Positions 1-64,000 of a stretch of 64,000 nt of DNA are shown one piece after another (within the stretch, counting starts at the first letter, position 1; every line of letters starts with the position of its first letter). The notes below the pieces were generated by a model. The model did not search any database and was not told the origin of the DNA. It worked only from the letters and a program-made list of their open reading frames with translations. This DNA is from Squalus acanthias (Eukaryota). The stretch is taken from assembly GCA_030390025.1 (NCBI GenBank), contig CM059432.1, positions 1,116,001-1,180,000 of the forward strand. The letters are read 5' to 3'. Both the position numbers and the translations under genes were made by a program.

Positions 1-210
1 ACTTTGTCAAACGCCTTCCGAATATCCATGTAGACAACATCCATTACATTCCCTTCAACAATCCTCCCTGTTACTTCATCAAAAAATTCAATTAGATTAG
101 TCAAACACGATCTGCCTTTTATAAATCCATGTTGGCTCTCCTTAGTTAGCTTAAACCTCTCCAAGTGCCCATTAATTTTTTCCTTGATTATTATTTCTAA
201 AACTTTAATC
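1..210 (-). mobile_element. CR1 LINE RT fragment
   Basis: Minus strand reads LTNLIEFFDEVT...DVVYMDIRKAFDKV, a CR1 RT motif. Confidence 0.8.
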
Positions 211-223
211 AAGGATAATCATG

Positions 224-350
224 GAAGTCAGGAGAGATTAAAAGACAAAAGGGATGATGATGCAAGGCAAAAGGAGATGGTAATGGGACAAGTTAAGAAA
301 CAAAAGATGACTCTAGATGAGGTGTAAATGGGAATGGCAGAATCATCAAT
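224..350 (-). mobile_element. Penelope-like family A fragment
   Basis: Matches the internal sequence of copies at 1660-1790 and 50440-50540. Confidence 0.65.
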
Positions 351-527
351 AGTGCCAAGGGATCTTTTACATCTCATCCAAAAGACAATACCTCCGACAA
401 TGCAGCACTCCCTCAACACTGCACTGGAGTGTCAGCCTAGCTTTATGTGTGCAAGTCCCTGGAGTGGGACTTGAACCCACAACCTTCTGATTCAGAGGCG
501 AGTGTGCTACCAACTGAGCCACAGCTG
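350..527 (-). mobile_element. Deu-SINE (SacSINE1-like) tRNA head
   Basis: Reverse complement of the tcagctgtggctcagttggtagca...gggttcaagtccc head of the full copies. Confidence 0.8.
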
Positions 528-554
528 ATATGGGAGAATCTGGGAAGGTTGGGA

Positions 555-918
555 ACATAGAATCATAGAATGGTTACAGCACGGAAGGCCATTCAGCCCA
601 TCAGGCCCGTGCTGACTCTCAGCTAGTCCCCCCCACTCCCCTGCCCTTTCCCCGTAGCCCTGCAATTTTATTTCCTTCAGATATTTATCCAACTCCCGTT
701 TGAAAGATAAGATTGAGTCTGCCTCCACCACCCTCTCAGGCAGTGAATTCCAGATCCTAACCACTCGCTGCGTAAAAAAGCTTTTCCTCATGTCGCCTTT
801 GGTTCTTTTGCCAATCACCTTAATTCTGTGTCCTCTGGTTCTCGACCCTTCTGCCAATGGGAACAGTTTCTCTCTATCTGCTCTGTCCAGACCCCTCATG
901 ATTTTGAACACCTCTATC
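555..918 (-). mobile_element. CR1 LINE 3' end
   Basis: FFTQRVVRIWNSLP motif and (ttctatga)n tail. Confidence 0.85.
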
Positions 919-1312
919 AACAACAGCAACAACAACTTGTATTTATATAGCGCCTTTAACGTAGTATAACGTCCCAAGGCGCTGCACAGGAGTATTTTAA
1001 GACAAAAAATTTGACAACGAGCCACACAAGGATAAATTAGGGCAGGTGACCAAAAGCTTGGTCAAAGAGGTAGGTTTTAAGGAGCGTCTTAAAGGAGAAG
1101 AAAGAGGTAGAGAGGTTAAGGGAGGGAATTCCAGAGCTTAGGGCCCAGGCAGCTAAAGACATGGCCACCAGCGGTGGAACGATTAAAATCGGGGATGCTC
1201 AAGAGGGCAGAATTGGAGGAGCGCAGAGATCTTGGAGGTGGATTGTGGGACTGGAGGAGGTTACAGAGATAGGGATGGGGGCGAGGCCATGGAGGGATGA
1301 GAATTTTGAAAT
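919..1312 (-). mobile_element. L2 LINE 3' end
   Basis: (caa)n tail with atttatatagcgcctttaacg; GPKLWNSLP motif. Confidence 0.8.
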
Positions 1313-1484
1313 CGGCAGATTGAGTCTGCCTCATTTCCAACATTACAACTGTGACTACACTCCACAAAAGTACTTCATTGGCTGTAAAGTGCTTTGAGAC
1401 GTCCGGTGGTTGTGAAAGGCGCCATATAAATGCAAGTCTTTCTTCCTTTCTTTTCTGCACTATCAAATCTGCTCTCAATCTTAA

Positions 1485-1923
1485 ATAACAACAGAAAGTG
1501 CTGGAAACACTCAGCAGGTCAGACAGCATCGAGGAGAGGAGAAACAGAGTCAACGTTTCGGGTCGAACCCTTCATCAGAACTGGAAAAGGTTAGGGAAGA
1601 GAGATTTTTAAGCAGGGGCAGGGAGGAGGGAAGGAAAGAACAAAGGGAAGGTCTGTGATAGGATGAGATTGACTGGCAAAAGGGATGATGGTGCGAGGCA
1701 AAAGGAGAGGTAATGGGACAAGTTGAGAAACAAAAGATGGCTCTAGATGATGTGTGGATGATGATGGCAGCAACATTAACAGCTACCATGTGAGAAAACA
1801 AGAGAGAAAAAAAAAGGAAGAAATACAGGGTCCAATTTGTAGTCTGAAATTGTTGAACTCAATGTTGAGTCCAGAAGGCTGTAAAGCGCCTAATAGAAAG
1901 ATGAGGTGCTGTTCCTCGAGCTG
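1485..1923 (-). mobile_element. Penelope-like family A 3' end (GIY-YIG C-terminus plus pLTR)
   Basis: LEEQHLIFLLGALQPSGLNIEFNNFR on the minus strand, followed by a terminal repeat with a hammerhead motif. Confidence 0.8.
1548..1582 (-). ncRNA. Minimal type I hammerhead ribozyme motif (PLE family A)
   Basis: Minus strand: AGUU-CUGAUGA-A-GGGU(UCG)ACCC-GAAACGU-U-GACU. Intact core, stems I and II, palindromic ACGU in place of stem III. Confidence 0.75.
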
Positions 1924-1924
1924 A

Positions 1925-2790
1925 CATAAGTAGTAAGAGCAGGAGTCAGCCATATGGCCCCTCGAGCCTGCTCCGCCATTCAATAAGATCATGGCTGATC
2001 ATCGACCTCAACTCCACTTTCCCGCCCGATCTCCATATCCCTCGATTCCCCTAGAGTCCAAAAATCTATCGATCTCAGCCTTGAATATACTCAACGACTG
2101 AGCCTCCACAGCCCTCTGGGGTAGAGAATTCCAAAGATTCACAACCCTCCGAGTGAAGACATTCCTCCTCATCGGGTGACTGTCTGTGTGGAGTTTGCAT
2201 ATTCTCCCCGTGTCTGCGTGGGTTTCCTCCGGGTGCTCCGGTTTCCTCCCACAGTCCAAAAATGTGCGGGTTAGGTTGATTTGGCTATGATAAATTGACC
2301 CTTAGTGTTAGGGGGGGATTAAATATGTGGGGTTACGGGGATAGGATGGGATATGTTAGGGGGAATTAAATATGTGGGGTTACGGGGATAGGATGGGATA
2401 TGTTAGGGGGAATTAAATACGTGGGTTTACGGGGATAGGGTGGGATATGTGTCGGTGCAGGCTCGATGGGGATTCTGTGTGGGAAAGCAGGAACAGGGTA
2501 CTGGATTTGGATGATCAGCCATGATCGTATTGAATGGTGGAGCAGGCTCGACGGGCCGAATGGCCTACTCCTGCTCCTAGTTTCTATGTTTCTATCTCAG
2601 TCCTAAATGGCCGACCCCTTATCCTGAGACTGTGACCCAAAGTTCTAGACACCCCAGCCAGGGGGAAACAATCTCTCAGCATCTACCCTGTCAATCCCCC
2701 CTCAGCATCTTGTATGTTTCAATGAGATCACCTCTCATTCTTCTAAACTCCAGAGAGTATCGGCCCAATCTGCTCAATCTCTTCTCAAAA
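1925..2790 (-). mobile_element. CR1 LINE 3' end split by an HE1-type SINE
   Basis: RVVNLWNSLPQRAVEA motif; host sequence resumes at ~2595. Confidence 0.85.
2172..2594 (+). mobile_element. HE1-type V-SINE, 5'-truncated
   Basis: V-domain (gtggagtttgcatattctccccgtgtctgcgtgggtttcctccgggtgctccggtttcc) plus CR1-like tail (tttctatg)n. Confidence 0.85.
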
Positions 2791-3257
2791 GACAGCCTTA
2801 GGTTGAGCTTCGTTGGAACAATGTCAGAGGCCGAAGACGGAGAGATCCTCTTAACCCTTTCTCTGCTCCGAGGAGAACAACCCCAGCGAACTGAAGTCTC
2901 TCATCCCTGGGAACCATTCTGATCCAATCTGTCCTGCACAGGAGGAGGAGGAGCTGGCGGCTGATTGGCTGGAACGGCGCGGAGGGGGCGGGTGAAGGGT
3001 CACCGTTGCCATGTCACCGCCTGCGCGTTGCGAGGTGCGCGCTGGACGACCAGGAGGAGGGGGAGCGCGGACGCGGAAGGGGCAATAGTGAGCGGCGGGG
3101 CCGGGCAGGCGAAGCGAGGCCCGGGGCTTTCCGTCTGTCTATCAGTGAGTGAGTGTAGGAGGAGGCCGAGCCTGATCGCCAGCCGGTCCGGCTTGACTGT
3201 AAAGTGTGCCGGCTCCTTGTGGCCCCCGGCCGGGGTCGGGTCGGGTAGGGGGGGTGA

Positions 3258-3416
<159 letters not shown>

Positions 3417-3462
3417 TGAGTGAGGCGGGCCGGTCACGCTGAGGCGGCTCGGCGAGCGAGCG

Positions 3463-3795
3463 CTCGGCTGCACTCGGGGACACCGCTCGGCTCTGCTTCG
3501 GGAACACTCGGGACCGCTCGGCTCAGCTTCGGGAACACTCGGGACCGCTCGGCTCAGCTTCGGGAACACTCGGGACCGCTCGGCTCAGCTTCGGGAACAC
3601 TCGGGACCGCTCGGCTCAGCTTCGGGAACACTCGGGACCGCTCGGCTCAGCTTCGGGAACACTCGGGACCGCTCGGCTCAGCTTCGGGAATACTCGGGAC
3701 CGCTCGGCTCAGCTTCGGGAATATTCGGGACCGCTCGGCTCAGCTTCGGCTGCACTCGGCTCCTCTTCGGGTCCCTTCGGCTGCACTCGGCTCAT
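3463..3795. repeat. 31-bp GC-rich minisatellite
   Basis: About 8 near-perfect units of cgggaacactcgggaccgctcggctcagctt with degenerate flanks. Confidence 0.95.
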
Positions 3796-4237
3796 GTCCG
3801 TCTGCTCCACCTCCCATTCATAATTTCTGCTGCTTTCGCCGCGCTGCCTTCTGCACCTTCACTCATCTTTTTTTATATAAAGACTGAACGTCCCCCCCCC
3901 AAACAAGTCACTTTACACCCCTCCTCCACCTTTTAATGATAGCACAGAAGGAGGCCATTCGGCCCATCGTGCCTGTGCCGGCTCTTTGAAAGAGCTCTCC
4001 AACTAGTCTCACTCCCCCTGCTCTTTCCCCATCGCCCTGCAATTTTTTTTCCATTTCAAGTATATAATATCAAACATTTTTTTTGCGCAGCAGTGGGGTA
4101 TCCCACTTACTTTGTACAACAAATAATGCTGCAAACAAGGTGAAATTCATTAGCTCTTTCATTGTTTCTCATCTTTTTACTCAAGACTTTCTAACCCCAT
4201 CTTAATCCCTTCCTAGTGTGCTAGATTTCAATTTGTC

Positions 4238-5225
4238 CATAGAATCATACAGCACAGGGGGAGGCCATTCGGCCCATCGTGCCTGTGACGGCTCTTTGGA
4301 AGAGCTCTCCAATTAGTCCCACTCCCCCTGCTCTTTCCCCACAGCCCTGCAAATTTCTCTTTTTCAAGTATTTATCCATTTCCCCTTTGAAAGTTACTAT
4401 TAAATCTGCTTCCACCGTCCTTTCAGGCAGCGCGTTCCAGATCACAACAACTCGCTGTGTAAAAAAAAAAAAATTCTCATCTCTCCTCTGGTTCTTTAGA
4501 AACATAGAAACTAGGAGCAGGAGTAGGCCATTCGGCCCGTTGAGCCTGCTCCACCATTCAATACGATCATGGCTGATCATCCAAATCCAGTACCCTGTCC
4601 CTGCCCCCTCACACAGAATCCCCATCGAGCCTGCACCGACACATATCCCACCCTATCCCCGTAACCCCACGTATTTAATTCCCCCTAACATATCCCATCC
4701 TATCCCTGTAACCCCACATAGTTAATCCCCCCCTAACACTAAGGGTCAATTTTTCATAGCCAAATCACCTAACCCGCACATTTTTGGACCGTGGGAGGAA
4801 ACCGGAGCACCCGGAGGAAACCCACGCAGACACGGGGAGAATGTGCAAACTCCACACAGACAGTCACCCGAGGCCAGATTCGAACCCGGGTCTCTGGCGC
4901 TGTGAGGCACCAGTGCTAACCACTATGCCACCGTGTTGCCAATTATCTTAAAATCTGTGTCCTCTGGTTACCGACCCTCCTGCCAGTGGAAACAGTTTCT
5001 CATTATTTACTCTCTCAAAATCTTTCATAATTCTGAACACCTCTATTAAATCTCCCCTTCACCTTCACTGCTCTAAGAACAACAATCCCAGCTTCCCCAC
5101 ATAACTGAAGTCACTCATTCCTGATACCATTCTCGTAAATCTCCTCTGCACCCGCTCCAAGGCCTTGGCATTCTTTCTAAAGTGCGGTGTCCAGAATTGG
5201 ACACAATACTCCAGCTGAAGCCCAA
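4238..5225 (-). mobile_element. CR1 LINE 3' end split by an HE1-type SINE
   Basis: FFTQRVVVIWNALPE motif; CR1 tail at 4238. Confidence 0.85.
4499..4940 (-). mobile_element. HE1-type V-SINE, full length
   Basis: tRNA head (ggtggcatagtggttagcact...gggttcgaatc), V-domain and CR1-like tail. Confidence 0.9.
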
Positions 5226-7541
5226 CCAATCCATTTTCCTTATTTATTGTGTTTTAAAGAAAGATGGTTTTGTTAAAAGTAGTCAATTCATTACAAAAAC
5301 TCCCAGTATTTTAAAATGTAAACTGATGGAAGGAAAGAAATTTGCAGGGCTACGGGGAAAGGGCAGGGGAGTGGGACAAGCTGAAGTGCTCTTGCAGAGA
5401 GCCGGCACGGTCTCGACTGGCCGAATGGCCGCCATCCGTGCTGTAACCATTCTATGATTCTAACTTGTCTGAACAGGCCATTTTAATTCATGGGTAGGAA
5501 AATTAGTTCCTATTAGTCTGTGGTGTTGTAATGGTAAATTTTATAGGCTGCCTACATAATGAAGGAAGAGCAAGTTACAGCTTGTATTGACAATTGGTTA
5601 AATATTTGAAGTCAAATTTTTGCATAAAGATGGTTGGAAAAAGATTGCCACTATTCTGCAAATAATGTACTTGGAGCTGTGAATATTAAGAGCTTCTTGC
5701 ATGCATGTGGAAGCAGAATTTTCTAGGATACATAATAAGTTGAGGATGATGCACCTTGTTATAGAAAGGATCATTTTAAACTATTCTTGGATTGAGATTT
5801 TAAGATGAAACTGGTTTTTAAAGATTCACTGACGTGTTTAGATGACACCCATGTGTTTAGATGACACCCATGCTTTTAAGTAAATACCGTCTGGCGTTAT
5901 AAAGTTTTTCATCCATCTAGTCGTGTTGGGGACGTGCCTCTGCTTCTTGCGGAATGTTTTAGTTCAGCGACTAATTGTGTGAAATGCCCTCTTCCAATCA
6001 TTCAGTATGTTGCACTGTTTCTGCGAGAGTTATTTGACAAGCCTTTGACTTTTAAGGTGAGCTGAATGTTGCAGAGTACAGCAAAAAAAAATAAGTTGTA
6101 CAGAGCGCACCTCTAAATGGAAGATTCTGACCATGTTCAGAAATGCTAAGTACCTAAAAATGAGTGAATTAGTTGTGACGATTGCATTTGGTGTTTGTAA
6201 TACCAGTAACTAAATGTGTATTTATCGACCGTGGCAGCCTTGAAGCTTCTTTTCTTCTCTTCCTGATTGAGCAGCCAGTATGCACTGCAGCAATATGGAA
6301 ATGCAGAAGTGTGGTAGTGGGTCGCATTGCATATAGAAGGCAGTTGCAATACAGTGGAGGGCTATAATATATTTTGCATGATGTAATCACCAGCCAGTCA
6401 CAAGATAGGAATAATGTCAGGTGCTTGGTAAAATCCCTCCATTGACATCAAGCACAGAGAACTAGTCAGATTGACGTCTCCGAGTTCTTTGTCAGTGACT
6501 TGTGTATTAATCATCCCCACATGTCATAATATATAATAATTGTGCTTGGCATGATTATAGGATTTATTACCTGTATGTATGTATGTTGCATATTTCCAGA
6601 TTTATTGTTATTTCTCTTGCTTATCGATGCCTTTATCTTAAGTCTGTGCAAGTGAAAGGTTTTTAAACTGAGGTCCTTGGACCCAAGGGATCTGGGAGAT
6701 GGACAGAAGTCTCATTATACATCACCAATTTGGTTATTTTCTGTACTTGCTAGCATGTTAATTCTGTTGCTGTACATTTTTTTAAAAATCTTAAATTAAA
6801 GCATTGCTTTCCTCTTGGGTAATTGATACTTCTCGAAATTGGGACAGCAGGTTGTGTCAATATTTGCAGGGGCTGCCCCCACACAGCAATACGTATGGCA
6901 ACCGTTGATCGAGCACCCTTCTCTCGGTATCCTTCACACCACAGCCCCTTTTGTCATCTCTGCATCTCCAGATAATATTGGCCAAAAATAAGTCCTATGT
7001 TCCTAAGTCCAAGCATCCCAAACTGTTCTGTCACCTGAAATCTTGGCGTTTATTGAACACCTGAAAGCTGTTTCTTGCCACAAACTCACCTCCTGACTGA
7101 TCATCAGCCTGAGGATGTTAGTGCTGAGAAATGGTACATTTTTCCTATTTCCTACACCCAATGCCCTCTTGTCAGTTTTGCTCACTTGTCCGTGCCCTCA
7201 TTGAGGGTTGTAGGTTCAAGCCCTGCCCCAGAGTTTGGATGAATAATTTAGGCTGATACACCAATGTTGGATTATTACATCGCGTGTACAGCACAGAAGC
7301 AGGCCATTCGGCCCAACTGGTCTATGCCGGTGTTTATGCTCCACACGAGCCTCCTCCCACCCTATTTCGTCTAACCCTATCAGCGTTTCTTTCTATTCCT
7401 TTCTCCCTCATGTACTTATCTAGCTTCCCCTGAAATGCATCTGTGCTATTCGTCTCAACTACTCCATGTGGTAGCAAGTTCCACATTCTCACCACTCTTT
7501 GGGTAAAGAATAGGGTTGTTAGAGATGCTTCCTTCAAAGGA

Positions 7542-7951
7542 ACAGAAACTGATAGCCAAGTTCCGCACTCATGAGGATGGCCTCAATCGCGATATCGGGT
7601 TCATGTCACGATACAGAACGTGACTTGACATCATGGCCGGTCTTTCCAGGTGTTTTTTTTTTTTTAAAAAGACTAACACAAGAACCAACACAAATTGACA
7701 GGATATGCAGCCAGCAGGTGTTTTGACACGTTGGACCCCCTGGGACACATCTCATTGTCTTGGCTGTGCTCTTAGTGTGTCTTTGATGTAGGGAAAGATT
7801 TGAATAGATTTTTTCTGTGCTTATATTGTGAAATCTGGGAGATTCTCTCACAGCTACTCTACCTGAGGAAGGAGCGAACAGCTCCGAAAGCTTGTAAAAT
7901 TAAATAAATCTGTTGGACTATAACCTGGTGTTGTGCGACTTCTCATTTTTG
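7542..7951 (+). mobile_element. Penelope-like family B 3' end
   Basis: 7540-7623 encodes EQKLIAKFRTHEDGLNRDIGFMSRYRT* (PLE GIY-YIG C-terminus). 12-bp TSD tccttcaaagga at 7530-7541 and 7952-7963. Inserted in an old Deu-SINE. Confidence 0.85.
7860..7896 (+). ncRNA. Minimal type I hammerhead ribozyme motif (PLE family B)
   Basis: UAC-CUGAGGA-A-GGAGC(GAACA)GCUCC-GAAAGCU-U-GUA. Confidence 0.75.
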
Positions 7952-7989
7952 TCCTTCAAAGGAGACATCAAACTAAGGCCTCCAACCAC

Positions 7990-8680
7990 AGGAACATAGG
8001 AACAGGAGGAGGCCATTCAGTTCCTCGTTCTGCCTGTTCTGTCATTCAGTTAGATCATGGCTGATCTGTATCTCAACTCCATTTACCCGCCTTGGTTCCA
8101 TATCCCTTAATTACCCTTACCGAGCAAAATATCTATCCATCTCAGTTTTGAAATTTTCAATTGATCCCCGGCCTCAACAGCTTTGTGGGGGAGAGAGTTC
8201 CAGATTTCCACTACCCTTTGTGTGAAGTGCTTCTTGACATCACCCTTGAACAGCCTGGCTCTAAATTTAAGTTTATGCACCCTTGTTCTGGACTCTCCCC
8301 CCCCCCCAATGGTTTCTCTCTCTCTCCCCTATCAAATCCTTTAAATCATGTTAAACACCTCAATTAGATCACCCCTTAATCTTCTGTACTCCAAGGAATA
8401 GAAGCCTAGTCTATGCAACCAGTCCTCATAATTGAAACCTTTTAGCCCCAGTATCATTCTGGTGAATCTGCGCTGCACCCTCTTCAAGACCAATATATCC
8501 TTCCTGAGGTGTGGTGCACAGAACTGAACGCAGTGCTCTAGATGCGGCCTATCCAGAGCTTTATACAACTGTAGCGTAACTTCCACCCCTTGTATTCTAG
8601 CCCCCCTTGAGATAAAAGCTAGCATCCCATTAGCAATTTTAATTATTTTTTGTACCTGTCACTAGCTTTTAATGATTTTT
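7990..8680 (-). mobile_element. CR1 LINE 3' fragment
   Basis: LYKALDRPHLEHCVQF...RRLRGDLIEVF. Confidence 0.85.
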
Positions 8681-8714
8681 GTATCAATATTGCAAAAAAA
8701 ACCCCACTAACTGG

Positions 8715-9050
8715 GCACTTCACAGGAGCGTTATCAAACAAAATTTGATACCGAGCCACATACGGAAATAATGGGGCAGATGAACAAAAGCTTGGTCAAA
8801 GAGTTAGGTTTTAAGGTGCGTCTTAAAGGAGGAGAGAGAGGTTTAGGGAGGGAATTCCAGAGCTTAGAGCCCGAGGCAGCTGAAGGCACGGCCGCCAATG
8901 GTGGCGCCATTAAAATCGGGGGACGTGCAAGAGGCCAGAATTAGAGGAGCGTAGAGATCTCAGCGGGTTGTAGGGCCGGAGGAGGTTACAGAGATAGGGA
9001 GGGGTGAGGCCTTGGAGGGATTTGAAAATGAGAATTTTAAAATTGAGGCA
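8715..9050 (-). mobile_element. L2 LINE 3' fragment
   Basis: Similar to 919-1312 and 32462-32900. Confidence 0.75.
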
Positions 9051-10020
9051 TTTCTCCCAGGTTGGGTATACTGTAGCCCAGCTTGCTGCAGAATAAAACC
9101 CTTGAACTTTGCCCCAATCTTTCAGCATCCTGTCCTGCTCCAGTGTTACACTTCCCCATTTCCCAGCATGATGTTAATTAGCGGCATTTTGATGCGGTTC
9201 TTGCACCACGAAGAACCAGATTAAGAGGCCAATCTCATTGCAGGAAGGACTCGTGGATTGATTTTGATCTCTAGTCCCCTTTAATTTTTGTTTGTAATAT
9301 CCACCATTTTACATTGGAAAAACTGGCCCAAAACTAAGATGTGTTTTATTGTGAAGACACTTATAGATGCAAAATCACAGTTGAAGACAATCTACAGCAC
9401 AGGTTTTTAAAAAGTTTGAAAACCAAACTGGAACTAGACTCTGCCAGCTACTAAGTAGGGTCCTGTCAAAGTAACTGGTGGGAAGAAGAGCTATTAAGCA
9501 AAAGTTGGTGTGTTCTACTTTAATGTGGCACTTGAAGCCTCTTCAGAGCAGTTGAGAGCTACTGTGTAGGTAGATTGTGATGCTGCATGGTGAAACTGAG
9601 TCATCAGGCGATAAACTGGAATCAGTGAGTTATGTTGGTCTGCAAGCATGTACAATTCCACAAAAATAATCATGCATCATTTTCATGTTGGCTAAAGTTA
9701 TGATCAGAAGGGGTCCTCTGGACTAGTACGAATAACTGGCAAGTCCTTGCTCGCCAACAAACCAGTGGCGTTCTGGAAAAATATTATGCAGAGTTAGTCA
9801 GCTGTGGCTCAGTGGGTAGCACTCTCGCCACTGAGTCAGAAGGTTGTGGGTTCAAGTCTCACTCCAGAGACTTGAGCACAAAAAGCTAGGTTGACACTCC
9901 AGTGCAGTGCTGAGGGAGTGCTGTATTGTCGGAGGTGCCGTCTTTCGGATGAGATGTTAAACCGAGGCCCCGTCTGCTCTCTTGGGTGGATGTAAAAGAT
10001 CCCATGGCACTATTTTGAAG

Positions 10021-10229
10021 AAATCGCACAACACCAGGTTTTCGTCCAACAGCTTTATTTGAAATCACAAGCTTTCGGAGCGCTGCTCCTTCGCAGGTCA
10101 CTTCACCTGACGAAGGAGCAGCGCTCCGAAAGCTTGTGATTTCAAATAAAGCTGTTGGAGTATAACCTGGTGTTGTGCAATTTCTCACATTTGTCCACCC
10201 CAGTCCAACACCGGCATCTCCACATCATG
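10021..10229 (+). mobile_element. Penelope-like family B fold-back insertion
   Basis: Inverted arms ~10020-10098 and 10105-10184, ~45-nt tail, imperfect 12-bp TSD actattttgaag/actatttcaaag. Confidence 0.85.
10103..10139 (+). ncRNA. Minimal type I hammerhead ribozyme motif (PLE family B)
   Basis: UCAC-CUGACGA-A-GGAGC(AGC)GCUCC-GAAAGCU-U-GUGA. Confidence 0.8.
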
Positions 10230-10907
10230 ACTATTTCAAAGAGCAGGGGAGTTCTCCCCGGTGTCCTGGCCAATATTTATCCGTCAATCAACATCATTAA
10301 AACAGATTATCTGGTCATTATCACATTGCTGTTTGTGGGAGCTTGCTGTGCACAAATTGGCTACCGCATTTCCTACATTACAACACTTCAAAAAGTACTT
10401 CATTGGCTGCAAAGCGCTTTGGGATGTCCGGTGGCCATGAAAGGCGCTATAGAAATGCAAGTCTTTCTTTAGTGCCGACCCATTGTTGTATCGTGAGTTT
10501 GCTGTTTACCATGCAGCATATGAGTTTCTGCATCTGTCGCGCAAGGGTTTGAACTTGCACTTTTCGTATTTACGAATTGGTCAGTAGGTTAGTGTACTCT
10601 TTGCCAAGATTGGAGCCAAACTAACCCGATGAAAGGTTGGAATGAAGTCAGTTGCTTTGTGACAGACTTCTAATTTGACACTTAATAAATTTGTAGTGTT
10701 CCAGGGCACTGATTGACCAGCCACCCTGGAATATTAATGGGTTCTACAGGTGGAGGAGCTGAGAATTCATCCCACTCTCTTCCAGGTAACCCTGCAAGCC
10801 AATTCGGTTGTATTTTAGCCAGTTAATTTGCAACCTACTCAGAGGGTCTCTCAGCCTTGCTTCTAGCCTGACTACAGTCGAGCGCTTTGACTTTGTGTCT
10901 CTCTCTA

Positions 10908-11260
10908 CAGGAACATATGAATTAGGAGCAGGAGTAGGCCATACGGGCCCTCGAGCCTGCTCCGCCATTCAGTAAGATAATGGCTGATCTTCGACCTCAA
11001 CTCCACTTTCCCGCCCGATCCCCATATCCCTTGATTCCCCTAGAGTTCAATAATCTCAGCCTTGAATATACTCAACGATTCAGCATCCACAGCCCTTTGG
11101 GGCAGAGAATTCCAAAGATTCACAACCCTCTGAGTGAAGAAATTCCTCCTCATCTCAGTCCTAAATGTCTGACCCTTTATCCTGCGACTATACCCACTAG
11201 TCCTAGACTCTTCAGCCAGGGGAAACAATTTCTCAGCATCTACCCTGTCAATCCCCCTCA
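10908..11260 (-). mobile_element. CR1 LINE 3' end
   Basis: TEMRRNFFTQRVVNLWNSLP motif. Confidence 0.85.
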
Positions 11261-11547
11261 GGAAGAGTGTGTTAATTCCGTATTGGGCAATCAGAAGCTC
11301 TACTTGTGTGAATTGCTCGGTTTGGGGATTCTTAGTATGGTGGTGGGTTTCTACGTATGTATTGATTTAAAAAAATGTGTCAAGTTATCAGTTTTCTTTT
11401 ATCTTATGGCAGAATTGCAATGTGCAGGGACTAAAAGTTGTTCAGGTAAGAGTCATTCTGAAACTTCTCTGCTGTGAACAGTTTCAATATGACACTACAG
11501 AGAGTCATTACTAATTGACACTCGGCAGTACCTGGGCCAATTCGGTT

Positions 11548-12240
11548 CATAGAAATTTACGGCACAGAAGGAGACCACTTGGCCCATCGTGTCTGTGCCG
11601 GCCGACAGCTATCCAGCCTAATCCCACTTTCCAGCTCTTGGTTCGTAGCCCTGTAGGTTACGGCACTTCAAGTGCATATCCAAGTACTTTTTAAATGCGA
11701 TGAGGGTTTCTGCCTCTGCCACCCTTTCAGGCAGTGAGTTCCAGATCCCATCACCCTTTGGGTGAAAAAAGTTCTCCCCAACTCCCCTCTAATCCTTCCA
11801 CCAATTACTTAAATCTATGCCCCCTGGTTATTGCTAAGGGAAATAGGTCCTTCCTATTCACTCTATCTGGGCCCCTCATAATTTTATGCACCTCAATCAA
11901 GTCTGTTCCAAAGAAAACAATCCCAGCCTCTCCAATCTTTCCTCATAACTCAAATTCTCCAGTCCTGGCGACATCCTCGTAAATCTCCTCTGTACCCTCT
12001 CTGTAGTTCAGTCACATCTTTCCTGTAATGTGGTGACCAGAACTGCACGCAGTATTCTAGCTGTGGCCTAACTAGTGTTTTATACAGTTTAAGCATAACC
12101 TCCCTGCTCTTATATTCTATGCCTCAGCTAATAAAGGAACGTATTCCATATGCCTTCTTAACCACCTTATCTACCTGTCCTACCTTCAGGGATCTGTGGA
12201 CATGCACTCCAAGATCCCTCTGTTCCTCTACACTTCTCAT
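11548..12240 (-). mobile_element. CR1 LINE 3' end flanked by ~145-bp direct repeats
   Basis: CR1 tail at 11548; direct repeats at 11402-11547 and 12243-12385. Confidence 0.85.
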
Positions 12241-12629
12241 TTTCTTGCGGCACAAATGCAATGTGCAGGTACTAAAGTTGTTCGAGTAAGTCATTCTGAA
12301 ACTGCTCTGCTGTGAATGGTTTCAATATGACATTACAGAGTCTCATTACTAATTGACACGCAGCAGTACTTGGGCCAGTTCAGTTAGGTCGGATACATTG
12401 AGGTTGTCTGTATAATGAAACAAATTTGAGCACTACATGGACTGCACACATGTAACACAAGGATAAATGGTCAGATATCTCTTGCAACTTTGCTGTGTGC
12501 TTCCAGTACAATATTTTAAAGTTACAGTGTCCCCAGTTTTAAATGAAAGTACAATAGATGAGGCTCTGACATCTTTAGCACTATTTTTGCAGTGATCTCC
12601 ACCATTTGCCTCTTGCCAGTTACTGAATT

Positions 12630-13165
12630 GGAAATAAAAACAGAAAATGCTGGAAATACTCAGCAGATCAGGCAGCATCTGCGGAGAGAGAAACCGAGTT
12701 AACGTTTCAGGTCGATGACCTTTCGTCCGAACGGGAAAAGGTTTAAGATGGAACAGGTTTTAAGCAAGTACAGAGGCAGGGAAAGGGGGGAGGGGAGGGA
12801 AGATCTGTGATAGGATGGAAGGCGGGAGAGATTAAATGACAAAAGGTATGATGGTAAAGAAACAAAAGGTGGGTTTAGAGGGGGTGTAAATGGGAATGGC
12901 AGAATCATCAGCAACAGCTGCTGTCAAAAAAATGGGGGTGGAGGTTATGATCTGAAATTATTGAACTCATTGTTGAATCCAGAAGGCTGTAAAGTGCCTA
13001 ATCGAAAGATGAGGTGCTGTTCCTCGAGCTTACGTTTGAGCTTCATTGGAACAGTGTAGGAGGCCGAGGACAGAGATGTCAGAGTGGGAATGGAGTGGAG
13101 AATTAAAGTGACAGGCGACCGGAAGCTCGGGTTCACGCTTGCGGACTGAATTGGAACTGAGGTGT
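12630..13165 (-). mobile_element. Penelope-like family A 3' end
   Basis: KLEEQHLIFRLGTLQPSGFNNEFNNFRS. The hammerhead core is mutated (CGGACGA). Confidence 0.8.
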
Positions 13166-13443
13166 TGACTGGGAGTTGATGTGACTACACAAACTGCGTG
13201 CTCTTACCAGTGAGCTGCTACTGTGAAGTCTTACTAGTCTTGCAATTAATTTGCAATACTCTCCCACACTTTTAAGCAGCTGGGTGAGCAAGTGGAATTT
13301 GGAAAATGGATTATTTTTAGTTGATGAACTGTTTGAAGAAAATGTTCTTTAAAAAATGTTACTGCTAGTTGTTGTCCATCTTAGTAACTGAAAAATACTG
13401 TAGAGCCTTCACTCTCTTCCTATTTTATTCCATTTTCTCTCCG

Positions 13444-13875
13444 TGTCAGCTGTGGCTCAGTTGGTAGCACCCTTTCCTCTGAGTCAGCAGTTCAGGTCCC
13501 ACTCCAGAGACTTGAGCACAAAAATCTAGGCTGGCACTCCAGTGCCAGTACTGAGGGAGTGCTGCACTGTCGGAGGTGCCATCTTTCGGATGAGACGTTA
13601 AAACCAAGGTCCCGTCTGCTCTCTCAGGTGGACGTAAAAGAGCAGGGGATTTCTCCCTGGTGTCCTGGAGCCAATATTTATCCCTCAATCAACTTAACAG
13701 ATTGTCTGGTCATTATCACATTGCTGTTTGTGGGAGATTGCTGTGTGCAAAATGGTTGCTGCATTTCCTATATTACAACAGTGACTCCACTTCAAAAGTG
13801 CTTCATTGGCTGTAAAGCGCTTTGAGACGTCTGGTGGTCGTGAAAGGCGCTATAGAAATGCAAATCTTTGTTTTC
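13444..13875 (+). mobile_element. Deu-SINE (SacSINE1-like)
   Basis: Head, partial Deu domain and tail. Confidence 0.85.
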
Positions 13876-15079
13876 CTCTCACTCCTAAATTATGCCAGAT
13901 GCTGTTTTTGGTTGTATTAAAAAAAATCTTATTTTAAATCAGATGATTGTGAAAGTTAGTTTCTAGGAACATGGTTGCCCATTCATTTTGAATCTAATTG
14001 TGCTTTCTATATCCATAACTGGATTGTTTTACTCACCCACCCAAAAAACCTACAAATGGCAAGAAAGAAGCATTTTTTTCCAATTATTCACCTGAACACT
14101 AATTTATAGTTTTTACTTCTAATAATAGCTCCGGGGACAAGACAAAGAGACTTTCAAACGTGTTAAGTAAAAATAATGGGCAAGAGTCTGGAGTGATGTG
14201 TGCGGCATGCACGATGTGGACCTAAACGTGTATATAGTATACGAAGGTTGCACTCCTTGAAGAAAGCTGCACAACTTCAGAGTCAACTTGACGCACTACA
14301 CAACCCGGGAGTGAGAAACCTTTCTGGAGCAGACGTTTCAGAGAGTGGTCACCCTACAGACCATTGGGCGTGCAGCATCTGTCCAGGGAGACTGGATGAC
14401 CATCGGCAGACAGGGCAGGAAGGGACAGGTGAGGGTAGAAAGGGGAGCACCTGTGGAGCTGAATTTGTCTAATAGATGTATCTGTTTAGGTACCGGTGAT
14501 GTGGACAAAAAGGGTGACAGAGGAGGGTAAGCATGAGCTACTACAGGGCAATGAGAGTGAGTGGTTACCAACGGGGAAAATCCATAAAACCTTGTGGAAA
14601 CGGTAAATAGGACAGTGGGGGAAGATTTAAACTAGTTAAGGAGGTGGAGGGGAAAATGCACACCAAGTTAAAAAGACCAGCAGGACATAGAGGCAGGACG
14701 CGGACAGTTACCTAGATAGGAGTTCTGTACAGAAATGCGCATATCATAAGATATGTAAAACAAGTGAATTGCAAGCACAAATTCAGCTTAACAGGTATGA
14801 TGTCGTAGTGGTTACAGAGACCTGGCTACAAGCTGAGCATGATTGGGAGCTAAATATTCCAGCCTACAGGATCTTCAGAAAGGGAAATTGGGGAGTAGCA
14901 GTATTGATAACCAAGGTTGGGGGGGAAATATATAGATAGAGATGAGTAAAGCATGTGGTTATAATGGGAGATTCAAATTTTCACGTGAACTGGGGAAAGC
15001 AGAACCGTTCAAACTGCAAAGCAATGAATTTCTAGAGTGTATTCAGGGCAGTTTTCTAGAACAATATGTTCTAGAACCA

Positions 15080-15577
15080 AAAACAACAACAATTTATATT
15101 TATATAGCGCCTTTAATGTAATAAACCGTCTCAAGGCACTTCACAGGACTGTTAGATTTTAAAAAATTGACACCGAGCCATATAAGGAGATGTTAGGCCA
15201 GATGACCAAAAGCTTGATCGATGAAGTGCGTTTTAAGGAGCGTCTTAAAGGAGGAAAGAGAAGTAGCGAGGCGGTGAGATTTAGGGAGGGAATTCCAGAG
15301 CTTAGGACTCACGCAGCTGAAGGCACGACCACCAATGGTGGAGTGATGAACGGTCAGAATAGGCGGAGCGCAGAGGGCTGGAGGAGATTACAGAGATGAG
15401 GAGGTGCGAGGCTATGGAGGGATTTGAAAACAAGGATGAGCATTTTAAAATCGAGGCATTGCTTAATTGGGAGCCAATGTAGGTCAGCAAGCACAGGGCT
15501 GATGGGTGAATGGGACTTGGTGCGAGTTAGGACACGGGCAGCAGAGTTTTGGATGACCTCAAGTTTATGAAGGGTAG
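15080..15577 (-). mobile_element. L2 LINE 3' end
   Basis: (caa)n tail and shared L2 body. Confidence 0.8.
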
Positions 15578-16603
15578 AACAAGGGATCAGTCTATACTGG
15601 ATTCAGTTAACAATCTGACGGCAAGGGAGTATCTTGCAAATAGTAACCATAATATAATTGAATTTGATACTGGGTTTAAGAGGGAGAAGGCAGAGGTACA
15701 AACCAAGGTTTTAAATTTAAGTAAGGCAAACTTCAGGATGAGAAATAAATTGACGACTGGGCTTAACTGTTAACGAGTAAACTTACAGACAAACATTGGG
15801 AAGTATTCAAATAAGTAATTGGTACAATACAAACTAGTAGATAACCCTAAAAGGCAAAGGCTCCACAACAAGCAACCATGACCAACAAACGAGGTAAGAG
15901 ACAGCATCAAGCAAAAAGAAAAGTCTTGCAAGATGAAGTGGAAATCCAGGTATAAAAAGCAGCAAAGGCATACAAAAAGAAAGTAATCGGGTGCAAAAAA
16001 GGGAATGTGAAAATAATCTTGCGAGGGATATCAAGGCTAATAGCAAAAGTTTTTATCAATATGTCAGAGTGGCAAAGGGGAATTGGGGCCCATTAAAGAT
16101 GGATGCAGGTGTGACTATAATGGATAATAAGGAAATGGCAGACTTGTTGAATGAATATAGTAGAGGAAGAGGACAAAATACCAGTGGTACAAGGGAACCT
16201 AAAAATAAGTCAAGGGGAGGAACTTCATTGGATTTAATGTTTAAAAAAAAAAAAAAAAATGGTAATGGGGAAAATAATGTGACTTAAGATGCACATCTCC
16301 AGGACCTGATGGATTCCACCCCAGGGTATTAAGACAAATAGGTGAGGAAATTGCAGATGCATTAGTCTTAACTTTCCAATACACTCTAGATTTGGGAATT
16401 GTGCCTTTTGGGTTTAAGAAGAGATGGAGGGAGGAACCCGTCAGATTAACATACAATGTGGGGAAATTATTAGAATCTTTCATCAGGGAAAGCGTGACTG
16501 AACACTTGGACAAGTATGAGTTTATCAAAGAACGTCAGCATGGATTTGTGAAAAGTAGGTCATGTCTGACTAATCTAGTTGAATTTTTTGAGAAGGTCAC
16601 TAG

Positions 16604-16768
16604 CAATGTGCCCTGTTAATTTTTTGGGGGGCTGAGCAGCCCCTTTAACGGGCTGCACGGCCCATTCAAAATTCTGCGCATGCGCGGTTTTTCCCTTTAA
16701 AAGCCAGTGAGCCAGCTGCACGGGACCTCCAGAGTGCTGCGTGGCCGCCCAGCTTAAAGGGAACATTG
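16604..16768. mobile_element. hAT-type MITE (165 bp)
   Basis: TIRs caatgtgccctgttaa / ttaaagggaacattg. 8-bp TSD gtcactag/gtcacaag. Interrupts CR1 RT sequence. Confidence 0.8.
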
Positions 16769-17477
16769 GTCACAAGTATGGTGGATCAGGGCGTGCCTAT
16801 GGATGTTGTCTACATGGACTTCCAGAAGGCATTTGATAAGGTGCTAATTTGCACCCACTGCACAAGTGGGCAACTTGTTCCAAAGATCAATGACCCTCTG
16901 TGAAATGAAAAAGCTCCTGACATCTAACCCAGTTATATGCTTGTGTAATTCATACGCTTGTCCCCTCATTCTTCCTAATGGATCTAATTAAAATAATCTG
17001 TCCACATGTGCACAGTCCAGTCCTTTCATCAAACAATTTGCCTTTCTCCCTCTTTACTGTATGTGTGACTTTGGTTTGAGTATACGCGTCTTGAATTTAA
17101 TGTGTAAAGTCTATTAACCTGGGCTATGCTTATACTTAGAATGGATCACAGAGGGAAGAGCCATCTGTTTCTTGTTAACTAGCTAGTGAGAGGAAAGTTG
17201 AAGATGAAAGTTTTCATTCTTCCCTAAGTTAATAAGATCCTGTTTCTATTTTTGGTCTGATTCCTCAAGATTGAGAAGCAATTCTCTGTCCCTGCGGTGA
17301 CTTAAAAGTGTCCTTAGAGTTCATTTAATAGCTTTCTGTGTCCCATGATAAGGTTTTTCCAAGAGTAATGAGTTTAAAAATATTTGGATTTACTTCCTTT
17401 CTCCAATGTTGAGTTGTAATTCTTCATATGTTGCGGTGCACCTCTTGAAAGCGAACTTATTTCATTGAAACGCATAT

Positions 17478-17860
17478 CTCATTGAAACGTGTAAAATTCT
17501 TAGAGGGCTTGACAGGGTAGATGCTGAGAGGTTGTTTCCCATCTGGAGAGTCTAGAACCAGGGGTCACAGTCTCGGGATAAGGGGTCGGCCATTTTAGAC
17601 TGAGATGAGGAATTTCTTCACTCAAAGGGTTGTGAATCTTTGGCATTCTCTACCCCAGAGGGCTGTGGATGATCAGTCGTTGAGTATATTCAAGACCGAG
17701 ATCGACAGATTTTTTGACTCTTAAGGGAATCGAGGGGAATATGGAGATCGGGCAGGAAGGTGGAGTTTTGGTAGAAGTTCAGCCATGATCTTACTGAATG
17801 GCGAAGCAGGCTTGAGGGGCTGTATCGCCTACTCCTAATCCCATTTCTTGTGTTCTTATT
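17478..17860 (+). mobile_element. CR1 LINE 3' end
   Basis: Typical CR1 ORF2 C-terminus and 3' stem-loop tail. Confidence 0.85.
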
Positions 17861-18479
17861 TCTGATTAGTAACAAGAATAGCAAGGGTTTGGTTATAAAA
17901 TACATACAGGGGCACACGGAGAAACTGAGTCTCTTTTTTTTTTAATAAGTTGAGACTGTCAAAAAATCAAATGCTTTGGTACGTTACCATATTGTGCCAC
18001 ACATTGGTAGAAGTGAGTTTGTATATGTGAGCTTCCTAGAGTGAAGTATTTCTTTTGAGGGAGGACAAGTCAGGAGAGTGAGTCATACATGTAGACAGCC
18101 TCGCAGTTGGCTTAAAACGCCTGAACATCTTGCTTTCCAATTCTATATTTGAATGTTATGTAAAGTTGAGACTAATGCACTTTTCAGACCATAGCTGATT
18201 GAAAGGTATTCATGAAATCAGCTAAAATACAATATTGACTGTGCTACTCTACTGAACTGAATTCTGCTGAAAGGTGACCTTGCCAACCCAGGCTGTGACA
18301 TTTCCTGTCGGGCTGCTTGCGAATGTTCCCGTAGCTAACGTCAGCAGGAAAGGAAATCCTGAAATGACTGGTCTGCATAGAGGGATGTGCCGATTATTGA
18401 AATATTCTTTCTCTGCCTATGCCCAGATTTCTGTGTTGATGAATTACAATAAGTTATGGATTTTTTTTTAATTCCCTAG

Positions 18480-19975
18480 ATTTGGGTGGCGCTGGGTAGG
18501 CTGTATTTGTTGACCAATCTTATTTGTGCTGAGCCTTGAACGGTTGTAGTCCTTGTGGTGTTGGTGCTCCTACAATGGTGTTAGATAGGGAAATCCTGGA
18601 CATTGACCCAGTGACGATGAAGGAACGTTGATGTATGTCCAAGTAAGGATGATGCGTGGCTTGGAGGTGATGGTGTTCTATACTATTGCTGCTCTTGTCC
18701 TTTTCGGTGGTAGAGATTGCAGGGCAGAAGTGTACTGTTGAAATAGGCTTGATGCGTTGCTGCTATAGTACGTACTGAAGCTAGAGTCCGCCGGTTCTGT
18801 AGGGGTGAATATTCAGTTCAGTGGTGTTGATTTAGCAGACTGCTTTGTCCTGGATGCATAAGTGTTGCATCTGTACCCATCACGGTGATTGCTGAGTGTT
18901 CCATCACACTTCAGATAGAGGCATTGTGGGGCCATCAGGTAAGCCACATGTTGCAAAGTACCCAGCCTCTGCCCTGCTCTTGCAACCACAGCGTTGATCT
19001 GGTTGGTGCAGTTAAGCTTCTGGTCATTGCTGACCCTCAATATGTTGATGGTTGGGCTCTTTGCAATGATGGTGGTGTTGAACTAAGGTCAGTGTCAGCC
19101 TTGGCTCAGTTGGTAGCACCCTCACCTCTGAGTCAGAAGGTTGAGGGTTCAAGTCTCACTCCAGGAACTTGAGCACAAAATCTAGGCTGACACTTTAGAG
19201 CGAGTGCTGCACCGTCGGAGGTGCCCTATTTCAGATGAGACGTTAAACTGAGGCCCGTCTGCTCTCAGGTGGATGTAAAAGATCCCATGGCACTATTTAG
19301 AAGAAGAGCAGGGGAGTTATCCCTGGTGCCCTGGTCAATATTTATCCCTCAACCAACATCACTAAAAAAAAGGATTATCTGGTCATTATCACATTGCTGT
19401 TTGTGGGAGCTTGCTGTGTGCAAATTGGCTGCCAAGTTTCCTACATTACAACAGGAACTAAGCTTCAAAAAGTACTTAATTGGCTGTAAAGTGCTTTGGG
19501 ACGTCGGTGGTCGTGAAAGGCGCTATGTAAATGCAAGTCTTTTCTTTTTAGGTGTAGATGGTTCAGCTTTCTTTTGTTGCAGATGATTATTATCTGTCAT
19601 TTGTGTGGCACGATTATTACCTGCTACTTGTCAACCCAAGCCAGGATTTTTTTATTTGTTCCTGGGATGTGGGTGTCGCTGGCAAATGCGTTTATTGCCC
19701 ATCCCTGGATGTTTTCCAGGTCCTGCTGTAGGCTGCCATAGGCTTCTTCATTGTTGAAGGAGCTATGGAATCAGCAGCAAACAGCCCCTACAGTGATGTC
19801 CTAGAGCTGCAATGATTGGCCTCTCATAACTATCACCATCTTTCTGACTCTAGCCACTGGAGAATTTTTCCCTTTGAACCCCATTGACCTCAGTTTTGCT
19901 AGGGCTCTTTGATGTTGTACTTGGTTGTACGCTGCCTTGATGTCGAGGCCAGCGACTCGCACCTCTCCCATTTTC
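18480..19975 (-). mobile_element. Degenerate CR1-group LINE (family C) split by a Deu-SINE
   Basis: RAGQRLGTL... and GEVRVAGLDIKAAY... motifs; related to 53050-53975. Confidence 0.65.
19093..19548 (+). mobile_element. Deu-SINE (SacSINE1-like)
   Basis: Full head, Deu domain and tail. Confidence 0.88.
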
Positions 19976-20009
19976 CGTTCAGTGCTTACAGTAGGAACCA
20001 ATTAAGATT

Positions 20010-20128
20010 ACATGAGCTGATTTCACACAGGACCCTTATAGACAACATAGGAAAGAGACTTTTATCCTAGCAATCTGGTCTGGATTTGAATCCAGGAGGT
20101 GAAACATCAGTGTCTGACCACACCCCAC
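20010..20128 (-). mobile_element. LF-SINE-like old SINE fragment
   Basis: Minus strand tttcacctc...ggattcaaatccagaccag...aaagtc...cctgtgtgaaatcag resembles the LF-SINE 5' part and 21500-21610. Confidence 0.5.
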
Positions 20129-20856
20129 AATTCTTCTTGTTGGCTTGCTTTCATAATAAATTAATAAAGATTTTGGCTTGTCATGGATGCAGTCATGACT
20201 GTGCATGCATTTGCTCATTGACTTGTATTCATATAGCACCTTTTAATGTAACAAAACATCCCAAGGCACTTCACAGAAGAGAGAACAGATTGATTGGCTG
20301 TAGAAAAATTAGAGGATGTGACTGAATGCACAGATGAAAAGGTAGATTTTGAGGATACTTAAATATTGGATAGACAATAGCAAGGCAAAGAGGTTCAGGG
20401 GAAGTTCCAGAGGTTAGGACTTGCGGGGCTAAAAACACTGCCACCAAGTTAGGGAGCACCCAGTGATGGCCGATGAACAGGAGGCCAGAATTGGAGATCT
20501 GTTGTGCCAGAGGAGGTGCAGAGAAGACCATGGGTGGATTTGTCAGCAAGACCAGGAATTTGAATTTGGTGCATTGGGCAGGGAGTCGGTGAAGGACATT
20601 GAGGGGTAATGGATTAATGGGATTTAGTGTGGCATTGGATGAGGGTGCTGAAAGACTGCTGATGCTGGGATAACTATTTTATTGGCTGAGAAATCACCTT
20701 CTGTTTCTTATTTGCTGGACTGTCCTGTTTGAATTTCATGGGGTTGTAAGTTATAGAATCAGGTTAAGAAAGGACTGCTCTTGCTCTTACTTCATTCAGG
20801 GATAAGTCCCAATCGGAACGCCGAGATCTTTGCCATTTAATGGGAAGATAGTTTAA

Positions 20857-21447
20857 AGAAAGAAAGAAAAACTTGCATTTCTGTATCGCTTTTCACGACC
20901 ACCGAACGTCCCATAGAAACATAGAATCTAGGAGCAGGAGTAGGCCATTCGGCCCGTCGAGCCTGCTCCACCATTCAATACGATCATGGCTGATCATCCA
21001 AATCCAGTACCCTGTCCCTGCTTTAATCCCCACAGTACACATATCCCACCCTACCCCCGTAACCCCACGTATTTAATTCCCCCTAACATATCCCATCCTA
21101 TCCCCATAACCCCACATATTTAATCCCCCCCTAACACTAAGGGTCAATTTATCATAGCAAAATCAACCTAACCTGCACATTTTTGGACTGTGGGAGGAAA
21201 CCGGAGCACCCGGAGGAAACCCACGCAGACACTGGGAGAATGTGCAAACTCCACACAGACAGTCACCCGAGGTCAGATTCGAACCCGGGTCTCTGGCGCT
21301 GTGAGGCACCAGTGCTAACCACTATGCCACCGTGTTGTCCCAAAGTGCTCTACAGCTAATGAAGTACTTTTTGACGTGTAGTCACTGTTGTAATGTAGGA
21401 AACGCGAGAACCAATTTGCGCACAGCAAGCTCCCACAAACAGCAACA
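20857..21447 (-). mobile_element. Deu-SINE tail split by an HE1-type V-SINE (~20914-21338)
   Basis: HE1 head, V-domain and tail between gtccca repeats; host SINE tail on both sides. Confidence 0.85.
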
Positions 21448-21499
21448 TAAGCACCTTGGTAAGCACTGATGCGATTCACAAAGATAAAACACTTGGATA

Positions 21500-21610
21500 T
21501 GGGGAACTAAGTGGCGTGGCAAGTTAGAGATTGGCCTTTCCTTTCTGGGACCTGGATTTAAATCCATTCTCAGACCGATGGGATAAAAGTCTCTGCCTGC
21601 TGGCTGTTAA
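21500..21610 (+). mobile_element. LF-SINE-like old SINE fragment
   Basis: ggcctttcctttctgggacctggatttaaatcc...gataaaagtc...ctgctggctgt. Confidence 0.5.
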
Positions 21611-21913
21611 ATTAGTTTACTGGGGTTGTCATTTCTTCAAAGAAATTGAGGAGGATGTGGAGACAGGATTTTGCCCACTGAGCTCCAAGATTATAAAGTT
21701 GGAAACTGTTACCAGCTTGTGGACTGTGCTGCCTGTGTTTAATTTACCGTCATACTCAGCTGATTTTAGTTTTGGGTTATTAAGAACGCAGTTGTTTACA
21801 GAGATGGAGTCATTTTGTTCTCTCCAGTCCATGGAATAGGTTTGACTATGAAATTTAAAACTCCAGATCTCTAGTTAGTGCAGAAAAAGATTCAAAATAT
21901 GTGTTTGCAATAT

Positions 21914-22376
21914 GTGTCAGCTGTGGCTCAGTTGGTAGCACCCTCGCCTCCGAGTCAGACGGTTGTGGGTTCAAGTCCCACTCCAGAGACTTGAGCACAA
22001 AAATCTAGGCTGGCACTCCAGTGCAGTGCTGAGGGAGTGCTGCACTGTCTGAGGTGCCGTCTTTCAGATGAGACGTTAAACCGAGGCCCCGTCTGCCCCC
22101 TCAGATGGATGTAAAAGATCCCACGGGCACTATTTCGAAGAGCAGGGGAGTTCTCCTCGGTGTCCTGGCCAATATATATCCCTCAATCAACATAACATAA
22201 AAACAGATTATCTGGTTATTATCACATTGCTGTTTGTGGGAGCTTGTTGTGTGCAATTGGCTGCTGCATTTCCCACATTACAACAGTGACTACACTTTAA
22301 AAGTACTTCATTGGCTGTAAAGCGCTTTGGGATGTCCTGAGGTCGTGAAAGGTGCTATAGAAATGCAAGTCTTTTT
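21914..22376 (+). mobile_element. Deu-SINE (SacSINE1-like), full length
   Basis: A-box tggctcagttgg, B-box ggttcaagtcc, Deu domain and L2-like tail. Confidence 0.9.
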
Positions 22377-22835
22377 TGGTGTGATTTTCACCCAGAGAAC
22401 ATTGCGGCCATGTCTTAATATTTTTCAAATATTAGTATGTTGTAGTCTGCTGTAGAAGCAATGTACTTTCTTCAAGGTCAACTTTTCCTTTAGTCCGTTC
22501 CAGTATATGAATGGCATGGTGACGTTAAAATCTTTGTACATGTCTTTGAGGAGGAAGAATTCTAAGATGCCGTTTATTGTGTACTGGAAATTACGTCTTT
22601 ACCAGGGGTTTTTGTTCATAATTTATGGGCAATATTCAGCAAGCATTTCAGTAGATTGTACTGCATGACATTACGTACTCTAGTACTTAAATGTTTACTT
22701 TGTCAATATTAAAAATTGATTGTTGAATCATATCAAAATCAGAACGTTGAGTTAAAATTCTGTTTGCACCCTATTCCAGAACCTTGCAATTAGGGAAGTG
22801 GTGGATGATTCAGCTTAAATGTCAGTCTCCACGGC

Positions 22836-22870
<35 letters not shown>

Positions 22871-23519
22871 TCAAGCCCTGCTCCGGAGACTTGAGCACTT
22901 GATCTAGACTGGCACTTCAAGTACAGTATTGAGGGAGTCTTTCGGATGAGAAGCTCAACCGAGACACCGTCTGGCGCCTCAGGTGGATGTAAAAGATCCC
23001 ATGGCACTATTAGATGATTTATTTCATTGCTGTTTGTGAGAGCTTGCTGTGTGTAAATTGGCTGCCGTGCTTCCTACATTGCAACAGTGACTACACGTCA
23101 AAGTTACTTCATTGCTTGTGCCCACCAGGTATTTGGCCCTTCGAACTGTACCCAACAACCTGCTCCATCTTTCTTCTGCACAGTGCTGCCTCAGTACATA
23201 CAGCTTTGCTAACAATCTTAGTACACACTGCAAGGTAATGTATGAAGTACTGTGTGAACGCAGTGTAAGCTGACTGAATCTGATAATGTATTAAAGTTTA
23301 GAAATAAGTCATCTCAAATCTTTCCCTTCTCCCTAACCCCAGAAAGAATTATAGCTTTTTTTTTTTACAGTATTCCTTCAAGGATGGTACACTTTCTGTG
23401 CAAGATTAGATCACAACAGTTTGCTTTCTTCTTTAATATGATGTGCATTAAAGTGTAGAAATGCACTCTCTTGTGTTACCATATGTAAAATATTGTTGAG
23501 GTAGTGTTATATACCATAT

Positions 23520-25467
23520 AATTGCGCAAAGATGGGTGGCAGGTCAGAAGATTGGACAGAATATAAAAAACAGCAAAGAATGACTAAAAGATTAAGAAGG
23601 AGAGAAAAATTAGAGTACGAGAGAAAGCTAGCTAGAAATATAAAAACAGATGGTAAGAGTTTCTATAGATATTTAAAAAAGAAAAGAGTTAACAAAGTGA
23701 GCGTTGGTCCTATAAAAAGTGAGTCGGGGAATTAATAATGGAAAATAAGGAGATGGCAGTTGAATTGAACAGGTATTTTGCATCGGTCTTCACTATAGAG
23801 GATACAAGTAACATCCCAGAAATAGCTGTAAATCAGGAAATGGAAGGGAGGGAGGAACTCAAGAAAATTATAATCACCAGGGAAATGGTACTGAGCAAAT
23901 TGTTTGAGCTGCAGACTGACAAGTCCCCGGGTCCTGATGGACTTCATCCTAGGGTCTTAAAAGAAGTGGCTAGTGAGATAGTTGATGCGTTGGTTTTAAT
24001 TTTCCAAAATTCCCTAGATTCTGGGAAGGTTCCATTAGATTGGAAAATAGCGAATGTAACTCCTTTATTCAAAAAGGGAGGGAGATAGAAAGCAGGAAAC
24101 TACAGGCCAGTTAGCTTAACATCTGTCCTAGGGAAGATGTTAGAAGCTATTATTAAAGACATTATAGCAGGGCATTTAGAAAAGTTCAAAGTACAGTAAT
24201 CAGGCAGAGTCAACATGGTTTTGTGCAAGGGAAATCATGTTTAACCAATTTATTGGAGTTCTTTGAGGAAGTAACATGTGCTGTGGATAAAGGTGGATGT
24301 ACTATACTTAGATTTCCAGAAGGCATTTGATAAGGTGCCACATCAAAGGTTATTGTGGAAAATAAAAGCTCATGGTGTAGGGGTAACATATTGGCATGGA
24401 TAGAAGATTGGCTAGCTAACAGGAAACAGAGTAGGCATAAATGGGTCATTTTCTGATTGGCAAGATGTAACAAGTGGTGTGCCACAGGGATCAGTGCTGG
24501 GGCCTCAACTTTTTACAATTTATATAAATGACTTGGATGAAGGGACCGAAGGTATGGTTGCTAAATTTGCTGATGACACAGATAGGTAGGAAAGTAAATT
24601 GTGAAGAGGACATAAGGAGGCTACAAAGGGATATAGATAAGTTAAGTGAGTGGGCAAAGATCTGGCAGATGGAGTATAATGTGGGAAAATGTGAAGTTGT
24701 CCATTTTGGCAGGAAGAATAAAAAAGAAGCATATTATCTAAATGGTGAGAGATTGCAGAGGGATCTGGGTGTCCTAGTGCATGAATTGCAAAAGGTTACT
24801 ATGCAGGTACAGCAAGTAATTAGGAAAGCTAATAGAATGTTATCGTTTATTGCGAGGGGAATTGAATACAAAAGTAGGGAGGTTATGCTTCAGTTGTACA
24901 GGGCATTGGTGAGACCACATCTGGAGTACTGTGTACAGTATTGGTCTCCTCCTTATTTAAGGAAGGATGTAAATGCATTGGAGGCAGTTCAGAGAAGGTT
25001 CACTAGACTAATACCTGGAATGGGCGGGTTGTCTTATGAGGAAAGGTTGGACAGGCTATGTTTGTATCCGCTGGTGTTTAGAAGAATAAGAGGTGACTTG
25101 ATTGAAACATATAAGATCCTGAGGGGTCTGGACAGGGTGGATGTGGAGAGGATGTTTCCTCTTGTGGGAGAATCTAGAACGAGAGGTCACTGTTTAAAAA
25201 TAAGGGGTCGCCCATTTAAGACAGAGATGAGGAGAAATTTTTTCTCAGAGGGTCGTGAGTCTTTGGAACTCTCTTCCTTAGAGGGTGGTGGAAGCAGAGT
25301 CTTTGAATATTTTTAAGGCAGAGGTAGATAGATTCTTGGTAAGCAAGGGGGTGAAAAGTTATCTGGTAGGCGGGAATGTGGAGTAATCAGATCAGCCATG
25401 ATCTTATTGAATGGCGGAGCAGGCTCGAAGGGCCGAGTGGCCTACTCCTGCTCCTAATTCGTATGTT
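23520..25467 (+). mobile_element. CR1 LINE, 5'-truncated, disrupted ORF2
   Basis: [35 protein letters not shown] motifs with stops and frameshifts; CR1 tail. Confidence 0.92.
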
Positions 25468-25867
25468 GAGGTGGATTGTGCCTTTTTGGAGTGTAAATGG
25501 GATCTCAACATAAGGCCATTTGGTCTGTTCTCGTTCGTTCATAAAGAATTCAACAGTTCTATTTACTCCCTCTGTGATCCACCTCCCCCATCTCTCTTAT
25601 TTTCAAATGCCTGTTTGTCTTTGTTCTTTGTTCTGATGAAAGGTTTCATGCTCCAGGTCAATAACCGGCTTTTCCTTGTGCAGATGCTGACTGATCTGCT
25701 TTGTAGTTCCTGTATTTTATCTTTTTATTTCAGATTTCCAGCATTTGTAGTTTTATTTTATTTTCCAGCTGCATACATCTATTGGTAACCAGCGGTTTTG
25801 GTTTGACCAGCTGCTTGCTTCATGTACAGCCAAGTGCCAATTTACATAAAATTACATAGAATTTTAT

Positions 25868-26315
25868 GGGATGTGGGCGTCACTGGCAAGGCCAGCATTT
25901 ATTGCCCATCCCTAATTGCTCTTGAGAAGGTGGTGGTGAGCCGCTGCCTTGAACCGCTGCAGTCCCTGTGGTGAAGGTACTCCCACAGTGCTGTTAGGTA
26001 GGGAGTTCCAGGATATTGACCCAGCGACAATGAAGGATCGGCGATATACTTCTAAGTCAGGATGGTGAGAGACTTGGAGGGGAACTTGGAGGTGCTGGTG
26101 TTCCCATGCGCCTGCTGCCCTTGTCCTTCTAGGTGGAAGAGGTCGCGGGTTTGGGAGGTGCTGCCGAAGAAGCCTTGAAGAGTTGCTGCAGTGCATCTTG
26201 TAGATGGTACACACTGCAGCCACGGTGCGCCAGTGGTGGAGGGAGTGAATGTTTAAGGTAGTGGATGGGGTGCCAATCAAGCGAGCTGCTTTGTCCTGGA
26301 TGGTGTCGAGCTTCT
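25868..26315 (-). mobile_element. CR1-group LINE family C 3' end
   Basis: KLDTIQDKAARLIG...SWNSLPNSTVG; tail gggcaataaatgctggcc. Confidence 0.8.
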
Positions 26316-26455
26316 TTACAGCACAGAAACAGGCCATTCGGCCCCACAAGTCCATGCTGGTGTTTATGCTCCACACAAGCCTCCTCCCACCCCTCTTCAT
26401 CTAACCCTATCAGCATATCCTTCTATTCCTTTCTCCCTCATCTGCTTAACTAGAT

Positions 26456-27411
26456 CAGTGAATCTCAAAGTGGGGTCCGTAGAGACTTTCCGGGGGTCCG
26501 CGAAATAATGTGAATGGGACTCGAATGACCAGTGCTGCGATGGTGAGGGTCGGGCGCGTGCTGTTGGCTGTTATTTTTATTTCCTTTGTCCGCTCGAGTG
26601 GCACAGCCGCGAGCTCGCACACGAGAGAGCTCGATGTCCGGCTCTGGAAACTGACACGTAACCGGATTAGCGGGGCCTCGGACTGACTGAGAAGCCCAAG
26701 CAAGTCGACGAGAGGCCCCAGAAACACCGGGAACGGATTTGCAGGGCTGGGGGAGGGTAGGAAGGAGCCGCCACATCGTCTGTGTCCAAGGGCCTGGAAT
26801 GACGATCAAGCTGAGCTTTGTTCACTGAGTACAGCAGCTGGACCCGGACTCAAGCCAGTTACTGGCGGTATCCTGATGGCCGAAATGCCCCACACCAGGC
26901 AGCGTGTCAGTGATATTCCAGCGAAGACAGGCCGATAAACAGCAGAGGGGGGGGGGGGGGGGGGAGAAAAAAATCCCTGAAACACTCAGCAGCTATCCCG
27001 TGAATAGGCGGGCAGTGGAGGGTTACACCTGAAACGGTCCCAGTGTTTACAGCAGGAGCCTCCGAGCCTAACCCCACTCCAGGAAGAGCGGGGAGACGTC
27101 ATGCGGTGAAGTATTTAACAGGCATGTTGCTGAACCTGTCGGGTTACCTTTCAGCTGAAGGGAAGATAAAAGTTTTCACATCACCAAACACATCAATGTT
27201 CACTATATCGGACAGCCCTGGCCACATTTCATGCAAGTCCCTTTACATTCAAAATGGCTTCTGCAACTGAATGACAGGAAATCATTCAGAAATGTAAATG
27301 TGCAAGGAGTTTATAGTGTTATAATTTAGATTTTGTGGGGGGGGGCGAAGTCTGTGATTACTAATCCATTTGAAAAGGGGTCCTTTAACCGAAAACGTTT
27401 GAGAACCACTG
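26456..27411. mobile_element. Non-autonomous hAT (Charlie-like) element
   Basis: TIRs cagtgaatctcaaa / tttgagaaccactg. 8-bp TSD aactagat/atctagct (NTCTAGAN-like). Splits a CR1 3' end (26316-27530). Confidence 0.8.
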
Positions 27412-27723
27412 ATCTAGCTTCCCCTTAAATGCATCTACGCTATTCATCTCAACTACACCTTGTGGTAGCGAGTTCCACCTTCTCACCACTCTCAGTAAAG
27501 AAGTTTCTCAGGAATTCCTTACTTGATTTCCTGTCATTCAGTTGCAGAAGCCATTTTGAAAGTGACCTCGACCTTAAAAGAGCCTTTTTTAAACTTAAGT
27601 ACAGAACAAAGCGAGGGTCCCAGTGGGTTTTAAGTGTCTCTGCCTTGTAGTCCCATCAAAGACTAAATATACCAAGTGTGGCATCAGCAACCTCTCGTGG
27701 TATATTGCATTGCTGGATGAGTT

Positions 27724-28540
27724 ACATAGATACATAGATACATAGAAGATAGGAGCAGGAGTAGGCCATCCGGCCCTTCGAGCCTGCTCCGCCATTTAAT
27801 GAGATCATGGCTGATCCTCCAATTCAGTATCCCGTCCCCGCCTTCTCTCCGTAACCCTTAACCCCTTTTGCCTGTAGAAATATATCTAATTCCCTCTTAA
27901 ATATATTTAATGAGCTGGCGTACACTGCCCTCTGTGGCAATGAGTTCCACAGGTTCACCACCCTCTGAGTGAAGAAATTCCCCCTCATTTCTGTCCTAAA
28001 TGGTTTAGCCCTTATCCTTAAATTATGTCCTAGTTCTGTTCTCACCCGCCAAGGGAAACATTCCTTCTGCATCTAGTCTGTCTAGACCTGTCAGAATTTT
28101 ATACACTTCTATGAGGTCCCCTCTCAATCTTCTAAACTCCAGTGTGTACATCCCTAAACTACATAGTCTCTCCTCATAGGTCAATCCCGCCATTCCTGGT
28201 ATCAGCCTGGTGAATCGCCGCTGCACCCCCTCCATGGCAAGAACATCTTTCCTCAGATGAGGCGACCAAAACTGTACACAGTACTCGAGGTGTGGTCTCA
28301 CCAGTGCCCTGTACAGCTGCAGCAAGGTATCCCTGTTCCTGTATTCCAACCCTTTTGCTATGAAGGCCAGCATACCGTTTGCCTTCTTGACCGCCTGTTG
28401 CACCTGCATGCTCGCCTTCAGTGACTGGTGTACAAGAACACCCAGGTCTCTCTGTACTTCCCCCTTTCCCAATTTATTGCCATTTAAATAATAATTTGCC
28501 CTCCCGTTCCTGCACCCAAGGTGGATAACTTCGCACTTCC
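27724..28540 (-). mobile_element. CR1 LINE 3' end
   Basis: KCEVIHLG...[15 protein letters not shown]; (atctatgt)n tail. Confidence 0.9.
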
Positions 28541-29224
28541 TTCGTAAAGACTTTGAATCTTGTGCAGCTATGGGTGATATTGAATAGCTCTGCAAACTGT
28601 TATGGCTTTTTAAAAAAGTAGATCAGTAGTAGGGAGGGTAGCGCATGCTGCCTTTTTAATTAGCTTGTCTGTTTTTATTCCCACCTCTTGTCCACTGATT
28701 CATGCCAGGGTACCTGGCCCTCAAATTCCAAGTAACTCCATGCTCTTTGAATCTGTATTTCTTATTCGCAAATTGCGTCCTATTTTCAAGTTTTGCAGCT
28801 TGAGGCTTGGAAAGGACTGCTATTAGAACTGTTGATTCATTGGCGAATAAATCCTAAATCAGGATAATGAGATGTCCGCATGTGTAAGTTAATGGAACAT
28901 GGGTAGAACGTGTATGAGGCCCATGAGACTCCATGGTATGCCACGACAGTGAGTGTTGTAGGTACTTTGACTATGAATGGCTTTGCAGCCCAGCCTGATC
29001 CTGTGCTAGCCTTGCATTAGGTGTTAGCCGTGGCTCAGTGGGTAGCACTCTCGCTTCTGAGTCAGAAGGTCGTGGGATCAGAGACTGGAGGCACGAAATC
29101 TAGGCTGACTCTCCAGTTCAGTACTGAGGGAGTATTGCCCCGTCTACTCTCTCAGGTGGATATAAAAGATCCCCTTGCACTATTTCGAAGAAGAGCAGGG
29201 GTGTTATCCCTGTTGTTTGTGGCA

Positions 29225-29850
29225 GGAGTTGAAGACGATGGTTTTGATCTTCCATATTTAACTGGTGGAAATTGCAGCTTACACAAGACTGGATGTCGGC
29301 AAGCATCCTGACAACGCAGGTGGATTGAGAGGTGGTGGAGTGGTCGAGCTGGCGTCATCAACATACATGCGGGAGTTGACCCCATGTCTTCTGATGATGT
29401 CACCAAAAGGCAGCATATAGATGAGGAAGAGGAGGAGTTCAAAGATCCTTGGTGGATTCTGGAGTTAAGTGCGTGGTTGGGAAGAAATGCCGTTTCTGGA
29501 GATGCTCATGCTATGATCGGAGAGGTAAGAGTTGGAACCAAGCGAGGGTAGTCCCACTGACCTCGACAGCGGAGCAGAGGCTTTGGAGAGGATGGTGTGG
29601 TTGACCGTGTCTACGGTTGCAGATAGAACGAGGCGGGATAATGCACCATGATCAGTCACAGAGGATGTCATTCGTGACTTGGGTTAGGGCCACTTTGGTG
29701 CAGTAGCAAGAGTGGAAACCTGATTGGAGGGATTAAAATAGGGAGTTGAAGAAAAGATGGACATGGATTTGGGAGGCAACATGTTCGAGGACTTTGGAAA
29801 GGAAAGGGAGATGGGAGGTGGGACAGTAGTTTACATGGACAGAGAGTTTG
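29225..29850 (-). mobile_element. Degenerate L2 RT fragment
   Basis: Similar to 33250-33880; VDTVNHTIL motif. Confidence 0.6.
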
Positions 29851-31312
29851 TTGAGGGTGTTAATTTCTCAAATTTGTATAAAATAAGGGGAAGTCTCTCT
29901 AGTTTTGCTTTCATACAACAATTGTATAATGTGAAAACATCTATTTTGCTTAAGACTTGCAAATATATTTAAAATTCTAGCTGTGTTTGTAGCTCGCGAG
30001 CATCCACAAAGCGGTCTGGGGATGTATTGGAGTTGTATTACATTCATGAAGCAGGATATGCATGTCAAAATTTGTGCTACAACCCCTTGGACTCTGGTTA
30101 AAATACTCGCAGTACCAATATATACGTTCTGCCCTATCAAACTTGGGTTGTGTCTGCAGAGAGTATCTAGCAGTGGAATCTTTTTATCTGTCATAATGGA
30201 GTCCACTCAGCTGTGGATGAGGAAATTGGTCGATAATTGAGAGTTGCAAAATTTTGGTCCACCCATCAGAGGAAATAATTTCTCCACGAACCCTATTTAA
30301 TCCTTTTATCAGTTTTAATGGCCTTGATTAGATCACCCCTCAACCGTCAAGGGAATGCAAACCAAGTTTATGCCACCTGTCCTCATAATTTTCATAACCC
30401 ATTGAGTCCTCGTATAATTCTGGTGAATCTGCATTGTACCTCTGCCAATATATCTTTCATGAGATTTGGTGCCCAAAATTGAACACAGTACTCCAGATGT
30501 GGTCTGACAAAAACTCCACTGGAGATTGTGGGCATCGATCTCGCTACCTCTTGCATGTCAAGCGGGCGCCCTACCTCTTGAGCTAATTACCTGGACAACA
30601 ACAGCAACAACTTGTATTTATATAGCGCCTTTAACGTTGTAAAACATCCCAAGGCGTTTCACAGGAGTATTACAAGACAAAAAATTTGACACCGAGCCAC
30701 ATAAGGAGAAATATGGGCAGGTGACCAAAAGCTTGGTCAAAGAGGTAGGTCTTAAAGGAGGTAGAGAGGCGGAGAGGTTTAGGCAGGGAACTCCAGAGCT
30801 TAGGTACAATGCAAATATGCAGTTTTATTTACCCAGAAAATGCAAATAATAAAAGAAGCTATACATTGAAGTGCTGTCTTGACAAAGCTTTGCCCTAGGA
30901 ATATTTTGATGGGTAATTTGGATGGTGGAGGGTAATAGCTGTGCAGAAAAGGGCAGTTCAACTTGATGTCTTTGTTGGAAATCAGTTGTTCTCCCATTGT
31001 ATGTGGAGTTAAGTCACAGATCAACCATGATCTAATTGAATGGCGGAACAGGCTCGCGGGGCTAAATGGCCTACTCATGTTCCTATGTAAGACCTGAATT
31101 CTAATCAAGATGGAATTGTCAGTTGCAAACTGAGTCTATTGCATGTGCTGTGTAAAGCTGGCATTTAGAATTAAACTGTTAATTACATGGCAGTCCATGT
31201 ATTGTACAAGCTTTGGTTGTGTAAATCAGTTTGTCATAAAAGTGTATCGTAGTGATTTTAGTCTGTCATAGTAGTGCTAAGTGACCTTGTTCTGATACTA
31301 GCTATTCAAATT

Positions 31313-31735
31313 GTGTCAGCCGTGGCTCTGTGGGTAGCACTCTCGCCTCTGAGTCAGAAGGTTGTGGTTTCAAGTCCCACTCCAGAGTCTTGAGCACAAA
31401 AATTCTAGCCTGACACTCGCAGTGCAGTACTGAGGGAGTGCTGCACTGTCGGAGGTGCCGTCTTTCAGATGAGACGTTAAACCGAGACCCCCTCTGCTCT
31501 CTCAGGAGGACGTAAAAGATCCCACGGCACTATTTCGAAGAAGAGCAGGGGAGTTATCCCCAGTGTCCTAGCCAATATTTATCCCTCAATCAACATAACA
31601 AAAACTGTTTGTGGGAACTCGCTGTGCGCAATTGGCTGCTGTGTTTCCTACATTCAAAAGTACTTCATTGACCGTAAAGTGCTTTGGGACGTCCTGAGGT
31701 TGTGAAAGGCGCTATAGAAATGCAAGTCTTTCTCA
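31313..31735 (+). mobile_element. Deu-SINE (SacSINE1-like)
   Basis: Head, Deu domain and tail; ends ~125 nt upstream of exon 2. Confidence 0.88.
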
Positions 31736-31858
31736 TTTTCAAATTTGGTAAAGGGTATCATATGTTTAGTGTTGCATTTGCTATAGTATGAGCAGAATAT
31801 GGTACTGTCATTGTGGTGGTACTGTTTTTAATTGTATATAATTTTCATGTATTTATAG

Positions 31859-31907
31859 GAACAACAGTCCTCTGATGAGCTTTGGAGCAAGTTTTGTTAG
31901 TTTCTTG
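31859..31907 (+). CDS. TTC39C: TTC39C coding exon 2 (49 nt)
   Basis: tttatag|G acceptor. Completes R, then NNSPLMSFGASFVSFL. Donor TTG|gtgagt. Phase joins exons 1 and 3. Confidence 0.93.
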
Positions 31908-32461
31908 GTGAGTAACGTACAAATAATGTGTGTGTATTTTCTTTTGTCGATTTATAATCTGCAAATAGCAATTGATCATTAATTATTAGACCTTCCTATG
32001 CTGCAAGCTCATGAATGAAATAGTCTCAAATGCGCACATTTCTACATCAAGTATTGCATAACTATCACAATGTAAGAGAATTCGAATCCAACACCAACTA
32101 TGGTTGCAGCTAAACCGCTGATAGTGTTCGACCAAGTCTTGGCACACTCATTGTCTAAGCAGTAGTCATACAGTGAAATAAACTATATTACCCTGCTTTT
32201 TCTCAGGGTAGTGAGTTGTAACCTTAATCGATCCTTTTGTTCTTGTCTCTCTCTACAAATTGTGAAGGAAAGCTCAAGATCTTTATATGCCTCTAGTCAC
32301 GCACTGTCCCTGACGATTCATTATGGTATCAGAATTATTGTGAACAAGAATCCCAGAAATGAGGTATTTCCTGACAAAACACTAGATGGCCAACTTGCTT
32401 ACCATCTTGGGGCCCATTGCTCCGTTTCCTATCTCAATACCCTTATTAAGCATTCCTTGCC

Positions 32462-35092
32462 AACAAAACAACAACAACTTGTATTTATATAGCGACTTTA
32501 ACGTAGTAAAACGTCCTAAGGTGTTTCACAGGAGGAGTATAATACAAAAAAATTTGACACTGAGCCACATAAGGAGAAGTTAGGGCAGATGACCAAAAGC
32601 TTGGTCAGAAGTAGGTTTTAAGAACGTCTTAAAGGAGGAAAGAGAGGCGGAGAGGTTTAGGGAGGGAATTCTAGAACTTAGGGCCTAGGCAACAGAAGGC
32701 ACAGCCACCAATGGTGGAGCGATTATAATCAGGGAGGCTCAAGAGGGTAGAATTAGAGGAACGCAGATATCTCTGGGGGGTTGTGGGGCTGAGGAGATTA
32801 CAGAGATAGGGAGGGGGCGAGGCCATGGAGGGATTTGAAAACAAGGATGAGAATTTTGAAATTGAGGTGTTGCTCAACCGGGAGCCAAGCACAGGGTGAT
32901 GGGGGAATGGGACTTGGTGCGAGTTAGGACACGGACAGCCGAGTTTTGGATCACCTCAAGTTTACGTTGGGTAGAACGTGGGAGGCCAGCCAGGAGTGCG
33001 TTGGAATAGTCAAGTCTAGAGGTAACAAAGGCATAGATGTGGATTTCAGCAGTGGATGAGCTGAGGTAAGGGTGGAGACGGGCGATGTTACGGAGGTGGG
33101 AATAGGCGATCTTAGTTATACCATGGATATGTGGTTGAAAGCTCGTTTCAGGGTCAAATATGACACCAAGGTTGCGAACAGTGTGGTTCAGCCTTAGACA
33201 GATGTTGGGGAGAGGGATGAGTCAGTGGCTAGGGAATGGAGTTTGTGGCCGGGACTGAAAACAATGGCTTCGGTCTTCCCAATATTTAATTGGAGAAAAT
33301 TTCTGCTCATCCAGTACTGGATGTCGGACAAGCAGTCTGACAATTTAGATAACGTGGAGGGGTCGAGAGAAGTGGTGGTGAGGTAGAGCTGGGTGTCGTC
33401 AGCATACATGTGGAAACTGAATGTGTTTTCGGATGATGTCGCCAAGAGGCAGCATCTAGATGAGAAATAGGAGGGGGCCAAGGATAGATCATTAGGGGAC
33501 TCCAGGGGTAACGATACGGGAGTGGGAAGAGAAGCCGTTGCAGGTGATTCTCTGGTTACAATTGGATAGAGAAGAATGGAACCAGGCGAGTGCAGTCCCA
33601 CCCAGCTGGACGACAGCAGAGAGGCATTGGAGGAGGATGGAGTGGTCAACCGTGTTAAAGGCTGCAGACAAGTCAAGAAGGACGAGGAGGAATAGTTTAC
33701 CTTTGTCACAGTCACAAAGGATGCCATTTGTAACTTTGAGAGCCGTTTCAGTACTGTGGCAGGGGCGGAAATCTGATTGGAGGGATTCAAACATGGAGTT
33801 GCGGGAAAGATGGGCATGGATTTGGGTGGCGCCAACACGTTCACGGACTTTGGAGAAGAAAGGGAGGTTGGAGATAGTTTGCAAGGGCGGAGGGGTCAAG
33901 GGTTGGTTTTTTGAGGAGGTGTGATGACGGCAGATTTGAGGGGGAGGGGGTCAGTTCACGAGGAGAGAGAACCGTTAACAATGGGAGCCAGAAAAGGAAG
34001 TTGGGTGGTCAGCAGTTTGGTGGGAATAGGGTCGAGGGAGCAAGAAGTGGGTCTCATGGACAAGATGAGCGCGGAGAGGTCATGAGGGGAGATCGAAGAG
34101 AAACTGGAGAAAAATGCGAGTTCGGGGCGAGGGCCGGGGGGAACCAATCAAGGGATATGGAGATAGGGCCGGTGAATGGACTTGAGGCAGAAGATCAGCC
34201 ATGATCTCTGAGTGGCGGAGCAGGCTTGAAGGTCCGAATGGCCTACTCCTGCTCCTATTTCTTATGTTCTGAGAGGAAGTTTGGCCCGATGGGCTAGGGG
34301 AAGGAAGGGAAGTGGCAGAGGCAGCTGAGCGGATGGTTTCAATCTAGAGACAGAAGTCCATGAGCTCCTCATGCTTGTTATCGGAGGTGAGGGTGGAGGA
34401 GACAGGGGAGAGGGGTTTAAGAAGACGGTTAGCAGTAGAGAATAGGAGCCGGGGTTTATCTTTGCATTCCAGAATGATTCTGGAATAGTGAGCAATTTTG
34501 ACAGATGAGAGCAGGATCCAATAATGCTTTATGTGGTCCAGCCAGATCTGGCGGTGAATGGCTAAACCGGTTGTCCGCCATATCGTTCAAGTCTGCGATC
34601 CCTTGGACTTAAGGGAGCAAAGGTGAGGGCCATACTGGGGGAACGGCTAGGGTGAGCGAGAGAAATTGTTTTAGTAGAGACGAGGGCATCAAAAGTGGTG
34701 GTGAGGGTGTGGTTGTGCAGATCGTTAGCTGTAGAAATGTCGTGGTGACTGGAGGGCCAGAGGCTGGACAGTTGGGAATTTTGTAAGCGCTGTTGTAAGA
34801 GTTGGGAGAGTTTTTTTCCAGGGGTGGACACAGAAGGAAGTAGGGTTGGTGGGAGGAAGGGGGATGTGGGTGGAGAGCGATACGAGGAAGTGGTCAGTGA
34901 TGGCTTTATCTGCGATTGACACGATGGGAGTAGTGAGGTCACGAGAGATGGCAAGGTCAAGGAGGTGGCCATGAATATGGTTGGAGAGTTTACATTGAGG
35001 GAGGATAGGAGGCTAGTAAACTCAGAGGAGAGAGAGCATGATGAATTGAGATGGAGGTTGAAATCACCGAGGATGAGAAGTCATTCGGTGAC
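32462..35092 (-). mobile_element. L2 LINE, ~2.6 kb, disrupted ORF2; CR1 tail inserted at ~34147-34271
   Basis: LLDLSAAFNTVDH, HMYADDTQLY and LQLNIGKTE motifs, APE remnants and (caa)n tail. Confidence 0.9.
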
Positions 35093-35293
35093 CCTCTCCT
35101 TGCTGACAAAGCTCTTTCTTTCGACATGTGATCCATACCTTGAATCATCCTTAACCAACTCATTATTTCTAGCTACAGTACAAGTCTACAAGCTATAAGA
35201 CAAAAGAAAGCAAAACCTTAATCATATGAGATTAAACCTAATCCTACTTGTATATGTATACAAGAATAGGGTATCTTGCAACATGCACTTTAT

Positions 35294-36200
35294 AAGAACA
35301 TAAGAAATAGGAGCAGGAGTAGGCCAATCGGCCCCTCGAGCCTGCTCCGCCATTCAATAAGATCATGGCTGATCTGATCCTAACCGCCAATCTACTATCA
35401 CAGAACCATCTCCTGCATCTAACAGAATTGCACACACGAAATAGGAGCAGAATCAGGCTACACGGTCCCTGGGCCCGCTCCACTACCCACAGGGCCATGA
35501 CCGATCCGAACCTAGACTCATGTCCAAATTCCTGCCCGCTCCCCGTAACCCTTAATGCCCTTTACTTCTCGGAAACTGTCTATTTCTGTTTTAAATTTAT
35601 TTAATGATGTAGCTTCTACAGCTTTTTGTGGCAGCATATTCCATGGACCTACCACCCTCTGAGTGAAGTAGTTCCTCCTCATCTCAGTTTTGAAAGAGCA
35701 GCCCCTTATTCTAAGACTATGTCCCCTAGTTCTAGTCTCACCCGTCATCGGGAACATCCTCCCCGCATCCACCCGATCCAACCCCTTCACAATCTTATAT
35801 GTTTCAATAAGATCGCCTCTCATTCTTCTGAACTCCAATGAGTAGAGTCCCAATCTACCCAACCTCTCCTCATATGACCACCCCCTCATCCCCGGGATTA
35901 ACCGAGTGAACCTTTTTTGCACTGCCTCGAGAGCAAGGATGTCTTTCCTTAAGTAAGGACACCAAAACTGTATGCAGTATTCCAGGTGCGGTCTCACCAA
36001 TACCTTGTACAACTGAAGCAATACCTCCCTATTTTTATATTCTATCCCCCAGCAATGAAAGCCAACATTCCATTTGCCTTCTTAATCACTTGCTGCACCT
36101 GCATACTAACCTTTTGAGTTTCGTGCACCAGGACCCCCAGATCCCTTTGCACTTCAGTACTCTCCAGTTTCTTGCCATTAAGATAATAAATTGCTCTAGG
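35294..36200 (-). mobile_element. CR1 LINE 3' end with duplicated terminal region
   Basis: Open ORF2 C-terminus (35518-36021) followed by two tandem tail modules. Confidence 0.9.
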
Positions 36201-36544
36201 ATTATATGGCTGGTTCTGTATTCTGTTCTTGACCAGTTGGACATTCATTGCTGTGCTGCAGTATAAAATAAATCATCTTTGTTAGAAATCTTTTGGGATA
36301 AAGGTATGCTTCATTGTAGGTTGAGTGGTGGGTAATTGTACAACATGGAGCAATAATGTATAATTTACCCTAATATAATTCATGATAATTGCTTTGTTAT
36401 CTAGATCAAGAATTGAAGTTTATTGTCCAACAAATAAGTTTCCTTCTGAAAGTATAGTTTAACTTACAGCCAAACAATTCAGTGGAAAATTTTGCAACTG
36501 GAATCTTATCAAAAGCTATTTTCTACAATTGGGAATAACACTAA

Positions 36545-37419
36545 GGGGGAAAAATTCAGTATCGCCCCATTTGGGGTGCAATTATCGGCGGGCGTAAAGA
36601 TTAGCTAATTATCACCTCCGACTGCAAACTTGGCTTTTATCGCCCCTGGAGGTGATTGAAGCGCTAAATCAGGCGCTACACATCTGTCTTAAGGCGCAAA
36701 GGCCGAGGAGCGAGGCGCTACCTCAGAGCGCTGGCGAAGCTCATGTGATGTCAGTCAGCAATGGAACACAGACACACTGGCGCCGGCCAATTCTTAAAGG
36801 GGAGGGTCGATCTTGCTCTCCATCCACACCCTGCTCATTGCAGCCTTGAATCTCGGCCTGGAGAGACCTGTACATCAAATCTGCTGGAAAGAACAATGGA
36901 GAGGCCCAGGGAAAGAGCTGAGTGCAGCCCCCATATTCTCTTCTAAATCTATGCAAGGAAGATCAAGTCAGAAAGAACCTGCAAAGTGCTGCTCAGTACC
37001 CAAAACTCCTCAACACAGCTTTGAATATCTCCTGCAGTCTCTCTCACGAGGAATGCGTGGTGCAAAAATTTCGCCAACAAAAAAGGCAGGAAGCGGTCGC
37101 CTTTAAATAGCGCTCCCCCAGTCCCTTCCCGACTGCAAAACACTCCCCTCAACCTGTCGATGCTAGCGGCAGGCGGTAAGACAGGGGGCGCCACTCAATA
37201 TCCAGTCCGGGGCGCTACTGGGGCGTTGCACTCTCGACTGACGTCACAATCTGCCGGCGCAGAAAATCGTGGCGGTAGTGATTAGTGCCGCTGCAAAATG
37301 TCTAGTTAATTTTGTGAGTGGCGCAAACATCGCCGCGCACGGGCGCTAGTTGCTATGTGCCCCATTAGCGCCCTCTTAAGGCGCTAACGGGAGGTGCAAA
37401 CCAACCGAATTTTTCCGTC
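36545..37419. mobile_element. PIF/Harbinger-like non-autonomous element
   Basis: GC-rich island with imperfect TIRs gggggaaaaattc / gaatttttccgtc and TAA on both sides (36542-36544, 37420-37422). Confidence 0.65.
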
Positions 37420-37918
37420 TAAATGTCTAAAACATAGTTTTGAAGTGCTCAAGTCTCTGAATTTCATCTGACAGTTGAAATAGCAGGTATGAGAGAGCAG
37501 ACTGGTTAAATGAAGCATTCAAGTTGTGGTTAGAGACTAGACGTTACTTTTCCTTTGCGCCCTGCTCTACCATCCAACAAATTTTGACAAATTGACCACT
37601 TTCGTACACCAGACTTTGTGTCCCATTTGTAAACTCAGTCTATATAAAAAGGTTGACTGCATTAATTTTTTAATACTGACTCAATGAAATCATTATCTCC
37701 CACGTATGTAAGGGCAGTGTATGTTTTGAGGGCTGTGTTTGTCTCTTAACTTGGGCTGTCCTGACTTGGTTTTCATTGCACATTGCTCTATGGCTATGGT
37801 GGGTAAAGCATTTTATGGCATTAGTTTTACTTGACCAAAAGACACGATTTTACAAGAAAGGAAATTGATACAGCGAGGCCTCAATATGTCATGTTTTGCA
37901 ATTGGTTAAGTATCCACT

Positions 37919-38390
37919 GTGTCAGCTAGTGGCTCAGTTGGTAGCACCCACACTTCTGAATCAGAAAGTTGTGGCTTCAAGTCCACTCCAGAGACTTGAG
38001 CACAAGATCCAGGCTGACACTGCAGTGCAGTACTGAGGGAGTGCTGCACTGTCGGAGGTGCCGTCTTTCGGATGAGACGTGAAACCGAGGCCCCGTCTGC
38101 CCCCTCAGGTGGACGTAAAAGATCCTATGGCATTATTTTTGAAGAAGAGCAAGGGTGTTCTCCCTGGTGTCCTAGCCAATATTTATCCCTCAATCAACAT
38201 CACTAAAACAGATTATCTGGTCATTATCACATTGCTGTTTGTGGGAGCTTGCTGTGTGCAAATTGGCTGCCGTGTTTCCTACATTACAACAGTAACTACA
38301 CTTCAAAAGTAGTTCATTGGCTGTAAAGCGCTTTGGGACATCCGGTGGTCGTGAAAGGCGCTATAGAAATGCAAGTCTTGTTTTTTTTCT
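37919..38390 (+). mobile_element. Deu-SINE (SacSINE1-like), full length
   Basis: Head, Deu domain and tail. Confidence 0.9.
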
Positions 38391-38865
38391 TTTCACTGTG
38401 AGGTTTACTTACTACAATGAAAATATCGCATGTGGCCTTCTTGGGTTGAGCAATCCTGCTGATTAAGCTGAATTGACCCTACACACATTAAACATCAGTT
38501 TCAGATTTGAACTGCTGAAAAGGCTAAAATTAAAAATAGTACTGCAAGTAAAAGTACGGCATAGTCATTTATAAAAAATAAATAAATTCTGTTTTGCAAC
38601 ACTTGCACACATTAGATTCTCGCTACCTATCGCCAACTGGTCAAGATTAAGATCCTCTTACTTGGAATAGCACTCACCAGTGAAGTGAAGGAATAGTGGA
38701 AAAGCACCGTTGTCTTGTGCTGTAGACTTAGCCTACTTAATTTTCATAGAATCATACATCACAGAAGGAGGCCATTTGGCCCATCGTGCCTGTGCCAGCT
38801 CTTTGAAAGAGCAATTAATTAGTCCCACTCCCTGCTCTTTCCCCATAGCCCTGCAAATTTTTATT

Positions 38866-39530
38866 AAGGTAGCAGGACAGGTAGATAAGTTGGTTAAGAA
38901 GGCATACAGGATACTTTCCTTTTGAGCCGAGGTACGGAATATAATGCAGGAGGTTATGCTTGAACTGGATAAAACACTAGTTAGGCCACAGCTAGAGTAC
39001 TGCGTACCGTTCTGATCACCACATTACAGGAAAGATGTGATTGCACTAGAGAGGGTACAGAGGAGATTTACGAGGATGTTGCCAGGATTGGAGAATTTTA
39101 GCCATGAGGAAAAATTGGATTGGCTGGGGTTGTTTTCTTTAGAACAGAGGAGGCTGAGGGGAGTCTTAATTGAGGTGGATAAAATTGAGGGGCCTAGATA
39201 GAGTGGATAGGAAGGACCTATTTCCCTTAGCAGAGAGGTCAATAATTCGGGGGCATAGATTTAAAGTACAGTAATTGGTAGAAGGATTAGAGGGGAGTTG
39301 AGAACTTTTTTCACCCAGAGGGTGGTGGGGGGTCTGGAACTCGCTGCCTGAAAGGGTGGCAGAGGCAGAAACCCTCACCACATTTAAAAAGTACTTGGAA
39401 GTGCCGTAACCTCCAGGGCTATGGATCAAGAGCTGGAAAGTGGGATTAGGCTGGATAGCTCTTTGTCAGCCGGCACAGACACGATGGGCTGAATGGCTTC
39501 CTTCTGTGCTGTAAACTTCTATGATTCTAC
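38866..39530 (+). mobile_element. CR1 LINE 3' end (left arm of long inverted repeat)
   Basis: ORF2 C-terminal motifs and tail; reverse-complement match to 51908-52511. Confidence 0.88.
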
Positions 39531-40846
39531 AATACTATATACATTATCACAGTTAATGGCAAATCAAGGTTACAAATACAATGAAGGAAGAGATCACTTC
39601 CCATATTTGAAAACATACAACGGAACAAATTATTTTTTTTATCTAAGGATCAATGGTGCTAATTAAAATTGAGGAAATAAACCAATTTGATCTTGATCAA
39701 AGAGCAATCTCATCTTTATGGCAAATGGCGGCCTCCTGTGCTGTAAACTTCTATGATTCTATGATAATCACTTAAGAAATACTTTCTTTTAAAATCTGCA
39801 AACCTTTTTACAGCACATAGGAAAGAGGGCGAAATAGCCAATAAATAACATTCCATATTAATGCAGTTTTTCAATAGCCTAGTGGATCGATGGCATAAAG
39901 CCATGCAGGGCGGAAGGTTGCGAGTTTTGATTCCTTGCGGAGTTGGCTTGGGCCAGCTGGATTGCTGCAGTTGATTGTGGTGCTCCTGGTCTAGGGAGGC
40001 GATAAATAATTATGGCTCACGTTCAAGTCCGATTCCCTGTAAAACCTGTCAATCTAGCAGTCAATTGCTGTTCCAAGTAAAGGCTGAGAATTTTTAATTT
40101 CAACTTGGAAGAGGCAAGTGGCTGCTATCTATATAGAGATTCTGGAATAAATATGACTATAACTGACAGGGGAAATGTTCACTCTCCAGGCCTGACTCTA
40201 AAATTGGGAAGGTTGCCTAATGGTATAAGTCTTCTAAAAGATTACCAGAAAAGGGCATCCCATTAATTCTCAGCTATTCAGATCTTGTGACCCTGAAAGC
40301 AATAGGTGCAATATGTAGTCCTGCGTCTTTCTTCGTTTTATAGCCTGAAAGGACGTCATCCTTTTAAATAAATTAATCTGATCGTGCAGTAAAATGAAGG
40401 GGAGGGTAATTTCTCCATGCCTCTGTACATTTACAGGTGTAATTATTTTGATTTTTGAGATACTTATACTTGGAAAGTAAAGGCTTCTTCTCTGAAAGAA
40501 TCATTTTACAAGTTACAGAATTTGAAGTGCCGGAACCTGCAGGGCTATGGACCAAGAGTGGGAAAGTGGGATTAGGCTGGAGAGCTCTTTTTTGACTGGC
40601 ACAGATATGATGGGCCGAATGGCCTCATTCTGTGCCCTAAATTCCTATGATATGAATTAAAAATTCATTGCTAGAATGAATGGTGTCAGGATGTTATTTT
40701 TGATTTACATAAGAAATGGTAAGACCTTAGTATATATTTTTACAATATTGAATTACTGTAGTTAATGCCTCTGGCTACTGTATATTTTGATGTTGATTAC
40801 ATTTATTGAACATCCATGTTAGCAAATGTGATCTCATTAGGCATAA

Positions 40847-41071
<225 letters not shown>

Positions 41072-41344
41072 TAGTGCTATTCAATGCCCAATAATATATA
41101 TATATAAATAATGAGAGAACACTTTCTTCAGTGTTCACATTGCAAGCATATTCTCGCTTCTAATTATACAGTATGAAAGAATGGCAACATTTAACTGTTT
41201 TCATAATTAACTTTTAAAAGCACTGTGGAGCATACTGTGTGACTTGGCTCTTTCTAGGCTGTAAAAGTAGGTGTTCTAATTTCCCCCGAGTTCACTTATT
41301 AACACATTGAATAACATTCCTTTTGTGCACTGTGCATGCCCTCT

Positions 41345-44300
41345 TCGAGCTCATCTTGTCCGTAAGACCCACCCTGCTCTCGCGACCCTATTCCCACTAA
41401 ACTATCCTCGCCTGGTTCCACTCTTGCCTATCCAGTCGTAGCTAGAAATTCCCGTTGCCTCTGGGGTTCCCCCAAGGATCTATCGATAGGCCCCTCCTAT
41501 TTCTTATCTACATGCTGCCCCTCGGTGACCTCATCCAAAAACACAACATCAGGTTCCACATAAACGCTGACGACACCGAGCTCCTGCTGACAATTACCTT
41601 TCTCGACCACGCCACTGTCTTGTTGTCAGACTGTTTGTCCAACATCCAGTCCCACATAGAAACATAGAACAGTACAGCACAGTACAGGCCCTTCGGCCCT
41701 CGATGTTGTGCCGAGCATTGTCCGAGACCAAGATCAAGCTATCACACTCCCTATCACTCTGGTGTGCTCCATGTGCTTATCCAATAACCGCTTGAAAGTT
41801 CCTAAAGTGTCCGACTCCACTATCACAGCAGGCAGTCCATTCCACACCCCAACCACTCTCTGAGTAAAGAATCTACCTCGGACATCCCTTCTATATCTCC
41901 CCCCATGCACCTTATAGTTATGCCCCCTTGTAACAGCTGCCTCTACCCGAGGAAATAGTCTCTGAACATCCACTCTATCTATCCCCCTCATCATCTTATA
42001 AACCTCTATTAAGTCGCCTCTCATCCTCCTCCGCTCTAAAGAGAAAAGCCCCAACTCCCTCAATCTTTCCTCATAAGACCTCCCCCCCCAAACCAGGCAG
42101 CATCCTGGTAAATCTCCTTTGCACTCTTTCCAATGCTTCCACGTCCTTCCTATAGTGAGGTGACCAGAACTGCACACAATATTCCAAATGTGGTCTCACC
42201 AAGGTCCTGTACAGTTGCAGCATAACCTCACGGTTCTTAAACTCAAACCCTCTGTTAATAAACGCCAACACACCATAGGCCTTCTTTACTGCTCTATCCA
42301 CTTGAGTGGCAACCTTCAGAGATCTGTGGATATGAACCCCCAGATCCCTCTGCTCCTCCACGTTCCTCAGAACCCTGCCGTTGACCCTGTAATCCTTATT
42401 CAAATTTGCCCTACCAAAATGAATCACCTCGCACTTATCAGGGTTAAATTCCATCTGCCATTTTTCGGCCCAGCTCTGCATCCTATCAATGTCTCTTTGC
42501 AGCCTACAACAGCCCTCCACCTCATCCACTGCTCCACCAATCTTGGTGTCATCAGCAAATTTACTGATCCACCCTTCAGTCCCCTCCTCCAAGTCATTGA
42601 TAAAAATCACAAACAGCAGAGGACCCAGCACCGACCCCTGTGGCACACCGCTGGTAACTGGTCTCCAGTCCGAAAATGTTCCATCCACCACCACCCTCTG
42701 CCTTCTATGAGATAGCCAGTTACTTATCCAATCGGCCAAATTTCCCTCTATCCCACAACTCCTTACTTTCTTCATGAGACGACCATGGGGAACCTTATCA
42801 AACGCCTTACTAAAATCCATGTATACGACATCAACTGCTCTACCTTCATCTACACACTTAGTTACCTCCTCAAAGAATTCAATCAAATTTGTTAGGCAAG
42901 ACTTACCCTTCACGAATCCGTGTTGACTATCCCTGATTAAGTTGCCCCTTTCCAAATGGTCATAAATCCTATCCCTCAGGACCTTTTCCATTATCTTACC
43001 AACCACCGAAGTAAGACTAACCGGCCTATAATTACCAGGGTCATTCCTATTTCCTTTCTTGAAGAGAGGAACAACATTCGCCACTCTCCAGTCCTCTGGC
43101 ACCATCCCCGTGGACAGTGAGGACCCAAAGATCAAAGCCAGAGGCTCTGCAATCTCCTCCCTTGCCTCCCAAAGAATCCTAGGATATATCCCATCTGGCC
43201 CAGGGGACTTATCGACCCTCAGGTTCTTCAAAATTGCTAAAACATCTTCCCTCAGAACATCTACCACCTCCAGCCTATCCACCTTTATCACACTCTCATC
43301 CTCAAGAACATGGCCCCTCTCCTCGGTGAACACTGACGAAAAGTATTCATTCATCACCTCTCCTATCTCTTCTGACTCCATGCACAAGTTCCCACTACTG
43401 TCCTTGACCGGCCCTACCCTCACCCTGGTCATTCTTTTATTTCTCACATAAGAGTAAAAAGCCTTGGGGTTTTTCTTGATCCGACCCGCCAAGGACTTCT
43501 CATGCCCCCTCCTAGCTCTCCTAAGCTCTTTTTTTAGCTCATTCCTTGCTACCTTGTACCCCTCAATCGACCCAACTGAACCTTGTTTTCTCATCCTTAC
43601 ATACGCTTCCTTTTTCCTCTTGACTAGACATTCAACCTCTTTTGTGAACCATGGTTCTCTCACTCGGCCATTTCCTCCCTGCCTGACAGGGACATACCTA
43701 TCAAGGACACGCAGTAATTGCTCCATGAAAAAGCTCCACTTTTCGTTTGTGCCTTTCCCTGATAGTTTCTGTTCCCATCTTATACTCCCTAATTCTTGCC
43801 TAATCGCATCATAATTACCCCTCCCCCAATTATAAACCCTGCCCTGCCGTATGGCCCTATCCCTCTCCATTGCAATAGTGAAAGTTACCGAATTGTGGTC
43901 ACGATCTCCAAAGTGCTCTCCCACATACAAATCAAACACTTGGCCCGGTTCATTACCCAGTACCAAATCCAACGTGGCCCCACCTCTTGTCGGCCTATCC
44001 ACATATTGTGTCAGGAAACCCTCCTGCACACACTGTGCAAAAACTATCCCATCCGAACTGTTTGACCTATAAAGGTTCCAATCAATATTTGGAAAGTTGA
44101 AGTCACCCATGACAACTACTCTGTGACCTCCACACCTATTCATAATCTGCTTTGCAATTTCTTCCTCCACATCTTTATTACTATTTGGGGCCTGTAGAAA
44201 ACTCCTAACAACGTGACCGCTCCTTTCCTATTTCTAACTTCAGCCCATATTACCTCAGACGGCAGATCCCCCTCGAACTGCCTTTCTGCCGCTGTTAAAC

Positions 44301-45345
44301 TATCCTTGATTAACAATGCTACTCCTCCACCTTTCTTACCAACTTCCCTACTCTTACTGAAACATCTATACCCCGGAACTTCCAACAACCATTCCTGTCC
44401 CTGTTCTAACCATGTCTCCGTAATGGCCACCACATCGTAGTCCCAAGTACCAATCCACGCTCCAAGTTCTCCTACCTTATTCCGGATGCTCCTTGCATTG
44501 AAGTAGACACACTTCAAGCCACCTTCCTGTCTGCCGGTACATTCCTGCGACCTTGATACCCTCCTCAGTACCTCCCTACACTCACCACTGGCTCGTGGAC
44601 TACAGCCCTTTTTCCCATCCCCCTGACAAATTAGTTTAAACCCCCCCGAAGAGCCGTAGCAAATTTCCCTCCCAGGATATTGGTGCCCCTCTGGTTCAGG
44701 TGCAAACCGTCCTGTTTGTACAGGTCCCACCTTCCCCAGAATGTGCTCCAATTATCCACATAACTGAAACCCTCCCCGCTACACCATCCCTGCAGCCACG
44801 TGTTTATCTGCACTCTCTCCCACATAAGCAGAAATTTCCTCCAGTTAAACATTGGGAGGACTGAAACCATTGTCTTCGGCCCCGTCACAAACTCCTTTCA
44901 TCCAAAACTCTTCTCATATATTCTATCCTGCACCAAGCCCTTCTCATTCAACACTTGCTGATCTGCAATTTGGCTCCCAGTCCCCCAACACCTCAAATTT
45001 AAAGTTCTTACCTTGGTACCTGTATTTGAATTCCTTCATTCGCTGTGTCCACAATTGCCTCCAGCACTAAGCCCGCCCCACTGAACTCTCCATTTGTCTC
45101 TTTTGCATCTCTCCTTTGCCCAACCATTGGCAGCTGTAATTCAGGCCGCTGGACCGTGTGCACTGGACGTCCTCCCTAAACTCCCCTGCCTCTCCCTTTT
45201 AAGACTCTCTCCAAAACCCACCTCTTTGACCAAGCTTATGGTCACCCCTCCTAACAGCTCCTTCTTTGCCTTGCCATCTGTTTTTTCTTTAAAAGTGCTT
45301 TGGGACGCTTGTCTACATTAAATGTGCTATATACATGCAAATTAT
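41345..45345 (+). mobile_element. Degenerate L2 LINE split by a young CR1
   Basis: GFPQGS...NADDTEL...CLSNIQ continues after 44826 as RNFLQLNIG; L2-like tail ~45340. Confidence 0.75.
41659..44817 (-). mobile_element. CR1 LINE: ORF1 C-terminus (esterase) plus complete ORF2 (APE + RT) with two frameshifts
   Basis: DGLHLN esterase motif; KCVYFNARSI, ITETWL, MGDFN (APE); [21 protein letters not shown] (RT). 9-bp TSD tcccacata at 41650-41658 and 44818-44826. Confidence 0.95.
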
Positions 45346-45467
45346 TAACACTATTTTAAAATGGTTGTTAAAATAATAAGCAGAATTTTATACTAAACCA
45401 TTAGTGCAATACTAGAAGGAATTCAATTCTGGGAGAGATAACAAAAGAAGCCCATTGCTTGTATTCT

Positions 45468-45915
45468 ACCGTGGCTCAGTGGGTAGCATTCTCGCCTCTG
45501 ATTCAGAAGGTTGTGGGTTCAAGTACCCACTCCAGAGACTTGAGCATAAAAATCAAGGCTGACACTCCAGTGCAGTGCTGAGAGAGTGCTGCACTATTGG
45601 AGGTGACGTCTTTCGGATGAGACGTTAAGCTGAGGCCCCGTTGTGATGTAAAAGATCCCATGGCACTATTTCAAAGAAGAGGATGGGCATTCTTCCAGGT
45701 GTCCTGGCCAATATTTATCCCTCAACCAACATCACTAAAACAGATTATCTGGTCATTATCACATTGCTGTTAGTGGGAGCTTGCTGTGTACAAATTGGCT
45801 GCCGCATTTCCTACATTACAACAGTGACTACACTTCAAAAAACACTTAATTGGCTATAAGACGCTTTGGGACGTCCTGAGGTTGTGAAAGGCGCTATATA
45901 AATGTAAGTCTTCCT
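45468..45915 (+). mobile_element. Deu-SINE (SacSINE1-like)
   Basis: Head, Deu domain and tail. Confidence 0.88.
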
Positions 45916-46630
45916 TTTTATATACGTGTGTATGTATATCTATCCTTTTTGAGGTTTTAAATTTCAACCTCAACGGTGGATACAACAACAGCTTGCATTT
46001 ATATGGCGTTGTTAACATAGTAAAACGCCCCACGGTGCTTATAATATAATACAGAAACAGCTCGCATATTTCAAGGATTTAAAGATCCCAAGTGACATTT
46101 GGAGCAGTGGACACAGAACAAGAGGTAACTAAAGACAGAAGTAAGTTTTGTTATGATTTTGAAGGTTGGGAGAGAGTTTGCAAGGCAGAGTTTTCACAAT
46201 AAGTTGCAAGTTATTGTGATTCAGACTTTCCAGTTCCTTTTCCCCCCCGTGCTTTGTGCAATCGTCAGTTTTCAGAAGTAACCATATGCTTCCTCTGAGC
46301 CAAAGCCTTGCCTTGTGTGTGAAGAATCTTGGATAACGGCCTCTGTGAACAATGGTGTGCACTGGATGTCGAATGGCAAAGTATGAAAACGCAAAGACTC
46401 GTCAAGATTACTATTATAAGATATAAAATTGAGATTACTGGCTTGAGTTGAATAATAAATAAAGGTAAAGATACTTGCACAATTAAAATGAATTTCAAAG
46501 ACTCAATTGTAGCAGATGGCCCCTTTCTATATTCATGAGTAGAGACATCCAGTGTTTGTTACTGAGGAAGTGCTAATGCTGACAATGTGTCACCTGCCCT
46601 TTCATACAAAACAGACTCCACTTTTCTGAT

Positions 46631-47091
46631 GCAAAAGCAAAATACTGCAGATGCTGGAAATCTGAAATAAAAACAAAAAATGCTGGAAATACTCAGCAGG
46701 TCAGGCAGCATCTTTTTTGTTTATTCATTCACGGGATGTGGGCGTCGCTGGCAGGGCCAGCATTTATTGCCCATCCCTAATTGCCCTTGAGAAGGTGGTG
46801 GTGAGCCACCGTTGCAGTCCGTGTGATGAAGGTACTCCCACAGTGCTGTTCGGGAGGGAGTGCCAGGATTTTGACCCAGCGACGATGAAGGAATGGTGAT
46901 GTATTTCCAAGTCAGGATGGTGTGAGACTTGGAGGTGGTGGTGTTCCCATGAGCCTGCTACCCTTGTCCTTCTAGGTGGTAGGGGTCGCAGGTTTAGGAG
47001 GTGCTGAATCGATCGACCTGAAACGTTAACTCGGTTTCTTTCTCCGCAGTTGCTGCCTGACCTGCTGAGTATTTCCAGAATTTTCTTTTTT
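46631..47091 (-). mobile_element. PLE family A fold-back insertion containing a LINE family C fragment (~46713-47006)
   Basis: Tail plus arm on the left, inverted arm on the right. 16-bp TSD actccacttttctgat/actccacatttctgat (46615-46630, 47092-47107). Confidence 0.8.
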
Positions 47092-47589
47092 ACTCCACAT
47101 TTCTGATTCTTGTTACCAGATCAAGCAAACAGGCCTGCTTTCTGACCGTATGCGTAGGATTACATAGACATTACTACATAGAAACCGCCCATTTGTCCCA
47201 ATCAGCCTGTGTTGGTGTTTATCCTCCACACAAGCAATAGTCCTAATCCCATGTGCCTGCCCTGTTCCCCTATCCCTTTATTCCCCTTTCCTTCAGCTAC
47301 CTGCCTAACCTGTTCTGAATTGTTGACATGATTTCTGCTTCAGCCACTAACTCCAGTTGTGTATTCCGCAGCGCCTCAACTCTTCTGTGTCAGAAAAATC
47401 AGAAAAGTGGTGCCTGTTTTGTATGAAAGGGCAGGCGACACATCGTCACCATTAGTGCTTCCTCAGTAGCGTAAACACTGGATGTCACCACTCATGAATA
47501 TAGAAAGGGGCCATCTGCTACGATTGCGTCTTTCAAATTTATTTTAATTGTGAAAGTATCTTGTGTTTATTATTGGCTTCAATTTCAAA

Positions 47590-48212
47590 AGGAGGGGTAG
47601 TCAAAGGAAGGGTGGGGCTGATTAGGGGCCAAAAAAGATCTACTTATGGAGGCAGAGGACATAGCTAAGGTACTAAATGAGTACTTTGTATCTGCTTTTA
47701 CTAAAGAAGAGGATGCTGCCAATGTCACAGTAAAGGAGGAGGTAGTAGAGAAATTGGATAGGATAAAAATAGATAAAGAGAAGATAATTAAAAGGTTGGC
47801 AACACTCAATATAGAATAGATGGGATGCATCCTAGGTTGCTGAGGGAAGTAAGGGTGGAAATTGCAGAGGCTCTGGCCACAAACTTCCAATCCTTCTTGT
47901 AAATAGGCGTGGTGCCAGAGGACTGGCGGATTACAAATGTTGCACCCTGTTCAAAAAAAGGGGAGAGGGTTAGACCTGGCAACTACAGGCCAGTCAGCCT
48001 AAAGTTGAGGAAACTTTGAGACAATAATCCGGGACAAAATTAATTGGCACTTAAAAATACGGGTTAATAAATGAAAACCAGCATGGATTTCGTGTTTGAC
48101 CAACTTAATTTGAGTTCTTTGAAGTAACGGAGAGGGTGGATGTGGGTAGTGCAGTTGCTAATGTGTATCTGGACTTTCTAAAGGTGTCTGATGAAGTACC
48201 ACGTAACAGATT
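47590..48212 (+). mobile_element. CR1 RT fragment, degenerate
   Basis: Matches 23700-24350. Confidence 0.75.
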
Positions 48213-48214
48213 AA

Positions 48215-48718
48215 GGGAATGGTAGTATAGTGGTAATGTCACTGGGCTCGTAATCCAGAGGCCTGAACTAATGATCCAGAGACGTGAATTCAAATCTCAC
48301 CACGGCAGCTGGGGAATTTAAATTCAGTTAATTAAGTAAATCTGGAATAAAAAGCTAGTATCAGTAATGAAACTATCGGATTTTGTAAAAACCCATCTTT
48401 AGGAAAGGAAATCTGTCGTCCTTACCTGGTCTGGCCTATATGTGACTCCAGACCCACGGCAATGTGGTTGACTCTTAACTGCCCTCTGAAATGGCCTAGC
48501 AAGACACTCAGTACTGAATCAGTACTCCTCCATGTTGAACACCACTTGGAAGAATGTACTCTGGGTGGGGGACTTCAATGTCCATCACCAAGAGTAGCAC
48601 CGTGACTGAGCTGGCCGAGTCCTGAAGGACATAACTGCCAGTCTGGGCCTGCGATAGGTGGTGAGAGAACTACTTGACCTCGTCCGCACCAATCTACCTG
48701 TCGTAGATGCATCTGTTC
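48215..48718 (+). mobile_element. tRNA-like head joined to a LINE APE remnant
   Basis: A-box-like tagtatagtgg and B-box-like gaattcaaatc. From ~48512: ESVLLHVEHHLEE, NVLWVGDFNVHHQE, LLDLV.TNLPV. Confidence 0.6.
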
Positions 48719-49456
48719 CTGAGATGTGGGTGTCACTGGCAAGGGCAGCATTTATTGCCCATCCCTAATTGCCCTTGAGAAGGTGGTGGTGAGCCGCCTT
48801 TTTGAACTGCTGCAGTCCGTGTGGTGAAGGTACTCCCTTAGTGCTGTGAGGGAGTTCCAGGATTTTGACCCAGCGGCGATGAGGGAACAGCAATATATTT
48901 CCAAGTCAGGATGGTGTGTAACTTGGAGGGGAATTTGGAGGTGATGGTGCTCCCATGCGCCTGCTGCCCTTGTCCTTCTAGGTGATAGAGGTGCTGTTAA
49001 AGTTAGGTTAGGCCCCAGCTCGAGTATTGTGGCCAATTCTTGCTCTTCCCTATCTCTGTAACCTCCTCCAGCCCTACAATCCTCGATCTCTGCGCTCCTC
49101 CAATTCCGGCCTCTTGCGTATCCCCTATTTTAATCACTCCAGCTGCCTAGGCCCTAAACTCTGGAATTACCTCCCTAAATCTTTCCATGTTTCTCTCCTC
49201 TTAAGACGCTCCTTAAAACCTAGCTTTTGGTCAGCTGTCCCTCCTTGTGTGGTTCGGTGTCAAATTGTGTCGATAATCTTTCCAGTGACGCTCCTTTGGA
49301 TGTTTTACTACATTAAAGGCGCTATATAACTGCAAGTTGTTGTTGCAGGCAGAGATGAGCCTCTGCGGCATACCCCTGCTGTGTCACACTGTTGCCTCGC
49401 TGCTGTTCCTTCCTTTGATCTTGTCGCAGTTTATGATCAATATGATTAAAGTCCCA

Positions 49457-49524
49457 AATAACAACAGAAAACGCTGGAAAAACTCAGCAGGCGAGGCAGC
49501 ATCCGTGGAGAGAGAAAGTCCCAG
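49457..49524. mobile_element. Single-arm PLE family A remnant
   Basis: Near-identical to the start of the 59246 left arm; 14-bp direct repeat tgattaaagtccca (49443-49456, 49525-49538). Confidence 0.75.
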
Positions 49525-50209
49525 TGATTAAAGTCCCAGTTCATTTGGTTTGTATCTAAAGGTGCTGTATAAATACAAGTTGTTCATAGAATCATAGAAA
49601 TTTACGGCACAGAAGGAGGCCATTCGGACCATCGTGGCTGTGCCGGTCGGTTGTATCCTCTTGTGATCAATTTAATCAAAGTCCCCTTTTGTTACTGCAC
49701 GCACATGGTCTGTTTCCAGCACATCTGAATCAGGAGGCCGTTGGCTCAAGCCCCACTCCAGAGATTTGAGCACATTATCTAAACTGGTACTTTAATGCAG
49801 TGCTGAGGGAGTGCTTTAATTTGTAGGCGCCATCTTTCAGATGAGATGCTAAATTAAGGCCGTAATTGATCCCATGGCACTATTTGAAGAGGAGCTGGGA
49901 AATTCTTCCGGTGTCCTGGCCAGTATTTATCCCACAACCAACACTGCTAAGATAAATTATCTGGTCATTTATCTCATTGCCTTGGTGTATGCAAACTGGC
50001 TGCCATTTTTACCTACATTACAACAGTGACTACGTTTTGAAAGTACTTCATTTTTTCTGGCTGTCTTTTGAATGAGATGTGAAACCAAGGCCTCCTCGGC
50101 CCTCTCAGGTGAACGTGAAGGATCCCATGGCACGATTTCAAAGATGAGTAGGGGAGCTCTCCCCATTATCCGCAGTGTTTTGCTGCTGGCTTGCATTGCA
50201 CAAGAGTTG

Positions 50210-51620
50210 GGGGCAAAAGCAATGCTGGGAATCTGAAATAAAAACAAAATGCTGGAAATACTCAGCAGCTCAGGCAGCATCTGTGAAGAGAGAAACAGTT
50301 AACGTTTCAGGTCGGTAACCTTACATCAGAACTCTAAAAAGTTAGAGATGTAACCGGTTTTAAGCAAGTACCGATGCAGGGAAAGGGAGGAGGGGAGGAA
50401 AGAACAAAAGGGAAGGTCTGTGATGGGGTAGAAGGTAGGAGAGATTAAATGACAAAAGGGAAGATGGTGCAAGGCAAAAGAGGGTGGTAATGGGACAAGT
50501 AAATAAGCAAAAGATGGGTCGAGAGGAGGTGTAAATGGTAACCACAATCATTACCAGCACCTGCTGTCTGGAAAAAATGGGCGCGGTGGTTATGATTGCT
50601 GAACTCCATGTTGTAAAGTGCCTAATCGAAAGATGAGGTGCTGTTCCTTGAGCTTCGTTGGAACATTGTAAGTGGCTGAGGTCAGAGTGGGAGTGGTGCA
50701 GAGAATTAAAATGACAGGCAACAGGAAGTTCAAGATCACGCTTGCAGTCCACTGAGGTATTCCACAAAGCGATCACCCAATCTGCATTTGGTCTCTCCTA
50801 ATATAGAGGAGACTGCATTGTGAGCAGCGAATACAGTGCACTAAATTGCAAGAAGTACAATTAAATCACTGTTTCACCTGGAAGGAGTGTTTGGGGCCCT
50901 GGACGGTGGGAAGAAAGGAGGTAAAAGGGCAGGTGTTGCATGTCCTGCGTTTGCACGGAAGATGCCGCGGGAAGGGGAGTGGGCTTTGGGGGTGGTTGAG
51001 GAGTGGACCAGTGGTCGCGGATTGAACGGTCCCTTTGGAATGCTGAAAGAGGAGGGGAAGATGTGTTTGGTGGTGGCAGAAATGGTGGAGGATGATCCAT
51101 TAAATGTGGAGGCTGGTGGGGTGGAAGGTGAGGACAAGGAGAACCATATTGTGGTTCTGGGAGGGAGGGGAAGGGGTGAGAGCAGAAGTGTGGGAAATGG
51201 GATGAAAATGGTCGAGGGCCATGTCAACCACGGTCGAGGGGAATCCTCGGTTGAGGATAAAGGATGACCTATCGGAAGCACTGGTATGGAAGGTGGCATC
51301 ATCAGAACAGATGCGACGGAGAAACTGGGAGAATGGAGTAGAGCAGCGGTTCCCAACCTTTTCCTTCATGCAGACCACCAGCCGTTTAAAAATTGCTTCT
51401 GTGAACCACCAGCCGTTTAAAATTTTTTAACAGCCTATGGCTGACGGGAGTCAAACTTATATATTTTTTTTCACGGACCACCTGCAGTACCCTCGCGGAC
51501 CACAGGTTGGGAAACGCTGGAGTAGAGTCCTTCCAGGGAGCTGGGTGGGAGGAAGTGTAGTCAAGGTAGCTATGTGGGTCAGTGAGCTTAGAGTTGGGGG
51601 ACCCAGGTTTCTGTGCATTT
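50210..51620 (-). mobile_element. Penelope-like family A, 1.4-kb degenerate copy
   Basis: HSYLDYTSSHP, PFSQFLRRICSD and LPVACHFNS motifs, then pLTR with mutated hammerhead (CUGAUGU). Confidence 0.85.
51344..51519. mobile_element. hAT (Charlie-like) MITE, 176 bp
   Basis: TIRs cagcggttcccaacct / aggttgggaaacgctg. Perfect 8-bp TSD gagtagag. Confidence 0.9.
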
Positions 51621-51907
51621 CTTGAACAGTGCTGCAGCTGGAGATAGATAGCACTAATAATGTGGCACAAAGCCAGTTTAGGAACTGTAGCAGTTTGATT
51701 TATGTTTTGTTTGCATAAAGATGAGATTGTTCTTTGATCAAGATCAAATTGGTTCATTTCCTCAATTTTAATTAGCACCATTGTTCCTTAGATGAAAAAT
51801 AATTAATTTGTTCCGTTGTATGTTTGCAAATATGTGAAGTGATCTCTTCCTTCATTGTATTTGTAACCGTGATTTGCCATTAACTGTGTATATGTATATA
51901 GTATTGT

Positions 51908-52511
51908 AGAATCATAGAAGTTTACAGCACAGAAGGAAGCCATTCAGCCCATCGTGTCTGTGCCGGCCGACAAAGAGCGATCCAGCCTAATCCCACTTTC
52001 CAGCCTAATCCCACTTTCCAGCCTAATCCCACTTTCCAGTGATTGGTTCGTAGCCCTGTAGGTTGCGGCACTTCAAGTGCACATCCAAGTACTTTTTAAA
52101 TGTGATGAGGGTTTCTGCCTCTACCACCCTTTCAGGCAGTGAGTTCCAGACCCCCACCACCCTCTGGGTGAACAAAGTTCTCCTCAACTCCCCTCTAATC
52201 CTTCTACCAATTGCTTTAAATCTATGCCCCCTGATTATTGACGTCTTTGCTAAGGGAAATAGGTCCTTCCTATCCACTCTATCTAGGCCCCTCATAATTT
52301 TATACACCTCAATTAAGTCTCCCCTCAGCCTCCTCTGTTTCAAAGGAAACAACCCCAGCCTATCCAATCTTTCCTCATAGCTAAAATTCTCCAATCCTGG
52401 CAACATCCTCGTAAATCTCCTCTGTACCCCCTCTAGTGCAATCACCTCTTTCCAGTAATGTGGTGACCAGAACTGTATGCAGTACTCTAGCTGTGGCCTA
52501 ACTAGTGTTTT
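51908..52511 (-). mobile_element. CR1 LINE 3' end (right arm of long inverted repeat)
   Basis: ORF 52023-52445; 18-bp unit tccagcctaatcccactt triplicated at 51981-52038. Confidence 0.9.
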
Positions 52512-53049
52512 AAGTTTGTCTGGGGACCACTAAGCCAAAGAGTTAACCGGGGAGTTTGAAACTGCATGAGTTCTTTCGAAATCCGGTGCTTGATCAGAAT
52601 GAGAGGCTTGATATAGAAACATAGAAACATAGAAAATAGGTACAGGAGTAGACCATTCGGTCCTTCGAGCCTGCACCGCCATTCAATGCGTTCATGGCTG
52701 AACATGCTACCTCAGTACCCCATTCCTGCTTTCTCGCCATACCCCTTGATCCCTGCTTGAAGGCTAAACTCGTAGGAGTTTTCTGAAAGGATGAAATGGA
52801 CAGAAACGTTTGTTGCATTTAGAAACTTCAATCAGAAGGTAGCCTTACAAAGCACCTAATGATTTGCAGATGGATATTAGTCGCTTTAGTCTGTAAACTG
52901 CCACTGTTTGGTAACTTTTGACATTTGAAGGACAATTTGGTAAAATCAAGTGTTTAGTAGAGAGGCCAAGAGCACTTCAAATGTGCAATTTTGTTTGTGC
53001 TGATGTTTTTGGGAGCTGACCAGTGTAGATTCCGTTTACTGTAGTATGA

Positions 53050-53975
53050 TTTTTTTTAAATTCATTCTTGGGATGTGGGCGTCGCTGGCAAGGCCAGCAT
53101 TTATTGCCCATCCCTAATTGCCCTTGAGAAGGTGGTGGTGAGCCGCCTTCTTGAACCGCTGCAGTTCATGAGGGGAAGGTACTCCCACAGTGCTTTTAGG
53201 GAGGGAGTTCCAGGATTTTGATCCAGTGATGAAGGAACAGAGATATATTTCCAAGTCCTGATGGTGTGTGACTTGGAGGTGGTGGTCTTCCCATGCGCCT
53301 GTTGCCCTTGTCCTTCTAGGTGGTAGAGGTCGCAGGTTTGGGAGGTGCTGTCGTGGAAACCTTGGCGAGTTGCTTCAGTGTATCTTGTAGATGTTACACA
53401 CTGCAGCCACGTTATGCCGGTGGTGGAGGGAGTGAATGTTTAAGGTGGTGGATGGGATGCCAATCAAACGGGCTGCTTTGTGCTGGATGGTGTCGAGCCT
53501 CTCATTCTGATCAAGCACTGGATTTCGAAAGACGCTGCATTCATCCAGGCAAGGGGAGAGTATTCCATCACACTCTTGACTTGTGCCTTGTAGATGGTGG
53601 AAAGGCTTTGGGGAGTCAGGAGGTAAGTCACCTGCCACAGAATACCCAGCCTCTGACCTGCTCTTGTAGCCACAGTATTTATGTGGCTGGTCCAATTAAG
53701 TTTCTGGTCAATGGTGACCCCCCCCCAGTATGTTAATAGTGACCCCCCAGTATGTTGATGGTGGGGAATTGGGCAATGGTAATGCCATTGAATGTCAAGG
53801 GGCGCTGGCTAGACTCTCGCTTGTTGAAGAAAGTCATTGCCTTGCACTTGTGTGGCGCGAATGTTACTTGCCACCTATCAGCCCAAGCCTGAATGTTGTC
53901 CAGGTCTTGCTGCATATGGGCACGGACTGCTTCATTATCTGAGGAGTTGCGAATGGAACTGAACACTGCAATCAT
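53050..53975 (-). mobile_element. CR1-group LINE family C 3' region
   Basis: QQDLDNIQAWADRWQVTFAPHKC and IYKAQVKSVMEYSPLAW motifs; A-rich tail at ~53050. Confidence 0.85.
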
Positions 53976-54894
53976 CATCTCCACACTATTATTGTTGGAA
54001 GCGTCTGGGGAGGCGTGACACTATTTTCTTTGGCCCGGAGAGAACATTGTATGAAAAATCAACAGTTTGCTTGTGTATTTGGGTTCACTCATTGTATGTA
54101 AATATTGAAGTCCTGCTGGGCATCACATATCCTTTATTTGTGAGATATGTAGACTGTACTTTAAAAATATTAAAAAAATATTGTCTGCAATCTTTTAAAA
54201 CTTCCAGATGATTGTTTACAAATGAGACTTTCCTGTAACTAAAGGTCGGAACAAATACTTTTATCTCACCATCTCAAGATGTGATGGGAAATCTCCACTG
54301 TTGGCCAACACATACCTACATAATAGTTATTGCACGTCAAAAGTAATCCATTGCTGGTGAAGAACTTTGAAGTGTATTTAGGACAAAAGGCACTATAGAA
54401 ATCTTATTTCTGACATGACGTATATGTAATAGCTTGTTTTTGATGTTTACAGATGAGGTTTGAAAGTTTGTTGGTTTTTTTTCTACCCTTTTTTTCTTTT
54501 CTCCTTTCTTAATTGTACTGGCATGAACTTTAAGTGCAGGTGAACAATTCATTCTCTCTCTCTTCTCCCCCCAGCCCCTTCCCTGCTATATCCATGATTG
54601 GGAAGCTTGGTTATTCTATTTATATATTAGTAATCTGATGAGTATCAGTTGAGAATAAAACAGTTTGGCATTCCACCTGATCAGAGTCTGTGATTATCTG
54701 CAACCGCTGTATTTGTAGAAATGTGATGACAAGTCAGGAAAGCAAATGTTCCACAAATGACCGTGTTTAATATAGCTTGGGCCGCAAAAAAATTAAACCA
54801 ACCACAAATGCTGAATCCGTCTTTCAGATGGGACGTTTAACCAAGGCCCTGTCTGCCCTCTTGGGTGGACATAAAAGATCCCATGGCACTATTT

Positions 54895-55424
54895 ATAAGT
54901 ATAAGAGTAAGGAAGTCTTGCTACAATTGTACAGGGCCTTGGTGAGACCACACCTGGAGTACTGTGCACAGTTCTGGTCTCCTTATCTAAGGAAGGATAT
55001 ACTTGCCTTGGAGACGGTGCAACGAAGGTTCACTAGATTGATTCCTGGGATGAGCGGGCTGTCCTATGATGAGAGATTGTGTAGATTGGGCCTATACTCT
55101 CTGGAGTTTAGAAGAATGAGAGGTGATCTCAGTGAAACATACAAGATTCTGAAGGGGATTGACAGGGTAGTTGCTGAGAGGTTGTTTCCCCTGGCTGGAG
55201 TGTCTAGAACTAGGGGGCATAGTCTCAGGATAAGAGGTAGGCCATTTAAGACTGAGATGAGAAGGAATTTCTTCACTCAGAAGGTTGTGAATCTTTGGAA
55301 TTCTCTGCCCCAGAGGGCTGTGAATGCTGAGTCTTTGAGCACATTCAATGCTGAGATAGATAGATTTTTGGACTCTAGGGGAATTAAGTGATATGGAGTT
55401 CGGGCGGGAAAGTGGAGTTGAGGT
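54895..55424 (+). mobile_element. CR1 LINE 3' fragment lacking tail
   Basis: [15 protein letters not shown]...FFTQKVVNLWNSLP. Confidence 0.88.
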
Positions 55425-57075
55425 CGCTGCACAGGAGTATTTTAAGATAAAAACTTGACACCAATCCACATAAGGATAAATTAGGGCAGGTGACCAAAAG
55501 CTTGGTCAAGAGGTAAGTTTTAAGGAGTGTCTTAAAGGAGGAAAGAGAGGTAGCGAGGCGGAGAGGTTTAGGCAGGGAGTTCCAGAGCTTGGGGCCTAGG
55601 CAAAACAAGGATGAGAATTTTGAAATCGAGGCGCTGCTTAACCGGGAGCCAATGTAGGTCAGTGAGCACAGGGTTGATGGGCGAACGGGACTTGGTTCGA
55701 GTTAGGACACGGGCAGCCGAGCTTTTGATGACCTCAAGTTTACAAAGGGTAGAATGTGGGAGGCCAGCCAGGAGTGCGTTAGAATGGTCAAGTCTAGAGG
55801 TAACAAAGGCATGGATGAGGGTTTCAGCAGTGGATGAGCTGAGGCAAGGGCGGAGACGGGCAATGTTAGAGGTGGAAGTAGGCGGTCTTTGTTATGCTGC
55901 GGGTATGTGGTCGGAAACTCATTTCGGGGTCAAATATGACACCAAGGTTGCCAACAGTGTGGTTCAGCCTCAGACAGATGTTCGGGAGAGGGATGGAGTC
56001 AGTGGCTAGGGAACGGAGTTTGTGGCGGGGACCGAAAACAATGGCTTTGGTTTTCCCAATATTTAATTGGAGAAAATTTTTTCTCATCCAGAACTGTATG
56101 TCAGACAAGCAGTCTGACAATTTAGACACCGTGGAGGGGTCGAGAGAAGTAGTAGTGAGGTAGAGCTGGGTGTCATCAGCGTTCATGTGGAAACTGACGC
56201 TGTGTTTTCGGATTATGCCGCCAAGGGACAACATGTAGATGAGAAATAGGAGGGGACCAAGGATAGATCCTTGGGGGACACCAGAGGTAACGATGCCGGA
56301 GTTGGAAGAGAAGCTGTTGCAGGTGATTCTCTGGTTATGATCAGATAGATAAGAATGGAACCAGGCGAGTGCAGCCCCACCTAGCTGGACGACGGTGGAG
56401 AGGCGTTGGAGAAGGATTGAGTGGTCAACCGTGGCTGCAGACAAGTCAAGAAGGACGAGGAGGATGTCATTTGTGACTGAGAGCCATTTCGGTACTGTGG
56501 CAAGGGTGGAAACCTGATTGGAGGGATTCAAACATGGAATTGCGGGAAAGATGGGCACGGATTTGGGAGGCGACGACGCGTTCAAGGACTTTGGAGACGA
56601 AAAGGAGGTTGGAGATGGGGCGGTAGTTTGCAAGGATGGAGGGGTCAAGGGTTGGTTTTTGACAAGAGGGGTGATGACGGCAGATTTGAGGGAGAGGGGG
56701 GACAGTACCCGAGGAGAGAGAATCGTTAACAATATCAGCTAACATGGGAGCCAGAAAAGGCAGTTTGGTTGGAATAGGGTCGAGGGAGCAGGAGGTGGGT
56801 CTCGTAGACAAGATGAGCACAGGGAGATTGGCGAGAAACTGGAGAAAGGGCTAGGGCAGGGGGGTACCTTAGGGAAGGAAGGAAAGTGGCAGAGGCAGCT
56901 GAACAGATGGTCTCAATCTTAGAGACAAAGAAGTCCATGAGCTCCTCACATTTGTTATTGGAGGTGAGGGTGGAGGAGACAGGGGAGAGGGGTTTAAGAA
57001 GATGGTTGGCAGTAGAGAATAGGAGCCGGGGTTTATCTTTGCATTCCAGAATGATTCTGGAATAGTGAGCAATTT
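55425..57075 (-). mobile_element. L2 LINE, disrupted
   Basis: GVPQGSILGPLLFLIYM, NADDTQLY and NYRPISNL motifs. Confidence 0.9.
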
Positions 57076-58764
57076 TTAAAAAACAGATTATCTGATCATT
57101 GTCACATCACTTTGTGGCTGCCGCGTTTCATACATTACAACAGTGACTACAGTTCAAAAATACAAAAGCTGTAAAATGCTTTGGGACGATCTGAGGTTGT
57201 GAAAGGCGCTGTATAAATGCAAGTCGTCTTTTTTTTCTGAACTCGTAAAGTATAAAGCGATCAATGATTATGCATTTGTTTAAAGATGGCTGGGAGCAAG
57301 CTGAGACTACTGAATGCACCTCATTATACTCTTCCTGCTATGTCACTATACCTGCTATTGGATTGGATTGGATTGGGTATCATTGTTCCAGCTGTATTTA
57401 AATTGATTTGAAAATGAGCACTCCAGTTTCAAAAGACCCAATAAAAACCAAAAATGCTCGAGGTACAAATAATATCCATCAGCTGTTGTACCTGCAGTAT
57501 ATTTCAAACACTTGTTTTTAATGTTTCTTTTATTAAGAAAAAAGGATTTTCTTGGCTCCAAGTGGATGGTGCTGTCGTTCTTCTTGCAAGACAACTCTTA
57601 ACCAATGCGCTCCCTGAGAATATAAGAAAAGTGGGAAATGACCAAACGGCAACCTTTTCCCTTCCCACCCACCACCTGACAAAGATGTAACCTAGTGCCT
57701 GATTTCCCCCCACCCTCGAACTATGCAATCTCCTGGTAGAGGCAAAAAAAGAGGGGGAAAGCAAACTTATATTTACATCAAATTGAAATTAATTAAATTG
57801 TTACCACTACTATCAGCTGCTCCACGTTGTCAGTCCTATTTGAGTCACATACTGGGCGACACTATCCCTGTCCCACAGAATTCAATGCTACTTCGTATCC
57901 CACTGGATGTCGACCTAGTATTCAGAGAGCGGAACTCTCGTCTACGCTTTCTGGGATTGTCTGGAATGTGGTTCCAGCCCATCACGTGTGGACTCTGAGG
58001 CGGAAATGCTATCACTAAGCCTAGGCTTACTCCACAGTAATGGATGCATAAGATTTCGTTATCTACATACGAACCACCTTTAAATATAGAATCACAGAAT
58101 TTTACACTGCCCGTTGTGCCTGCACTGACTCTGAACTATCCAATTAGTCCCATTCCTTTGCTTTTTCCTTTTTGTTTCTTTCCTTTTTTTAAAAGCTATT
58201 ATGAATTCTGTTTGTACCACTTCATGGTAGGGCACTCTCTGTCCTAACAGCCCTATTCTTCATGGATACTGTATATTGAAAATAAAAGCAGTCTTAACTT
58301 CTTCCTTCGGTCTCTCGGTGCTGATCTTTAGGTTTATGCTCTCACCAACCAGTGAAAATAGTTTTCCCAACTTACGTTATCAAAGCCCCCCCCTCATCAG
58401 ATATCTTCACCTTCAGCGCCCTAGTGAAAAGAGCCCCAGATTCTCTAGTGTCCTAAACCTCTTATAACTAAATTAAACTAAAGCCTCTTAACCTTGGTAT
58501 CATTCGAGTAAATCTCTTTACCCTCTGCATAAATGCTGCGACCGTCTTAAAGCAGGGCACCCAAAACTCAACACACTATTGGAGTTGTGGTCTAACAAAT
58601 GATTTGTACAGTGATTCAGTTTTTTTGCACTAAAAAATAATTTGAATTAAGCAATGCAAATTAAGTAGGAATTTAGTGATTATCAGATACTACTTTGAAT
58701 TTAAGAGTAGACTGTACATGAATTAACATTACATCTACTTTTGCACCCACTTGTAAAACTAAAG

Positions 58765-60205
58765 ATCTGTCCCTGCCTCAGCTTTTCTGCTGCTGAAACC
58801 CTCATCCATCTCTTTGTTACCTCTAGAGTCGACTATTCCAATGCTCTCCTGGCCGGCCTCCCACCTTGCACCTCCATAAAGTTGAGCTCACCTAAAACTC
58901 TGCTGCCCTAATCCTAACTTGCACCAAGTCCCGTTCACCCATCCCCCTTGTGCTTGCTAACTTGCTACATTGGCTCCCAGTCCGGCAACACCTCGCTTTT
59001 TAAATCTCTCATTCTTGTTTTCAAACAAGAGCAGGTCAGAGGCTGGGTATTCTGCGGCAAGTGTCTCACCTCCTGACTTTCCAAAGCCTTTCCACCATCT
59101 ACAAGGCACAAGTCAGGAGTGTGATGGAATGCTCTCCACTTGCCTGGATGAGTGCAGCTCCAACAACACTCGAGAAGCTTGACACCATTCAAAACAAAGC
59201 AGCCTGCTTGATTGGCACCTCATCCACCACCTTAAACATTCACTCATAACAACAGAAAACGCTGGAAAAACTCAGCAGGCCAGGCAGCATCCGTGGAGAG
59301 AGAAAGAGAGTTAACGTTTCAGGTCGATGACCTTTCATCTGATGAAAGGTCATCGACCTGAAACGTTAACTCTCTTTCTCTCTCCACGGATGCTGCCTGG
59401 CCTGCTGAGTTTTTCCAGCGTTTTCTGTTGTTATTTCGGATTTCCAGCATCCGCAGTATTTTGCTATCGTTAAACATTCACTCCCTCCACCACCGGCATA
59501 CCGTGGCTGCAGTGTGTACCATCTACAAGATGCACTGCAGCAACTCCCAAACCCGCAACCTCTACCACCGAGAAGGATAAAGGCAGGAGGCACATGGGAA
59601 CACCAGCACCTCCACGTCACACACCATCCTGACTTGAAAGTGTATTGCCGTTCCTTCATCGTTGCTGGGTGAAAATCCTGGAAAACTCTCCCTAACAGCA
59701 CTGTGGGACAAATGCTGCAGCGGTTCAAGAAGGCGGCTCACCACCACCTTCTCGGGGGCAATTAGGGATGGGCAATAAATGCTGGGACTTGCCAGTGATG
59801 CCCACATCCTGTGAATGAATTAAAAAAAAAAAAAATCCCTCCATGGCCTCGCTCCTCCCTATCTTTGTAATCTCCTCCAGCCTGCAACCCTCAGCGATCT
59901 CTGCGTTCCTCCAATTCTGGCCTCTTGCACTGCCCTGGTTTCCATAGCCCCCACCATTGGCGGTCGTGTTTTTAGCTGCCTAGGCCATAAGCTCTGGAAT
60001 TCCCTCCCTAAACCTCTCCGCCTTTCTACCTCTCTCTCCTCATTGAAGGACGCTCCTTAAAACTCCCCTCTTTGACCAAGCTTTTGGTCATCTGTCCTAA
60101 TATCTCGATGTGGCTTGGTGTCAAATTGTGTTTGATAACGCTCCTGTGAAGCACCTTGAAATGTTTTACTACGTTAAAGGTGCTATATAAATGCAAGTTG
60201 TTGGA
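58765..60205 (+). mobile_element. L2 3' end split by LINE family C (~59025-59835)
   Basis: Host cttgttttcaaa|tccctccatggcc is reconstituted after removing the insert, which ends in poly(A). Confidence 0.85.
59246..59469 (+). mobile_element. PLE family A perfect fold-back insertion with hammerhead core
   Basis: Identical 94-bp inverted arms (59246-59339, 59341-59434), 35-nt tail and perfect 14-bp TSD ttaaacattcactc. Confidence 0.92.
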
Positions 60206-60694
60206 ATCAGTGCTGGGAATTCAGATACCAAATCCCTATCATTTTGAGGACCTTTAAGATCCCTTTGGATTGTTACTGAACCACTTCTATATAAAACTTT
60301 AGAAGTCCATATTTGTAGGTGTTAAAGAACAAAACTTTGGGAGGCAGCCATTTAACGTGCAAGTTCTGATAAATTTTTGGCTTTAGACTTGTTTCTCGCA
60401 ACCAGTATCACTTTGATCCAAGGAATACTCTATTTTATAAAATTTGGAACAAGGTCCTAGACAGTGCCTTCAAGTCTGGCACTGAATGCAAAGCCATTAT
60501 GTTTAATTACAGGATGGAGTCATACTATAAGCAAGGAAGCAAGCTGAGCTGTTTTCTGGCATGTTTTGTGTTTTTGGTGTCTGCCAAATTATACAGTATA
60601 CTGAAGAATTACCCGAAATACTAAGTTCTAGTGCCTGAATCCTTTTAACCAAGTCCTTGTATATGAATCAGTTGTAGTATGGTAGATATTATGT

Positions 60695-61120
60695 TGATAG
60701 ACTGGAGAAGCTGGGGTTGTTCTCCTTGGAGCAGAGAAGGTTGAGAGGAGATTTGATAGAGGCGTTCAAAATCATGAGGGGTCTGGACACAGTAGATGGA
60801 GAGAAACTGTTCCCATTGGCAGAAGGGTCGAGAACCAGAGGACAGAGATTTAAGGTGATTGGCAACAGAACCAAAGGCGACATAAGAAAAAACTTCTTTA
60901 CGCAGCGAGTGGTTAGGATCTGGAATGCATTGCCTGAAAGGGTGGTGGAGGCAGACTCGATCTTACCTTTCAAAAGGGAGTTGGATAAGTATCTGAAGGA
61001 ACAAGATTTGCAGGGCTACGGGGAAAGGGCAGGGGAGTGGGACTAGCTGAGAGTCGACACGGGCTCGATGGGCCGAATGGCGGCCTTCTGTGCTGTAACC
61101 ATTCTATGATTCTATTCTAT
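60695..61120 (+). mobile_element. CR1 LINE 3' end
   Basis: RRLRGDLIE...FFTQRVVRIWNALP; (attct)n tail. Confidence 0.88.
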
Positions 61121-61222
61121 ATTTTTGTATTTTCCTGCATCAGTCAGTGAGATTAATTCTGATACACCAGCTTGTTAAGGATGAGATTTGATTCGAAAAA
61201 TGAGCTCCCAGGTACAAAATAA

Positions 61223-62110
61223 TTGGGTGGCAGGAAAAATCAGAGAGCAAGTTATTATCTTAATGGCGAGAAACTGGAAAGTACTGCAGTACAAAGGGAT
61301 CTGGGGGTCCTAGTGCAAGAAAATCAAAAAGTTAGTATGCAGGTGCAGCAGGTGATCAAGAAGGCCAACGGAATGTTGGCTTTTATTGCTAGGGGGATAG
61401 ATTATAAAAACAGGGAGGTATTGCTGCAGTTATATAGGGTATTGGTGAGACCGCACATTGGAATACTGCATACAGTTTTGGTGTCCATACTTAAGAAAAG
61501 ACATACTTGCTCTCGAGGCAGTACAAAGAAGGTTCACTCGGTTAATCCCGGGGATGAGGGGGTGGACATATGAGGAGAGGTTGAGTAGATTGGGACTCTA
61601 CTCATTGGAGTTCAGAAGAATGAGAGGCGATCTTATTGAAACATATAAGATTGTGAAGGGGCTTGATCGGGTGGACGCGGTAAGGATGTTCCCAAGATGG
61701 GTGAAACTAGAACTAGGGGGCATAATCTTAGAATAAGGAGCTGCTCTTTCAAAACTGAGATGAGGAGAAACTTCTTCACTCAGAGGGTAGTAGGTCTGTG
61801 GAATTTGCTGCCCCAGGAAGCTGTGGAAGCTACATCATTAAATAAATTTAAAACAGAAATAGATAGTTTCCTAGAGGTAAAGGGAATAAGGGGTTACGGT
61901 GAGCGGGCAGGAAATTGGACATGAGGCTGAGTTCGGATCGGTCAGGGCCCTGTGGGTGGCGGAGCGGGCCCAGGGGCTGAGTGGCCGGGTCCTGCTCCTA
62001 CTTCTTGTGTTCTTTAGATTTGAGGTTCGGATCAGATCAGCCATGATCTCATTGAATGGCGGAGCAGGCTCGAGGGGCCGATTGGCCTACTCCTGCTCCT
62101 ATTTCTTATA
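61223..62110 (+). mobile_element. CR1 LINE 3' end with duplicated terminal region
   Basis: Same subfamily as 35294-36200. Confidence 0.9.
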
Positions 62111-62268
62111 TTGCAGGCTTGGGATTGAGGTGACATTACTGTCAATCGCTCGATACGTTACTTCATTTCACCAGTTTGTCTTTCTCTGTTTACCAAAGTT
62201 ATCTAACCATTGGGAAAAGCTATGGGCTGACAGTAATTGGGCCCTTTACACTTGTTACGCCATATTAA

Positions 62269-62418
<150 letters not shown>

Positions 62419-62797
62419 TGAGTTTCGGTGAAAACTTTTCTTCAATGCTTCTGCGTTGAAAGTTTATATAGATAACCCTCAGAAAATTTCCATCTGTAAT
62501 AATTCATTGTATTTGTCTAGTATATTTAAAAGGAAAGAATTGAGCCCTTTTTATCCTATATTCAGTATTCCTTTCAATACTTTTTATTTTGCTGCCTTGA
62601 GCTCAATATATGTCATGTTATCCACACTCTAACTCATGGGATTCATCACCCGGAAACAATGTCCTCACTGAAGTCAGTGCAAGACATGTTCTTAGGAGCG
62701 TAATTCCAGATAGGGTGGGTGAGAGATCCTTACCAGTGGATTAGTTTGTTAATTCCTGGATAATCCTATATTCTTAGATCAAACTTCAGGATTTAAA

Positions 62798-64000
62798 ATC
62801 ATAGAAACTTACAGCACAGAAGGAGGCCATTCGGCCCATCGTGCCTGTGCCGGCTCTTTGAAAGAACAGTCGTGCTCAGTCCCACATCCCCGCTTTTTGT
62901 CCTTAACCTTGTAAGTTCCTCACCCCCAAGAACCTGTCCCACTCCCTTTTTAAAATTATTTATGGAATCTGCTTCCACCACCTTTTCAGGTAGAGATTCC
63001 AGATCCCGACAACTCTGAGTGAAAAAAATTCTTATCATCTTCCCTCTAGATCTTTTGCCAATGATTTTGAATCAATGACCTCTGGTTATTGACCCACTCG
63101 CCAGAGGGGATATTTTTTCCCTATTTACTCTATCAAAACCTCTCAACATCTTAAACCTCTATTGGGTCACCTCTTGACTTCTGTTCCAAGGCGAACAGTC
63201 TGAACTTTTCCAACCTCTCCTCATAACTGAACTCCCTCATCCCTGGTAACATCCCGGTAAACCTCCTCTGTACCCTTTCTAATGCCTTTACATCTTTCCT
63301 GAAGTGTGCTGCCCAGAATTGTCCACAATACTCCAGCTGAGACCTAACCAGTGATTTATAAAATTCTAGTATGATCTCTTTGCTTTTATATTCTATTCCT
63401 CAATTTATAAACCCAAGTAACCCATATGCTTTTTTAACCACCTTATCAACTTGCCCTGCCACCTTTTAAGGATTTGTGCATATGGACACCAAGGTCTCTC
63501 TGCTCATTTACACTTTTCAGAATCGTGCCAGTTATAGTATACTGTCTTTCCATATTGTCATCCCAAAGTGCATCACTTCACACTTCTCCGCATTAAACTC
63601 CATCTGCCATGGTTCTGCCCATTTCACCATCCTGTCGGTCATCCTGAAGCCTATAGCTGTCCTCATCACTAGCTGCTGCGTTGCCAAGTTTTGTATCATC
63701 TGTAAACTTTATAATGCTGCTCCCTACACCCGAGTCTAGGTCATTCACAAAAAGTGCAAAGAGTAATGGACCCAAAACTGACCCTTGGGGAACACCACTG
63801 CAAACTTACCTCCCTGTCTGAAAAACATCCATCTACTACCGCCCTTTGCTTCTTCTCGCTGAGCCAATTCCGTATCCACACCGTCACTTTCCCCTTAATG
63901 GGCTTGCTGCATCTTAACAAGCCTCCTGTGTGGCACTTTGTCCAATGCCTGCCGAAAGTCCATATATATATATATATATATAACATCTACTGCGCTCCCT
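62798..64000 (-). mobile_element. CR1 LINE 3' region, degenerate
   Basis: GPLLFALFVNDLD...KFTDDTKLG; CR1 tail at 62798. Confidence 0.85.

What the first reader, a model, noticed from the sequence alone, without database searches (positions are those of the whole stretch)
7542..10229. Two intact sense-strand hammerheads 2.2 kb apart in TTC39C intron 1, with covarying stem I
Seen: both motifs have a complete CUGANGA/GAAA core, GGAGC/GCUCC stem II and the palindrome AGCU in place of stem III. Stem I covaries (UAC/GUA at 7860 vs CAC/GUG at 10104). The first follows a PLE GIY-YIG C-terminus within a 12-bp TSD, tying the motif to a Penelope-like element. Established: PLEs carry minimal type I hammerheads that cleave poorly alone but work as dimers through the palindrome. 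Inference: the two independent insertions could dimerise in cis on the pre-mRNA and cut after 7893 and 10135, releasing a ~2.24-kb RNA that could circularise. Caveat: the second motif competes with its own fold-back hairpin.
Basis: partly seen in the sequence, partly recalled or inferred. Interest (0 to 1): 0.7.

Follow-up and report, generated by a model that had tools for sequence, protein, structure and literature searches.

The report
Two stray Penelope hammerheads, mismatched pair
Two small self-cutting-RNA motifs really do sit in the first intron of this gene, but they are separate leftovers of a very common jumping gene; one is predicted to be locked in its own hairpin and the two are predicted to fit each other badly, so they likely do not cut out an RNA circle.

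Summary
Observation confirmed. Both minimal hammerhead cores are present (7860-7896, 10103-10139), sense in a 28.4-kb intron 1 of a TTC39-family gene. Each lies in its own insertion with a 12-bp target duplication. They belong to a Penelope-like (Neptune-type linker) family with 40,892 exact motif copies in this genome, including an intact tandem element (L031).

The cis-dimer and circle idea is not supported:
(1) The stem I covariation separates two subfamilies (23,587 C-G, 13,111 U-A, only 322 C·A copies). In a double hammerhead stem I forms between copies, so this pair gives one wobble and one C·A mismatch.
(2) Motif 2 is transcribed after its own antisense arm; opening that hairpin costs a predicted 58 kcal/mol.
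(3) About 515 same-strand pairs this close are expected by chance.
(4) Intact cores in host-gene spans show no sense depletion (37 sense, 34 antisense; weak test).

No RNA evidence could be obtained. The motif class, inverted arm and tail are published, and the scan met this element in many other introns. Low-level, protein-assisted cleavage of motif 1 is not excluded.

The parts
3416..31858 (+). Intron 1 (28.4 kb) of the TTC39-family host gene (TTC39C by recall)
   Evidence: donor seen; in-phase exon at 31859-31907; PF10300 exons on +
7530..7541 (+). Left target-site duplication of insertion 1 (last 2 nt also match the element)
7542..7951 (+). Insertion 1: 5'-truncated PLE copy (end of ORF, 3' region, hammerhead, no tail), U-A subfamily
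   Evidence: 94-95% identical to the nearest fetched copies; ORF end identical to L031
7540..7623 (+). Last 27 codons and stop of the PLE RT/GIY-YIG ORF
   Evidence: tblastn 100% over 27 aa to the L031 frame
7860..7896 (+). Minimal hammerhead 1; predicted cut after 7893 (CUU); 3-bp stem I
7903..7908 (+). AATAAA carried by the element
7952..7963 (+). Right target-site duplication of insertion 1 (12 of 12 identical)
9795..10420 (+). Host SINE interrupted by insertion 2 (HE1-like by recall); ends approximate
   Evidence: other copies run through the site without the insert
10010..10021 (+). Left target-site duplication of insertion 2
   Evidence: 10 of 12 identical to the right copy; each differs from the common SINE sequence by one CpG transition
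10019..10096 (-). Inverted 5' arm of insertion 2; its own hammerhead core lacks one base; transcribed before motif 2
   Evidence: self-match 91.6% over 166 nt
10103..10139 (+). Minimal hammerhead 2, C-G subfamily; predicted cut after 10135 (CUU); fully paired to the left arm in the predicted fold
10145..10150 (+). AATAAA carried by the element (inside the hairpin)
10193..10230 (+). About 37-nt PLE tail ending at the ORF start codon
   Evidence: the same stretch leads into the ORF in L031; 30-40 bp tail described in PMC8557442
10231..10242 (+). Right target-site duplication of insertion 2

Best explanation
The two motifs are the hammerhead-bearing ends of two separate, truncated insertions of one very abundant Penelope-like retroelement family, from two different subfamilies, and at this site they are likely inert passengers that do not cut the host RNA together. 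In the parent element the motif would work as a like-with-like dimer between the two repeats that flank the ORF (identical motifs 3,046 nt apart in L031; inferred from published work). In such a dimer each stem I is built from the 5' strand of one copy and the 3' strand of the other (inferred from the geometry). Here that gives C-G, A-U, U·G at one junction and C-G, A-U, C·A at the other. Motif 2 is made just after its own antisense arm and is predicted to zip into a hairpin of about 80 bp before it can pair with anything else. Motif 1 has no stem III of its own and would stay uncut without a partner. The RNA is likely spliced out with the intron; the hairpin would be an ordinary intronic double-stranded RNA.
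For: Copy number: 40,892 exact copies, control 0. Stem I classes: 23,587 C-G, 13,111 U-A, 1,879 U·G and 322 C·A of 38,899; 8,257 C·A expected if independent. Intact tandem element with identical motifs. Separate target duplications. Dimer energies: mixed -14.9 against -18.7, -20.7 and -20.7 kcal/mol for like pairs. Hairpin -140.4 kcal/mol, z -19.9; opening motif 2 costs 57.9. The dimer costs 81.1 in a fold of 7830-10250, and still 23.8 with the left arm masked. Head-to-head pairs are common: 19 pairs among the first 100 listed copies. About 515 same-strand pairs within 2.3 kb are expected by chance. No sense depletion of intact cores: 22 sense to 19 antisense in 120 stretches (1.19 Mb) and 15 to 15 in a neurexin-like span; pooled 37 to 34, sense share 0.40-0.64. 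Published: minimal motifs are inactive alone and weak as dimers (PMC4209133); no RNA-seq ends were found at the cut site of the anole element (PMC11167929).
Against: The natural dimer spacing (3,046 nt) shows that 2.2 kb is not too far. One junction of the mixed dimer keeps three pairs, and U·G at that place is a natural class (1,879 copies). The anole PLE ribozyme is protein-assisted (PMC11167929) and an intact ORF exists in this genome, so nearest-neighbour energies, which ignore the tertiary core and proteins, may understate activity; even the like pairs are only marginally stable in the model. None of the first 100 listed copies had a same-strand neighbour within 2.3 kb (4 pairs within 5 kb). 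The orientation test is weak, assumes each span is one gene, and would miss slow cleavage that splicing tolerates; for this family alone unpaired intact cores were 10 sense to 13 antisense. A preprint reports that Xenopus retrozymes avoid introns (10.64898/2026.07.22.740005).
Confidence: 0.87

Rival explanations
1. Motif 1 alone is cut at a low level, by pairing in trans with a like (U-A class) hammerhead from another transcript, probably only where the element's own protein is expressed and assists folding. Motif 2 stays silent and no circle forms.
For: Motif 1 has no inverted arm of its own. 13,111 copies share its stem I class. An intact ORF of the same subfamily exists. The anole PLE ribozyme needs its protein (PMC11167929).
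Against: The like dimer of motif 1 is barely stable (-0.3 kcal/mol against two hairpins) and the motif is predicted open only 3 times in 10,000 in its local context. The stem I is 3 bp. The triplet is CUU, while GUC and GUA are described as the fastest (PMC3138052). No sense depletion was seen.
Confidence: 0.08
2. One reading: the two motifs dimerise in cis on the pre-mRNA, cut after 7893 and 10135, and release a 2,242-nt RNA that a tRNA ligase could close into a circle.
For: Both cores and both palindromes are intact and sense. The pairing pattern is nested and can be drawn. The spacing is close to the natural 3 kb. Dimeric hammerheads do yield circles in amphibian retrozymes (PMC7229834).
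Against: The mixed dimer has a C·A mismatch and a wobble in stem I and is the weakest of four modelled. It costs +81 kcal/mol against the free fold. The antisense arm is made before motif 2 and can also capture motif 1 (-103.7 kcal/mol duplex). The two inserts are independent and such pairs arise by chance.
Confidence: 0.02
3. The inserts affect the host transcript without catalysis: the sense AATAAA after motif 1 causes some premature polyadenylation, or the hairpin is edited and alters intron processing.
For: Sense AATAAA at 7903 and 10145; a very stable hairpin.
Against: No RNA data. Sense copies, which all carry this region, are not depleted in gene spans.
Confidence: 0.04

Closest known systems
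Minimal hammerheads (min-HHR) in pLTRs of metazoan Penelope-like elements (Cervera and De la Pena 2014, PMC4209133; abstract, results and discussion read)
   Same: Type I core, one extra base before stem II, G-C closing pair, palindrome in place of helix III, short helix I, thousands of mostly single copies in variable families, opposite-strand pairs close together, tandem copies about 3 kb apart around an RT ORF.
   Different: Stem II is 5 bp (7-8 bp in the Schistosoma families). The cleavage triplet is mostly CUU. The copy number (40,892 exact) is well above the 4,000-9,000 given for coelacanth and Xenopus. No shark family appears in the text I read; supplements not read.
Canonical C-terminal-EN PLEs with the CX2-5CxxC linker (Neptune/Nematis type; Craig et al. 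2021, PMC8557442; passages read)
   Same: A single RT plus GIY-YIG-like ORF with a CX4CxxC linker and a CCHH-like motif, partial tandem forming pLTRs, 5' truncation, inverted 5' copy, 30-40 bp tail.
   Different: The clade was not fixed by a tree. This family makes clear 12-bp duplications at non-microsatellite sites.
Non-LTR retrozymes and their circular RNAs (PMC7229834, passages; bioRxiv 10.64898/2026.07.22.740005, abstract, first part of results, passages)
   Same: Dimeric type I hammerheads release a unit that is circularised; derived from or related to PLE pLTRs.
   Different: Retrozyme units are 170-400 nt tandem repeats with like motifs. Here two unlike motifs flank 2.2 kb of unrelated intron and are not one element.
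Conserved intronic hammerheads of amniotes (mentioned in PMC7229834; details recalled)
   Same: Sense hammerhead in an intron of a host gene.
   Different: Those are few, conserved and complete as monomers (recalled). These are recent high-copy repeats that need a partner. Conservation across species could not be tested.

Membership tests
PLE minimal hammerhead (min-HHR) | CUGANGA and GAAA core with NUH site | tested here: met
   H is U in both
PLE minimal hammerhead (min-HHR) | Palindrome at 15.1-16.1 with no helix III; extra base before stem II; G-C closing pair | tested here: met
   against the criteria in PMC4209133
PLE minimal hammerhead (min-HHR) | Compensatory change in stem I across the family | tested here: met
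   38,577 of 38,899 copies pair at the third position; copies are related, so this counts few events
PLE minimal hammerhead (min-HHR) | Located in the pLTR of a PLE | tested here: met
   L031 has the motif on both sides of a 919-codon frame
PLE minimal hammerhead (min-HHR) | Self-cleavage as a dimer | not testable with these tools
   only folding models
Canonical EN+ Penelope-like element | One ORF with RT and C-terminal GIY-YIG endonuclease | tested here: met
   RVT_1, E 2.3e-8; the endonuclease was read by eye from its motifs and not matched by Pfam
Canonical EN+ Penelope-like element | Partial tandem or inverted pLTRs, 5' truncation, 30-40 bp tail | tested here: met
Neptune clade | CX2-5CxxC linker before the endonuclease (absent in Penelope/Poseidon) | tested here: met
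   CX4CxxC in the L031 frame; criterion from PMC8557442; also present, reduced, in Nematis
Neptune clade | Placement in an RT tree | not tested
   no reference PLE proteins were fetched
Non-LTR retrozyme | Tandem 170-400 nt units with like hammerheads | tested here: not met
   two separate insertions with own duplications and unrelated DNA between
Host-exapted intronic ribozyme | Conservation at the orthologous site or selection on the motif | not testable with these tools
   no related genomes are held; both motifs match their subfamily sequence, as young neutral copies would

The most novel reading that the evidence does not exclude
Where the intact element is expressed, its protein chaperones hammerhead dimers not only on its own RNA but on host pre-mRNAs. 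The thousands of sense intronic copies, motif 1 among them, would then be conditional cut sites, and at loci with two accessible copies host intron pieces would be cut out and circularised. At this locus that would be the 2,242-nt piece only if the hairpin is unwound or edited open.
Probability: 0.05. Interest if true: 0.6.

Novelty: new member of a known kind. Interest (0 to 1): 0.13.

Why it matters
As it stands it is ordinary: two of some 41,000 copies of a published motif class. Two things are useful. First, stem I covariation between neighbouring copies argues against, not for, their working as a pair. Second, the session gives a first small orientation test in this genome, and it shows no purge of sense intact cores from gene spans. 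The family is a good test bed for the open question of whether PLE hammerheads cleave in vivo, because an intact tandem element (L031) and natural like and unlike pairs are available. If intronic copies were cut, a transposon would be laying conditional RNA cut sites and circle precursors across host genes.

Tried and rejected
Rfam at gathering score: 0 matches in the window; uninformative for minimal motifs. Loose core pattern: not enriched in the window. Pfam on two short window peptides: no family; my exon 1 reference was out of frame and the other peptide was only 27 aa, so neither result means anything. Sequencing runs: no RNA holder listed; 4 runs, best share 0.11. No reads were laid on the locus, so coverage, ends, editing and junctions are untested. 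Lunse et al. (PMC5785218), the main dimer-cleavage paper, is not held; I know it only through the review PMC6765202 (passages). Literature searches: (Penelope-like, Neptune, hammerhead, shark; 21 papers with at least 3 terms, 20 listed) showed none on shark PLE hammerheads by title or abstract start; (intronic, hammerhead, retrotransposon, orientation bias) gave 0 papers; (exon tethering) listed 4 papers that I did not open, so tolerance of intronic cleavage is recalled only. Rejected: monomer activity (a 2-nt loop III cannot close); the inverted arm as an evolved switch (19 head-to-head pairs among 100 listed copies, and it is the described insertion form); covariation as selection at this locus (each motif matches a large subfamily); the pair as two pLTRs of one element (separate duplications and different subfamilies). 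Two binomial lines used hand counts of 8 to 8 that the same script corrected to 7 to 7; they were redone and are not used.

Full report
Observation. The sequence shows both motifs exactly as described. Each has CUGANGA, one extra A, a 5-bp stem II, GAA, the palindrome AGCU and U at position 17, with predicted cuts after 7893 and 10135, 2,242 nt apart. The host gene is a PF10300 (TTC39 family) gene on the + strand. With the donor at 3416 and an in-phase exon at 31859-31907, intron 1 is 28.4 kb and both motifs are sense. The name TTC39C, the label HE1 for the SINE and the assignment to a shark are recalled or come from earlier scan notes, not from a call. The loose core pattern is not enriched in the window (10 against 6.56 expected) and Rfam reports nothing, so the case that the motifs are real rests on the family.

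The family. The pattern shared by both motifs occurs 40,892 times exactly in the 3.71-Gb genome, against 0 for the reversed control; that is about one per 91 kb. Variants outside the pattern exist, so this is a floor. A same-strand pair 3,046 nt apart on C1 (L031) is an intact partial tandem: ORF end, pLTR with hammerhead, a 919-codon open frame, pLTR with an identical hammerhead. The frame has an RVT_1 match, a CX4CxxC linker and GIY-YIG-like and CCHH-like motifs read by eye. By the criterion in PMC8557442 (passages) the linker places it with Neptune-type and not Penelope/Poseidon elements; no tree was built.

The two insertions. Insertion 1 (7542-7951) carries the last 27 codons of that ORF at 100% identity, the 3' region and motif 1, between identical 12-bp duplications. 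Insertion 2 (about 10019-10230) interrupts a SINE whose other copies run through the site. It has its own 12-bp duplication with two CpG transitions and consists of an inverted arm, motif 2 and a tail of about 37 nt that ends at the ORF start codon. Inverted 5' copies and 30-40 bp tails are the described insertion form of PLEs. Among the first 100 listed copies there are 19 head-to-head pairs within 3.5 kb, 10 of them within 300 nt.

What the covariation means. At the third stem I position the genome holds 23,587 C-G, 13,111 U-A, 1,879 U·G and 322 C·A copies, 38,899 in all; 8,257 C·A would be expected without linkage. This supports a real stem I maintained in the source elements, though the copies are related and the count reflects few events. 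The two window motifs simply match two subfamilies, down to their flanks. In a double hammerhead the palindromes pair antiparallel, so each core uses the cleavage site and 3' stem I strand of the other copy. This is inferred from the geometry and fits the legend of Fig. 1A in PMC4209133; I could not see the figure. For this pair one junction gets C-G, A-U, U·G and the other C-G, A-U, C·A. The modelled mixed dimer is -14.9 kcal/mol, against -18.7 (motif 1 twice), -20.7 (motif 2 twice) and -20.7 (L031). Relative to two free stem II hairpins the values are +1.5, -0.3, -6.3 and -2.1. The covariation therefore argues against the two working together.

The hairpin. The stretch 10010-10240 folds at -140.4 kcal/mol (z -19.9; 0 of 200 shuffles as stable). 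Keeping motif 2 open costs 57.9 kcal/mol. In a fold of 7830-10250 the dimer costs 81.1, and 23.8 even when the left arm is barred from pairing. The arm is transcribed before motif 2, so motif 2 never exists without it, and it can also pair with motif 1 (-103.7). Motif 1 alone folds no better than shuffles (z 0.26). These are nearest-neighbour models without tertiary contacts or proteins: the hairpin result is far outside their error, the dimer ranking is only indicative.

Is the arrangement special, and is it selected against? At genome density about 515 same-strand pairs within 2.3 kb are expected by chance. Among the first 100 listed copies there were 4 within 5 kb and none within 2.3 kb. 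To test for a purge of sense copies I oriented spans between same-strand exon matches of myosin, TTC39 and laminin-G genes and fetched 120 stretches (1.19 Mb, window excluded). Intact cores of this and a second hammerhead family were 22 sense to 19 antisense, and broken cores 23 to 22. For this family alone intact cores were 10 to 14, and unpaired ones 3 to 6. In a neurexin-like span on C1 the listed exact copies were 15 to 15, unpaired 7 to 7 (the C-G listing stops 0.47 Mb short of the span's end). Pooled: 37 to 34 (sense share 0.40-0.64); this family 25 to 29; unpaired 17 to 16. A strong purge is excluded, a mild one is not. The spans are assumed to be single genes, and slow intronic cleavage may be tolerated by splicing (recalled).

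Literature. PMC4209133 (parts 1 and 2 of 4 read; supplements not read): minimal motifs are widespread in metazoan PLEs, inactive as monomers and weak as dimers. PMC11167929 (passages): the anole PLE ribozyme is protein-assisted, not needed for insertion in vitro, and no RNA-seq ends were found at its cut site. PMC7229834 (passages): dimeric hammerheads in short tandem retrozymes yield circles. bioRxiv 10.64898/2026.07.22.740005 (abstract, first part of results, passages; supplements closed): Xenopus retrozymes are under-represented in introns, and 1 of 9 dimers cleaved in vitro. PMC3138052 (passages): H may be U, but GUC and GUA are fastest. PMC6765202 (passages): review of the dimer model. 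Searches listed no paper on this shark family or on orientation bias of intronic PLE hammerheads. Unseen supplements may list such families.

Results against my reading. The natural spacing is 3 kb, so distance is no barrier. One mixed junction keeps three pairs. An intact protein-coding copy exists that might chaperone dimers. No RNA data were obtained for or against cleavage.

Verdict. The motifs are real and of a published kind, in two chance neighbours from different subfamilies; one is predicted to be locked and the pair is mismatched. They are likely inert (0.87). Low-level cleavage of motif 1 in trans gets 0.08, non-catalytic effects 0.04, and the cis dimer with a circle 0.02. Earlier scan notes on other introns reached similar readings; they are not counted as evidence. 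Interest 0.13.

Noticed in passing
window 59246-59434: Near-perfect 189-bp palindrome (99.5%) of a second PLE hammerhead family (ACGU palindrome), with the fold point inside the core; the sense copy is intact (59339-59363). Likely a very young fold-back insertion.
   Followed up: partly
window 1556-1578 (-), 12630-12855, 46636-46712, 47002-47103, 49449-49518, 50222-50476: Further copies of the second hammerhead family; only 1556-1578 has an intact core. A decayed PLE ORF piece lies at 50678-51342 (-), 23% identical to the L031 frame over its main match.
   Followed up: partly
L031 (G000:C1:5493500-5500500, - strand): Intact partial-tandem PLE: 919-codon open frame between two identical hammerheads 3,046 nt apart; the natural substrate for a dimer test.
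   Followed up: yes
L038 (G000:C1:11808001 and 11810966, - strand): Two like (C-G class) intact motifs 2,965 nt apart and sense in a neurexin-like span; the upstream one has an inverted arm. A second example of the arrangement, better matched than the window's pair.
   Followed up: partly
L044:1286-1452 (-): One subfamily's pLTR and tail lie directly upstream of another subfamily's hammerhead, giving two unlike same-strand motifs 166 nt apart.
   Followed up: no
L046-L165: 23 of 24 intact copies of this family in gene spans have U at position 17 and only 1 has C; some subfamilies listed have C. A CUU cleavage triplet as the main form is unusual.
   Followed up: partly
fetched loci: In 29 of 82 distinct copies (set enriched by my own picks) an inverted arm lies within 200 nt upstream; most fold points fall within 20 nt upstream of the core, not at the predicted cut site.
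   Followed up: partly
window 3470-3760: GC-rich tandem repeat of about 22 bp just inside intron 1.
   Followed up: no
window 42071-44227 (-): 718-codon open frame of a CR1-like LINE (label recalled) in a later intron.
   Followed up: no
G000:C8:1094768 (+), 21 kb before the window: Laminin-G domain match on the same strand, in line with the recalled LAMA3-TTC39C gene order.
   Followed up: no

What the first reader, a model, noticed from the sequence alone, without database searches (positions are those of the whole stretch)
59232..59483. Perfect 94-bp fold-back Penelope mini-element centred on a hammerhead core
Seen: zero-mismatch arms around a single T (59340), a 35-nt tail and a perfect 14-bp TSD, so the insertion is very recent. 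The axis lies inside the core: the + strand reads CUGAUGA-A-AGGUC(AUC)GACCU-GAAACGU-U-AACU from 59339, but the 5' strand of stem I (AGUU) is replaced by the mirror arm. Established: PLE pLTRs contain minimal hammerheads, and Penelope insertions can have inverted pLTRs with a short tail. Inference: with 10021, 46631 and 49457, this suggests a recurrent ORF-less product class that plants perfect hairpins in introns. Such hairpins could be Dicer/ADAR substrates yielding siRNAs against the parent PLE, and DNA cruciforms. This is the best candidate for an undescribed system here.
Basis: partly seen in the sequence, partly recalled or inferred. Interest (0 to 1): 0.75.

Follow-up and report, generated by a model that had tools for sequence, protein, structure and literature searches.

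The report
Double-primed Penelope leader palindrome in intron
This perfect 189-base DNA palindrome in an intron is one of many head-to-head stubs of a very abundant Penelope-like jumping gene, a known insertion layout, and the pattern across copies suggests it likely forms when both cut DNA strands copy the same short front end of the element's RNA and the two copies pair at their tips.

Summary
It is a stub of a Neptune/Nematis-type Penelope-like element (894-aa RT + GIY-YIG frame; 15,871 or more copies). Inverted copy + one-sided tail + TSD is the published layout. It is not a self-copying mini-element. The same axis recurs at 48 sites on several haplotypes, with T or A at the centre 24:23. 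The tail-less arm often runs further than the tailed arm (23 of 32), so it cannot be a fold-back copy of it. Copy ends pile up at the 5' edge of the hammerhead, about 30 nt below a TATA-like box, not at the cut site. A second family does the same. Best reading: both nicked strands prime at two RT start sites, run off the likely transcription start and anneal by microhomology. The hammerhead is truncated and predicted to be locked in the hairpin. siRNA or ADAR roles are untested. The scan reported this before, in this genome and others.

The parts
59232..59245 (+). Target-site duplication, left copy (14 bp)
   Evidence: 13-17 bp duplications flank nearly all sister copies
59246..59339 (-). Tail-less arm: element positions about +4 to +97 (0 = first T after the CAG that precedes the hammerhead), inverted; likely the cDNA primed at the inner RT start site
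   Evidence: inverted arms end at +93 to +101 in 28 of 32 unbiased copies
59338..59342 (.). Axis TC-T-GA: a natural 2-bp mini-palindrome at +1 to +5 of the element, the likely annealing microhomology
   Evidence: 48 exact genomic copies; T or A on the tailed strand 24:23, one copy with no tail
59339..59371 (+). Minimal type I hammerhead motif lacking most of the 5' strand of stem I; predicted cut after 59367 (GUU; other copies GUC)
   Evidence: direct reading; stem II pair probability about 0 in the palindrome against 0.92-0.94 in the native leader
59341..59434 (+). Tailed arm; with the tail it is the 5' leader and start of the parent's reading frame (43 open codons from ATG 59342)
   Evidence: 127 of 129 identical to long copies L122 and L123; frame runs on into the ORF in partial-tandem copy L125
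59435..59469 (+). 35-nt one-sided 'tail', likely the stretch between two RT start sites
   Evidence: 76 of 78 exact-axis palindromes carry exactly one tail, 2 none, 0 two; PMC11167929
59470..59483 (+). Target-site duplication, right copy
59025..59800 (.). Older interspersed repeat into which the stub inserted (LINE-like, label recalled)
   Evidence: the joined flanks align at 80% over 590 bp with window 53082-53667
40922..41050 (+). Upstream exon of the host gene (Iml2/TTC39 family; 'TTC39C' is recalled); a downstream exon lies just past the window end, so the stub is intronic
   Evidence: PF10300 positions 40-75, E 2e-6; positions 102-225 at G000:C8:1180348
49456..49518 (-). Same family: tail-less 63-nt solo stub with its own 14-bp TSD; no hairpin
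46631..47091 (.). Same family, older head-to-head copy with tail on the left, split by another repeat; 16-bp TSD (15 of 16)
10019..10229 (.). Head-to-head stub of a second hammerhead-bearing family, axis again at the 5' edge of stem I

Best explanation
This is a head-to-head stub insertion of an abundant Penelope-like retrotransposon, likely made when the element's protein nicked both DNA strands 14 bases apart, each nicked end likely primed reverse transcription at one of two start sites 35 bases apart in the RNA's 5' leader, both cDNAs likely ran off the RNA's 5' end, and their tips likely annealed across the TC-T-GA mini-palindrome. Shown: the anatomy, the parent (RT + GIY-YIG), the end pile-up, two classes of 3' end, the symmetric axis and arm concordance. 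From print: PAc cuts and extends both strands and has two internal RT start sites that bracket the tail. Inferred: the pile-up is the transcription start (about 0.7); both cDNAs usually come from one RNA molecule or one source gene; the joint forms by annealing with a central A-A mismatch repaired either way. The product is likely a dead end, with no promoter, no ORF beyond 43 codons and a hammerhead predicted to be locked in the hairpin.
For: (1) Parent: L122 holds an 894-aa open frame with RVT_1 (E 2e-5) and GIY-YIG (E 3e-4), both under the Pfam cut-offs. It is itself a palindrome with 2,361-bp 100% arms, a one-sided tail and a TSD, so the layout holds at any length. (2) Two 3' ends: 13 of 30 arm-end hits are tailed and 17 tail-less, some of them solo copies (window 49457). 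(3) In 32 inverted insertions from 100 copies picked by the tail junction only, the tail-less arm reaches further 5' in 23, the tailed arm in 7, equal in 2. A fold-back of the tailed strand cannot outrun its template, and a fold-back of the tail-less strand cannot supply a tail. (4) Axis base T:A = 24:23 over all 48 TC-T-GA sites; second axis type 16:13 in 30 of 94 sites. (5) Exactly one tail in 76 of 78, and arms agree at family-polymorphic sites (8 of 376 discordant against 91.6 shuffled; 10 of 278 against 27%): the two primings are coupled. (6) Pile-up: exact genome counts fall 10,290 to 8,253 to 6,604 when the pattern is extended from +4 to -1 to -6 (20% per 5 nt), but only 5,206 to 5,056 from -6 to -11 (3%). 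21 of 30 ends within 60 nt of the site lie at -4 to +4 (P 1.5e-17); 1 of 82 ends lies near the predicted cut site at +31. (7) An A/T-rich TTAAA box at about -29 and an initiator-like CCAGTTC in this family; TATATA at -30 to -32 with the same pile-up (9 of 16 ends at -2 to +4) and no AG acceptor in the second family. (8) PMC11167929 (parts 1-2 of 4 and passages read).
Against: No 5'-end RNA data: the transcription start is inferred from DNA. In this family the site is also a good 3' splice site (pyrimidine tract + CAG in nearly all long copies). In D. virilis the start lies 46 nt above a 75-nt intron whose end maps to helix I (PMC2377424 passages; PMC4209133), and that promoter is TATA-less. 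High arm concordance is also what fold-back or later gene conversion would give. PAc showed no difference in start site between strands in vitro, which does not by itself explain one tail per insertion. 50 of the 100 sampled copies were left out of the end statistics (45 with neither TSD nor inverted arm found, 5 with an inverted hit that did not reach +55). The sample comes from the first 30 Mb of contig C1.
Confidence: 0.68

Rival explanations
1. Single-strand fold-back or self-priming: one cDNA (or an antisense template, as proposed by Arkhipova et al. 2013) hairpins at the mini-palindrome and copies itself; the tail arises from endonuclease resolution.
For: Arms are nearly always the same haplotype; L122 arms are identical over 2,361 bp; junctions sit on mini-palindromes; proposed in PMC3846280 (Discussion read).
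Against: The tail-less arm is longer in 23 of 32; tail-less solos exist; in 23 of 47 the axis base can only have been templated on the tail-less cDNA; a 1-nt loop is not a foldable hairpin (general knowledge). A hybrid, with two primed cDNAs and one snapping back, is not excluded.
Confidence: 0.12
2. Two-ended priming is right, but the stop site is a splice acceptor or an RNA-structure barrier rather than the transcription start.
For: Conserved pyrimidine tract + CAG right at the site; the D. virilis intron ends at helix I (PMC4209133).
Against: 0 of 16 stubs carry upstream element sequence joined to the site; 8 TSD-flanked solos abut target DNA directly at -4 to 0; the second family has the pile-up with a clear TATA box and no AG.
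Confidence: 0.11
3. A self-propagating palindromic non-autonomous mini-element (MITE- or retrozyme-like) copied as a unit from a master.
For: Many near-identical dispersed copies; the exact 224-nt unit also lies at G000:C4:112179694 with other flanks.
Against: Only 48 + 94 exact-axis copies among 15,871 or more family ends; both axis types and both orientations occur on several haplotypes; axes vary from +40 to -574; no promoter in the unit.
Confidence: 0.04
4. One reading: intronic perfect hairpins act as Dicer or ADAR substrates that silence the parent element, as a selected host system.
For: The stub lies in an intron of a + strand gene, folds into a 94-bp duplex and matches the parent's leader at 127 of 129 bases. 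Penelope elements draw small-RNA responses in rotifers (PMC3846280, mostly piRNA-sized).
Against: The structure is fully explained as an insertion by-product. No sign of selection was tested or seen. The family reached more than 15,000 copies. Incidental editing of long nuclear duplexes is expected and is not a function (general knowledge).
Confidence: 0.05

Closest known systems
Insertion unit of endonuclease-bearing Penelope-like elements: inverted 5'-truncated copy + 30-40-bp one-sided tail + TSD (Pen2a_Av, PMC3846280, passages and Discussion; Craig et al., bioRxiv 10.1101/2021.04.23.441226, passages; D. virilis Penelope, PMC2377424, part 1 and passages)
   Same: Head-to-head layout, palindrome at the junction, 35-nt tail on one side, TSD, hammerhead in the pLTR.
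   Different: Here both halves are cut down to the 5' leader and stop at one fixed site; those papers invoke self-priming or endonuclease resolution, not two run-off cDNAs.
PAc, Poseidon element of Anolis carolinensis (Frangieh et al. 2024, PMC11167929, parts 1-2 of 4 and passages)
   Same: Two internal RT start sites inside the ORF bracketing the tail; both strands cut and extended; hammerhead overlapping an ATG with the cut 26 nt downstream (same spacing here: ATG 59342, cut after 59367); uncleaved RNA as template.
   Different: The parent here has the CX4CxxC linker of the Neptune/Nematis type. The passages read do not link the two start sites to head-to-head palindromes or to a fixed 5' stop.
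Minimal type I hammerheads of metazoan PLEs (Cervera and de la Pena 2014, PMC4209133, parts 1-2 of 4)
   Same: Core CUGAnGA/GAAA, extra base before stem II, palindromic CG in place of stem III; pairs of motifs on opposite strands 100-700 bp apart were already noted.
   Different: This copy lacks most of stem I's 5' strand and is predicted to be sequestered in the long hairpin.
Non-LTR retrozymes (bioRxiv 10.64898/2026.07.22.740005, part 1 and passages)
   Same: ORF-less, hammerhead-bearing, derived from PLE pLTRs.
   Different: Retrozymes are head-to-tail tandem arrays with a complete hammerhead in each unit; this is a single head-to-head stub with an incomplete motif.
L1 twin priming (recalled, not read here)
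   Same: Both target strands prime on the element's RNA and the cDNAs join by microhomology, giving an inversion.
   Different: In L1 the two pieces do not overlap; here both copy the same stretch, which gives a perfect palindrome.

Membership tests
Endonuclease-bearing Penelope-like element insertion | Parent with one ORF, RT followed by C-terminal GIY-YIG | tested here: met
   L122, 894 aa: RVT_1 E 2e-5 and GIY-YIG E 3e-4, both below the curated cut-offs; DKG motif and a CxxC before YIG visible; stub 127 of 129 identical to it
Endonuclease-bearing Penelope-like element insertion | pLTR with hammerhead motif, partial-tandem copies | tested here: met
   L125: inverted pLTR, pLTR, tail, ORF, pLTR, tail
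Endonuclease-bearing Penelope-like element insertion | Adjacent inverted 5'-truncated copy, one-sided 30-40-bp tail, TSD | tested here: met
   76 of 78 with one tail
Neptune/Nematis clade | CX2-5CxxC linker between RT and endonuclease | tested here: met
   CX4CxxC upstream of the endonuclease in the 894-aa frame; criterion
Neptune/Nematis clade | Placement in an RT phylogeny | not tested
   no reference PLE proteins were fetched
Minimal type I hammerhead ribozyme | Catalytic core nucleotides and stem II | tested here: met
   59339-59367; no Rfam match at gathering score
Minimal type I hammerhead ribozyme | Stem I closing the motif | tested here: not met
   three of four 5'-strand bases are replaced by the mirror arm; stem II pair probability about 0 in the palindrome
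Minimal type I hammerhead ribozyme | Self-cleavage | not testable with these tools
   needs an in vitro assay; only 1 of 82 genomic ends lies near the cut site
Non-LTR retrozyme | Head-to-tail tandem units, each with a complete hammerhead | tested here: not met
   single head-to-head unit between TSDs
Self-copying non-autonomous mini-element (MITE-like) | Fixed unit with one junction inherited by its copies | tested here: not met
   axis type and orientation vary across haplotypes; axes from +40 to -574; asymmetric tail
Endogenous hairpin siRNA locus | Phased 21-23-nt reads from the arms | not testable with these tools
   only contigs of public runs were on offer

The most novel reading that the evidence does not exclude
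A Penelope protein dimer loads on one capped RNA whose first nucleotides form the hammerhead. It primes both ends of a staggered cut at two fixed sites 35 nt apart and makes two overlapping strong-stop-like cDNAs that pair at their tips. The tens of thousands of stubs would then be a genome-wide fossil map of the transcription start and of the two priming sites, explaining the long-unexplained inverted-plus-tail layout of PLEs. Intronic ones could also feed double-stranded RNA against the parent's leader.
Probability: 0.5. Interest if true: 0.55.

Novelty: new member of a known kind. Interest (0 to 1): 0.33.

Why it matters
As a locus it is ordinary, one of many stubs in a known layout. The value is in the copy statistics. 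How PLEs make inverted, tailed insertions is described in print as unresolved (Craig et al. 2021). The 24:23 axis symmetry, the one-tail rule (76 of 78), arm concordance and a fixed stop 30 nt below a TATA-like box in two families give sharp predictions for the existing PAc in vitro system. In the searches run here I found no paper stating this model; most subscription journals and Repbase reports are outside that library. Earlier unreviewed notes of this scan reached the same reading in this and other genomes.

Tried and rejected
Rfam scan of the window: 0 matches. Laying four runs on the locus: uninformative, because the flanks and arms are high-copy repeats; neither raw support nor presence/absence polymorphism could be judged, and no A-to-G change was listed, which proves nothing with contigs. 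Laying three guessed-RNA runs and one DNA run on the pLTR of L121: summed depth steps up at the pile-up site (about 8-10x in the RNA-guess runs, 3x in DNA) and no GT..AG joint to that site was listed. Contigs cannot show starts, other subfamilies diverge upstream, and RNA status is a guess, so I did not count this as evidence. The first genome search with the whole palindrome is biased to the same axis and was not used for axis statistics. Hammerhead cleavage as the cause of the axis: rejected, since the predicted cut is 27 nt from the axis and ends do not collect there. Assembly artefact: unlikely given the TSD and 48 dispersed copies of the same axis with their own TSDs. The candidate first exon at 3261-3416 gave no relevant Pfam hit. 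Literature searches for siRNA from Penelope hairpins and for shark Penelope palindromes gave only reviews, seen as listings. Supplements of the papers were not read; Fig. S2 of PMC11167929 may bear on where genomic 5' ends fall.

Full report
Observation. The element is as described: arms 59246-59339 and 59341-59434 with no mismatch, T at 59340, a 35-nt tail and a 14-bp TSD. It is the only perfect palindrome with arms of 12 or more in the window and folds at z = -29. The + strand carries the hammerhead core from 59339; Rfam does not score it. It sits inside an older repeat (joined flanks 80% alike to window 53082-53667), in an intron of a + strand Iml2/TTC39-family gene: an exon at 40922-41050 matches PF10300 positions 40-75, and one just past the window matches 102-225. 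The genome is 3.7 Gb; 'shark-like' is my recall from the repeat types and the wording of earlier notes, not a tool result.

Family and parent. A 31-nt arm/tail junction occurs exactly 15,871 times and a 34-nt arm-end motif 22,414 times. Extending eight long copies gave L122, which holds an 894-aa open frame with weak RVT_1 and GIY-YIG hits and a CX4CxxC linker. Craig et al. give that linker as the mark of Neptune/Nematis rather than Penelope/Poseidon; no tree was built. L122 is itself a palindrome with 2,361-bp identical arms, one tail and a TSD. The stub's arm + tail matches L122 and L123 at 127 of 129 bases and is the start of the reading frame: 43 open codons, continuing into the ORF in the partial tandem L125. 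Many copies have ACG in place of that ATG (42 against 36), so the true start codon may be the next in-frame ATG.

Is the axis random? No. I took the 100 listed junction hits (98 loci, first 30 Mb of C1), chosen without regard to axis. Of these, 32 have an adjacent inverted arm reaching +55 or more (30 with TSD) and 18 are TSD-flanked solos; the other 50 were left out. With 0 as the first T after the CAG, 21 of the 30 ends within 60 nt lie at -4 to +4 (P 1.5e-17), and 1 of 82 ends lies near the predicted ribozyme cut at +31. Genome-wide exact counts agree: 10,290 (from +4), 8,253 (from -1), 6,604 (from -6), against a control step of 5,206 to 5,056 (from -6 to -11). Upstream lie TTAAA at about -29 and an initiator-like CCAGTTC, but also a pyrimidine tract + CAG. 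The second family in the window (10021 type; 51,625 matches) helps decide: TATATA at -30 to -32, no AG, and 9 of the 16 ends that fell inside the aligned stretch at -2 to +4 (14 of 30 ran past it). None of 16 stubs carries spliced-on upstream sequence. I read the site as the transcription start at about 0.7. Against this, D. virilis Penelope has a TATA-less internal promoter and an intron ending at helix I.

One cDNA or two? Tailed and tail-less 3' ends both occur (13 and 17 of 30), and tail-less solos exist, including window 49456-49518. The tail-less arm goes further 5' than the tailed arm in 23 of 32 and the reverse in 7. All 48 sites with this exact axis were examined: the tailed strand has T at the centre in 24, A in 23, and one has no tail. 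Since the RNA has U there, the A class must take its centre from the tail-less cDNA. A second axis on the neighbouring mini-palindrome (94 sites) splits 16:13, with one tail-less, in the 30 examined. This is what pairing of two equivalent cDNA tips predicts. The primings are coupled: 76 of 78 have exactly one tail and none has two. Arms share polymorphic bases far beyond chance (8 of 376 discordant against a shuffled mean of 91.6; 10 of 278 against 27% in the unbiased set). A few pairs differ at diagnostic sites (5 of 76 at +37; L235/L236), so two RNAs or later conversion occur at times. Both axis types and both orientations appear on several haplotypes, which rules out one self-copying master.

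Mechanism. From print: PAc cuts and extends both strands, is predicted to be a dimer, starts RT at two internal sites that bracket the tail, and does not need hammerhead cleavage. Inferred here: priming in the RNA's 5' leader gives two short run-off cDNAs, which anneal across TC/GA and are filled in, leaving the TSD. In the finished palindrome stem II has about zero pairing probability, against 0.92-0.94 in the native leader, so the motif is predicted inactive on top of lacking stem I.

Function. Nothing here tests siRNA, editing or cruciform formation. The read tools offered contigs only and the locus is not unique. An intronic 94-bp duplex would likely be edited incidentally (general knowledge), but a selected defence role is not needed to explain the structure.

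Comparison and novelty. The layout is published, and opposite-strand hammerhead pairs were noted in 2014. It is not a retrozyme. My searches found no paper stating the two-run-off model, within the library's limits. Earlier unreviewed notes of this scan describe the same structures and reading in this genome and in others. One note gave me the start-site idea before I tested it; the counts above are my own. Verdict: real, a new member of a known kind, of modest interest for the mechanism it records (0.33).

Noticed in passing
L122 (G000:C1:23184909-23193909): 5.4-kb head-to-head insertion with 2,361-bp arms that are 100% identical, a one-sided tail and a TSD; the tail-less arm carries an 894-aa open RT + GIY-YIG frame.
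   Followed up: partly
window 10019-10229 and 7861-7943; L239-L268: Second hammerhead-bearing family (51,625 exact 28-mer matches) with a clear TATA box about 30 nt above the same kind of end pile-up and the same tailed/tail-less pairing; its parent ORF was not examined.
   Followed up: partly
window 12631-12796, 50222-50408, 1477-1587, 50612-51343: Further, older fragments of the same Penelope family, including about 780 bp of the ORF at 81% identity.
   Followed up: no
L034, L037, L095, L100, L104, L119 and others: A subfamily has C at hammerhead position 17 (GUC triplet) where this copy has U (GUU); the initiating ATG inside the core is ACG in about half of the copies.
   Followed up: no
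L015, L021, L028 (palindrome centres): Some junctions carry an extra G just 5' of position -1 where long copies have A; possibly a copied cap or a non-templated base.
   Followed up: no
window 3261-3416, 40922-41050; G000:C8:1180348: Host gene of the TTC39 family on the + strand with very long, repeat-rich introns; 64% of the window matches other fetched loci.
   Followed up: partly
window 42071-44227 (-): 718-aa open frame of a LINE-type reverse transcriptase (CR1-like, label recalled).
   Followed up: no
L145, L183: Two exact-axis palindromes with no tail on either side; none with two tails among 78.
   Followed up: no
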